Shown here piece after piece: positions 1 to 64,000 of a stretch of 64,000 nucleotides of DNA (positions within the stretch are counted from its first letter, which is position 1; every line of letters starts with the position of its first letter). This stretch comes from Selaginella moellendorffii (taxonomy: Eukaryota; Plantae; Lycopodiophyta). The notes below the pieces were generated by a model that worked only from the letters and a program-made list of their open reading frames with translations, searched no databases and was not told where the DNA came from. A program made the position numbers and the translations under genes. Location of the stretch: positions 422,833 through 486,832 of the forward strand of contig NW_003314281.1 of the NCBI RefSeq assembly GCF_000143415.4, in the 5' to 3' direction.

Positions 1-2219
1 CGGGTTTATCATTGTCTTCTTCCGCATTTGTCTTGCAGGTTTGTTGTCCAAAATGCTTCTTTGTTAATTTGTTAAGTGCTGTATTTTTGCAGCTTCTTTC
101 AGAGAAGGGAGAACTTCCAACAAGATTTGGCTCTGCCACCCTTGGAATTCTTCTCTTTCAAGTACAAAATGCGCAACAAACTTCTTTTACTAACATGGTA
201 TTCCTAGGACATTGCTGTCGTACCTTTGCTGGTCATTCTACCAATTCTAGAAACCGGGGTATGTTATTCTGATATCTCATCTGCTCGTATCTTCATATCG
301 ATATTACAGAATTTTTCACAAGAGAGTCTCTGGCCTGTAATGGCGGCTGAAAGTCTAAAAGCCTTGGGTGGCTTGGGAGCACTGTCCCTTGGTGGACAAT
401 TACTTCTTCGTCGTATTTTTGAGGTTGGCCACCCCTCAAATCGCTTTATTTAATCGATTCAAATTGATACAGGTCGTAGCAGATGCAAGGAGCTCCGAAG
501 CTTTTGTAGCTCTTTGTTTGCTTACAGTCACTGGAACGTCTCTGCTAACGCAAAAACTTGGGTTCAGCGACACGGTATGTGTATTCATACTCAGGAGATG
601 CTTTTGTGCTGAATATTTCGTTGTGAAAGCTTGGAGCATTTCTCGCTGGTGCACTTCTAGCGGAGACAAATTATCGCACACAAGTCGAAGCAGACATTCG
701 TCCTTTCAGAGGATTATTGCTTGGACTGTTTTTTGTAACGACGGGCACATCGATCGATCTCCAGGTGAGGACAGAGCATTGTTTTTGACCGATTTTGATA
801 CTGTTCTATCCATTTTGCAGCTTTTAATTCGAGAGTGGCCAAATGTTTTAGCACTCCTAGGTGGCTTAATCGCGATAAAAACACTAATCACTACCGCCAT
901 TGGCAAGAAAGTTGGCTTGTCACTGCCAGAAAGTGTTCGTACTGGTCTGCTTCTCTCACAAGGTGGAGAATTTGCCTTCGTGGTTTTCGCCCTTGCAAAC
1001 AGGTACTCACAAAAGCGAGCTTTAGTGCCACTTTCTTATTACTTTTGTTGCTGTACAGGCTTGGAGTATTGCCCTTGGAGCTCAACCGTTTACTCATTAT
1101 CGTGGTTGTATTGTCGATGGCTCTCACTCCTTTCTTGAACGAGTTTGGTCGCAAGCTTGCTAACATTATTGAGTTGAAAATTCAACAAGATTCCACGGAG
1201 GTATACTGGCTTTTCACGTTGAAGCTGATCCAGGTAGTCTTTACAGATTAAAAAGGTGGAAATTCCTAAAGTTGCTGAGCCGGTTGTTATTGTTGGATTT
1301 GGTCAGACTGGCCAGGTTTCTGATCTACAGCATAGCTTAGTTTGCTTACTTTGTTTTTCCAGGTTCTAGCCAACTTCCTGTCTACACCTCTAGCAAATGG
1401 TCCTGGCGGTGATGTTGAAGGCTGGCCATATCTAGCATTTGATCTTGATCCTAACCGCGTGAAGGCAAGCTGAAGTTAGAACTACAAGAAGCTTTTTGTT
1501 TCTCATCTCTTCTATCAGGTGTCTAGAACGCTGGGCTTTCCTGTCCTGTATGGAGATGGATCACGGCCATTGGTGTTACAAACTGCTGGGGTGGTGAAAC
1601 CGAAGGCACTCATGGTGATGTACACTGGCAGAGGAAGTGCTGTGCGAGCAGTGGAGAGGCTGCGACTAGCATTTCCAGAGGTATTTTCATGTTTTTTTTT
1701 TTTTTGCACTAACCACCTGCGTGGACAGACGCCTATATTTGCTAGAGCACAAGACTTGGGACACTTGCTCGAGCTTAAACAAGCCGGCGCTACTGATGCT
1801 ATCTTGGAAAACGCTGAGGTATGCAAGCCTTTGCTTTTCTCAGTGTTAAAAAAGCTTTAAAAACCATCAGACGAGCTTGGAGCTTGGGTCTGTGCTACTC
1901 CGGGGCCTCGGAGTCATGCCGGACGACGTCAACTTCTTGAGACGCATAATGCGCGAGTCTCTGGATGTCCAAGCGCAGGAAGCACTGGAGAAGAAAGCTG
2001 GTGGCGAGTTTGCGTGGGTGAAACCATTCCAGGTGAGTATTCTAATGCAAGTTTTTTGCTATAGTTTGTACTTATGTTTCTCTTCCAAACCAGGACAAGG
2101 TGCGAGATCATTCCACCAAGACCGGGTCCAAACAAGATTTAAGCTCCGAGTCCTTAGCTAGCAATGGGAGCTTTGTAGATAATTCTGCACTGGAGAAGCA
2201 CCGTGACAATAAAACATGA
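1..2219 (+). CDS. KEA3: K+ efflux antiporter (CPA2 family, KEA3-like) with C-terminal KTN/TrkA-N domain; multi-exon, 5' end outside window
   Basis: Exon translations include LLSEKGELPTRFGSATLGILLFQ, VVADARSSEAFVALCLLTVTGTSLLTQKLGFSDT, GLLLSQGGEFAFVVFALANR, LGFPVLYGDGSRP and PIFARAQDLGHLLELKQAGATDAILENAE, joined by short GT-AG introns. Last exon ends at TGA 2217-2219. Confidence 0.88.
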
Positions 2220-2365
2220 ATCACTCGGAACCATTCGAAAGCGTCAAGACAAGAGCAAAAGTTGGCGCAAATTGAGCAAGATAAGTGACACAAAAATGTG
2301 AAGGTAGTGCTCCACGCAACCAGATATCTGGAATATATCCCGGGATGCGTTACACACTCCCGAAC

Positions 2366-2372
2366 TATAAAA
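2366..2372 (+). promoter_or_regulatory. TATA box of the nsLTP gene
   Basis: TATAAAA lies about 70 bp upstream of the nsLTP ATG (2442). Confidence 0.55.
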
Positions 2373-2441
2373 GCTTGCCAGGCAGCGCTTCTTCCACTCG
2401 TAGCAATCCAAAGCTTCTCGGAGAGAAGAAAGGAAAGAGAG

Positions 2442-2747
2442 ATGGCTGTGAAGATCGCAATGCTGGTGCTCGTGTCTTACATGTTAGTCTCCATGGCCGC
2501 GGCGGCTACATGCAGCAACAACTACTCGGCGCTGCTACCGTGTGCCGCCGCGACGCGCAGCGCTACGGCGACACCCTCGGCGGCGTGCTGCAAGGTGGTG
2601 GAGGGATTCAAGAGCAATCCGGCGTGCCTGTGCAGCACCATCGCCGCAGCAAGGGCCGCGGGATACAGCATCAACGAGCACAACGCAGAGAGCATCCCGA
2701 CGCGCTGCAAGCTGCACGGATACACCCCGTGCAGCAAGAAGAACTAA
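2442..2747 (+). CDS. Non-specific lipid transfer protein (8-cysteine motif, secreted)
   Basis: Signal peptide MAVKIAMLVLVSYMLVSMAAA followed by the C..C..CC..CLC..C..C eight-cysteine pattern. Intronless. Confidence 0.9.
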   Translation: MAVKIAMLVLVSYMLVSMAAAATCSNNYSALLPCAAATRSATATPSAACCKVVEGFKSNPACLCSTIAAARAAGYSINEHNAESIPTRCKLHGYTPCSKKN

Positions 2748-2819
2748 CTAGGCTTCTCGCTTTCTCGGATCTTCCATGTCGAGAGGATGAGCTATTCGTA
2801 GATTATAGAGAGAATAAAG

Positions 2820-5576
2820 ATGAATAAGATGGCTTACCAAGGACTAACCCTGAACCTAATTAACATGAAGGAACGAAAAGCTACCAAGCGCTTTGTGGAT
2901 TACCAGGCGCTGCTCAAGGTACTGTGGTCTACTCTTCCCCGCCAAAAGTATGCCACGGGAGGCGAGGTTGATGCAAGCAAATTCGCCATGCCCGCCTCCT
3001 TGCGAGTGGAGGGCGCTGGAGATCTCGCCCTTCCTCTCTCCGGCGATGGCTTCCTCAAGCTCAAGGCCGTGTCACAGCAAGCACCGTATGGAAAGGGCGA
3101 GGAAACTTTGCTCGACACTGATGTCCGCCGTGCATGGCAAGTAGACGCGTCCAAAGTGAGTTGCCCTCAAATCCCAGACTTTTTCTCAAAGGTGGTGCTC
3201 GACATGGCCGTTCCCGCGATGGAGGAGATGGGGATCGATGCGGCTGCGCTTGGCTTGGACGTGAGACTGTATAAGCTGCTTCTGTATGAGCAGCGTGGCC
3301 ACTTCAAGTCTCACAGGGATACCGAGAAGGAGGTTGGGATGTTTGCGACGATGATCTTGCAGCTTCCAACAGAGTCCGGGCACGAGGGTGGCAAGCTGGA
3401 GATTCTTCATGGGAAGAAGAGTGTCACTTTTGATTTCTCTGGTCCCGATTCAAGGACGGGGTACTTTCAGACGGCTTTCTTCTGCGATTGCGAGCACAAG
3501 CTGGCCGAGGTGACGAGCGGGACAAGGCTTTGCCTGGTGTTCAGCCTGGTGCGGAGCAATGCAAAGTTTGTGGATGTCGATGCTCGCCACTACGTGTCAG
3601 CCATCGGGAGTGTTCAAAGCCAGCTGAAACAATGGGCTGAGAAAATGCAAGGCTCCTCGTCACCGATCCTCGCCATTCCTCTGGGCCACAAGTACTCGAA
3701 CAACAGCCTGAGCTTTGCGGGGCTCAAGGGACACGACAGGGTTGTCGCAGCGCTTGTGCTGAGCTGCACAAGCTTCCTCGACGTTTATCTCTGCATGCTC
3801 GTCAAGCACACCATCGATAACGAGATTTGTGACACATTCGAGGTTGACTACAGTGTGGAGAACTGGACAACAATCGACGATCAAAAACCCGAGCACTTCA
3901 CAAGTAGCAGCTTGTCTTTAGAAAATCAGGTTGTGAGGGACGACAGCAACAAGGGAGATCCTTTTGACGACTCACCAGACAAGAAGGAGACTGAGCCATA
4001 CAATGGCAACGATGGCGGCGATACAAACTCGTTCTATCATACCGCAGCTCTGGTGGTGTGGCCCAAGGATTGCAGAATGGAGGCGCTGTGCGCAACACAG
4101 TCAGTAAGATCTATAGTGAACTGGCTCGAGGAGCAGCGCAAGCGCGAGCCTGGCCGGACGAGTGAGGATTTAGAGCGATACGTGGATGCTTTGTCAAACT
4201 CCCAGGATACAAGGTTGAATGTGAAAATTCTGCTAGAGTTTTGCATCAATCACGACTTTCGCGATGCAGCCTTTTCGGTCATGAAGAAGTGGGGGATGAA
4301 GCTCATGGAAACAGAAGCACAGGCTATGGTTGCTGCGGTACAAAAGTATGGATGGGATGAATGCTACAGCGGGGTGATTGAGGGGCTGTTGCAGAAGAAA
4401 GATAAGGTGCCTGAGGAGATTGTAAGCTTTGCTGAGCATCTGAGTGAGAGTGGCTTGCAGGAGGCGGCCGTAGTTTTTGCATATAAGCTCTTGGAGGACG
4501 AGAAAGTCTGCACGAGCGATTTGTTTTTGACACGTCTGCTGGGCTTCTTCGTCAAGTGTGGACGTGAAGATGACGCATGGAAGATTTTGGATACCGCATC
4601 CACACTTTATGACTTTCCCGCTGGCTGCTTGGTCCAGGTAGTCAAAAAATGGGGAGAGAGCAGCTTTCTTCGCATCGAAGAGTCTTGGGAGAAGACGCTG
4701 GCAATCAAAGAGGCTTCATGGGAGAGAGAAGCAGAGAAACCCGAGGAGAGCTATGGAAGATCTTTTAAATGTCCACCTTTGCCCAGTGAAACAGCGAAGA
4801 AAAAGATGGAAAAGCTGGCTAAGCTCCAGCTGGAAGGAAGGAGAGGATTTCTGCAAGTAATTGCCGAATTTGTCTTGGAGCTGGAGTCTCAAGGATGTCA
4901 CGATGCTGCAAGGGCCTTGGCAAAGAAGAGATTCATCAAGGATGTTGACCTCGAAGAAATCTATGGTGGGCTAAGCGAGATTGGTAGTGACGATGCACTT
5001 GTGCTGCTCTTGGCTCTGGATGAGAAATTCCATGATGCCGTGAGGAAAGTGAAAGATCGGGAGCTAAGAAATACTGTGATCAAATTGAAACAAGCAGCAG
5101 GGCTGATTGGCTTGAAGAAGGATGAAAAGGTGACGCAGCTCTTCTTGGAACTTTTGTCACGAGCACTGATATACCGCAGTCACAACAAGGAACTGGCTGA
5201 AGTTGCAATTTGGCTGGGCAACGAGGAGATAGTGGGAAGTATAGTAAAGCGTGTGAGAAGTGGTGAATTTAAACTTTTGGAGAAAAACTTGGGTGGAGTC
5301 GAGACATGGGACGATATTGCTAGCTTGAATAAGAGAGCCAAGAGATGGGATGATGCTGCTAGAGATGGGTTGAAGAAGGTGATTAATGCTAAAATTTACT
5401 ACTATGAAGGGCACAATGATGAAGTGGATGAAGAAGATGAAGAAGATGAAGAAGATGAAGAAGACGAGCACCAAAAACTAAACCCAAGGCTTGATCGTGT
5501 CAACTATGAGCGAATGATACAAAGCTCGGGTGACAAGATCGAGAAGCTGCAGAAGCTCTTGAACAAATTGGCTTGA
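2820..5576 (+). CDS. Intronless 918-aa protein: N-terminal 2OG-Fe(II) oxygenase domain, long helical C-terminal region and acidic tract
   Basis: QAPYGKGEETLLDTDVRRAWQVD; LYKLLLYEQRGHFKSHRDTEK (HxD); FFCDCEHKLAEVTSGTRLCLVFSL (distal H and 2OG-binding R); LGHKYS..LSFAGLKGHDR; NDGGDTNSFYHTAALVVWP. Single uninterrupted ORF. True start could be 2820, 2829 or 2865. Confidence 0.82.
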   Translation: MNKMAYQGLTLNLINMKERKATKRFVDYQALLKVLWSTLPRQKYATGGEVDASKFAMPASLRVEGAGDLALPLSGDGFLKLKAVSQQAPYGKGEETLLDTDVRRAWQVDASKVSCPQIPDFFSKVVLDMAVPAMEEMGIDAAALGLDVRLYKLLLYEQRGHFKSHRDTEKEVGMFATMILQLPTESGHEGGKLEILHGKKSVTFDFSGPDSRTGYFQTAFFCDCEHKLAEVTSGTRLCLVFSLVRSNAKFVDVDARHYVSAIGSVQSQLKQWAEKMQGSSSPILAIPLGHKYSNNSLSFAGLKGHDRVVAALVLSCTSFLDVYLCMLVKHTIDNEICDTFEVDYSVENWTTIDDQKPEHFTSSSLSLENQVVRDDSNKGDPFDDSPDKKETEPYNGNDGGDTNSFYHTAALVVWPKDCRMEALCATQSVRSIVNWLEEQRKREPGRTSEDLERYVDALSNSQDTRLNVKILLEFCINHDFRDAAFSVMKKWGMKLMETEAQAMVAAVQKYGWDECYSGVIEGLLQKKDKVPEEIVSFAEHLSESGLQEAAVVFAYKLLEDEKVCTSDLFLTRLLGFFVKCGREDDAWKILDTASTLYDFPAGCLVQVVKKWGESSFLRIEESWEKTLAIKEASWEREAEKPEESYGRSFKCPPLPSETAKKKMEKLAKLQLEGRRGFLQVIAEFVLELESQGCHDAARALAKKRFIKDVDLEEIYGGLSEIGSDDALVLLLALDEKFHDAVRKVKDRELRNTVIKLKQAAGLIGLKKDEKVTQLFLELLSRALIYRSHNKELAEVAIWLGNEEIVGSIVKRVRSGEFKLLEKNLGGVETWDDIASLNKRAKRWDDAARDGLKKVINAKIYYYEGHNDEVDEEDEEDEEDEEDEHQKLNPRLDRVNYERMIQSSGDKIEKLQKLLNKLA

Positions 5577-6131
5577 TTTGGATGGTCGATGTTGAGTCAT
5601 ATTCACTTGTTTAATTCAAATCCTGCTAAGATATTGAAAAATATAAAATATAACTTTGGCTAGCTAAAATATCGATCTACCTGCGCAATGCACAGCTGCC
5701 ACCGCGGAGATCGATTGCACCAGCATTGGCCACCTTGCTGGGCCAAGATTAGACGCTGAAAAAACTCCATACATGATCTTGGGATCAAGGAACATACGCA
5801 AACAAAGATCAATCCATCGTCTAATATAGCCAGGATTACACAATTGACTACGACTCCACGCCTGATGGCCATGGCCCTTAAAATTAGGGCTACCATTTAT
5901 AGACGTGGCATGCCAAGTGTGTTGTGGCATACGTGGCAGCGTACTCATCTGCCACGTGTTAGTAAGAAATGGAGATGGACTGGTCGGCCGGCGGAGATTC
6001 TCTTGCAAGCAAGTGTCAGTGCCGCGCATGGATCCAAACAGTGGCATCCTTGTCTTTCCATCCTTACAATGCGAGCGATCAAATATCCATTCCATGGTTT
6101 GGAACATAGATGTTAAAATTTTCCGATCATC

Positions 6132-9100
6132 ATGACAATGCTTCCATTGTTTGACGCGAGCATAGAGAATGTCCTCCTCTCTTCCGTGTCGCGCTATGCC
6201 CTGGATGCCCTAATCGATCCATCCCAGCGGCGGCGGCAGCGCGAGGCGGAGCGGCGGTGGATCCTCGATCGGCAGCAGCAGCAGCAGGGCCAAGATCGCG
6301 AGGTCAGGTATGCGGATCAGGCAGTGCTCGCGAATCTTGGCTGGGGTATCGACGCGCTCGAGGAGGCGATCCAGACCGGCAATGTGGAGACGAAGATCGC
6401 TCGGCTGGATTACGCCGAGAAGATGCTCCAGGTGTGCGCGCTGCTGGATCGGGGGAGTGATACGGCGGGGATCTCCAATGCCTATCTCGCTGCCTCGGCT
6501 CACATGAATCTGGCGCTGGTGTGGAAGCTGCGGAGCGACGATCGCAGGGCCGCCGAGAATCTCCTGGAGATGTTCATCGCCGAGCCTTTCCAGTCGAGAG
6601 TGGATTTTGCTCCGGGGCTGTGGGAAGCGCTGTTCCAGCGGCATTTGACAGGGATCTCGAGCTGGTACTCTGAGCAGCGAGCGAAGCTACTCGCTGCTCC
6701 ATCATCTCAGGATCACGCAACACTTGGTCATGGTGGTGACTATAGTGTGGATTTTCCTTCATACTCCAGGGACGATTTCTTTGCGGTTTCTACCGATGAA
6801 GTGGCTCTCAACAATCTCCTTTCGGCGGTTACTCCTGAGCAAGCAGCTCAACTCCAGGTGCTCGAGGAGCTCTACCAGAACACGCTGGACGATCACACCC
6901 GACAATATGCCAAGTTCTACAGGGATTGTTTGAGGCTTCCGTCGTCACAGCTCAAGGTGGTCAAGCCTTTGCTGCCGACTGCTGAGCCGCCGGCAACGGA
7001 CGAAGTCTTCCAGCCTTTGAAAGCTCAGCTGGAAGTGATTCAGGAGCATGAGAGCGACGAAGAGAGGTACTGTGGCTGCGGCTGTCGGTTTTCTGGATTG
7101 TTTTTTATCTTGTCCGCTCCGATGATCTTATTGCAGGGATGGAGACAATGAATTAGTGAACGACACGGAAACGCAATTGTCGTTTTCGCGGCAAATCAAA
7201 GATCACAAGAGCTCTGAAGACAAGAAACAGCCAGCAAGCGCGACTTCTTCAAATGGAGCTTCACTTTCGCGCTCTTCCTCGTTTGACAAGATGAGTGAAA
7301 GGTCGCACGAGCATGCGCATCCTATGTCAAGATCTTCTTCAATCAGTGCTGAGTTTTCAAGACCAGGGGCTCAACAGAAAACGTCTCGATCATGTTCCTT
7401 TAATCGGAGCGAACTGGATACGAGTGAGCGCTCACTAGAGCGAAGGTCCTCGTTGAATCACGTCGAGCACTTGAATTCTATCTCCAGAGACGGTGATATT
7501 TACGATGAAGAAAGGTACTCTTACTACTTACTTTAGGGAGCAGTCCCTGACATTTTCTTTACAGGTCTGTGACGTCTGAAACGGATGCGTATGAAAGACG
7601 CATGGTCAGGCCTCCGAAAGACTTTGTCTGCCCCATCACGAACCAGCTCTTCGATGATCCAGTGACACTTGAGACAGGACAGACTTACGAACGAACAGCC
7701 ATACGGGAATGGCTGGAAAGAGGGAACACAACTTGTCCCATCACCCGGCAGCTCTTAAAAAATAGAGCTCTTCCAAGTACCAACTACGTGCTGAAGCGGC
7801 TGGTGGAAAACTGGAAGGAAATACACGGTGCCGGCAATTCTATGGAGTCCTTTTACGACGAGAACCAAGAGCTCTGGCAAGATTTGGAAAATGAGGATGC
7901 GTTGCTACGTTCTTCTCCGAGCAGTGTCATCAGCTCAAGCTCCAGGCAAAGTCAAGCGCACAAGAAACATATGAAGGGTGACGCATCCGCTGTTGAAGGC
8001 TTCATGCACGAGCTAAAACCCGCGGTGGAGCGTTTGTGCGTGTCCGAGGATTTGCAAGAATGCGAGCAGGCCGTCATGACCATCGCAGCAGTCTGGGAAA
8101 AGTGTTGCGGTGACTTTAGAGTCGAGGCCAGCCTGACCAAAGCCAGCGTGATCGAGGGACTCGTAGAGGTGCTGTCGGTTTCAGTAGCGCAGGAAGTGCA
8201 AGTTGCTGCAGCTCGGATTCTCTCGGCACTGGTTGCAAGCGATGAATTTACGAGGCACACCATCGTCAGAGCGGACCCAGAACTCGAGTCGATTGTGAGG
8301 CTCTTGAAGAACGAAGTGGCTCAAGGAGCTGTTCTTCTTCATCAGTTGAAACTCTCGGCGAACGAGATGAACGCTCTAGACATTGTAGCAGACCTGGTGA
8401 AAATCCTAAGGAAAGGATTGGATGGTGTACAAGGACAGGGTGACAAACTTTGTAGTCCAAAGGCTGCCGCAGTTGGCTTACTCCAGCAACTGGTATCAAC
8501 AAGTCCCGAGAGGCCTCATTCAAGTGCTCATTTGCTACTGGCTCTGGAAGCAGTCCCCATTCTGATAGAGAATCTCAAAGCAAAGGACATCGACGAGAGG
8601 CTGTCCACCATCTCAGTCCTGCTTTGCTGCATGGAAGCAGACGGCCGGTGCAGGAACTTGATATCCAGGACTGCACAGTTGGGACCTGTTGTGGAAATCC
8701 TTGTTAGAGGCTCTGGTTCCGCTCGGGAGCTGGCTACATTCTTCTTCTTGGAGCTTGCTCACTCAAACAGGTATGACTGAATCTTTCTTGACAATTTGCA
8801 AAACGACTTGTAAAAACAGGAGAGAGACCAACAACAAGGTGCTTACAACTGTGAAGAACGAGGGGATCCTTTCCACGATGCATGTTCTCTTTGTTGCTTG
8901 TCAAAAGGCGCCTATTGAGCATAAGCATACGATTGCAGTGCTTATGCTTCAGCTTGAGATTCTGGTGGGTAGCGTGCCCTTTTTCCCTCGCATTTTGCAA
9001 ATATACTTAAAATTTGGCAGGGCCAGCGACGACAGCAAAGTATTTACAAAGAGGAAGCTTTGGATGCAATTGTAGCTGCACTGAGCAGAGAGTCACCATT

Positions 9101-11031
9101 TGATTGCCAAGTTGAAACAGCTGAAGCATTGGTGGCATTAGTGGGAAGATTTTCGTATGCGGGTACGCCTCTAACAGAAGCCTGGCTGCTCAAGTTAGCT
9201 GGTCTAGAGCAGCCTTATGAACTTCTTACGAACGAGGATCCTCAACAGGAACGCGAGGTTCTGGTGTCACAAAATCTCTATATTGATGGCTTGCTAATTG
9301 TGATCACGTTGTCAGGCTGCAGAAGAAAAGGCTGCAAATCTGTGGGAACTGAATGCGGCTAGAGTGTTCCTTGAATTCGAAGGAGGGGCAATTCTGGAGG
9401 CTCTCGGAGCTATGTTGCAAAGCAAAAACCTCGAGTTATGGAAGCCGTGCATGATATTTGCAGTCTGGTTGAGTTTCGTGGTGAAAAAGCTGCCTAGCTC
9501 AGGTCTCCGGCCATATTTTCGTCGATATTTTCTGGCACCTTTTGTGGTAGCACTGGAATCTGCGAAAAATGTCCAACAAAAAGTATTGGCTGCGTTGGGA
9601 CTACACACATTCCTCGACGATCCAGGTAATAAAACTTGGTTAGCCTTCCAACTATTACAAGGCCTTAGTACTGTCTCTGTGCAGAAAGTATGCAAGAGCT
9701 TATTGGCTACGCTAAGGATGTGGTCAAGCCATTGAGGCAACTGAAGAAGGTGACATGGATTGCACAGGAGTTTAGTGAAGCTTTTATCAAGTGTACGTCG
9801 TTGAATCCAGTAAGTAGAAAGATCTCCGTTCTATAGAGCAAGAAAGTGAGCTTTTTAACATAACAGATGGAGCTCTGGCAACATTCTGAAGTTGGTCAAT
9901 TGGATGTCACTCGAAGCGGGGAGGTTCGATGCCTCGCACGAAGTAAAGGAAGGCTTTTCAGCGGACACTCCGACGGCAGCATTCAGGTTTCAGTTTCTCT
10001 CACTCAATTCTATGTAATGTGAGTTTTGCTTTTCAGGTCTGGGAAACAAAGAAAAAGGTGCCAACTTTGCTTCTGGTACTTACTGACCATAGCAAGGCCG
10101 TGACGAGCCTGGCCTTGTCGTCGTCTTCAAACCGGCTGTATAGTGCCTCGCTCGACAGGACTGTTCGGGTAAGCACAACTTTAGAGATTTTCGGCTGTTA
10201 AGTAACTCGGAGAGGCAATCTTTTCAGGTGTGGGCAATCTCACCGGAGAGTGTTCTCTGCATGAATGTGTTGGACTTCAAGGAAGCCGTCGGTGCACTGG
10301 CCATCAGTGGATCTACAATAGTGACCGCAACAGCTCAAGGCAATGGAATCAAGGTTGGTTTTACATTTATCCTCTGCATCCAGAACTTGAGTTTCTTCTG
10401 TGTTCTTCAAGGTACAAGCTGAAACTAACTCGTCGAAGCAACTCAATTCTGGCAAGCACGTCCAATGTCTTGCTGTTTCAAATGGAAATGTCTATTGTGG
10501 ATGCACCGATACGAGCATCCAGGTAAATAGTAAAAATGCACACTTCAGTCTGAAAGAAATATTTTGGATACAATGCTTGGCAGGAAGTTGATCTAGAGGA
10601 AAATTCTGTTGTGACCATCCAGCCAGGAACGCGATCTCTACTGGGAAAGAAGCCAGTCTACGCTATACAAATTTTCAAGAGCGAGATTTTCTCTGCTGGA
10701 GCTGTTGTGGAAGGAGCAGCAGTCAAGGTAAGGAAAGTCTCCAATCAATACAAAGTTTCATATACCTCGTCTCTAATGGCAGGTATGGGATCAAACCGAC
10801 TACTCTTTGAAGCGATCTCTTCCCACAAACTTGGAGATTCGATCCATAGCAGTGCACGACGATTTCCTGTACCTCGGATCGTCGTCGGGAATCATCGAGG
10901 TTTGGCTGAGGGAGAGAAACACTAGAGTCTCGGTGCTTAACATTGGCAGCAAAGTTAACGCACTCTTGCCGGACGGAGATGTTGTCTACAGCGCGTCAGA
11001 GGATGGAAAGATAAGAATCATCTCGTTTTGA
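6132..11031 (+). CDS. LIN: LIN/CERBERUS-like E3 ubiquitin ligase (N-terminal LIN region, U-box, ARM repeats, WD40 repeats); multi-exon
   Basis: YADQAVLANLGWGIDALEEAIQTGNVETKIARLDYAEKMLQVCALL (LIN N-terminus); U-box PPKDFVCPITNQLFDDPVTLETGQTYERTAIREWLERGNTTCPIT; ARM-like middle; WD40 exons (FSGHSDGSIQVW, HSKAVTSLAL..LYSASLDRTVRVW, VYSASEDGKIR). Confidence 0.88.
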
Positions 11032-11118
11032 TAGACGTCCAAAGTTTTAACTCAGAGCTTGGATTGAGAAAACAAATTGGTCTAATTCCAAACATTGTTT
11101 TCATCATTATGGAAGAAC

Positions 11119-11770
11119 TCAAGCCATGTCTTCAAGAGCTTGCGAACCATCTCCAAGAACTGTCAATGACAACACGCTCATTCCTTGGGTTGCTGTTGTT
11201 ATCTTACAATTCACTATTTCTCAACAAAGAACTGAGCTACAACCACCTCTTCAAACTTTTCCTGGAATCACTGTCTCATCCTTGGATTTCTTCACTAAAC
11301 TTCTTTGTTTAGAAATCACTCCTCTTCAAACTCATCCCTGGAATCATCATCTCAACTTTCAGCCAGCTTTTAAAAAATATTTTTGTCAACACTGACCTCA
11401 CAAGTTCCTGATCGCCCAGCCAAAACGCAGCCTCGCACGCCCAGTCTTTCATCGTGTCATCCATTTTGAGCAGTATTTCCATGAAGAGCTGCGTCATCAT
11501 GTCATCCTCTTTCAATCAGTCCGGCTGCTTTCCTCATGGTTTCGGCTATCCGTTCCCTGGAATACATGCAATCTTTCACCTTCTTTCTCACATCTTCACA
11601 GAACTTATCATCCATTGTCAAGAGCAGCACAAGATCTGTGCTCCATCCATATCTTTCCTGGGTGACATCTTTGAAGAACTCCTTGTTTGCAAAGAGCATC
11701 GTATGAAGAGGGGATGGTACTTGGGAGAGCTGGCGAGATTCGCTGTGGAGCTCGAGTGCCAGGGGTGTCA
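11119..11770 (-). pseudogene. Frameshifted remnant of the C-terminal third of the 2OG-oxygenase gene (paralog of 2820-5576)
   Basis: LVLLLTMDDKFCEDVRKKVKD..RKAAGLI matches LVLLLALDEKFHDAVRKVKD..KQAAGLI. MTQLFMEILL..EAAFWLGDQELV matches VTQLFLELLS..EVAIWLGNEEIV. Terminal DNA caagctcttgaagacatggcttga resembles gaagctcttgaacaaattggcttga. Confidence 0.75.
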
Positions 11771-11794
11771 CCTCTTAGGACGAGAGAATAGATA

Positions 11795-11965
11795 TGGTGA
11801 TGTTGTAGTAAAGTGGATCGAGGAAAGACTCAAACTGGAGCCAAGGGCATTGAGAGCTCTTATAAGGATGATGATCTGCTGGAGCTTTGCCTGAAGCATG
11901 GTTTTCGCGAAGAAGCCCTCCTGGTCATGAAGACGTGGGGGCTGATGCTTATGGCAAAAAAGTGG
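11795..11965 (+). pseudogene. Oppositely oriented remnant of the middle part of the same 2OG-oxygenase gene family
   Basis: VVKWIEERLKLEP resembles IVNWLEEQRKREP, and LLELCLKHGFREEALLVMKTWGLMLM resembles LLEFCINHDFRDAAFSVMKKWGMKLM, with a frameshift between them. Confidence 0.7.
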
Positions 11966-12665
11966 ACGGGGGTCCAAGTTACAATATCCAGATCAAACGG
12001 GAATGAAACTCCAACGCATCCATACTTTGCAAAACCATTTGCAGAAGTGATCCTTTGTCAATTGAACTCCAAAGTCCGGGAGCATTCTCACAAACCATTC
12101 TCTAGAGCTTGCAGAGGTGGACATTCTAATTGTCGGTGTAACTCAAGACGAGTGCTCAGCCGTCCTGTTTATGATCATTTGATTGTAAGGCCTTTAGTTT
12201 TACTCAATGACAAAAAAAAAAGGAGCTCCTGCCATTTGGGACTGAAATAAGCTGCTCGGCTAGCTTGCACTTGTGAAGTGACTACACTTTAGGTTTGGGA
12301 GGCTGGCCTAAATTCGAACTGTGTTTGTTTCACCAAGAGCCATGACTTTGGTGAGAAAGTAGCTCACTTCCATAAATTTGTTGTGATTTTTTTCTCTGGA
12401 GGCTGATATTAACTAATTAGAGTAGTTATATGGAAGATTTGTGAGTGTGAATGTCATAGTTTTGGCAGCATTATACACAACTTCTTGCTTCAATCAGAAT
12501 TTTCTTAATCTATTTCATAGTCACTAAAATTTTCTATTAAATTAGTTCAGATTTTGCATAGTGACTAAAATAATTTAGGGAATAAATAAATATTATGCAT
12601 TGCTCCAAACACTCTTTTGTATATAACCTAAAATTTTTAATTTAACTCTAAACCCCAATTCCTAA

Positions 12666-12745
12666 TGACGGCTGTGGGATTTGAACCCACGCCCTTACGG
12701 ATTGGAGCCTAAATCCAACGCCTTAGACCACTCGGCCAAACCGTC
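12666..12745 (-). tRNA. tRNA-Leu (anticodon UAG)
   Basis: Minus strand reads GACGGTTTGGCCGAGTGGTCTAAGGCGTTGGATTTAGGCTCCAATCCGTAAGGGCGTGGGTTCAAATCCCACAGCCGTCA, with acceptor stem, A box, anticodon arm TTGGA-TT TAG GC-TCCAA, long variable arm and GGTTCAAATCC B box. Confidence 0.95.
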
Positions 12746-12804
12746 ATTATATGATCATCGAAATGTTAAAAAGAAAAACGTATGCTCTGGATTAGGTCAA
12801 AATA

Positions 12805-17431
<4,627 letters not shown>

Positions 17432-17653
17432 ACCCGGTAAGCATGCTAGAAAAAACAAATTTTGATCGCTAAAAGGTCCACTTTTGATTAACAGGATAGG
17501 AGATCTTAGAGAAGGCTTAGTCAAAGTAAGTTATTGACAACGTATAGTGTGCCTTGGAAAAGAGAAGAGCAAAGGCTCTATCAATGATATGGTAATCTTC
17601 CGTCTCCCAAATTTTCTAAGCCTCCAAATCTTTCGCATCTTTCGCATCTTTCG

Positions 17654-18594
17654 TCAGACATTGTCATCGTGAAACCACCACCTCGTGTCTTTGGGCGACT
17701 TGCGGCAGCTTTTAACGTATCTGTCATTGTCCTGCGGCCGCTCCTACAAGAATCAAAAATTCAGAAAAGGAGAGTCAGTCACCATCTCTCCCAAGCGCAC
17801 GACCTTTCGGGACAAACAAAAAGCGAATTTTTGCGAGTACCTTGGCCGGAGAACTTGAGAGCATTGAGAGAATGCTCATGCAAACCGAGCTGACGGTCAT
17901 GGCTGGGGACCAAGACTCGTACAGAATGTCTGCAGTGAAAGTAGACCAAGCATCCAAGTGTGTCGTCAATGGCGTAAAAGAGAAGGAGAATCGAAGCTCC
18001 TTACCTAAGCAAATATGGCCATTGCTGTAGATGTGGGGATGTAGAGGAGCAGGCTCCAAGAAAACGACCTGGAAACCAATGAACCCGATGAACAAAGAAA
18101 GAAAGAAAATAAAGTTGAGAGCGAGAAATTGGCTTTGCTTGAATTCGTTACCTGAGGTGATTCCATCGGATAGTTCTCTGGGAATTCAATCTGGAGGATG
18201 TATTTCTCGTCCGCGTAGAGCGTTCCCGACGCCCCAATCATATCTATGTGCCACCTGTTCGAGAAGGAAAGAAAAAAGAGAGGAGAAATCGATCGGAATT
18301 GCGAAATCGCGGCTGTACCTTTGGAGATTGTCCGAGTATTTGTGCTTGAAACCAGCTGGAGGATTGATCTGCCACTCTGCGAGCTCCTTTTGGAGGCGAT
18401 TGGCCGCAATCTTGCTCAGCACCTGGAAGAACACATTGAGGGATCCAAAAGCTGAGAATCACACTGGAATGTAGCTGCGCGCACGGGAAAGAGAGACCCT
18501 ACTCGACCTTTTGGTGGCCCGACGAGACGGCCGTATCGGGCGCGCGACGAGACGGCCGCTTCTTCGATCGGACCTCCGCCTCGAGCGACGCCAT
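17654..18594 (-). CDS. Ubiquitin-conjugating enzyme E2, UBE2W / plant UBC15-18 group; multi-exon
   Basis: [87 protein letters not shown]. Confidence 0.92.
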
Positions 18595-18725
18595 GGATCG
18601 ATGGCGCAAATCCGAAAACCCTAAGGCGCTGGAATGGAAATTTTTTGCGCCTCCTTCCAAAATGCTATAAGACTCTTCTCACACGCACAACAACGAAGCA
18701 AAATGGAGGTCCCAATTCCAGACCC

Positions 18726-18840
18726 AATCGGACGGCTCAAACGCCCGACATTCCGGAGATCCAACGGCCGAGATTACGGACCTAATCGGACGGCTCAAAC
18801 GCTCGACATTATGGAGATCCGGCGGCCACGATTACGGCTG
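18726..18840. repeat. Two-copy 58-bp tandem repeat upstream of the E2 gene carrying MSA-like motifs
   Basis: aatcggacggctcaaacgcccgacattccggagatccaacggccgagattacgg (18726) and aatcggacggctcaaacgctcgacattatggagatccggcggccacgattacgg (18784). Confidence 0.7.
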
Positions 18841-19050
18841 CGCCGCACTCGAGCTACCAAGAAGATACTTCACGCTACACTGAAAGCTCCCATTCCTTTT
18901 CTTTTCCTCTCTCTTTCGTCCAAATTCTTACCAATCCCCGTCTCAATCGAGGAATTTGGTGGTGTACTTCGAGCATTTTTTTTCTCTCTTCATCTTCTTC
19001 TTCTCCGGACGAAGATTTCATGCTTAGCCATACTTGCTGGAATCGTAGCT

Positions 19051-20765
19051 TTACGGCGGGTATAATGACCACAGTGCGATGCACGAATCTTGAGATGATG
19101 AAGCTAGCAAAGCGTTGTCGCTGGAGAACACAACTCCAGTCACCTACAGGCAAAAGCAGTGAGAATGCTGCCTCGCAGCAAACCAAGGCACTCACCGATG
19201 ATGAATGATACTTGAGAATCGCTAGAGCGCGCCTGCGTTGATAATCATATATCCGGACGCTGGACTCCGCCAAGACGCAAATAATTTGTGAGTGAATGAA
19301 TGGTTCCACTGAAGCTTACCGGTTATCCCATCCAGCAGTGGCAGCGATCTTACAGTCTGGACGAACTGCGACGTCTCCAATACCAGGCCGTCCGTGGTTT
19401 ACTTCCAGTATCGACGCAAACGCGTTCTACAAATGGCAAAAAAGGAAGTTGGAGCAACCTTCGACATGATCGAACGCACCTGCTTGTAGTCAATGTTGAA
19501 AAACACCGTTTTCTCGTCAGCCGCACCGGACATTCCACCTCGGCACCAATCATCCAGCGCAAGGCTCAGCACTGGCAGGAAAATGACACAAAAGTTTCAC
19601 GACCATAGCTACAAACTTTGCGTGTTACGTACCAGGTTCCGTGTGAAAACGAGCAGTAGTACGAGGAGAACGACAGTTTCTCATGTCCCATAATGCCATG
19701 CTTCCATCCTCGTACCCAACGAGTACGTTGGGAGTCCCGTCTAGCTCAGGTGGTACAAATAGCTCGAGCGCCATACACATTCCTGCGACAGGGATTTAGA
19801 ACGTTCACACATTGATATGCCTCGAACATAGATTACCTGAGCCTTTCGTATCGTGATGATGATGCAGCCGCTCCACACGAACACCCGCATCGACGTCCCA
19901 GATTTCAGCCTGCAAGCTACACGATTTAAGAATCAATCAGCAACTGAAGGAAAGTTTCGGGAAACTAGAGGTAGCTGCCACTTACAATCGAGGGGTCCTC
20001 GCCAGCAATGGCCACGAGAGACTTTCCTGGGACGAAAAATGAGGCAAAGTTTGTCCGGCAACCCAAGGTTGTATTACCTGAAAGATTTCGAGCTATAAGA
20101 TTGTGCTCCACATTGTCGCTCTCTTCCAGGGCAACTTCAGTAATGACAGGAGCAGTAGACACTCTCAAAGGCGAGAGCTTGCAAAAATGATACGCATTCG
20201 TTCTGATTGTGACCAGAGGTTCCCTGCAAGACGAAAACCAAAGAACGTGAGAAAAGGAAAAGGAGAGTACAACCCCACACACAAAAAAAAAAGACCTTGA
20301 TAAGCTTGCTTCACCTAGCTGCCAGCATTTGACAGTGCCATCGCGTCCTTGGCTGCGAGAACAAAGACGATGATACTCACAATCACTCAAGCAAAAGAAA
20401 GCTTGCTTGCCTTAGAACTTTGTTCTCCATGAGCCCGCTAGTGCCAATTCCAATCACTCCAGCCTTGGGACTGTGTGCTCTAAACCGAAAGAAAAAACGC
20501 AATAAAATTCGCTCTTGATCGATCCTCCAAAAGAATTCTACTCACTGGCACGAAGCGATCGTCCTTCTGCGACTAACATCCCAAATCCGGAGCTCGCCAT
20601 TTGTGTCACTGAGATGAAAGAGATGAGGCCGAGAGCGCGAGGAGATCTCTTGGATCCCTACCCGGAGAAGAGGAGCTTGGCGCCGTGAAACGCGACGGCA
20701 TTCACGCCCGATCTGTGCGCCCTGAGCACCGCGATGGGATCTGGAGGGCGCCCCAGGCTAGACAT
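19051..20765 (-). CDS. DSE1: WD40-repeat protein DSE1/TANMEI (ASA1/GNB1L family); multi-exon
   Basis: N-terminus MSSLGRPPDPIAVLRAHRSGVNAVAFHGAKLLFSG..GELRIWD; SQGRDGTVKCW; TNAYHFCKLS; IAATAGWDN..VRIYDYQRRRALAILKYH; C-terminus LLASSSQDSCIALWSLYPP*. Confidence 0.85.
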
Positions 20766-20788
20766 CTACCTAGAAGAAATATTTCGAT

Positions 20789-20797
20789 AAACCCTAA
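20789..20797 (+). promoter_or_regulatory. Telo-box (AAACCCTAA) in the 42-bp gap between the divergent DSE1 and HEMB start codons
   Basis: Exact AAACCCTAA. Similar boxes occur near other gene starts (about 18617, 35495 and 59451-59476). Confidence 0.55.
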
Positions 20798-20807
20798 AAC
20801 CACGGCA

Positions 20808-22726
<1,919 letters not shown>

Positions 22727-22846
22727 GAAGAAGAAAATGAGACATCATTCACGGGAGATGGAGGAAGCGGCCGGATGGTTAAATAAGAAAACGAAGTTTG
22801 CTTCGCGGGATATGGAGGAGCCAAAGGTCTTCTTCTGATGGAATAA

Positions 22847-24670
22847 ATGCGTGAGCTTTCCACGGGCAGTGTGAAGGAGGATCTAGCGTCGTTGGTGGCA
22901 TCGTGCAAGGATTTGTCGCAGGCCAGGCAGCTCCACGCTCGAGTTCTTTCCAGCGAGCAGCTCTCGCAGGATAGGCATCTCTGCAATCTCTTGGTGAAAA
23001 TGTATGGCAGATGCGGGAGCGCCCGTGATGCGTTTGATGTCTTTCAAAGCTTGCACTCGAGAGATGTTTTCTCTTGGAACATCATGCTGAATGCTTATAC
23101 CCAGAATGGGCATCTTGAGACCGCAAAAACGTTTCTAGAGAGCTTTCCAGAAAAGAACGTAGTTTCATGGAACACCATCTTGGCTGCTTACTCAAACCAT
23201 GACTGTGTTAACGAAGCTACCCAGTTTTTCAATAAGATGCCTGCATGGGACACAGCTTCATGGAATACTTTGATCACTGCATATGCCAGAGGAGGGCATA
23301 TGGATGCGGCAAAACTTCTCTTTGACAAGATGCCGGAGTGGAACGAGATCACCAGCATTGCCTTGATCACTGGATTCGCCAGCTCCGGAAGCCTGCATTC
23401 CGCAAAATATGTCTTTGATTTCATTCCAGAGTTTGCTCCCGCGGCAGCAATGGCTCTGATCGCGGCATACGTGCGTACAGGCCACCTCCACGAAGCCAAG
23501 CACATCTTTGACAAGCTGGAGCAGCCGAGCATCGCAGCATCCACTAGCATGATCACTGCTTACGCGCAAGAGGGCGATCTGGAAAGAGCCAAGCAAATCT
23601 TTGACGGGATGGAACTCTTGGACGAGGTTTCATGGACTGTGATGCTCCAGGCGTACGCACAGCGAGGAAAGATGAGAGAAGCCAAGCGCTTGTTTGATTC
23701 TATCCCAGTTCCGGTGGACAAGGGCCGCGATCTCGTGGCGTGGAGCGTGATGCTGCTGGGCTACACACAAGCAAGAGATGTTCCTCGGGCGAGAGACTTG
23801 TTTGAGACAATCCCACGGAGAAATGTCGTGTCCTGGACGCTCATGCTCCAGGCTTACATCGAAGCCGGGGAGTTTTCCAACGCCATCGAGCTCTTCAATT
23901 CCATGCCCGAAAGAAACGTCGTGTCGATGACCGCCATGCTTGCTGCTCACGCCGGGCGACAAGACTTGGAATGCGCAAAGTTTATGTTTGATTCCATGCC
24001 CGAGAAGAACTTGGTCTCGTGGTCGGCGATGCTGCAAGGCTACGCTACCAGCGGTGACGTCCGAGGAGCAAAGATCTTGTTCGAAGAGATGCCGTGGAAA
24101 GACACAGTTGCCTGGACAACCATGCTCCAAGCGTACGCTCAAGCTGGTCACTTAAGAACTTCCTTGTTCGTGTTTGAGACGATGCCCGAGCGAAACGTTG
24201 TGTCGTGGACAGCAATGATCTCGGCTTTTGCTCACTCTGGCAACCAGATGGATTCGATCCAAATTTTCCACACGATGAACTTGGAAGGAGTGAAGCCCGA
24301 TGATATATGCTTCGCCAGCGCTCTACTTGCTTGTAACCATGTTGGATTGCTCTACAGAGGCCATGGTTATTTTACCTCGATGAGAAGGGATCACGGGATT
24401 GCTCCAGGGAGAGAGCACTACTTTAGCATGGCCGATATTCTTTGTCGAGCAGGACGGCTCGAGAGTGCGCAGGAACTTATACGTACCATGCCTTTCGTGC
24501 CGGAAGTCTTGCACTGGGGATCGCTGCTAAACGCGTGTAAACTTCAGGAAAATACGAAGATTGGGAACAAAACTGCCAAGCATCTGTCGACTCTGGATCC
24601 CAACGACGCTGCTCCTCACGTTCTCTTGTCAAATCTCTATGCTTCTCTTGGGAACTTGGGTAGAGCTTAG
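22847..24670 (+). CDS. Pentatricopeptide repeat protein, PLS class with E extension and no DYW domain
   Basis: Intronless 607-aa array of about 31-aa motifs (VSWTxMLQAYAQxG..AK.LFDxMPE.N), then EHYFSMADILCRAGRL..ELIRTMPFVPEVLHWGSLLNAC..PHVLLSNLYA. Confidence 0.93.
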   Translation: MRELSTGSVKEDLASLVASCKDLSQARQLHARVLSSEQLSQDRHLCNLLVKMYGRCGSARDAFDVFQSLHSRDVFSWNIMLNAYTQNGHLETAKTFLESFPEKNVVSWNTILAAYSNHDCVNEATQFFNKMPAWDTASWNTLITAYARGGHMDAAKLLFDKMPEWNEITSIALITGFASSGSLHSAKYVFDFIPEFAPAAAMALIAAYVRTGHLHEAKHIFDKLEQPSIAASTSMITAYAQEGDLERAKQIFDGMELLDEVSWTVMLQAYAQRGKMREAKRLFDSIPVPVDKGRDLVAWSVMLLGYTQARDVPRARDLFETIPRRNVVSWTLMLQAYIEAGEFSNAIELFNSMPERNVVSMTAMLAAHAGRQDLECAKFMFDSMPEKNLVSWSAMLQGYATSGDVRGAKILFEEMPWKDTVAWTTMLQAYAQAGHLRTSLFVFETMPERNVVSWTAMISAFAHSGNQMDSIQIFHTMNLEGVKPDDICFASALLACNHVGLLYRGHGYFTSMRRDHGIAPGREHYFSMADILCRAGRLESAQELIRTMPFVPEVLHWGSLLNACKLQENTKIGNKTAKHLSTLDPNDAAPHVLLSNLYASLGNLGRA

Positions 24671-24686
24671 ATCAAACAACACTTGT

Positions 24687-25784
24687 TTATAGTTGTAAGA
24701 CCACTTTCATGTCAAAAATCTCTTGATCATTCGGGGTGATCTCCTGACACTCTTTTGGATCCTCGAGCACTTCTCCTGACAGCCAGGGCTTGAATGAATT
24801 CATCATACAAGAATGCTGCAAAAGAATAAGCTCTCAGTCAAACACATTTAGAGCTTTGGAGATTTAAGATCACCTGTAGCCAGAAAAAGAATCCACGCAA
24901 CAGTCGAAGCCTCTTCTCTGAGCTTCTAGTCACACTGAGAACTTCAGTAAAGTCTACACGAAACGAGAACGAGGAAACAGAGAAGAAGATGAGAAAAACT
25001 TTGAGCTGATCATATGTAGCGTCACCTGGAAAGTGGTCAAGATACGAGTTCCCTGCATTTTCAGTCTCGAATGGAACGCTTCCCTGGCGCGTTTGTCTCA
25101 ACTTCACGACGGGCTTACGATGGCTCACATCTTTCTCCATTCTCTCAAGCTCGTCACCATCAAACGGTCTCTCGAGCTCGGCTTCCAGCTTTTGGCCGAA
25201 ACTCGACGTACTAGTAAGTCTCGGTTCCAATACCTCCTCAACATCACAAGAACCATCTTCCTGCTCGAAATAAAAGCCGTGGAGAGAAAAGAAAGAACGA
25301 GGAAGAACAAAGACAGCACCTCTGGAATCAGATCTTGACCGGACTCTTTTGGCAGAGCTCGAGTTTCCGTGTAGACTTGATCATCCTGAGTGACCCATGG
25401 ATGCTTTCTGGGTCTCCCGGGCTTGCGCTTGACGCTCGGATCGATGTATTTCTTTGGTCTTCCTCGTTTTCTCTTGGTCTTAAATCTATAAGAGCAGTTA
25501 AGAGCGAGCAAGAGAACGCGATGGATGAAAAGAATCGCACACCTTGGCGGAGGGACCGTGTTGACCGATCCATTTCTGTGCTGAACGGTGGGTTGAACTA
25601 CGTTGACCGGGCCTGCCGCTACGAGAAAACTGTGAGAGACAACATGGAAGCACGGTAGCGATGGTGCTGCCGGCACCACATTGTAGATCATCTTGTCCAG
25701 GTGCGAGTGGAGGCTTTGGATCGAATCAAACTGGAGCAGAACTGGACCGCCGACGCTTCCCTGCATGGATCGCCACTTGATCAT
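24687..25784 (-). CDS. Plant uncharacterised-family protein with two AT-hook motifs; multi-exon
   Basis: KRKRGRPKK and RKPGRPRKH AT-hooks; C-terminal block LERPFD..E...SYLDHFPD..LRLLRGFFFWLQHSCMMNSFKPW; stop TAA at 24687-24689. Start codon uncertain. Confidence 0.65.
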
Positions 25785-28700
25785 CGATCAAACAGTGAAG
25801 CCAAGAGTAAAAAAGCGCTCAAACCGTTGAATCAGCCATGTCTGTGTAAGAAGCTCTTAATGACAACCTCACACGCTTAGGACGCTAAACCAAAGCTCCA
25901 TATCAATCCAGATCGGACACTAAACAAGCAGCATGATCACCATCTAGATCGATTGATCGATCTGAGAACTTTTAAAGACAGGAACTGTGTGTTATGTGTC
26001 CTCTACTCGATTCGATTTGCTTCAAGTCAGACACTACACACTGTTCTCGGTGGGATGCTCGTAAGTTTCGCTCCCTCGGTGCCACAAAACTACTGAATCC
26101 ACTGTCGGTTATATATACATATAATCTGATTCTCTTTCCACATGACACAAACAGTCAGTCGTCAGGCAGTTCGGGCGCACAAAATTTCGATTCCACGAAC
26201 GAAACCGTAGCTTCATTTAATAAACAAGTGACGGAGATCTGCGGGGGAAATTAATGCTTACGAATGAATCCCACAAGTTAACGTTCTCTTGGTGGTGTGT
26301 ATAAATATATAAGCATTTGGCACAAAGCATCATGAATTCATGTTAGTTTTCTGTTTGGAGCTTGACCTCTTCTTCGATCAAAACCATGTATTTGGACCGG
26401 GTTGCAAGGTCAATGGCCTGCATTCATGCATGCACTCCAACCCAAACGCATCGCCTGCCACGTGCAAGGATCAGACAACAAACCCTAATTCTCGCCAGCC
26501 AAGTTAGACAGAATCTTAGACTTACGTAGAGCGCGCAAATGTAGCCTCCATTGCAACATTGCGCTGCTTGAATGCCGCCAAGAGACGTGACGACCATTCA
26601 AGAGAAAAGTATCCACGACTCATGTTGCACTATAACATCTACGTATTAATTTACTCTTGTCGCCGTGCTTGACTATTTTGTATATGCCGTGGGTATGCAA
26701 CCAAATCTCTGGGGCGCGCAAGATCTCGCTGATGTAAACCTCACATTCCGGGAAATACAAAAAACTTCAAGGCACCACCCAAAACGGCGCTAAGTTCATT
26801 CACTCCCCCGTTGAAATGTGTCAAAAAACAAAAACAAAAACAAAACCGGAAGAAACCAAATAAACAAGAAACCGAAACGGACAAAGCCCTCTAAACATTC
26901 ATCTTCACTGCTGCAGCCCTAATTCGTCGGTTGGATTGGAGACGGAAGATTTCAGCAGCCAACCACCATCTAAGGGGATTGAACCTTCGTCCGTACATTC
27001 CCTTGGACAAGTATACATTGATGCATGGATGATATCATCAATGATTGTTCACCCCACTGCAAGGTTGGCAAATTGTGGGCATGTACTCGTTTCGTGCATT
27101 TGCTGGTCCCAAAGCCATATACATTGCCACCAATCCCAAAGCAGATTCACGAATATGCGCCCCACTGCAGACACAACTTCACGTGGGCATCTGTGGCCCG
27201 GATTGCCACATTGGCCATGCAAAGGTGGTGAGGCATGCCTGTCGCGCTGTTATGTCTGGTTGGGGGGAAAGCGTTGCTGGTCCAGTTGGGATGGACAGTG
27301 AGAGTGCGCGGATGCCCCCTTATGTGCTTGTTTTCTTGTACTCGCTTTCTTCCGAAAATGTCCACGCCCAGACGAAAAAATCTGGAAAGCTTGTGACGAG
27401 ATCACTGACATTTCGCTGCAGGGAAACAATTACCGCCCGCCCTCGCAAACGAGCTCGCTCCTCTTGCAGCGTTGAAATCAATCAAGCTGTCTATCAGAAC
27501 TGTCGCGGGGCCGTCGATCTCGTTGTTCTCGTGCAATTTGTGGCGGAGCTTGTCGCCCAAATGGCAGCAACCTCGAGAGTTACCCACAGCCCCATGGGGA
27601 AAGGAATCCAAATCCAAATCTCCGCCACCTTTCAGAGCACCGAAATGAGAGGAATCTCATAACCCTTATGACAGTACTTTAGAGGCAAACGCGGTGTTGC
27701 AGTTCCAGTTGCCAACCTCGAGTTCGCAAACTGGGGCCTCCACGCCCACGTGACTGCCTGTTGTAGAAAAATGTTCCCAAAAGACGAGCTGACGGGGCCG
27801 GCCACATCGGATGAGTACTCCACGTCCGCGCAACATGTCGCCCAAAGCCCACCAATCCAGACGTCACATTGGCCATTCCACGCGAGAGATGCTTGACCGG
27901 AATTACCAAGCATGGGCATTTTGGCATCTTTCTCGTGTTGTTTTGCGATTTCAAGGAGCGAGATGGCGAGATTATTAATATGCGGATTGCCGTAGAGGGG
28001 GGAATATTGAGGGCTCAAGTGCAATACTTTAGAATAATTTACCCATTGCAAGAGGGTGGCGAAACAGGAGTCACTGGGGAGACCGCCCCATTCAATCTAT
28101 GCACAATATATTTGGAATATTATCGGTGTTCCTGCTAGATTGTTTGCGAAACATATGTGTCTGTGTCTAATCTCTCGAATGGGAAATCCAGTTGCAGGCT
28201 GTTTTTGTGAGTCCTCAAAAGGTGGATGGAGGAATCGTTGAACCTTGACTGGCATCTCATATTAAACAAACAAATCCCAATCCTGAATGGAAAAGGTGGC
28301 GACGATGATCCGCTCGTCTCTGGTCGTCTCTTGTTTTTGCTCCCATCAAATCAATCATGCCCACAAACACAGTTCGAACGTTACAATCCGCATACTACCT
28401 ACTATCTCGTTCGAGAAAATGGGAATCAAACATTGACTTGTAAAATAATTGAAGAGGAAGGCCGTACAATGTCCGTACCCTGGGAGGAATATCCGGCCGA
28501 GTTTAAAATTATAAAAATGGTGGAAAGGCACGAAAGTGAAAGAAATGAACCCCCCTCGGCTGCACGTGTGAAATTGGCTGCGCCGCTGCAATTGCAAACC
28601 CTGCGAAGCCACAAACTGTGTCCGACTGCAGCCTTTTGATGGAAAATGGATCATCGATTACGTCCGATCACGACTCACTGACTGAATCTTTTGGTCGCTG

Positions 28701-29194
28701 CCACCACAATTGATGAGCGAGAGAGAGAGGGATCGACCCACCTCTCGCTTTCGCACACAACTGGAAACTGGAATCACCAGAGCGCATTCCATATGAGACC
28801 AATTCATGGCAACTGATTGATCTGTGCCTACATGATCATGGATCCCGCGGCAGAGTGTATCGTCCTCTCGCAGCCTTCGTAGGATGTATAAGTTACTATC
28901 TACATGAAACAACAGGGAAAAGCAAAACTCACATTAAAAACGAAGGAAACCCATGTAGTACTGTGCCCGCACGGCCCGGCCACACAGCAGAGATTTTGGA
29001 AGAAAGGAATCTGGAATCAACCAGCAGGAGCTATGATCATCGATCCTCTCTCCCTCTCTCTCTCTTGCTAGCTTCAGTGACATGATCTCTCCAATTCATT
29101 GATATCTCACTTATTAGATACTCTGCCGATAGCTGTATATAGGATGGATGGATGGGTGCCTTGCTTGCCAGATCTTTGAGTGGTCTTGTTCTAG

Positions 29195-29228
29195 GCAGCA
29201 GCAGCAGCAGCAGCAGAAGCAGCAGCAG
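29195..29228. repeat. (CAG)n microsatellite
   Basis: gcagcagcagcagcagcagcagaagcagcagcag. Confidence 0.8.
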
Positions 29229-29954
29229 AGGAGAGCTTTTTCCTTCCGTGCTGTTGGAAGGAATTGGGCAGCCCAAATTTTGTCGGAGGATAAGATCTTT
29301 CTTTGTTTTTGCGTTAAATGCAGACTTTTCTTTAACAAAGTAGAAAACTAAGTTTTTGATCCAATCCATGATCCATCAGCCAGCCGCAAAAAAGGAGCCT
29401 CGTTTGTGCTGTTTGTTTCGTGCACGCAAATTTCTCTGCTTTCCGGTAACAAAAGCTTAAACAACTCCAGGAAAGCTTCTTTCTATTTCTTCCCCCCCTG
29501 GTGAAATTCGGCTGCTGGACTGACTGAATCCTCCGTAAGTTGGTGGCATCTAATTTAGCATTACAAAAAAACCACTGGAGGCCAAGTAAGTGCGCGGACT
29601 TGGGCATATAAAAGGCCAACACGGTGTGAGTGTGCTGCATTCCCCGCCAGCAGCAGCAAAGTGGCAAATCCCCATCAAGTGCTTCTGTTGGTTGGATAGA
29701 TCGATCCACCCAAAGCCTCACATTCAAAAGGTCTCCAGTTTTCAGTTTCAGTTTCAGTTTTCAGCTCCGCCCCCGGCTTCGGCTTTTGAGTTCAGTTTCT
29801 GAGTTCAGCTGCAGCTGCACTTGAACGTCCTTTTTTCTCTCCCCAGTTCTTCCCTTTCTTGAGAAGGAAAAAAAGGAGAGAAAATTTAGCTGATTTGTAA
29901 TTCTCACATACAAGAGAGAGAGAGAGAGTTCTTTTCTTGCTGATCGCGATCGCC

Positions 29955-32870
29955 ATGGAAGCTCGAGTGCGAGGACATGGCTTGATGATCCGGTCAAAGG
30001 ATCACGAACCATGGCCGACCACGAGGAGACCCAGGAGCGAGGCAATGTTGATCCTCTCGTGGGGACAAATCCTCGCGCTCCTCCTCCTCTTTGTGCGCAC
30101 GGCCATCGTCGGCCTCGCCAATTCCAGCTGCTCCGGATCGCCGCTCTCCGCCCAGGACTGTGCCGCCCTCTCCTCGCTCTCGCTCCACGGCCACATCACC
30201 TTCGCCACCGCCACCTCGCCCGCCTCCTCCTCCGACTTTGGGCGCATCCATCGCCGCCTCCCCCACGCCATCCTCTACCCCTCCTCCGTCCGCGACATCG
30301 CATCGCTTGTCCGTGCTGTCCACGACACGAGCTCGCCTCTGCGCATCGCGGCCAGAGGAGCCGGGCACTCCGTGGCTGGACAGGCCCAGGCCGGCGATGG
30401 CGTCGTGATCGAGATGGGGAGCTTGCGCGGGATCAAGGTGTCCGAAGGAAAGCCCGGGGAGCAGCCGTATGTGGAGGCCATGGGAGGAGAGCTCTGGATC
30501 GACGTTGTGAGGGAGAGCTTGAAGTATGGATTGGCGCCGCGATCGCTCACGGACTATCTCTTTCTCAGCGTTGGGGGGACGCTCTCCAACGCGGGGGTGA
30601 GCGGCCAGGCCTTTCGATACGGCCCCCAGATCAGCAATGTCCTGGAATTGGAAGTAGTGACAGGTACTCGCATTTTGCAAACTTTTTCTCTCCCTCCATC
30701 GCTCCTCTGTTTGGATAATCGGTTTCTTGAGCTCAATTTCGCGATTCCTGGACGTGGGTCGATGTCAATTTTGCCATGGATTCTCGGATTCTCTCTGCGA
30801 ATCTAGGCCAGAAGTATAGCAATGATTGATTGATTGATTTGATTGCCAAGAAGTGAGGAGATCCTTTTCTCTTTTTCCTCTCTCTCTCTCTCCCTCTCTT
30901 CTCTCTCCTCTCCCTACTGGATTGTCGATGCTTGGCTTGCTTGCTTGCTTGCTCTCTGTCTCTCTCTCTTGCGCGCTGCTCCAAATTCCAATCATTTGAT
31001 TCATCCCTCTTGATTTGAATCCCCTGTTTCGTGCCAAGCAAAACAGAGCACTTGCATCACATATCGTTTGATTGTTTCTTTCCTTCCTTTGTTTAATCGC
31101 TTCTTGCGAAGCTTCCTGTTCGCTTGTCTGAATGGAGTGGAGTGGATCACTTTGATTCTGTCTGTTAGGTGGTGTGTTCTAATCTATCCCAAGAAATCTC
31201 TTAACGGTTTTGCGCGTTCCAGGGAATGGTGAAATCGTGCGCTGCTCGCCCGTGGATCACGCGGACCTCTTCTTTGCGGTTCTGGGGGGCCTCGGCCAAT
31301 TTGGGATCATCACCAAAGCCAAGATCAATCTCGAGCGAGCTCCTCAAAAGGTGAGCACACGAAAAAGGGAAAAGAGGAGAAGCAAGATAACTCCTCCCTC
31401 CATTGCCACGATGTTCACGCTTTAGCTTTTGTTCCTTCTTCTCTCTCAGCGTCTTACACCTTACGAGCTTGGATTGGCGAGCCCCTTTTTTCTCCTCTGT
31501 TGCTCATTTTCTGGTGTTTTCTTTGGATGAATTCGTCTCGTCGTGTCGGCCACGCGTGATAATTTTTTGCTTGTCCAAATGATTGAGAGTGTGTACAGTG
31601 TTTTTGATATATAGTTTTTTTCTCGCTCTATCTCTCGCCACCATTTGTCTTGTTGTGCTCTGTTGTGCGCTGCCGTTCTTCGAATGATTTCTCTTCATTG
31701 ATCACCAATTTTTAGTTTTTCTCTTTCCATAAAACACTGACTGACTGAACTGACCCCATGAATCTCTCTGATCACCCAAAATCTGGATAACTTGAGAAAA
31801 AAAAAGGAGAGAAACTGACACTCTTAATTGTGTTTGTTTCCAGGTAAAATGGATCAGAGCACTCTACTCGGATTTCAAGGCTTTCACTCGAGATCAGGAG
31901 CTGCTAATCGCCCGCCCAAAACACAGCCCCAACTCCTTCGATTACGTCGAGGGCTCCGTGATCGTAAACAACAATCACCCCAGCAACGAATACAAGCCCA
32001 TTCCATTCCACGGACAAACCCTCAACGCGAGCCTCATACCTCCTTCCGCCGGCCCCGTTCTCTACTGCTTAGAACTCACCAAGAACTACGACGAGGACGA
32101 GTCCGCCACCATTGACGAGGTTCGTGCATGCATGCATGCATGCATGCCGACTAACCATGCTTAAGATCTGCTAAACTAACGACTTTTTTCCTCTTTGGGT
32201 AGACCGTCTCGTCGCTCCTGGCGCCGCTGGGGCATGTTCCCTCGCTCGTCTTCAGCAAAGATGCGTCGTACTTTGAGTTCCTAAACCGCGTCCACGATGG
32301 TGAGATCCGGCTGCGCAAAAAGGGGCTGTGGGATGTCCCGCACCCGTGGATGAATCTCTTGGTTCCAAAGAGCAAGATCGAGGAGTTTGATGCGTTGGTT
32401 TTCAGAGAGATTCTCCGCAAAGGCATCAATGGGCCACTCCTCGTGTACCCTCTAGACAAGATGAAGTAAGTGTGAGAGAGCAGGAGCTTTTGACTTGATC
32501 TGGCACTAAAATATTCAACTTTTTCCTGTTGTGTAGGTGGGATTCCAGGACCTCGGTCGTGATGCCCGACGAGAACATCTTCTACCTGGTTGGGATGCTG
32601 CGCTACGCCACGCCCTCGGGAGTTCCATCAGTCAGCTCTCTCGTGGATCAAAACAAGGAGATTCTCCGGGTGTGCAAGAGCGCTGGGATCCATCTCAAGC
32701 AGTACATTCCCCAGCTTTCGAGCGAGGAGGAGTGGCGAGAGCACTACGGCAGCTCCTGGAGCTTGTTCTTGCGGAGGAAATTGGCCTACGACCCAAAAGC
32801 AATCCTCGCCCCGGGGCAAAACATTTTCGCCCCATCCTCCTCCTCTCTCAAGCTCTCGAGCGCCCTGTAG
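29955..32870 (+). CDS. CKX: Cytokinin dehydrogenase/oxidase (FAD), 5 exons
   Basis: [18 protein letters not shown]; [15 protein letters not shown] (GHS FAD-binding motif); [39 protein letters not shown]; [18 protein letters not shown]; [12 protein letters not shown]; [14 protein letters not shown]. In-frame ATGs at 29955 and 30045, the latter just before a signal/TM segment. Confidence 0.96.
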
Positions 32871-33056
32871 GAGAAAGATCCCTGGGCAAGGCGAGAGTGT
32901 GTGTGTACAGTCTTGAGCGTTGGCGCGGTGGCTGTAAAGCCCGCGAGTTTGTATGCCGCCCCCTTCCCTCCAAATTTCAAAATTTTAAAAGTTTTTAAAA
33001 CAAATGCCTCGAATATCCTCACGCCCTAGGCGCTGCTTCTAGGGTTCTTCGCGGCT

Positions 33057-33901
33057 ATGGCGGCAGCGGCAGCGGCGAGCGCCATCTTGGCCGGCATTGC
33101 AGCAACTGGACACTGTGCGTGAGATCTTTGGCGGTCTGATGGGTGGATCTTTGATGTGACTGATGGATTCGGATTTGCGCTTGCCCGGATTTGTGCAGTG
33201 GACAAGGAAAGCCTGGCCATGTAAATTTCTGTGAGATTCTTTCCCAGGCTCGGTCGGAAGCATGATGGCCGGCATCTTTACAGGTTGCAGTTCCTGTACC
33301 AGAGGAATTTGGCGAGGGCTCTGCGCATACTGGACATGGAAGGCGTGAAGCGCATTACTGGCCAAAATTCCAAGCGCTCCATCTTTGTGGTAAGTACCAC
33401 GATTTCCTCTTTTCCTTTGCTTTTCTACTTCCATCTCCCGTTCATCCTCTCTTTGCTTGTCCTGGCTGCTGCTTTGTTCTCGTAGACTCTTCTTTGAATC
33501 TCAAAGATCAGCTTTTTTAAAAGGACTTTTAAAGCGGATGTGGTTGTGGTTTGGTTCTCCAGGTTCGTGGAGAGACCGACAAGAGTGATCAACACTTGTG
33601 CCTGCTCAAGCCCCACTTCTGCTCGTGTCCATCTTTCTTCTTCGATGTTGTGGTCCGCCACCAGCATCTCTGCGTACGTAAAGATGCTCCTTTTTAATAA
33701 TCTCTGGTCATAGATTGGCTGCTGAGAGTGCGTTGAATTCATTCCTCGCAGTGCAAGCACCAGCTGGCCGCAAGTCTCGCAGAGGCACTGAGAATTTGCA
33801 AGGACCAAACGGTTAGTGACCAAGAGCTGGCCATCCTGCTTTTGGAGAAAAGAAGCAAGAGGAATCGTCGTCAAGTGCACTACGCTCTGCAAGAGAAATG
33901 A
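33057..33901 (+). CDS. ZSWIM7: SWIM zinc-finger protein ZSWIM7/SWS1 (Shu complex, homologous recombination); multi-exon
   Basis: LQFLYQRNLARALRILDMEGVKRITGQNSKRSIFV|VRGE..HLCLLKPHFCSCPSFFFDVV..LC|CKHQLAA gives the CxC-xn-CxH SWIM motif across introns. Confidence 0.85.
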
Positions 33902-34023
33902 TCCTCATGGATGGATTCCTTGCTTCTTTTGCTGCAAAGCTTTTTCTCCAGGCCAGGTGAGGAGAAAGAGAAAGAAAAGAGAGAAGAAGAAGAAGAAAAA
34001 AATAAAAACAGCTAGCAACATTC

Positions 34024-35483
34024 TCACGATGCTGCTGCTGCTGCAAATTGTGCAGATAAAGAGCCCAGCTTGTCCAGCGACAGGCTCCGTGCCGTTTGAA
34101 AAAAATGTGCGACACTCTCTTCCGGGGTGCCAACCAAGACGCCGTGTCCCAGATTGAGGATGTGACCCTTGTTTCCAGCCTTTCTCACGACGCTGCAAAA
34201 ACAATACGCAAGGTGTTAGTCACTGCAAGACACAAGGAGAACTTACTCGACCACGGCTTCGGTGATCGACCATTCCGGACCGAAAAGAACGCAGGGATCC
34301 ACATTTCCCTGGACAGCCACGGAATCTCCCAGCCTCTTTCGACCATCCAGCATGTCTACTGTCCAATCCAGGCCGATGACATGAGCTCCGGTGTCACTCA
34401 TTCTTTCCAGGAGGCCCCCGTTTCCATTCGCATAGAGGACGATCGGAACTCCAGGACACTTGTCCTTGACAGTCCTGATCATCTGCGAAAAAGAAAGAGA
34501 GAAAAAAAGAAGTCTTTTGGGAAGAACTAGAAAAGAACGATTAAAAAGAAAGGTTACCTTGCAAATATACGGTTTTGACCAGCGATCCCATTGAACTGGC
34601 GTAAGTTGGCCACCCCAGGAATCAAATATTTGGACGCACTGAGCACCGGATTGTATCTGAAACACGAGGTAGTCCCCGATCGCATTTGCAAGGTGGTCGA
34701 GTATCGACTCGAGCAGCTCCGGATTCTCGTAACACATGCCTTTGATCTTCTTGTAAGTTCGAGTGGAGCGGCCCTCGATGAGATAAGTTGCCAGCGTCCA
34801 CGGCGCACCGACGAATCCAAGAACAGCAGCTCCATTCCCTACCTGCGCAGCTGCAAAGATCTCAGCCTAAAACTGCTATAAAAAAAGAAAGAAAAAAGAA
34901 AGAAAGCTTGTACCTCTCTTCGAAGAGTTCTCAACGAGTCGCCGACGAACTCGAGGCGTGAGAGATCGATGGAATGCAGCTGCGATGCTCGCTCCACCGA
35001 CACGACTGGGTCGCTGATGATCGGGCCTTTGGCGTCATCGATCTCAAACTCCACTCCAATCGCGGGGAGTGGAGTGAGGATGTCGGAGAAGATGATGACG
35101 CCGTCGGGCATGAATGCTTTCCAGGGCTGCAGCGAAATCTCGACGATAAGATCCGTCTCCTCGGATCTCTTGCGGAAGGAGGGATGCTTGTCTGCCAATT
35201 TGCGATACGCTGCCATGTATCGCCCGGCCTGACGCATCATCCACGCCGGCGGCCTCGCCACGGATTGGCCCCTGGCTGCCTGAACGAGCAGCGGCTCTGG
35301 ATCTGAGGTAAGCCACAGATTCATCCCAGATTTGCTTGCGATATCCAAGATTTTACCTGGCTGCGATGATGATTCACACCTGGCAACCACCGGCATTCTT
35401 CCCGCTGGACGCTGCCCCGCCTCTCCCCAGCATCGCGCAGTCGGCCGCGCCATGGCACAGCAGCATATCGCTCCTCCCGCCAT
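34024..35483 (-). CDS. HEME: Uroporphyrinogen III decarboxylase, plastid; multi-exon
   Basis: [96 protein letters not shown]. Confidence 0.96.
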
Positions 35484-35815
35484 GCCTCAACCATAAACCC
35501 TAACCTAATATAAACAAAAAAGTGTATTTTTTAATTAAAAAAGTATGGATAAAATATATATTATTAAGATAACTATTATAATTTATCATAATAATATATG
35601 TTTATCAATAGTTTAATATTCATTACTTTTTATGATTAATTTAATCAAAGTGGGGTAAAATGTAATGTCATTTTCAAAGTAGTTTTTATATTGCTGAAAT
35701 TTAAATACATTAAAACTTAGCATAAGGCTATATACACTATTTCATATAAAATATATGTTTTTAATATACTATTTAAGTGATAAAATAATAATTTATAACA
35801 TCTAAATTCTAATAT

Positions 35816-38227
35816 TGTAAGGTTTATAAATACATGTATTACCCTAGCTAAGTAATACACTAATTATAATACAATAGTATATGAACCATTTATTTAGATC
35901 CATCCATTCGTAGGGGTCTAATCCCCAATTAATATAATTGTTCTTATATCCCGAGCAATCATATTGATGGAGGTGAGAAGCATTATAATTTGTCCCTAAA
36001 AGGCAAAGCTTTTTCATAGTGCTTTGCTTTAGTGTTTGGGATAATGTTTTTTGTTTTTATTTTTTCATTCTCTTTTAAATTTAGATTTATATTAGCTTTT
36101 TGCAAGATCTAGAACTTTAGCTATTGTTGTTCTTAGATTTACTTTTTCTTCTGATCTTCATTGCATTCTCTTCTTCTATTATACAACACTGTCATTGATT
36201 AAGGAGTATATCACTTGAAGCTACTAATGCTGTTCTATTGGATCGAACTTTTAGTGCCTATGCCCATCTTTAGTGTGTTGCCATTTTCAACTTTCATGAG
36301 ATATGATTACACAATTTATTTTCTTCTCAGTGTTCTGCCATCTTCTGTTGATGTGGAGCGTGATCATGACATCAATTGGCAAGGTATAGATGATATAATT
36401 TAGTTTTTGGAGAATGTTCAAGGTTTGAGTTTATGGGAAGATGATATGTATAAGCTCGAGTGGATTCTAGATTGTGATGACGAGCTTGATTATTATGGAA
36501 ATAACTTTGAAGATGAAATGGAGATTTCATAAGGTAAGTGTAAATCCTTCAATCTGCCATTTAATTTTTTTTCTCTACTTTTTGCTTTTTCCCAACTTTT
36601 TTTTATTTCTCGATCTGAGCCACCTTCTTATGTTCCTAGTATTTCTTCCTCATTTACAGTGTTTTCTTCTCCTGACATGTCAATCATTTATGACTATGAT
36701 AATTTTCATTCTCAATCCAATATTAAGTTGAGTGTTTTTTGTCTTCCTCATACTAATTTGGATGTTAAATGTATGCATAAAGTTGAGAATCTTGTTTTTG
36801 TTTCATTGGCAAAGTCTTTGATTAGTTTTGATGTTAAATATTCCCTTGTTCCAAGGGTTGAGTCACTTTTGCCAGAGTTTCAAGTTGAATGTATGTCGTT
36901 ATTTATAAGTACTGCCAAAAACTTTTGCTTTATCATTGTTGCTGAAAAGTTCATATATTCCCTTGAGAGTGTGGATGTTATTGATTTTCACCTCTCTAAT
37001 GTTAGGTTGTGTGTTAAGGGAGTTAAGCAGTATGAATTTTTTACTTATATTATGGTGGCCGGAGTATTTTATAATATGAAGTCCTATTTTCCAAACTTTG
37101 AGCATATATCCTTCTTTTGATTTTCTCATTTTTACATTGTTAACTATTATAAATTCCTTTTCTAATGCTTCTTTATCCACATTTTCTTCGTTTATAATTG
37201 TTTTTCTTCAATTTTTCTCCTTTTTGCCTCGACACTTTAAACTTTTTTTCCTTCGAAGGAGGGGGTAGAGGGGATGGACGGGAGTCCAGCTTTGACGATA
37301 GAGTGAGGATGAGCAAATGCAGTAATGGAGCAAGGACAAATAATATGGATTGTAGAGTGAGGATGATTATAACAAGTCTAAACCGAACATCCAACTTTGA
37401 TGTAGTGAGGCTGAAAGGATGTGATAGTGAAATGAAGCTAAACATAAATGGTAAAGTGAGGATAAGTGTAATAATGAATTTAAATAGAACCAATATTTCA
37501 AAACTTTTTTTCTTTCAAAGAGGGGATAATAAGGATTGAAGGACAAATGGAGTGAGTTTAATTTCCTATATGCAGTGCTAGATGAGGACAATAGTTGTGA
37601 ATCTAAATAAACATGGGTTTTAAATGTTAACCGAATGGAAGGCACAATAATAAGTTCTACTTATGATCCTAAGTCCGAGTTAATTGTGGTTTTAGAGGAC
37701 TATTGCCAAACAAATTTAAAGACAGGATATATTGTTTGTTGCAATGGTGCTTTATGGATTATAGTGGCTCTCAAAATCCCTTATTTGTGTTCAAAATTAT
37801 AGTTGTATACTTGATTTAAGAATTTAAGAGCTACAAATGGAGTTACAATTAGTTCACTAGGATTCTATAGTAAGTTGATGCTTATGCCATGGCTTTAGGT
37901 TTTATTTCAATCATGGTTATCAACAATTTTGTTGGTAGTTTTGTGGGACTTTTAAATTTTTATAGTAATTTATGATTACCCAATAGAAGCTCCAAATATT
38001 CCATTTGACTTGTTATCATCACCTTTTCATTTTTTGGAGGGGAGGATGGTGTAATGTTTCTAAATATATATATTTATATACATGTATTACCCTAGCTAAG
38101 CAATATATTAATTATAGTACTATAATATATGAACTATTCATTTGGGATTGAATCTAGTTCATCCATTGTTGTATATAAGTAAGGGTCTAAACCCCAATTA
38201 ATATACTTACTCTTATATCCCACATCA
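35816..38227 (+). mobile_element. Decayed non-autonomous LTR retroelement (about 150-180 bp LTRs, no recognisable pol)
   Basis: Direct repeats catgtattaccctagctaag..ggtctaa.ccccaattaatata..tcttatatccc at about 35816-35961 and 38050-38227. PBS-like attgatggaggtgag follows the first; PPT ggaggggaggatgg precedes the second. Confidence 0.7.
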
Positions 38228-38901
38228 TGATATTTTTTTGAAAATATTAATATAATTTTTCTTAGTATATATAATGTTTGATTAATATACTATTATCTTG
38301 GGTATAAAGTAATTATTATTTATATTTTAGTTAATTTTTCCTATATAACTATGTATTTAATGTTAAAATAGTACTTTATAGAAATTAATAAGAAACTTAT
38401 TTTACTTTCTTACATACTTTAAATTTATAACTAAAATAATGCAAATGTATTTTTTAAAACAGATATGTTTTCTTAATTTTTATTTCTTTTATTGTTGACT
38501 TTAAATTTATTTCAACATGAAATATATATTATTTTTAAAAAGTAAAAAATAATTTAGGAAAACATAAAAATATAATTAAATTTTACATTCTTTCAATAGT
38601 GTTTATTATTTACAATTTCACTTTATATTAAATCCCAATCAAAATTTCTAAATTTGAAAGAAAAATGACTAAAGAAGATAAAAAAGCTATATCTTCAAAG
38701 TTACCGAAGTTACACATTGAAATACAAAGGTTAGCCATTAACTATAAAATATTGAGAAATATATTATGCATAACTTAGATAGCCATTTTCACACAAAGAA
38801 ATTTATAAAAATTACAAATTTTATTTTCTAAAAATTTATTATATTTATTTAAATTTAAAAATTAATTATTATGGTTTTAAAGAAATTTAACATAAAATAT
38901 A

Positions 38902-41616
38902 TATAAGGTTGAAGTGTAAGGCTATAGTGCACTAATATTAGCATAATGGGATTTTGATAGCTATTATATTAATTTTGATCTAGACCACTCATTTTTATAT
39001 ATAAACTAAGGTTTTTGGGCTAATTGATATACACATTTCTATATTTCATTAGTAGAAATGAAGAGCAACTTTAATTGTCCGGGATTATTTGGATTTGGGA
39101 TTTTGGTTTGAATCTAGCTCTTGCATTATCTAGATTTTAATTTTGTTGATCTTTATGGCAAAGCAATAATTTCATCTTCCTTTGACTCTAGAGTAATTGT
39201 TAGTGCAATTGTTTGATGTTATGTGATTTTAGTTGAATAATCAGACCTAATTGGTAGTAGCATTTACAATATATAGTACAACTCCTTCTGCTCTTATTAT
39301 CAATTCTCACATCTTTCCAAAATTCTTTCATAGGAATCCTAGAGATGACATATACCATTAGTTCAATCACTTATGGTAATTGCTATTATCATTCTTAACA
39401 TGATGCTTGGCGTTTATATGACTGTCCACGTGTCTTCAAGTGATAGTGTTGCAGTAATACAATGGCTTGAGTGTAGCCACTCATGTGGATTGGAGCATTC
39501 TTTTAAATGTCTTCAAATGTGTATTTGCACATATTGATAATTGTGATAATGCCTTCCAAAAATTATATTATCTTCGTCAAGGGCCATTTGAGTCAATGAT
39601 ACAATTTGGCATTTGCTTCGGGAGCCTTTTACTTCGTATAGAGACAAATATGTTAGAGTGAATCAAGTTAAAAATATTATGGTCAACACTTTGTCAAGAT
39701 TTTGTGGGACTTGTGCATGCATTTGCTCTAGCACCCTTGACAATGCTTTTTGCCTAGCACAATGTTATAAAATATCATTTTTTCCACTTTTCACTATACG
39801 TCCTTCAACTTTACTTTCTATGGGAAATGGTTTTGTTCTTATTAAGGTTGATGCTACTACTGCTCGTGTTCAAGGACAAGGGCGAGGATGTAATCATGAC
39901 CATGATGTCCCTTAGGCATGTGATAAAGTTTGCTACATATATCAATATTATCAGTGTTTTTTGAATTAGCATACTCCATTTCTTGAGTGGAGGCCTTGGC
40001 ATCAACAATAACTTGTTAATGCTCTTGCAATGAAAGGTCTTGACACAAATATTTTTCTGAGAAATGAGGAATTGCGCAAATAGTGAAGGGTCCTTGCACG
40101 ATTAAGTTAATGGCCCTTCTATCCTTTTTTCAAGAGTACTATCAAAGGGTTCACTCAGCACTAATTCATCTATTGTTTACTTTTCAAAGTTATTTTTATA
40201 GCAAAAAATCTCTTCATGTTAATTGATATAAATTTGAGTTTATCTTCTATTGCTCAGCTTATTATTCCATATTACTGTCTATAGTTGCATCATACAATAG
40301 AACTAATCTTCATTCTTTATGGCAATGGCTATATACATCCATGTGCACGAGATGAAGTGGACCTAATAATGCATGTGGGAGATCTTGAGCTTGAACTTTA
40401 ATTATTGAAAATAGTGTTAAATCAAAATTTTAACTTTATCTTTCGTATGGATTGATTGCTACAATGTGACTTTAAAGCTTCTCCCCCTTGTTTTATACTT
40501 TTTATATTTCTTTTATTCATTTCACTTCTATTCCCCTTCATCCCTTTGTTTTTACCTCTATGTCCATCATTTTTGTCTCTTTATTACTTTGTATTATATT
40601 TCTATTTTACTCATTTATTCTCTATCTCTTTAATGGTCTTTGTATCGCAATGGTGGATCAACTTAAGAAGGAGGATGTTAGTCTCTTCAACTTTGACATG
40701 TTGTTTTAAAGCCAAAATTACAACATATCATCTTATTCCAACTAGGGATGCTTGTCTAATTAAAGTTTTGTTTGGCAATGGTCACTAAAGGAGATCAAGA
40801 TTTTACATGCGAACATTAAGGAAATGTTAGAGAAGGGTGTTATCTGAAAGTCTCAGAGTCTTTAAGCATATAAACCTTATCTTATGATAAAATTTGATAG
40901 AAGTATTCATTTTTGCATTGACTATCATCCGTTAAACGAGGTGATTATCTAAATTCTGCTTTTAAATATGGGCAAGTGCTAATGGCTAAAGAAGATGTTC
41001 CAAAGATTGTTATTTATACACCATTTGGTTTATGAGTTCTTGATAATGTCATTTGATTTAAACAATGTTGTAATGATTTTCTGGTGGACACTTAGACTGT
41101 GTATAAGCGGAATAATAACAACGCTACAACTCCCATTATCATCTACTAGTGAAATACAAAGTGGATGATTTGGTGTTAGTTCATTTACCAAATCTTATAG
41201 TATTTGTCTAAGAAGCAATTATATCAAGTGTTGTAGCAAGTTAGACTGGAAGTTTATGAAGTTCAGCATGACATTCAATAGGCCATTCCTCCAAAAATTA
41301 TATATGTGCAACAATTAAAACATTTAATATAGAGGGATCAAGAACAATCAACACCATCTACAAATCCACTAATGTTTCCTCTTAATGTTCTTCTAAATCC
41401 CAATCTCACAATTAGGGAATGCTAACTACTTTTCATCCTTCCAAGAGGAAAGGATGATATGAAGTCTAAGTGTACGGCTACAATGTCATATATGAATATT
41501 AACATAGTAAGATTTTAATAACTATTGGATTTTTTTCAATCAAGACCACTCACTCTAATATATAAGCTAAAGTTTTTATGCATATTTTTGTATTTGATTT
41601 CCATATTCTATATATA
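38902..41616 (+). mobile_element. Heavily mutated, internally deleted copy of the Ty3/gypsy element at 41726-46904, in opposite orientation
   Basis: Colinear with the reverse complement of the intact element: LTR (38902-39047), PBS relic attagtagaaatgaagagca, gag, protease, start of RT. At about 41085 it jumps to the integrase tail, then PPT aagaggaaaggatga and a second LTR from about 41458. Confidence 0.85.
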
Positions 41617-41725
41617 GAATTTAAATTCCTCATTATCATTATTTTGCATTTGTGATACTCATTAAATATTAAAGACATATGAATATTTCAAATATTAAAT
41701 GTTTATCATAAATTTAATCTAAACA

Positions 41726-41900
41726 TGTGAGTGCTTGGAATATGGAAAGGGAATACAGAAATGTGCATATCAATTAACCCAAAAACCCTAGCTTATATAC
41801 AGGAGCGAGTGGTCCAGATTGAAATTAATCCGACAGCTACCAAAATCTCACTACGCTAATATTAGTATACGGCATCGTAGCCGTACACTTGGCCCTCACA
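41726..41900 (-). repeat. 3' LTR of the Ty3/gypsy element
   Basis: 175 bp; 12 differences by hand alignment from the LTR at 46730-46904, all transitions. Confidence 0.92.
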
Positions 41901-44900
41901 TCATCCCCCCCTCTCAGGATAATGGAAGACCATCAGGGTTCTCTTGTAGACGGGCCTAGATCTGGAGGAACATCAAGAGGAGGCATCGGCGGATCTGTAG
42001 ATGGTATTAACTGCTCCTGATCCCTTTGTATGAAGTGTTTCAACCGCTGCACATGCACAATCTCTGGAGGATCGGCCTGCTGGACGTCATGCCGAACCTC
42101 ATAAACTTGTGGTCCAACTGGCCGCAACACCCGATACAGTCCTTTCCACTGTGCAAGGAGCCCCTTAGATAAACCACATACCGTAAAATGGGGAAAACGG
42201 ACTAACACCAAATCATCCACTTTATACTCCGCAGGTGGACGATGATGGGAGTTGTAGTGCTGTTGTTGTCCCACTTGTATGCGGCCTAAGTGTTCGGCAG
42301 ACTCCACTCGGACAAGTGGAAGAATGCTTGTCAAATATTGATCCCATGACCTAGTATCCGCAGCTCGTGGCAATCGCGAAGGTAAATCCAGCTCTGTTGG
42401 TAATATTGGATCATGACCATATAGAAGTTTATATGGTGAAGCACCAACAGAACTCTGCACCCTAGTGACATATGCATACTGAAGAGACGGCAAATAACCA
42501 TCCCAATCTGAATGCTGAAAGTTCACATACTTCGCAATCATCCCCTTGAACGTCCGAACGAGCCGTTCCACCAGATCGTCTGATTGTGGATGATAAGCAC
42601 TCGTGAAAGTGTGGCGAATCCCCAACCGAGACTTCAAAACATGAAATGCCTCAGCCATAAAAGCAGGACCATTATCCGAAAGAATCCGCTCTAGACAAGA
42701 ATGCTGGAACACCACTCGATTGAGGACGAAGTATCCAACAGCAGTTGCAGAAGCACTAGCAAGAGCACCAACTTCCACCCAACGAGTCAAATAGTCATAA
42801 GCAATAATAACATACTCATTGCTAGCAGTTGACTATGGAAAAGGTCCCATAAGATCAAACGCCACCAATTCAAATGGACGGGAAACTGCAATTGACTCCA
42901 ACCGTCCTTCTGCAGTCTGAGGGGGAGTATTACGAGCTTGGCACCAAACGCAGCTACGCATATACCGGATAATATCACATCGCATCTCCGGCCAATAGAA
43001 AGACCTGTGTAGCTTCTCGATTACACGACGATGTCCCATATGCCCACCTAGAACAGGAGAATCATGGTAGGCATGGAGAAACCGCGGAATAAAGATAAAA
43101 GGCACCACCAGCCGTAAATGATCATCAGGATCTGTCCCCACAAAATAAAGAAGGCCACCTTCAAGACGATATTGAGAATGTAAATGCCGAAAAGGCAAGT
43201 CATCAGCAAGTGATGCAGGATTCTCAAACCCATCTCGAAGCCTTCGAATCCATGGCTCAATCTTTTGAGCCTTGCGAACCTCATCAAGTGAAGGTTATAG
43301 CGCATGTGATCATGGGATGAGATTTGGATATACTATTACCGTGGATCCTTGGAACCTTGGGAGATAAATGGGGATAAAATAGCCACTAAGGGCTCTCTCA
43401 TAAAGCAATTGCCCCTTTTCCAGTTGGCTTAAGGGGAGAGAGATAAAGTGCGCTACAAAGGTAGATCTTGCTCTGCACCTTGTGGACACTGAACGTTAAG
43501 TATAGCAACCGCCAACGGCACAGAATCCTCGTCTAGAAAATCCACAGATGCTGGAACGACAGGCTCGTCAGAAACATGAGAAGAGAATGAAGAAGGAAGA
43601 GGAGCTCGAGAAAGGGCATTAACATCAGCTATAGAACTCCCTGGGTGGTGAACAACATCAAAATCATATATCTGAAGCTTCAAAGCCCACCGAGCAGTAC
43701 GACCAACCAAGTTCTTTCGCTTTAATAACGAAGTAACAGCAGCATGGTCACCTTCAAGTAACGTCCGAGAACCATGTAGATATGCATGAAGTTTCTCGAA
43801 ACCCCAAACTGCTGCTAAACACTCCTTCTCTGTCGTGGAGTAGTTCATCTCTGCTGGTTGTAATGTACGGCTTATATATGCAATGGGATGGCACTGACCA
43901 GGCACACTCGAGCTCTCTTGCATTAACACACCTCCAAGACCAATGTCAAAAGCATCCACGCGCAAAATAAAAAGTCGAGTGTAGTCAGGATATGCCAAAA
44001 CCGAAGGAGTTGTTAATAACTTTTTGAGATCCCCAAACGCCCGCTCACAATCCGGAGACCAGATGAAAGATGATGTTGATGACTTCAGCAACGCTCGCAA
44101 TGGTGCAGTGTGATCAGAAAGATGATCCACAAAACGCCTGAGATACTGCACCTTGCCCAAGAAGCGCTGCACATCATTCACACACTTCGGAGTAGGGAAC
44201 TTTAGAACAGCCACAAGTTTGTCAGGATCAACTTGCAAACCCTCATGAGAAATACGGTACCCAAGATAAGTTGTGTCTTTGGATCCAAACACGCACTTCG
44301 ACCGCTTCAGCTTTAAACCAACGTCGCATAGCCGATCCAACACTTTACAAACATCATGAACGTGCTCCTCCCACGTCCCCTCCGAGTGGATCAAGACATC
44401 ATCAATGAAGTCAGCAGTCACCTCCGGCATATCGCAAAGAACCTCGTCCATCATTCATTGAAAAGTTGCTGGAGCATTGTTCAAACCAAATGGCATCACC
44501 AAGAACTCATACAAACCAAATGGTGTACGAAAAGCAATCTTAGGAATATCTTCTTCGGCCATCGGTACTTGCCAGTACCCAGAAGCAAGATCTAGCTTGG
44601 TGAACCAACGACTTCGCCCCAGAAGATCCAAGAGATCAGCAGTGTGAGGAAGAAGGTACACATCCGGGATCATTACGTCGTTTAACGGACGATAGTCGAT
44701 GTAGAAACGAATACTCCCATCAGGCTTCGTCACAAGATGAGGTTCACATGCCCAAGGACTTCGCGACTTCCGAATAACACCCTTCTCCAACATCTCCTAG
44801 ACATTTGCACGTAAAATCTTGATCTCCTTTGGTGACCAACGACGAACAGGAACCTTGATTGGACGAGCATCCCCAGTTGGAATCGGATGACGTGTAGCAA

Positions 44901-45526
44901 TCTTGGCTCTAGATGATAGGTCAAAGTCAAAGAGATCAAAATACTCCTTCATGAGCTGGTCAACTGCTGCAACACAAAGATTGTCGGAGGGATCGGAAAA
45001 GGGAAGAGTAGAACAAGATGGAAACACAGGAGGAAATAGTAGGGGAACAAAAGTAATGGAAGCAGAGGTAGAAGTAGAGGGATGAAGAGGTACAGATGTG
45101 AGAGGAATGGAGGAAACATAAGGAAGTATGAGACAAGGGGGAGAAGCCTCAAAGTCACACTTGGCATGAGTGCGCTGTAACCAATCCATACCAAGAATGA
45201 GGTCAAAAGCTTGACTCGGCACCACCTACAACGACTGCAACTCAAGCTCGAAATCGCCCACACGCACAACCAGGTCTGCCTCATCCCGTGCACATGCATG
45301 TGTACGGCCGTTGCCATAAAGAATGAAAACTGGTTCCGCCGCATGACGCAAGTGTAGACGACAACGTGTGGCAACAGGTCGAGCAATAGAAGATAAACTC
45401 GAACCTGTATCAACCAACACGGAGAGAATAATAGGAGACCTATTGTTATAAAGATGAGCTTGAAAAGTAAACACTGGATGAACTGGTGCCGAGTGAACCC
45501 CTTGATGATACTCCCAAAAGAAATAT

Positions 45527-45588
45527 GGAGGGGTCATTGACTTATTCGCGCAAGGTCCCTCCATTACTCACGCGACTCCTCGTTTCCC
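45527..45588 (-). other. Putative -1 programmed ribosomal frameshift signal (G_GGA_AAC, 6-nt spacer, H-type pseudoknot)
   Basis: The gag frame reads CCG GGA AAC GAG GAG. Stem 1 is TCGCGTGAG/CTTGCGCGA and loop GGAGGG pairs with downstream CCCTCC. The protease ORF is in the -1 frame. Confidence 0.75.
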
Positions 45589-46496
45589 GGATTCATCTCG
45601 ATGTCCAAACCTTCCACTGCAGCAGCACCAACGGGACGTTGTTGACGCCAAGGTCTCCACCCAGGAAATGGAGGTCGCCAATCCGGAAAGCGCCGACAAT
45701 GTCGATAAGTATGACCAACTTCATCACACGCCCAGCAATGAACATCACGGCCACGACCACGTCCTCGTCCTTGTCCTTGGACTCGAGTAGCAGCAGCATC
45801 AACCTCCATGGGAACAGGACCATCACTCATAGAAAGTGGAGTGGATGGACGTGCAGTGAGAAGTGGAAGAGGCGACGTCTCATAACGTTGTGCCAAGCGA
45901 AGAGCATCGTCAAGGGTGGCAGGAGCAAGTGCATGCACAAGGCCGACAAGATCTTGACGAAGTGCTGGCCACAACATTCCTAGCTTGATCCGCTCCGACA
46001 TATTGGGCTCCGCACGAAGCAAAAGACTTCGGAAACGAACGCCAAATTGCATCACCGACTCAGATGGCCCTTGGCGAAGACGATGCAATTGTTGGAAGGC
46101 ATCGTCACAATCGTCGGCATGTCCGAAGGCGCGTTTGAAGACGTCCGGAAGAACACTCCAATCCTCACGAGTGGCCGCACTCAATCCATTGTACCATTGT
46201 AACGCCGTCCCTTGGAGACACGTGGGAAACTCACGTAAACAACAATCATCATCCCAAGAATGATATGTGGCAATCACCGTGAAGTGATCGAACCAATGGT
46301 ACACATCATCCCCGGGATTCCCATGAAAGAACTCCGGCCGAACGCGAGGATTGGCACCAAGAGCAGGAGGAGTTGGACCACGTGCCGTGAATGCTGCCAT
46401 CAATTGAGTTTGGTTGTTCAATTGCAAGCGCATAGCATCAAGCAATTGGACCAACTGCTGCTCGAGAGTCAAAGGAGGAGATTGTTGATCTGCCAT
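45564..46496 (-). CDS. gag: Retrotransposon Gag (open 310-aa ORF) with CCHC zinc knuckle
   Basis: PEFFHG..DVYHWFDHF, LQGTALQWY, LRQGPSESVMQF, PVPMEVD, CX2CX4HX4C. Confidence 0.9.
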   Translation of the reverse strand: MADQQSPPLTLEQQLVQLLDAMRLQLNNQTQLMAAFTARGPTPPALGANPRVRPEFFHGNPGDDVYHWFDHFTVIATYHSWDDDCCLREFPTCLQGTALQWYNGLSAATREDWSVLPDVFKRAFGHADDCDDAFQQLHRLRQGPSESVMQFGVRFRSLLLRAEPNMSERIKLGMLWPALRQDLVGLVHALAPATLDDALRLAQRYETSPLPLLTARPSTPLSMSDGPVPMEVDAAATRVQGQGRGRGRGRDVHCWACDEVGHTYRHCRRFPDWRPPFPGWRPWRQQRPVGAAAVEGLDIEMNPGNEESRE

Positions 46497-46729
46497 GGAG
46501 ACGAATGAAAAAGAAAGAGCAAAAGAAGAGAAATGACAAAATGCTAGATGGAAATGGTAGATCTAGACAATGCCAAAAGCTAGATCTAAACCAAAATCCT
46601 GAAAACAAAGAACAAAAAGAAGGAAATGGAAAAAGCTAGATCTAGACAATACAAAAGCTAGATCTAAACCAAAATCCCAAATTCAAGCACTCCTCAGAGA
46701 CAATTAAAAGTGCCCCTCATCTCCACCAA

Positions 46730-46904
46730 TGTGAGTGCTTGGAATATGGAAAGGGAGTATAGAAATGTGCATATCAATTAGCCCAAAAACCCTAACTTAT
46801 ATACAGGAGCGAGTGGTCTAGATTGAAACTAATCTGACGGCTACCAAAATTCCATTACGCTAATATTAGTATACGGCATCGTAGCCATACACTTGGCCCT
46901 CACA
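46730..46904 (-). repeat. 5' LTR of the Ty3/gypsy element
   Basis: 175 bp, followed on the minus strand by the PBS. Confidence 0.92.
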
Positions 46905-47383
46905 AACACTTTTTTCTATTTGAGTTCAAAATAATATATATAATAACTTTTCATAAAATACAATAAATTTCTTTCAAATAATTATATAGTTTTTATAGTG
47001 TTAAAAATGATGGTAAAACCTACAGTTTTATAACTCATTTTTATCTCCTTAGTATAAATCTGTAAATCTACTTAAATTTTGATCTATGGATTGATGGATT
47101 GTTAAATGATTAAATTTCACATCAAAATTAGTAAATTATGGATAATCTGATGAGTAGTTAAAATGTATATAAATCAGTTTTATAACTTTTATAATACATT
47201 TGAAATACTTGAATTTTACTTTAGTTTATTAGTTTTAGTTTATAATGCAACATCATTTTGCTAGGTAGAAGTTTTAGCTTTAAACCTTCCTTTTTTCAAA
47301 TAAAGAAAAAAATATTCATTAGGGCTATGCAGAGGGAATCTTTGCATATCCTCTTAAACCCGCCCACGAGGCTAGGGCTATAG

Positions 47384-50300
47384 ATGCATTGTTTGCGAAG
47401 GCTATCGATCTCTTGTCCTTGCCACGGTCGTCCCATCGGAGCTCCATTTCTTAGGCCGTCACTGCTAGGGCTGTGCACAATGTCTAGATCGAGCCACAGG
47501 GGGAGAGCGCAAGGACGAGGCGGCCGCGGGGGGAGAGGCGGCGGCGGCGGCGGACGAGGAGGAGGAGAGCAGCGATGGTGGGATCCTGCCTGGAGGGCTG
47601 AGAGGCTGAGGCAAATGCGCGAAGAGGTCGGATAATCTGTGGCCTGCGGTGTGTGATTTTCTTTTTTTTTTTATCTTAGAAGGGATTCTTTGTTTGTTGG
47701 CAATTGTAGAGGGGTCCCGATGTGGAATTGGACGAGGATGAATGGTGGACGAAGCTGGAAGAGCACAAGTTCTCGGACGAGGAAGAGATTGTGATAAAAA
47801 CGAACTATGGACGTGCCGGCGCTGATAAGCTCGAGGCAATGGCTCGTGAATCTGGATTTTATTTGTGAGTTTTTTTTTTTTTGTTTTGTTTCCTTTAGTT
47901 CTTTGTCGCTGATTCATACTCCTTGGCTGCAGTCATGCATATAACCGAGGCCGGAACACGGTGCTGGTTATCAGCAAAGCTCCTCTGCCCAACTATCGAG
48001 CTGATCTTGACGAGAAGCATGGACAGTCGCAGCGTAAGGTATGTTCGTAAGCGCTTCCTTGATGGTTTTGAGTGGTCTTTTTTTCCAGATCAGTATCTCA
48101 GCTGACACAGAGACGCATGTTGAGTCCATGCTAGCGAAATCAATTGGAAAAATCTCGGTGGTGAAAGACTGCGCTGGAACATCTTCACACGGTGACGACA
48201 GTACTTTGGATGAACGTCGGAAAGGTGTTGTGAACGTCAACAACACCGAGCTCAGTGCAAGGCTAAAAGCGCGTCAAAAAGAACTACAGGCTAGGCTGTT
48301 CGAGTTTTGTTCTTGAATTGGGTTCTCATCTTGTGAAATTTTCGTCTTTACAGGCCGGTCCGGCAGCAAAGTCAATGACATCTTTCAGAAAGAAGCTTCC
48401 TGCTTTTAAAATGAAAGATGAGATCCTGCAAGCGGTTTCTCAAAATCAGGTAAATTTTAATATTTATGATGCATGGAAGAGTGGAGTGAAACTCTTTGCG
48501 GAAAGGTGCTAGTAGTCTCCGGAGAAACAGGATGCGGGAAAACCACGCAGTTGCCACAGTTTATTCTCGAAGAAGAGATAAATGCAGGGCGAGGCGCGGC
48601 TTGTGACATAATTTGTACACAACCTCGAAGAATTTCCGCCATATCAGTTGCTACTCGCGTTGCTGATGAAAGGGGAGACGAGCTTGGTGAAAGTGTTGGC
48701 TATCAAATCCGACTGGAGGCCAGGCGTTCGCAAGAGACGAGGCTACTCTTTTGCACGACTGGTGTGCTTTTGAGACGTCTGGTATACTGTATTCCATGAT
48801 TACGCTTTAGCGATTTTTACAAACTGTTTTGCAGGTTCAAGATCCGCTGCTAGAGGGCGTCAGTCATGTGATAGTCGATGAAATACACGAGCGTGGAATG
48901 AACGAAGACTTCCTGCTGGTTGTTCTACGAGACCTTCTACCGAAGAGGCCTAAGCTACGTCTCATTCTCATGAGCGCAACTATCAATGCCGATATGTTCT
49001 CCAAATATTTTGGCAATGCACCGAAGCTGCACATTCCGGTTAGCACTTTCTTTTTCCTGCGTGTGTAGCTGAACGTGTTCGAATTGCCAGGGTTTTACCT
49101 TTCCCGTTCGAGAATTTTTCCTGGAAGATGTTGTGGAAAGTACTGGATTCCAATCACAAAATAACCAAGCAAGTTCTCGGTTTTCTGGAGGAAGACGAAT
49201 TGAGAAACAAAAGGATTCTCTGACTGAACTTTTTGAGGTACTCCAACTTATTGCCCCGACTGAATTTTCTCAACTGTATCGACAGGAAGTGGTCATCCAA
49301 GATACATACAAGCAATTTTCCAAGTCAACAAGGAAGTATTTGGAGTGCTGGAATCCAGAAATCATAGACCTTGACCTGGTATGGATTTTCCAGTATTCTT
49401 TCCCCTGAAATTTCTTAAATCCGATTGTGAAGGTGGAGGCAGCAATTCAACACATATGCGAAGAGAAGGACGATGGTGCTATTCTGGTATTCTTAACAGG
49501 TTGGGATGACATTTCCAAGCTTTTGGACAAGCTGAAACTCAATCCATCCGTAAGAAATGAACTGCTGCTTCCTCTGCATGGATCCATGCCTACAATTAAT
49601 CAAAGGCAAATATTTCAACGCCCTCCACCTGGTGTAAGGTAATGCTTCCGGCTGATCGTTTTGATTTCTAACTTTCTGCTTTCAATGCAGAAAAATTGTC
49701 TTAGCGACGAATATTGCAGAAACTAGCATAACTATTGATGACGTTGTGTATGTTATCGACTGTGGGAAAGCTAAGGAAACTAGCTATGATGCTCTTAACA
49801 AGCTGGCGTGCCTTCTTCCATCCTGGATATCCAGGGCTGCTGCTCATCAGGTCTGAATTTACGTCCTTGGTTCTTAGCTGAAGGATTTCTAGCACATTTT
49901 CTTGCTTTTATTTGCCAGAGAAGAGGACGAGCCGGAAGGGTGCAACCTGGAATTTGTTTTCATCTCTACCCGAAGCTGATGTACGATGCTATGGCACAGT
50001 ATCAGCTTCCAGAAATCCTGCGAACACCCCTGGAATCTCTTTGTCTGCAGATAAAGAGCCTACAGGTCGGAAGTATAGCGAAGTTCTTATCTAAAGCTCT
50101 GGAGCCTCCAGAGCTCCGTGCTGTGGATAATGCTATTGAGTCTTTAAAGACGATCGGTGCCTTGGACGATCGTGAGGAGCTGACGTCTCTTGGTACGATT
50201 CAAGCCGCGGTTTCTAAGACATATGAGCTAACTCTGGTTGCAGGTCGACACCTTACAACATTGCCGTTAGATCCAAAGGTTGGCAAAATGCTGCTGATGG

Positions 50301-51299
50301 GAGCCATATTTCAGTGTCTAGATCCAGCGCTAACGATTGCGGCAGCCTTGGCTCACCGGGATCCTTTTGTTATTCCGATCGATAAGAGAGATGCTGCTGA
50401 CGAAGCGAAACGAAGGCTCGCAGGAAACGCGAGAAGGTACTTTTCTATTCAGTCAAGCCTTGATTTTCATGGGGTTCTTTTTATGATGTTGATAAGCAGT
50501 GACCACTTAGCTCTAATGAGGGCATATGAAGGTTATATAGTTGCCAAGCGACATGGACGCGAACGCAATTATTGCTGGGAGAATTTTTTATCTGCACAGA
50601 CTCTACAATGGATGGACGGTGCGAGAGAACAGTTTTACGACCATCTTTCTAAGATTGGCTTCGTCGATAACTCATCAAACTCAGCAAACTATGCGGTAGA
50701 GTTTACTTTGCAATGTCTGTCTCCAACTTACGATGCATTTCTCGTCCAGGCTTACAACAAGCACAGTGACGATCTGGAAATGGTTCGTGCGGTTTTGTGC
50801 GCTGGTTTATACCCGAACGTCGTGCAATGCAAGGCAAGGGGAAGACGAACAGCGTTTTTCACAAAGGACGATGGCAAAGTCGAGCCTCATCCGGCCTCTG
50901 TCAACAGTCGAGTCGGCCAGTTTGCACAGCCATGGCTCGTCTACAGTGAGAAGGTGAAGACAACCGGGATCTACCTTCGGGACACCACCAACATTTCCGA
51001 CTATGCTCTTCTCATGTTTGGAGGGCCGCTCGTCTCAAACGGCAAAGGTGTGGAGATGCTCGATGGCTATCTACAATTCACAGCGTCTGCCAAGACCATG
51101 GAGCTTGTAAATGTAAGTTGCTGTCCTTGCAAGAGTTTCTTTTTAACAGCTTTTGTGTGCCCAGGCATTGCGGTCGCAGCTAGATGACTTGCTCACGAGA
51201 AAAATCAAGGATCCAAGATTTGATATACATAGAGAAGGGAAACATGTGGTAAGCGCAGTTTTGGCATTGTTGCATTGCGAGGAGAAGCAATATTATTAG
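47384..51299 (+). CDS. DExH-box ATP-dependent RNA helicase, DExH1/DHX36-like; multi-exon
   Basis: RGG-rich N-terminus then [17 protein letters not shown]; [17 protein letters not shown]; CTQPRRISA; DEIHER; MSAT; LPLHGSM; [11 protein letters not shown]; [12 protein letters not shown]; HA2 and OB-fold segments. In-frame ATGs at 47384 and 47480. Confidence 0.93.
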
Positions 51300-51399
51300 T
51301 GACGAATATTTAATTTGCAATTAGTAAGCTTGCAATCCATTCTTCTACCGCCGATTTGAAATAGTTAGAATGGTTATACAATTTCCCTTTTGCTCCTGA

Positions 51400-52880
51400 A
51401 AAAAGTACGTCGCCACACCTCGGACATGGAGGCAGTAAAGAACTTGATGTCGTTGCAAATGAGTACACACCTTCGCAACAGTCGACAATGGCGCAGTTTT
51501 GGATGAGGCAGTGGATTTTGCCATCCAGAAGCTACGCCTTGGCGAGCCTCAGAAATGGAAGAAGAACTCTGTGTATATCAACTGTATATGGATGGGTACA
51601 TATACATTGAAACTACTGCCACGCGCACATCATCTCTACCTCTAACACCAAACACCTTCAAATCACGCGGAACCTCTGTAGTTTTCCCTTGGATCTGAGT
51701 TTAAATCCACGGAGCGCGAATTGTTGCTATTTTTACCATCAATCAGCACGTCAGCCAGGACTATACCCGCTCTTCATGACAGGAAGCGTAGCTGACGCAT
51801 GGTTCTCGACTTTCCCACCCAGAGCTCTGCAGCACCATATGTAGTGCTGCACAGCACCACGCCGCATATTGATCTGGCCTTTTAATCCAGTAAGAGCCCA
51901 TCAATAGCCTAGTACTTTTGCGAGGATCCTGGAAGGGGAATCCCATGCCACCTTTAGCGCATCTTCGACAATCTTAGACATTTCTTGGGCTTTGGAGATG
52001 CATGCTTGACCACGGCCGAAAGAGGCCTCGACATGTCCCCGCCGTTTTGAATCGCTGCGATCAGCACATATCCAGTCGCCATCGGCTTCTCTCATCCATT
52101 TCTGCGCAAGGTAATTGAGAGGTGGGATCACGTCGGAAGCGAAGTCCACACGCCACGCGAGCAGCAATCCCAGCACGTAGCGCCATTGGTCCTTCGCTAC
52201 ACCGATCTGTCTTGCAGCGTCGACAAGCTCGTTTTCTCTGATGATACGCCTTGTAAACCTGGCCAAGCATAAGCACGAGAAAAACACGCCGTCAAATAGA
52301 CTCAGGCGTCCATTCTGTCACCTTGCAGTCTACCAAAGCTTTCAGCACTCCTCATAGAACCTCTCGCCACCAACAAAACTTGGCAACGCGTCTGGCTGCA
52401 TATATATCAATCAGATCAACGAAGCTGCGACCGCCAACCTTAATAAACAGTTTGCCCACTGGATATTCTCCGTCTAGTGGAAATCTCTCCATTCTCAATC
52501 TCATCAATCTCAAGGTAGCCGTAATACCATGCCGTCTTGTCCCAGGCTTGGAGGAAAACGGGAGGACGACACTTGACACCCAGTCCAGCAGTTAAAATCA
52601 AGCTGCCAATCGCGTAGTTCTTCCAACTGCATGAAAACAGTTTTTGGTTAAGCAAACGTTAAGGATAATTTCCTTACTCTGCGAAGTCCACAGTTTTATT
52701 TCCAACTGATCAAGCTCAGATCACGAAGACACCAGAGTGCTTCTTCGTTCTGCATTTGAGTATCAATGCTTGTGGTCGTCGGAGTTGCCGTGTCTTCGAC
52801 GTCGACCACGTCGTGCTCAGATTCCCAGCAGGAAATCTTCTGCTTCAAAGCTGCAAGGTAGAGATTTACAAAAAAGAGCA
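51400..52880 (-). pseudogene. Gene-like ORF fragments of unknown family, interrupted by stops
   Basis: Short coding-looking stretches with intron-like breaks (e.g. RFTRRIIRENELVDAARQIG..., WKNYAIGSLILTAGLG...) but no recognisable motif and no continuous model. Confidence 0.25.
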
Positions 52881-52968
52881 CGAGTACTTATCGCCCCCAA
52901 AACCCTGAATAAATCTTCGAATATGCCGATGTTCGATTCCTAGAATATGCTATTTACAAAAAAAATTT

Positions 52969-55900
52969 CTACTCGATACCCTCTACAAGCATTGGGCCGC
53001 TCCTGACGCCGCCGCCTTCGTCTGGTTTCTGTTCTTCCTTCTTGGTTTGATCGCTCCTGGGCTTCGCTCCAATCTCCTCTCCTCTCGCTCGCGCGGCTCT
53101 TCTCCTCACTAGAAATCCCCGCACTAGAGCTTCAATCCTTGTGGCCGCTCCCCGCAGGTAAATGTCGTGAATTCGTTTCTCTCGTTCGATCCGAAGAGTT
53201 AGCGGCAGACCCTGTGCTCATAGAAAGAGAGACTCTTCTCAAGAAACAAAAAGAACGCTCGTGAGCTGCTTAACTGTGGGTCCAATCTTGTAGAGCGTCA
53301 GAGTTTCTAGCAGCTGCTTGAAAGGAATGCCTTTGTTTGGGACTCGAAAGCTTAGGACCTCGAACTCGATCCTCATAATCCTGGACAACAAAAAGGCTAT
53401 CATCGAGCAAACCCACCAAAACAAGCTTCATACCATTCCACAGTGGCATTATGCCGACGTCCCAAGGGGATACCCAGCGCATCCACAAATCTCCGTAGCT
53501 TGTGCATTCCAATGTATCCCGTAGCACTGCCAACCAGAGAAAAGGTTCGGGCCTAAAACTATGAAAGAGCTTTGCTTACTGGGGATCATAGTGAGCCCAT
53601 AGAGCTTTGAAGCCGAGAAGGTGTGTAGGCGTGACCATCGAATTCTCATTCACCAATCCAAACGTGATGGCGTCGAGAATAACAGCTACAAACAAGTTCA
53701 TGAAGATAAAGCTTGCGACCAGGACCAACAGCACGAAGTATATCACCCCAGCAAAGGGGAAGCCACAGTCGTTCGCCGTCAAATGGCTACTCTTGGAACA
53801 TAGGGGTGAGCCGACCATCACGTCACCCATAATGCAAGACCAGTTGTCCAGTGTTGAAACCTGTGGGAAAAAAAAACGAAGAAAACGGAGAAGTGAGGGA
53901 TGGAAGAGCCAGAAAGCAAGAAACTTACCTGAAAGACGGTAATGAAAGAATTGACGAATGTCCGAAAGTTGAGCACGGGGCCAATGCAGTTCCCGTCCTT
54001 GACGTGACTAAACATCTGGAAGCCAACACCCGCAAACGCAAACAGGAAAATAGCGAGAAGAGCCATGATCTCTCCCATTGTTGGCAAACATATGAATATG
54101 GTTCTGATAATCACCCGTGCTCTCGGTACGTGAGGAATGATGCAAAAGACCCGAGTAATGTAGCCAAAGCGACCAAGATAACCCCTCGGTGTTCCCTTCA
54201 CTCCCATCAAGCCCGACGCCGCTATAATAGATATCAGTGCCTCAATGTGCCTCGAATACTCTTTTTTGTAAACTCTAAACTGCACAAAAAAGAAAAGAAA
54301 AGAAGTTAGAATTCAGGGGAAACGCTCCCGCACATACCTCGTCGCCTAAAAACTTCGTCAGAGCCTCCAACAAGAAATATGTCGTAAGAGCGACGTGAGC
54401 TTTCTGGCGGCGTGTGGAAACATATGGCGGCTGGCCAGCATAGTTCGTGGCCAAAAGTCCAGAGTATCCCAGGAGGCAAATGATCATGATCTTCTGGTAC
54501 GTACGATTTCGGATGGCATAGAAACAGAACTTCCTGATGAAATTCTTTGGAGGTCGCGGCAATGCTGCTGGCTTCGTCTTCTGGATAATTCGATTCATGT
54601 CCCGCCACAGCTTCTGCCTCTCGGTCAGAAGCAAGGCCCCGGAGTTCTTGCCAAACTCGTTGATGAATACTCCGATAAACACCCGGACTATGAAAAATCC
54701 CCCGCATATGCAAAAGGCCACAAAGAAAATGGCATAAGCCGGACTGCTATCCCGTTGCGGCTGCTTGTCCTGACCAACAATATCCATTACGGGGTACAGC
54801 CAGTTCGTCACCCAGTTGTCGAAAGTGGAGCAAACGAATAACGAGAGGAAAGCGTTGCCAATGTCGTCAAAGTGGAACGTGGGATTTTTCCACGCCCGTG
54901 GAGAGTAGAGGCCAACGTTGTTGTAATAGTGACCAGTGCAATAGGCTCGATGAGTTATACTTGAATCGTTGCACGAATAGAGAAGGCCTCGAAACAACTG
55001 TATTCCTATGGATCCAAAAATCACGAAGATGAGGAAGGTGAATAGCAGAACAGCAACTATAGCCGGAATGGTTTTGATGAGATTCGTCAATAGGGTCCTC
55101 AGCTTTGCAGCCCGAGAGATAAACCGAAATGGTCGGAGTGCAGTCAAAGCATGTATTGCTCGTCTAGACCTCTCACTCCCACTCCAGCTCGATAGATTAA
55201 GTCCGTCGATGATAAGTAGAAAGATATCCAAGATATTGTAAGGATCGTTGAGCACCGCGTCAGGCGAAAACATTAAACCATAAGAGATTACTTTCAGCAG
55301 AAACTCCACCATAAAAAACTGTTAACTCAGAATGTTAAACCATGGACAGGAGAAACGAAGGCTTTACCGACCGCGAAGACGAGCTTGTGAAGAATCTTCA
55401 TGGCAAGGTCGGCAAAGACTGGCTCTCCAGTCGATCGCATCTCAATAACAATCCAGGTACTCAAGGCAACCCAGCCAAGAGAAAACCAGCGCCACCACTT
55501 ATGCTCGACGATTTTTCTCGAAAGTTTTCTGAGGCTGCTGTTCTCTCCAAAAATCAAAAGCGATCCTTCATGCAGGTACCATGGCCTTTCAATTCTGGTA
55601 AAATCCTTCTCAAGTAGTTCGTAGTCGGACAGCTGAAAGGACTCCCTCTTGCTATTGCTTCTGCTCAGACTTCTCATGAGCATGCTGGTAGACTTAAACG
55701 AAGGAGGCTTCGTAATGTCCGCGAGCGTGAGAACAGCATCCTCCAGTGCAGTCCTCGAGCCTCGCTTTTCCCCAATGTCTGGTGGAAATCCGGTAGCCTG
55801 TAATATCTGAGAGTTCCTACTGGCTCTTCTTTCTCCTCCTGTCGTTGAGGTGGAGGTGTTTTCCTCTGCACCTGTAGTCGACACGGCCTCTAAAGTTTGT

Positions 55901-58900
55901 CCGCCCCCTTCTGCTTCCCCAGAAACTGCTCCAGGGAGGTCGTAGCCTCTGTCTCGAGCGCGATCATCGCGGTCCCGGTCTCGGTCGTGGTCCGCGTCGC
56001 GGTCCCGGCGTTTGTCCCGTTGAGATTCCTTGTGAGTTTTCACTGGCCTGACGCTCATGCCAAGGACACGGTGCGCAAAACTTCCAAAGCTTGACTTCAT
56101 TCCCTCGACAGCGCCAACCATCCAGCTTCCGCTTCTTACGTACGCTCTGCTTTGCATGCGCTTGAGCAATCGTATGTGGTCCGTCTGTGGGAAAGAGAAA
56201 TGAATTGTCTGTCAGCGCCTCAAGCTTGAGTAGTACCCGTTGAATCTGCTTTTTCTCGTTGTCAGTAAGCTCGTTCCGCTCTAGTAAAACAGCGATAATA
56301 AGGTTCATAATGATAAAAGCTGTCAAAACAAAATAGAATATATACAGGAAAGGAGCCACTCCGCTGCGAAACCATGGGTCAACCTCTTTGTTGATAACAA
56401 AGAAGAGCTTACTTGTACTCTACTCCCGGTCTCATCGAATTCCACAGTTGATTTGGCCAGGACTCAGCAGTAGTTACCGAGAACCAGAGAAGCATAGTTT
56501 GAAGCATATTATCGTGGTTTCCACGGGGATACCCGTCCGAAAACTTGTAATACTGGCCACTGTAGAGCTCCATGCTTAATATGGAAAATACCACAATAAC
56601 GAGCATATAAAAAAAGAACACGCTGACAAGCGAGCCAACACTTTTCATACAGGTAGCCTGCAAACATAATTACCGTCCACATTCCTTTCAATGAAACACA
56701 AGGACTTACCACAACAGAGGGGTTCCTGTCGACGTGTTTTTTTGACAAGTAGAACCATCGCAAAACTCGAACAGCAGAGATGTTTGGATACTTGCGCGAG
56801 ACCAAAGCTCCAGCAGAGACCACAACAACAAAGAAATCTAGTAGGTTCATCCCTACAAGCAATGCGAAGATAAAGCTTAGAAAGGAGCAAAAATTGCTTA
56901 CTGTCGGATATAAACGAGCCTGGACCGTAAGCAAGAAACCTCAGTAAAAGCTCTCCTGAGAAAACCACGAGGAGAACAGCTTGAATACCATCTGCGCTGG
57001 AGTTAAGTCAAGCAAACGATGATGAAAAAGAAAAACGAATAGTGTGGATACAGAGCGTGTACAATAGTTCCTTGGACATGCCGTACTTGTATAAACACAG
57101 GACGATAGCGTTGACAGTCACGGCCAATAGCACGCCCCAGTCGAAACTAGGACGTTCCGCAATCGCGCGGCACTGATCGGATAGTGATAAAGCTGCTCTG
57201 GCTCCCATGGACATACTTCGACTCAATGAGCGGTTGTAAGTCATCGAGCCAGCCCTGCTTAGCCTCAATGAGCTAGACCGGAACGCTTCTCTCATGGACG
57301 ACTGGGTGCGACTAAATGCCCGAACAACATTCCGTTGCACTTTCTTTGATTTGTTCCACAGCCGCGTATGCCATCTCATACTGGCATCGTCACGTATGAT
57401 GTCGTCCCTCAGGATGTTGGCCATTATTGTTGCACTGTAAAAGGAAGTCTGGGCTTGACGGCTTTTTTTTAGCAGCGCCTGCAAAGAAATGAACCACCTT
57501 TTGATCTTCAAAAGTGAAAAAAAGAAGACTTCATGCCTGGTGTTCTGCTCGAACACGGAGAAATACTCCACTTATTCCAGCTATGAACACATTGACAAGA
57601 AAATATGCACCGATTACCACCAAGCTCATGAAGTAGGAATCTGCACGGGCGAGCTTTAGCACAAGTAGAATTTATAAAGACCTACTTGCTCGTTCCCCCT
57701 GAGAATCCTTTACATGATACATTATAAGTGCCCATCCTTCCAGCGACACAATCTAAACGGTCCGAAGGTGCATCAAAACAAAGATATGCCATAGCAGAGC
57801 TCATACCTGAAACATACTGATCAGGGAATACCAGAGATAGTCGAAGCTTGTTTGTCCATAGTTCGGATTTCCATGCAACTGCAAACGTAACGTCACGAAC
57901 ACCCAAACACTCTAAAGGTGGAATGCCTCACCGTACACTTCTGATTGGAAGGGCATATGTACGCATCGAGAACCTTCTTGTCACAGAAACGTTCTGGGTA
58001 GGCTTCTTTCTTGTCCGTTTTCCGCAAACACCTGCGCATATCGGAATTCAATAAGAGTTACTGTAACCAATCAAGTACCGGTTTAACATTGTCTTTTGCA
58101 AGAATTGCGTCCCAAGAAGCGCATAGAAAACCAGCCAGAAAAAAGTAAGCAAGATGACATTTTCAAGCGGACGAACGCTTCGTTTCACTGCCGCCATGAT
58201 AGCCTGCCAAGGATGAAACATTATCAATGAGGAAATGAAAGCAGAGGGGCAGCATACAATGACATCGGCAAAAAAAGTGATGTGCTTCAAAGCGAGCAGG
58301 CCGCGAAAGGCACGCAAGACTGCCAACCGTGCAAAAAAATCACTTCCAGTTATGCCTCTAACAATAATATGTATCCTGTAGCTCATACAGCATCAGACAT
58401 GCGCATGAAACAAGCAACATGTTGCATCGTACCAGGAATCAATGACCATAGCAAAATCGAGCCGGTTGTATGGGTTGCGAAGGTAGCAATGACGTCTCTT
58501 GTAGAGGCCTAGGACAAAAATCTTTAGAATCACTTCCAGCCTGCATCCAAAGAGATCTTTCAAGCCGAAACTTATCAATTACGGAAAAACATACGTGCTT
58601 AGTGCTGTGATTAAACCGTCCAAAAAGTCAAGCTTGAAATTCCTTATATCAGTCCAGCGTTCTGATCTGTTGCCAATTTTTACTTGGAAAATGAACACTA
58701 TGAGGTGAGCCCAGATGAGAAACAGAATAAAATACTCTGCTTTCCTGCAAGAACAATGCAAGGATAAGAAATGAAAAAGCTAATGAGAGGCTTACTGGCT
58801 ATAGAGAAACATGAAGAGCCTCAGCCGAGTAGTACTGTAGGGACTCCAAAACCCAAGAGCATGACCATCTAGTCGAGCTCCAGTCCCTATAGCACTGCGT

Positions 58901-59332
58901 CTTGCCTTTCTTCTTACCACCTAGAAAATAAAGCTAGAAAAAGGTTTAAAAAAAAAAACTGAGAGAAAGTTGAAGTACCAGCATTCGCTTGACTGCTTTG
59001 TAAGCTTTTTTCCAGTTCTTCCTGGGCAAGGAGTCAGTAGCACGAGGAAGATCTCCCAATGCAGCTAACAAGGCAGCAGTCTTCTCTTCCTCTGGCTTGA
59101 GCGCTCCTCCAATAGGAGGCAGACGATCTTCCCAGCGAGGGTTTCTAGCTATGAAATCTGGATCCTCCTCGGGATCATTGTCGCTATAGAGAGAAACTTG
59201 GATTAAATCATGCATTTTTCACGTGAAGGGGATGGTAGTTTACCGTTGAATCAGCTGAGCCACAGCTTTGGAGGCGGCATCGAACATCCCCGAGAGCCTG
59301 GAACTCCTGCGCCTTATTCCAACCCCCTCCAT
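52969..59332 (-). CDS. Four-domain (4x6TM) voltage-gated-type calcium channel alpha-1 subunit (Cav/Nav/NALCN superfamily); multi-exon
   Basis: Four pore loops: NPNYGQTSFDYLWYSLISMFQ|IVSLEGW, NHDNMLQTMLLWFSVTTAESW, FHFDDIGNAFLSLFVCSTFDNW and NFRTFVNSFITVFQ|VSTLDNW. S6 motifs include MNLIIAVLLE and MNLFVAVILD. C-terminal YDPHATGYI..L..F...L..PLG and IQ-like AATRIEALVRGFLVRRR. ATG at 59332, stop at 52969-52971. Confidence 0.92.
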
Positions 59333-60564
59333 AGTGTCGCCGAGTCACGCGATGCCCTAAAATGCTAGCTCATAACCCTAGCATTTTTGTCCAACAAAAA
59401 CCCTGATTTTCAAACAGCAGTTACAAATGGCGCGTAACCGTTATCGAAATTTAGGGTTTATCATATCCTAGGGTTTCTGAGCTGGGGCGAGGAGCGACGG
59501 CACAAGGCAGATTTCTCGGTTCTTGGTTCATCACTCCGGAATTTGAGAAGGATTCCAGCGAGATCTCGGCGAGCAAGCTCGATTTCATGGGTCCTCCCAT
59601 ACATGGCGTGAGCAAACCAGACGATTGGGCAAAAGCCGTCGTTGATTGCTACCCATGGTCAGCTCTACACGTTTTCTTTCTCTCTTCTTCTCGGGCCTTT
59701 CTCTTCTCGGGCTTTCTTAAGATTTTCCTTTCTTTTATCAGGAATTGGAGCTCTCATGCCCTTGGTTTTGGAGTCAATACAGCATAAGCTCTTCATGCTT
59801 ATCCATAGCCAGTAAGTATGCAAGTAAACTACCTTGTAATTGCTGTGCTACATTGTTTTCAAACACAGGAGAATATGTGTTGCTATTCCTCATCCTAACT
59901 AAATGGAACAACGATGGAAAGATGTAAGGCCCCAGCTGTGCACTTTAGACCATCAGTTCCATGCTGAGTTGAAGCTTGGCTGTCATCATTTCCAGCAACT
60001 TTCCTTCACAAAGACTCTTTAGAAGTAGTGATCTAGATTGAAGCAGATTGTGTTGTTTTGCTCACTACTGGACATTTTCGGTTGGAGGACCGTGATCAGC
60101 AGCCAGTGACACACGCACTTTCTGGCAAGTAAGAAAACAGTGAACACGAACAAGAACTAAAAGTTATCACGGGAGTAGCCATGAGGGGATGAATACGAAT
60201 TCGTCAGCAACAAATTCCAAGCAACACCGGGGCAAAAGAACGTCGCAGCAACAAAGATTACAACGCTGTGAGGTTTTCTGGTGAGGAGGAAGGCATCAAG
60301 GGTGAGATGTTAGTTGACTTCGCAAACCCTAAACCGCTGACAGGAATAGCTCAGCGGTGCAATAGAGTAACTTTGAGACAATCAAACACTGTGTCCCGAG
60401 CGGCAAAAATGTGAGGAGGATTCGGATGCTCCTCTCGACTGCTACTGTACAGCATAGCAGTTCATGCTCAAAAGTTAAAAATAAGAGAGAAACATACCAT
60501 GACAACTGCAAGGAAATCCTCGAACACCCAAGACCATGAAACGTGCAAAATAATCTCTCCAAGT

Positions 60565-61010
60565 CTAATAATCAATAGGCAGAAGGTAGTAATGAGGTCC
60601 CTTGCCCATCCTGATTGCAAAAGAAGAAACAAAAAACACCTTAAAATCCAAGCAGGCATTAATGACCACATTCTGCTCTCTAGAGATATATTGAAGTGTC
60701 CAAAAATCAAGCTGTGCTAAAAGGTGCTGAAGCTCCTTATGTAATGGAAGAAGTTGTGAGCCCTTGAGCTGGAACCCACCATGTATGTGTTGGCATGCAA
60801 GATTGGAGTCTATCTTGATTGCTAGGTGTTGCAGATTATGACCAAGAGCCTCTTGGACACTAGCTATAAGAGCTTTGTACTCTATTTCATTAGAAGACTT
60901 TGTGGCAACGGTAGCAAATTTAACACGTAGCATTTCCCTAGTTGACCAGAGAAGTGCAAACCCAATGCCACCACAATTCATCCTACAGCTGTAAACTTCA
61001 TCAGTGAAGA
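60565..61010 (-). pseudogene. Isolated RNase HI-like (RVT_3/aRH-type) fragment, likely retroelement-derived
   Basis: GGIGFAL..SSNEIEYKALIASVQEAL..L.IKIDSNL..HI.G.FQLK..LLPL...L..L..YISREQN; the first and last catalytic acidic positions appear frameshifted or lost. Confidence 0.65.
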
Positions 61011-61299
61011 GAAAGTGTGAAGTTTAGTGGCCGCCTCAACTTGTTCTAGCTTTTCAAACTACTCCACCAGCTTCCCTTACAAATGCTTGAAAGCGGTTTC
61101 TTCGCATTTCTTGTGTACGGTAGAACACCAGACAATAAGTCCAGAACCACTTCTGTTGACTTTTTGTTGACATAGTCACTAAAAGTCAAGAAAGCGTTTG
61201 ACAATGGCATTTGTTTGTTCGTGTAACGAGGAAAACCAAGCAAGAACAACAAAAGAAGGAAGCCATGGTTATTAGTTACAGGTTGCTCTCGCTCAAGCA

Positions 61300-62322
61300 A
61301 TGCTGCTACAACTCCTCCTTGTTTCTTGGACAAGCCTCTTGATCTCCCCTTGCAACTCCATCAAATTTCGGCGCAGAGATCCATATCAGATCCATCCTCT
61401 GGATGCCGACATCATCGCTTACAAGATCCGCCTCCACATCGCCCAGAGAATCCAGCCGCGAGTCACGTACCAGCCCCAGAGCTGGGACACTTTCTTCACT
61501 CTCGCCTCGGGGCCAAACTTACACGCCTTCTCGAGGCTCTCGCTTTACGGCCGCGACTCGAGTGGCAAATGCACTGGCAGCCCCTGCCCGCTTTACATGC
61601 CCGGCGCCGTTTTGCGACGAGCCTTCGAGTTCCTGGCAGATTGCATCGCGGACGAGACACGCCGAGGCCTCTACGGCCACATTTTCGCGACCATGGGCAT
61701 CATAGGAATCGACTACGCTGTCATTCAATACGAAGAGAGGAGTTTTAGTAATGGCTATGAATTCAGCAACACCACTGACCTGGACCTGTATCGTCGTCAC
61801 GGCTTTCCCGGGAGGAGTTCTAGCGAGAAAAGTGTTCGTCTTGGCACCACCTACAAGTCTTACGTTAGCTCTCCCGATCACGACCTGGAAGAGGGAAAGA
61901 ATACAACTCACCTCCTGATGGACGAAGACTGCGACCTCTTTGTCTCGTGCATGGAAAGTGGAGGACGGGGAGACGAAGGATCGGAGCTCTACGCCGGACA
62001 GCGTCTTGTGTCACTCAATGGCATCGTTGAGCTGGTTGTGGAGGAAACCTGTAACTTAGTGCTGTATGCGAGGGGGATAAGGAGACTGTGGTCGAGTGAT
62101 ACCTCTGGACAAGGTGGAGGCAGTGGATGCACGCTCACTCTCCAAAGGGATGGGAACTTGGTGTTCTTGGGACGTGATGGAAAAGGCTTCTGGGCGACGA
62201 ACGTCTACTGCCAGCCGCAACCGAATTCTATCCTCTCAACTCGTTTGGTGGTCGAGGATGACGGGCATTTGTCTCTGTACCAAGAAGCGGCACCAATGCG
62301 TTTGCTGTGGCGACGACCATAG
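61300..62322 (+). CDS. Secreted intronless protein with unknown N-terminal domain and C-terminal bulb-type (GNA-like) mannose-binding lectin domain
   Basis: Signal peptide MLLQLLLVSWTSLLISPCNS; lectin LYAGQRLVSLNG..L.V..TCNLVLY..LWSSDT..CTLTLQRDGNLVF..FWATN..RLVVEDDGHLSLY. Confidence 0.8.
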   Translation: MLLQLLLVSWTSLLISPCNSIKFRRRDPYQIHPLDADIIAYKIRLHIAQRIQPRVTYQPQSWDTFFTLASGPNLHAFSRLSLYGRDSSGKCTGSPCPLYMPGAVLRRAFEFLADCIADETRRGLYGHIFATMGIIGIDYAVIQYEERSFSNGYEFSNTTDLDLYRRHGFPGRSSSEKSVRLGTTYKSYVSSPDHDLEEGKNTTHLLMDEDCDLFVSCMESGGRGDEGSELYAGQRLVSLNGIVELVVEETCNLVLYARGIRRLWSSDTSGQGGGSGCTLTLQRDGNLVFLGRDGKGFWATNVYCQPQPNSILSTRLVVEDDGHLSLYQEAAPMRLLWRRP

Positions 62323-62515
62323 CTTTTTACTGCGAGAAAGAAAGTTAACCACAAGAGCACAAGAACGAAAGTAGTGGCTTACTTGATCACTGCCACCAAC
62401 ATGAGAAAGACATTTTGAAGTCGTCAATAGCAGCTCACGGTCACCACACGCGTAGGCTAAGCTGGACCCACGCAAGAGCCCTCCTCAAATCCCCAGAACT
62501 CCTCGAACAGTAAAC

Positions 62516-64000
62516 ATGGATTCGAGGAACAGCAGAAAGCTTCAAAGGGCCGGTGCCCCCAAGACTACCGTTCACTTTGCGGACGAGGTAAGCATTCAAG
62601 TTCCTTCTTCCGGCTCTGCTCTCGCTTCTCCACCGTCTCCACCTTCAAGCACTAGAACCCCCAGTACCAGTGAGTTGTGGTCGGTTTTTTCTCCACATCC
62701 GGAAGTCGAGCAGCAGCCTTCCACTCCCGAGCCTTCAGCTCCAGTGAAAAGGAATAATTCCCGATCACCAGAGCAGCGTCTCACTCTGATAGCTTTCAGG
62801 CTCGCAGTTCTTGAAAAGTTCGCCACTGGCCTCGGGAAACTGGCCTTCGTCTGGGCAACTGTTGTTCTCCTCGGTGGATTCGTGAGCAACATTCCGGCCA
62901 AAGACTTTTGGACGATATCGGCCTTGCTGCTGACTGAAGGAACGCGGGTTTTCAGTCGAAGTAGCGAGTTGGAATGGCAGCAGGCAAATTACAGCTTGGG
63001 AATTCTCGGCTTCAGCACGTTCGTGTTCGACAAGAGCGCCAGATTAAGGCAGACGTTCTCTGCAGCCTTCGACCATGACCACCCTGAACAGAACGTTAGC
63101 AGAGATCGACTTTCCAAAAATCCAGTAAAGAAAGATTTATACCAGGGATTCGGTGCCCGAAGAACTTGGTCCGTGGGAAGCGTCCCGGTCCTGCCGTATG
63201 TAAAGTTCCTCCCCACCAGGATCATCAGCCTTTTCATGTACTTCCTCCAGCTTGCTTCTGCAACAGTCACCGTATGTTTCTCAGTATATCGACTTGCCGA
63301 GCACGGCTCCAATTCCCAAGGACAAAACACTGAGCAAGCACTTACGGTGTTTTACGCGATGATGCTGGCAGAAGCGTCGCTATTCCTCCTGGAGAGAGCG
63401 TATTGGGAATTCAAGCTTCGTTACCAGAGGTTGCTGGAAGTAGTCACTCGAAAGTGTGAGCTTGATCAAGACGACATTGAAACCATGAAGCAGTACTGGT
63501 ACACATTGTACTCACGATCGCTGAACGGAAGCGTGTTTGATGGCCTGGGAATGGACCTTATCGATTTCACCGTCGAGAAGCTGCAGTCAAGCATAAGGGA
63601 AGAGCAGCTCGGTAGCGTCAACATACTGTCGGCTCTCGTCTCAAAAGGAGTTTCAAGGGAAGAAACGCGACGGAGGATTGGTACCACGCCCGGAGTTGTG
63701 GAGAGACTCTTAGAGATGATCACCTGGAAGGATCTTAGTGAGGCCGAAATCAGGAAAGCTGCAACGATAGTAATCAAGTACCTGCTTCGTCACCGCAGTA
63801 ACTGCTTCAGGATTTCCGCTATCCCTGGATCCCTGGAAGCCATCACTTCTCTTTTAACTGCAGGAGAGAAGAAAGTGCAAGAAGAACAGAGGTACGGACT
63901 CGCTATCCTCAACAGGCTAGCCGTGGACCACAGGACATGCGTGCGAATCGGTAACACCAGCGGACTTATCTCCATCCTGGTTGCGTTTCTCCAAGACGAA
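62516..64000 (+). CDS. Membrane-anchored ARM-repeat protein (BLE2-like plant family); runs off the window end
   Basis: Open frame from ATG 62516: PEQRLTLIAFRLAVLEKFATGLGKLAFVWATVVLLGGF..DFWTISALLLTEGTRVFSRSSELEWQ, ALTVFYAMMLAEASLFLLERAYWE, GVVERLLEMITWK. Missing from the ORF track because there is no stop in the window. Confidence 0.85.
   Translation, partial: MDSRNSRKLQRAGAPKTTVHFADEVSIQVPSSGSALASPPSPPSSTRTPSTSELWSVFSPHPEVEQQPSTPEPSAPVKRNNSRSPEQRLTLIAFRLAVLEKFATGLGKLAFVWATVVLLGGFVSNIPAKDFWTISALLLTEGTRVFSRSSELEWQQANYSLGILGFSTFVFDKSARLRQTFSAAFDHDHPEQNVSRDRLSKNPVKKDLYQGFGARRTWSVGSVPVLPYVKFLPTRIISLFMYFLQLASATVTVCFSVYRLAEHGSNSQGQNTEQALTVFYAMMLAEASLFLLERAYWEFKLRYQRLLEVVTRKCELDQDDIETMKQYWYTLYSRSLNGSVFDGLGMDLIDFTVEKLQSSIREEQLGSVNILSALVSKGVSREETRRRIGTTPGVVERLLEMITWKDLSEAEIRKAATIVIKYLLRHRSNCFRISAIPGSLEAITSLLTAGEKKVQEEQRYGLAILNRLAVDHRTCVRIGNTSGLISILVAFLQDE

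What the first reader, a model, noticed from the sequence alone, without database searches (positions are those of the whole stretch)
52969..59332. Complete four-domain Cav/Nav-type channel in a land plant, with a T-type-like E-E-D-D selectivity filter
Seen: stitching exons on the minus strand gives four 6TM repeats with filter residues SL-E-GW, TA-E-SW, TF-D-NW and TL-D-NW. Known: EEDD is the animal Cav3 (T-type) signature, versus EEEE in Cav1/2, DEKA in Nav and EEKE in NALCN. Four-domain channels are absent from angiosperms but occur in flagellated green algae such as Chlamydomonas CAV2. Inference: this is a retained Ca2+-selective channel, plausibly controlling flagellar Ca2+ signalling in swimming sperm. 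Homologs in seed-free plants have been noted but are functionally little characterised.
Basis: partly seen in the sequence, partly recalled or inferred. Interest (0 to 1): 0.85.

Follow-up and report, generated by a model that had tools for sequence, protein, structure and literature searches.

The report
Spikemoss four-domain EEDD cation channel
This Selaginella gene is intact and encodes a calcium/sodium-channel-type protein that several reviews say land plants lack, but it is not a relative of animal T-type channels, and every transcript seen so far skips one exon and cannot make the full protein.

Summary
Minus strand 59332-52969 holds a 23-exon, 1720-aa open reading frame with four Ion_trans repeats. 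The filter motifs SLEGW, TAESW, TFDNW and TLDNW align column for column with Cav1, Cav2 and Cav3 filters, giving E-E-D-D.

The window is Selaginella moellendorffii. It is 97.8% identical in DNA to scaffold GL377651.1, where NCBI splits the locus into a 231-aa gene and a 1277-aa gene.

RNA data confirm 14 of my introns exactly and corrected one to GC-AG. They also show that exon 6 (58375-58258, the domain I S4 voltage sensor) is skipped in two studies. That shifts the frame and stops translation after residue 231. Even so, both haplotypes keep the full frame, and pN/pS is about 0.08.

The gene sits in a clade found only in plants with swimming sperm: lycophytes, ferns, bryophytes and Ginkgo. 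This clade is sister to unnamed metagenomic E-E-D-E channels and lies far from animal Cav3 (AU test p about 0.001). Its C-terminus resembles Cav1/2 and Nav channels, not T-type channels.

A 2016 paper already reported a moss homologue and linked channel loss to flagellum loss. This scan also found paralogues of this gene earlier on other DNA of the same genome. A role in sperm remains an inference.

The parts
52969..59332 (-). Whole coding span of the four-domain channel gene: 23 exons, 1720 aa, ATG at 59332, stop at 52969-52971.
   Evidence: Stranded RNA reads place the transcript on the minus strand.
59244..59332 (-). Exon 1 (aa 1-30), N-terminus.
   Evidence: Homologous to paralogue P0002 from the first residues.
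58979..59183 (-). Exon 2.
   Evidence: An X7 contig covers 58977-59168.
58796..58920 (-). Exon 3.
   Evidence: An X5 loose end at 58744 reads into this exon.
58595..58744 (-). Exon 4 (domain I S1-S2).
   Evidence: An X1 loose end at 58594 matches the start of exon 5.
58433..58540 (-). Exon 5 (domain I S2-S3).
58258..58375 (-). Exon 6, 118 nt, encoding the domain I S4 voltage sensor (ARLAVLRAFRGLLALKH). It is skipped in the RNA contigs seen.
   Evidence: Homology model. The joint 58433|58203 appears in X1, and an X5 loose end agrees. The exon is intact in both haplotypes with one synonymous change. It is conserved in the paralogues.
58079..58203 (-). Exon 7 (domain I S5). Without exon 6 the frame ends here after residue 231.
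57932..58031 (-). Exon 8.
   Evidence: Joints confirmed.
57807..57878 (-). Exon 9.
   Evidence: Joints confirmed.
57686..57752 (-). Exon 10, domain I pore loop. SLEGW lies at 57746-57732 and filter residue E369 at 57740-57738.
57537..57640 (-). Exon 11 (domain I S6). It is followed by the only GC-AG intron (57536-57479).
   Evidence: The RNA joint is resolved to GC..AG.
57052..57478 (-). Exon 12 (I-II linker, domain II S1). It holds Met443, where the RefSeq 1277-aa model starts.
56902..56991 (-). Exon 13.
   Evidence: Joints confirmed.
56710..56852 (-). Exon 14 (domain II S3-S4).
   Evidence: Joints confirmed.
56413..56657 (-). Exon 15, domain II S5 and pore loop. TAESW lies at 56471-56457 and filter residue E706 at 56465-56463.
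56237..56363 (-). Exon 16 (domain II S6).
   Evidence: Joints confirmed.
55372..56184 (-). Exon 17 (II-III linker, domain III S1).
   Evidence: Joints confirmed.
54338..55318 (-). Exon 18: domain III S2-S6, the III-IV linker and domain IV S1. TFDNW lies at 54826-54812 and filter residue D1203 at 54820-54818.
   Evidence: Pfam Ion_trans E 2e-36. Cav1.2 domain III aligns with E 1.5e-65, placing STFDNW against STFEGW.
53929..54279 (-). Exon 19 (domain IV S2-S5). Its S4 is charge-poor (RFGYITRVFCIIPHVPRAR, 54171-54115).
53580..53860 (-). Exon 20: domain IV pore loop, S6 and the start of the C-terminal domain. TLDNW lies at 53854-53840 and filter residue D1485 at 53848-53846.
53434..53526 (-). Exon 21 (EF-hand-like / GPHH region).
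53275..53380 (-). Exon 22.
52969..53211 (-). Exon 23 with the IQ-type motif IEALVRGFLVRRR (53136-53098) and the stop codon.
   Evidence: Pfam IQ is met by paralogue P0002 only.

Best explanation
This is one intact nuclear gene of Selaginella moellendorffii. With exon 6 included, it encodes a 1720-aa pseudo-tetrameric (4 x 6TM) cation-channel alpha subunit of the Cav/Nav/NALCN superfamily. It belongs to a separate clade restricted to plants with flagellate sperm, and Selaginella has five loci of it. Shown here: four pore loops offer Glu, Glu, Asp and Asp at the selectivity positions. Domain I S4 carries four regularly spaced basic residues, while the S4 helices of domains II-IV carry fewer. The C-terminus has a Cav1/2- and Nav-type EF-hand-like (GPHH) region and an IQ-type motif. 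Inferred: the ring of four acidic residues makes the pore Ca2+-permeable. Depolarisation is sensed mainly through domain I. Calmodulin feedback acts at the C-terminus. The likely site of action is the sperm flagellum, by analogy with flagellar Cav channels of algae and from the taxonomic distribution. The message found in available RNA skips exon 6, the domain I S4 exon, and is frame-shifted. A productive full-length transcript must therefore come from exon inclusion, which I infer to be limited to a stage or tissue not sampled, most plausibly spermatogenesis.
For: 1. Gene model and splice joints.
2. Four Ion_trans repeats: window exons, and four stretches in paralogue P0002.
3. Filter columns aligned with named Cav1, Cav2 and Cav3 proteins.
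4. Nuclear plant context: a PPR gene with an E motif, a U-box LIN-type ligase, a DEAH helicase and a Ty3 retroelement lie in the same window. The same neighbouring helicase is present on GL377651.1.
5. Both haplotypes keep the full frame, 1720 and 1716 aa. Substitutions are 1.07% in exons, 1.9% in introns and 6.6% in flanks.
6. Of 34 transcript-borne differences, 27 are synonymous, giving pN/pS of 0.08. These include sites in domain I exons.
7. Clade membership and separation from Cav3.
8. Plant hits come only from taxa with motile sperm, in line with PMC4685582.
9. C-terminal domain: Pfam GPHH at 28.3 bits against a cut-off of 26.8 on the allele. PDB matches are to Cav2, Cav1 and Nav only. 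The IQ-type motif is seen in the alignment.
Against: 1. No transcript containing exon 6 was seen. X1 and X5, from two studies, skip it. NCBI's annotation of the other haplotype carries the 231-aa product of the skipped mRNA.
2. Contigs drop rare isoforms, and the tissues of the runs are unknown to me.
3. The S4 helices of domains II-IV are poor in charges. Domain IV has two Arg at the regular spacing, where Marchantia, Sphagnum and the metagenomic sisters keep three to five. Voltage gating may therefore be weak or altered.
4. E-E-D-D alone does not fix selectivity. From my own knowledge, some invertebrate Cav3 splice forms with E-E-D-D conduct mainly Na+.
5. Pfam IQ is not met by this locus, where the motif reads IE rather than IQ.
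6. There are no expression or localisation data for sperm.
Confidence: 0.68

Rival explanations
1. The channel is a weakly voltage-dependent or voltage-insensitive cation channel that works more like NALCN or fungal Cch1 than like a fast voltage-gated Ca2+ channel. It would be gated or modulated by something other than depolarisation.
For: The S4 helices of domains II, III and IV have lost several basic residues. Domain IV S4 keeps only two Arg at the regular spacing in Selaginella. The plant clade branches outside the clade of classical Cav and Nav channels, in the poorly resolved region that also holds Cch1-like and other divergent lineages.
Against: The filter is E-E-D-D. It is not the E-E-K-E type of NALCN (recalled, not tested here) or the N-E-E-E seen in the Cch1 rows of my alignment. 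Domain I S4 keeps four charges. Bryophyte members keep fuller S4 helices. The C-terminal domain is of Cav1/2 and Nav type.
Confidence: 0.15
2. The real products are truncated. An N-terminal 231-aa fragment (domain I S1-S3), a protein of 1277-1453 aa lacking the first voltage sensor, or both are made, and the full four-domain protein is never produced from this locus.
For: All RNA evidence at the exon 5-7 junction skips exon 6. NCBI models of 231 aa and 1277 aa exist on the other haplotype. Raw reads of X16 have no depth over 57540-58739 but cover the 3' two thirds. Paralogue P0002 has a RefSeq isoform that starts at the Met right after the homologous exon.
Against: Exon 6 keeps its frame and GT-AG sites in both haplotypes, with only a synonymous change, while the flanking introns carry four substitutions. 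Its protein sequence is about 85% identical to that of paralogue P0158, against 73% overall by BLASTP. Upstream exons are under purifying selection. Full-length RefSeq isoforms that include the exon exist for paralogues.
Confidence: 0.08
3. The locus is on its way to becoming a pseudogene. It is transcribed, but only as non-productive mRNA, and it is redundant with four paralogues.
For: Transcripts are exon-skipped and frame-shifted. There are five loci in the genome. Domain IV S4 is degenerate.
Against: There is no stop or frameshift in 5.2 kb of coding sequence in either haplotype. pN/pS is 0.08. All 22 introns keep consensus ends.
Confidence: 0.06
4. It is an orthologue or close relative of animal T-type (Cav3) channels, as the E-E-D-D filter and the automatic RefSeq name suggest.
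For: The filter is E-E-D-D. RefSeq names the allele 'T-type alpha-1H'.
Against: Trees place it outside the clade holding Cav1, Cav2 and Cav3, across several branches with SH-aLRT or SH-like support of 100. The AU test rejects plants plus Cav3 (delta lnL 456, p 0.0009). The C-terminal domain matches Cav1/2 and Nav, and no Cav3 chain appears among the PDB hits. RefSeq names for the paralogues vary among L-, R- and T-type and Nav, so they carry no information.
Confidence: 0.01

Closest known systems
Animal Cav3 (T-type) channels
   Same: Four-domain architecture, an E-E-D-D selectivity filter with D-N-W in domain IV, and no recognisable beta-subunit (AID) motif in the I-II linker.
   Different: It lies in a different clade, and monophyly is rejected. 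It has a GPHH/EF-hand-like region and an IQ-type motif that Cav3 lacks. The I-II linker does not align with that of Cav3.
Animal Cav1/Cav2 (high-voltage-activated) channels
   Same: These give the best PDB matches for domain III (Cav1.2, E 1.5e-65) and for domain IV S6 plus the proximal C-terminus (Cav2.2, Cav2.1 and Cav1.x). The IQ-type motif sits at the equivalent position.
   Different: The filter is E-E-D-D, not E-E-E-E. There is no AID consensus in the I-II linker. It lies outside their clade.
Putative Nav/Cav of the moss Physcomitrella noted by Brunet & Arendt 2016 (PMC4685582)
   Same: The same idea: a four-domain channel kept in land plants that still have flagella and lost along with flagella. 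Moss members (Sphagnum, Ceratodon) fall in the same clade as this gene.
   Different: That paper gives only a reciprocal-BLAST presence call and states that no candidate exists in seed plants. Here a Ginkgo member is found, and the filter, clade position, paralogue number and splicing are described.
Unnamed metagenomic E-E-D-E channels (P0013, P0034, P0041, P0042, P0167 and relatives)
   Same: This is the sister clade, with SH-aLRT or SH-like support of 100. It shares the conserved III-IV linker (LLTERQKLWRD type) and the IQ-type C-terminus.
   Different: Domain IV has Glu instead of Asp. The genes lie on short contigs that hold the whole protein, so they appear intron-poor. The organisms are unknown, and no named member was found.
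Chlamydomonas CAV2 (flagellar Cav)
   Same: It is the functional analogy used for the sperm-flagellum hypothesis (cited in PMC11085791).
   Different: It was not compared here because no CAV2 sequence was retrieved. The one named chlorophyte channel obtained (Bryopsis, E-E-E-E) falls in the main Cav clade, not with the plant clade.

Membership tests
Four-domain voltage-gated cation channel superfamily (Cav/Nav/NALCN/Cch1) | Four tandem 6TM Ion_trans repeats in one polypeptide. | tested here: met
   Pfam Ion_trans hits fall on window exons of repeats I-IV. The allele P0159 has 3 stretches in its truncated model, and full-length paralogue P0002 has 4. The model aligns end to end with P0002.
Four-domain voltage-gated cation channel superfamily (Cav/Nav/NALCN/Cch1) | A pore loop with a selectivity residue followed by a conserved Trp in each repeat. 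| tested here: met
   SLEGW, TAESW, TFDNW and TLDNW lie in the canonical columns.
Four-domain voltage-gated cation channel superfamily (Cav/Nav/NALCN/Cch1) | S4 helices with basic residues at every third position. | tested here: inconclusive
   Domain I S4 has 4 such residues. Domains II-IV have about 2-3, and domain IV is degenerate in Selaginella. Domain I S4 lies on the exon that the observed RNA skips.
Cav3 / T-type | E-E-D-D selectivity filter. | tested here: met
Cav3 / T-type | Phylogenetic placement within the Cav3 clade. | tested here: not met
   Trees. The AU test rejects it (p 0.0009).
Cav3 / T-type | C-terminus without the EF-hand-like/IQ module. | tested here: not met
   The GPHH hit exceeds the cut-off on the allele's C-terminus. 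The C-terminus matches Cav1/2 and Nav structures only. An IQ-type motif is present.
Cav3 / T-type | Gating-brake helix-loop-helix in the I-II linker. | tested here: inconclusive
   The I-II linker shows no alignable similarity to Cav3. No structure-based test was run.
Cav1/Cav2 (HVA) | E-E-E-E filter. | tested here: not met
   Domains III and IV carry Asp.
Cav1/Cav2 (HVA) | AID motif for the beta subunit in the I-II linker. | tested here: not met
   No GY..WI-type consensus appears at the aligned position.
Cav1/Cav2 (HVA) | IQ calmodulin-binding motif in the C-terminus. | tested here: inconclusive
   The motif IEALVRGFLVRRR lies at the aligned site. Pfam IQ passes in paralogue P0002 (24.7 bits against a cut-off of 20.3) but not at this locus.
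NALCN / Cch1 | Filter with Lys (E-E-K-E type) in NALCN, or the Cch1 filter (N-E-E-E in my alignment), together with clade membership. | tested here: not met
   The filter is E-E-D-D. The Cch1 rows form a separate starred clade. No named NALCN sequence was in the set. NALCN structures scored below Cav and Nav for domain III.
Clade of four-domain channels of plants with flagellate sperm | Monophyly with Marchantia, moss, fern, lycophyte and Ginkgo sequences; E-E-D-D filter (E-D-D-D in ferns); conserved III-IV linker. | tested here: met
   The clade has support of 100, and includes Ginkgo and Adiantum. Filters are and the linker.

The most novel reading that the evidence does not exclude
Skipping of the 118-nt exon that encodes the domain I voltage sensor acts as a splicing switch. 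The gene, and perhaps its paralogues, is transcribed in ordinary tissues only as a frame-shifted, non-productive mRNA. Exon inclusion in spermatogenic cells then turns on a four-domain Ca2+ channel for the flagellum, a channel class that several reviews say land plants lack.
Probability: 0.2. Interest if true: 0.7.

Novelty: new member of a known kind. Interest (0 to 1): 0.5.

Why it matters
Reviews from 2018, 2019 and 2024 still state that land plants lack four-domain Cav/Nav channels. This locus and its relatives show that the loss applies to plants without swimming sperm, and Ginkgo extends retention into seed plants. The family gives concrete candidates for the unknown Ca2+ entry pathway that steers plant sperm, and this can be tested in Marchantia or mosses. 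It also shows that an E-E-D-D filter occurs outside the Cav3 lineage. For annotation, the RefSeq locus is split in two because the available RNA skips one exon. Joining the two models recovers the full channel.

Tried and rejected
1. My first spliced model allowed only GT donors and misplaced one intron. RNA joints showed a GC-AG intron at 57536-57479, and the model dropped from 1723 to 1720 aa.
3. The treekit AU test under the mixture model did not finish in three attempts. I replaced it with IQ-TREE LG+G4 fast searches plus an AU test, so the p-value rests on the simpler model.
4. A profile search meant to find named green-algal relatives returned only Mesostigma. That sequence has a D-D-T-T filter and does not join the plant clade.
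5. A search from the sister clade found only unnamed metagenome proteins, so the sister group's identity stays open.
6. No Chlamydomonas CAV2, charophyte, hornwort or cycad sequence was retrieved. Their absence from my lists is not evidence of absence.
7. Literature searches for gene identifiers or for a described plant Cav in antheridia found nothing.
8. Contamination was rejected because of the plant neighbours, the Selaginella-type 45-68-nt introns and the presence of two haplotypes.
Full report
**What is at the locus**

Six-frame reading of 52700-59700 shows many short minus-strand open stretches with channel-like sequence. Pfam Ion_trans matches fall on exons of four separate repeats:
- 58051-58392, E 0.002
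- 56412-56669, E 1.5e-11
- 54278-55321, E 2e-36
- 53579-53830, E 1.9e-5 (all)

The largest exon aligns with domain III of human and rabbit Cav1 structures (E 1.5e-65), ahead of Cav3, Nav and NALCN. Its STFDNW lies against STFEGW of Cav1.2.

**Gene model**

An exhaustive HMMER search with that exon returned a full-length Selaginella moellendorffii protein, P0002 (1736 aa), and other relatives. I wrote a protein-to-genome spliced aligner and used P0002 as guide. This gave 23 exons from the ATG at 59332 to the stop at 52969-52971.

Public RNA data laid on 53340-59339 confirmed 14 introns to the base. The stranded library places the RNA on the minus strand. One intron had to be moved. The joint at 57476/57535 resolves to a GC-AG intron at 57536-57479, which my GT-only aligner could not find.

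The final model has 1720 aa and 22 introns of 45-68 nt, 21 GT-AG and one GC-AG.

**Organism and annotation state**

Residues 443-1720 of the model are 98.6% identical to RefSeq protein P0159, which is named 'T-type alpha-1H' and comes from S. moellendorffii (1277 aa). The window is 97.8% identical in DNA to scaffold GL377651.1 over 6.8 kb. It is therefore the other haplotype or another assembly of the same species.

On that scaffold the locus is annotated as two genes, one of 231 aa and one of 1277 aa.

Neighbours in the window are ordinary plant genes: a PPR protein with an E motif, a U-box LIN-type ligase, a DEAH helicase and a Ty3 retroelement. This rules out contamination.

**Filter**

I aligned about 165 four-domain proteins. 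The Glu of SLEGW (E369), the Glu of TAESW (E706), the Asp of TFDNW (D1203) and the Asp of TLDNW (D1485) fall in the canonical columns. The reference patterns in the same columns are:
- Cav1-type: TMEGW/TGEDW/TFEGW/TGEAW
- Cav2-type: TMEGW/TGEDW/TGEGW/TGEAW
- Cav3-type: TLEGW/TQEDW/SKDGW/TGDNW. One Cav3 row is confirmed by name as Chanos chanos alpha-1H.

Every full-length land-plant homologue aligned at all four positions is E-E-D-D, except the fern Ceratopteris, which is E-D-D-D.

**The exon that the RNA skips**

A contig of run X1 (depth 15.8) joins 58433 directly to 58203. A loose end in run X5, from a different study, reads from 58432 into the start of exon 7. Both therefore skip exon 6 (58375-58258, 118 nt), which encodes the domain I S4 helix. 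The X1 depth in the bin that holds most of exon 6 is fully explained by exon 7 alone.

Without exon 6 the frame shifts and ends after residue 231. The longest remaining frame is 1453 aa, starting at Met268. The 231-aa gene in NCBI's annotation of the other haplotype has the same length and position as that truncated frame. Paralogue P0002 has a RefSeq isoform that starts at the Met right after the homologous exon.

Several facts argue against the gene being dead:
- The other haplotype also keeps all 23 exons in frame (1716 aa, with a 12-nt in-frame deletion).
- Substitutions are 1.07% in exons, 1.9% in introns and 6.6% in flanks.
- Exon 6 has one synonymous change, while its flanking introns carry four.
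- Of 34 differences carried by transcripts, 27 are synonymous, so pN/pS is 0.08. These include sites in domain I exons.
- Exon 6 is about 85% identical in protein to paralogue P0158, against 73% overall by BLASTP.

I conclude that exon inclusion is used somewhere that has not been sampled. Logan contigs drop rare isoforms, and I do not know the tissues of the runs.

**Other anatomy**

- Domain I S4 has four basic residues at the regular spacing. Domains II and III have fewer.
- Domain IV S4 in Selaginella keeps only two Arg at that spacing, where Marchantia, Sphagnum and the metagenomic sisters keep three to five.
- The I-II linker has no AID-type motif.
- The III-IV linker (LLTERQKLWRD type) is almost invariant across the plant clade and its sister clade.
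- After domain IV S6 comes a region that meets Pfam GPHH on the allele (28.3 bits against a cut-off of 26.8). It matches Cav2, Cav1 and Nav structures, but no Cav3 chain, at E 0.01 or better.
- Further on lies an IQ-type motif. It reads IQ in most relatives and passes Pfam IQ in P0002. At this locus it reads IE.

**Relatives and phylogeny**

S. moellendorffii has five loci:
- this gene and its allele P0159
- P0158
- P0002 and its allele P0152
- P0163
- P0161 and its allele P0001

Other members come from Diphasiastrum, Ceratopteris, Adiantum, Marchantia (Mp_2g23520), Sphagnum, Ceratodon and Ginkgo. All of these have flagellate sperm (my own knowledge). No angiosperm or conifer protein appears among the strong hits, although the databases hold very many of them. 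The word-index searches can miss relatives, so this is suggestive rather than proof.

FastTree, IQ-TREE with a PMSF mixture model, and IQ-TREE LG+G4 all give the same picture:
- The land-plant clade has support of 100.
- It is sister, again with support of 100, to a group of unnamed metagenomic E-E-D-E channels.
- The pair lies outside the well-supported clade that contains animal Cav1, Cav2, Cav3 and Nav, a Bryopsis channel and many protist channels.
- Forcing plants and Cav3 together costs 456 log-likelihood units (AU p 0.0009 under LG+G4).

The E-E-D-D filter is therefore not a sign of T-type ancestry. The identity of the sister group could not be established.

**What is known already**

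Reviews state that land plants lack these channels (PMC5824947; PMC11085791; PMC6509283). However, Brunet & Arendt 2016 (PMC4685582) reported a reciprocal-BLAST candidate in Physcomitrella and none in seed plants, and they linked loss of the channel to loss of flagella.

The Selaginella proteins are already in RefSeq under uninformative automatic names. Two earlier findings of this scan describe paralogues on other pieces of the same genome and reach the same distribution result.

New here for this locus:
- the joined full-length model
- the conserved E-E-D-D filter of the plant clade
- the formal separation from Cav3
- the Cav1/2- and Nav-type C-terminus
- the Ginkgo member
- the charge-poor domain IV S4
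- the exon-6 skipping

**Mechanism, with its status**

Shown:
- The gene is intact and under purifying selection.
- It has the four-repeat architecture.
- It has a ring of four acidic filter residues.
- It has a Cav1/2- and Nav-like C-terminal module.

Inferred:
- The pore is permeable to Ca2+.
- Depolarisation is sensed mainly by domain I.
- Calmodulin gives feedback at the C-terminus.
- The channel acts in the sperm flagellum.
- Exon 6 inclusion is restricted to a particular stage.

Main doubts:
- No full-length message has been seen.
- The voltage sensors of domains II-IV are weak.
- Filter residues alone do not set ion selectivity.

**Unexplained**

The raw stranded run X16 covers 53340-57339 at depth 2-8. 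It has nothing over 57540-58739 and then low depth over 58740-59139. This could reflect an internal start near exon 12, where the RefSeq 1277-aa frame begins, or simply 3' bias at low coverage.

Noticed in passing
window 58258-58375 and L001 4097-5240: NCBI's annotation of the other haplotype splits this locus into a 231-aa gene and a 1277-aa gene. The 231-aa product matches the frame of the exon-6-skipped mRNA in length and position.
   Followed up: yes
window 54115-54171: Domain IV S4 in Selaginella (and partly in Diphasiastrum) has Cys and Pro where other plant members and the sister clade have Arg. This is a lycophyte-specific loss of gating charges.
   Followed up: partly
window 57340-59139: Raw RNA run X16 has no reads over 57540-58739, although it covers both sides. 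This may be an internal transcription start near exon 12 or 3' bias at low depth.
   Followed up: no
window 53497-53508: Three X16 reads end at 53497 with 43 unmatched letters, and three first-mate-on-minus reads carry T>G at 53508. This may be another transcript or an alternative junction in exon 21.
   Followed up: no
window 41933-46496: Minus-strand Ty3-type retroelement ORFs (gag, RT-RNase H, integrase) lie next to a very AT-rich stretch at 36-42 kb (GC 0.27-0.32).
   Followed up: partly
window 49808-51187: A DEAH-type helicase C-terminal exon (HA2, OB_NTP_bind) lies on the plus strand, converging on the channel gene. The same neighbour is annotated on GL377651.1.
   Followed up: partly
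window 22847-24670: An intronless PPR protein ORF of 607 aa with an E motif.
   Followed up: partly
window 6132-8780: Two plus-strand ORFs with U-box and LIN-type ARM repeats, probably exons of one E3 ligase gene. An ORF at 2820-5576 has a weak 2OG-Fe(II) oxygenase match.
   Followed up: no
window 12665-12746: A tRNA-Leu gene on the minus strand (ARAGORN).
   Followed up: no
P0041, P0167, P0363 and relatives (metagenome contigs): A large group of unnamed metagenomic four-domain channels with an E-E-D-E filter is the closest relative of the land-plant clade. Some clusters hold hundreds of member sequences, and some contigs exceed 1 Mb. The organism is unknown.
   Followed up: partly
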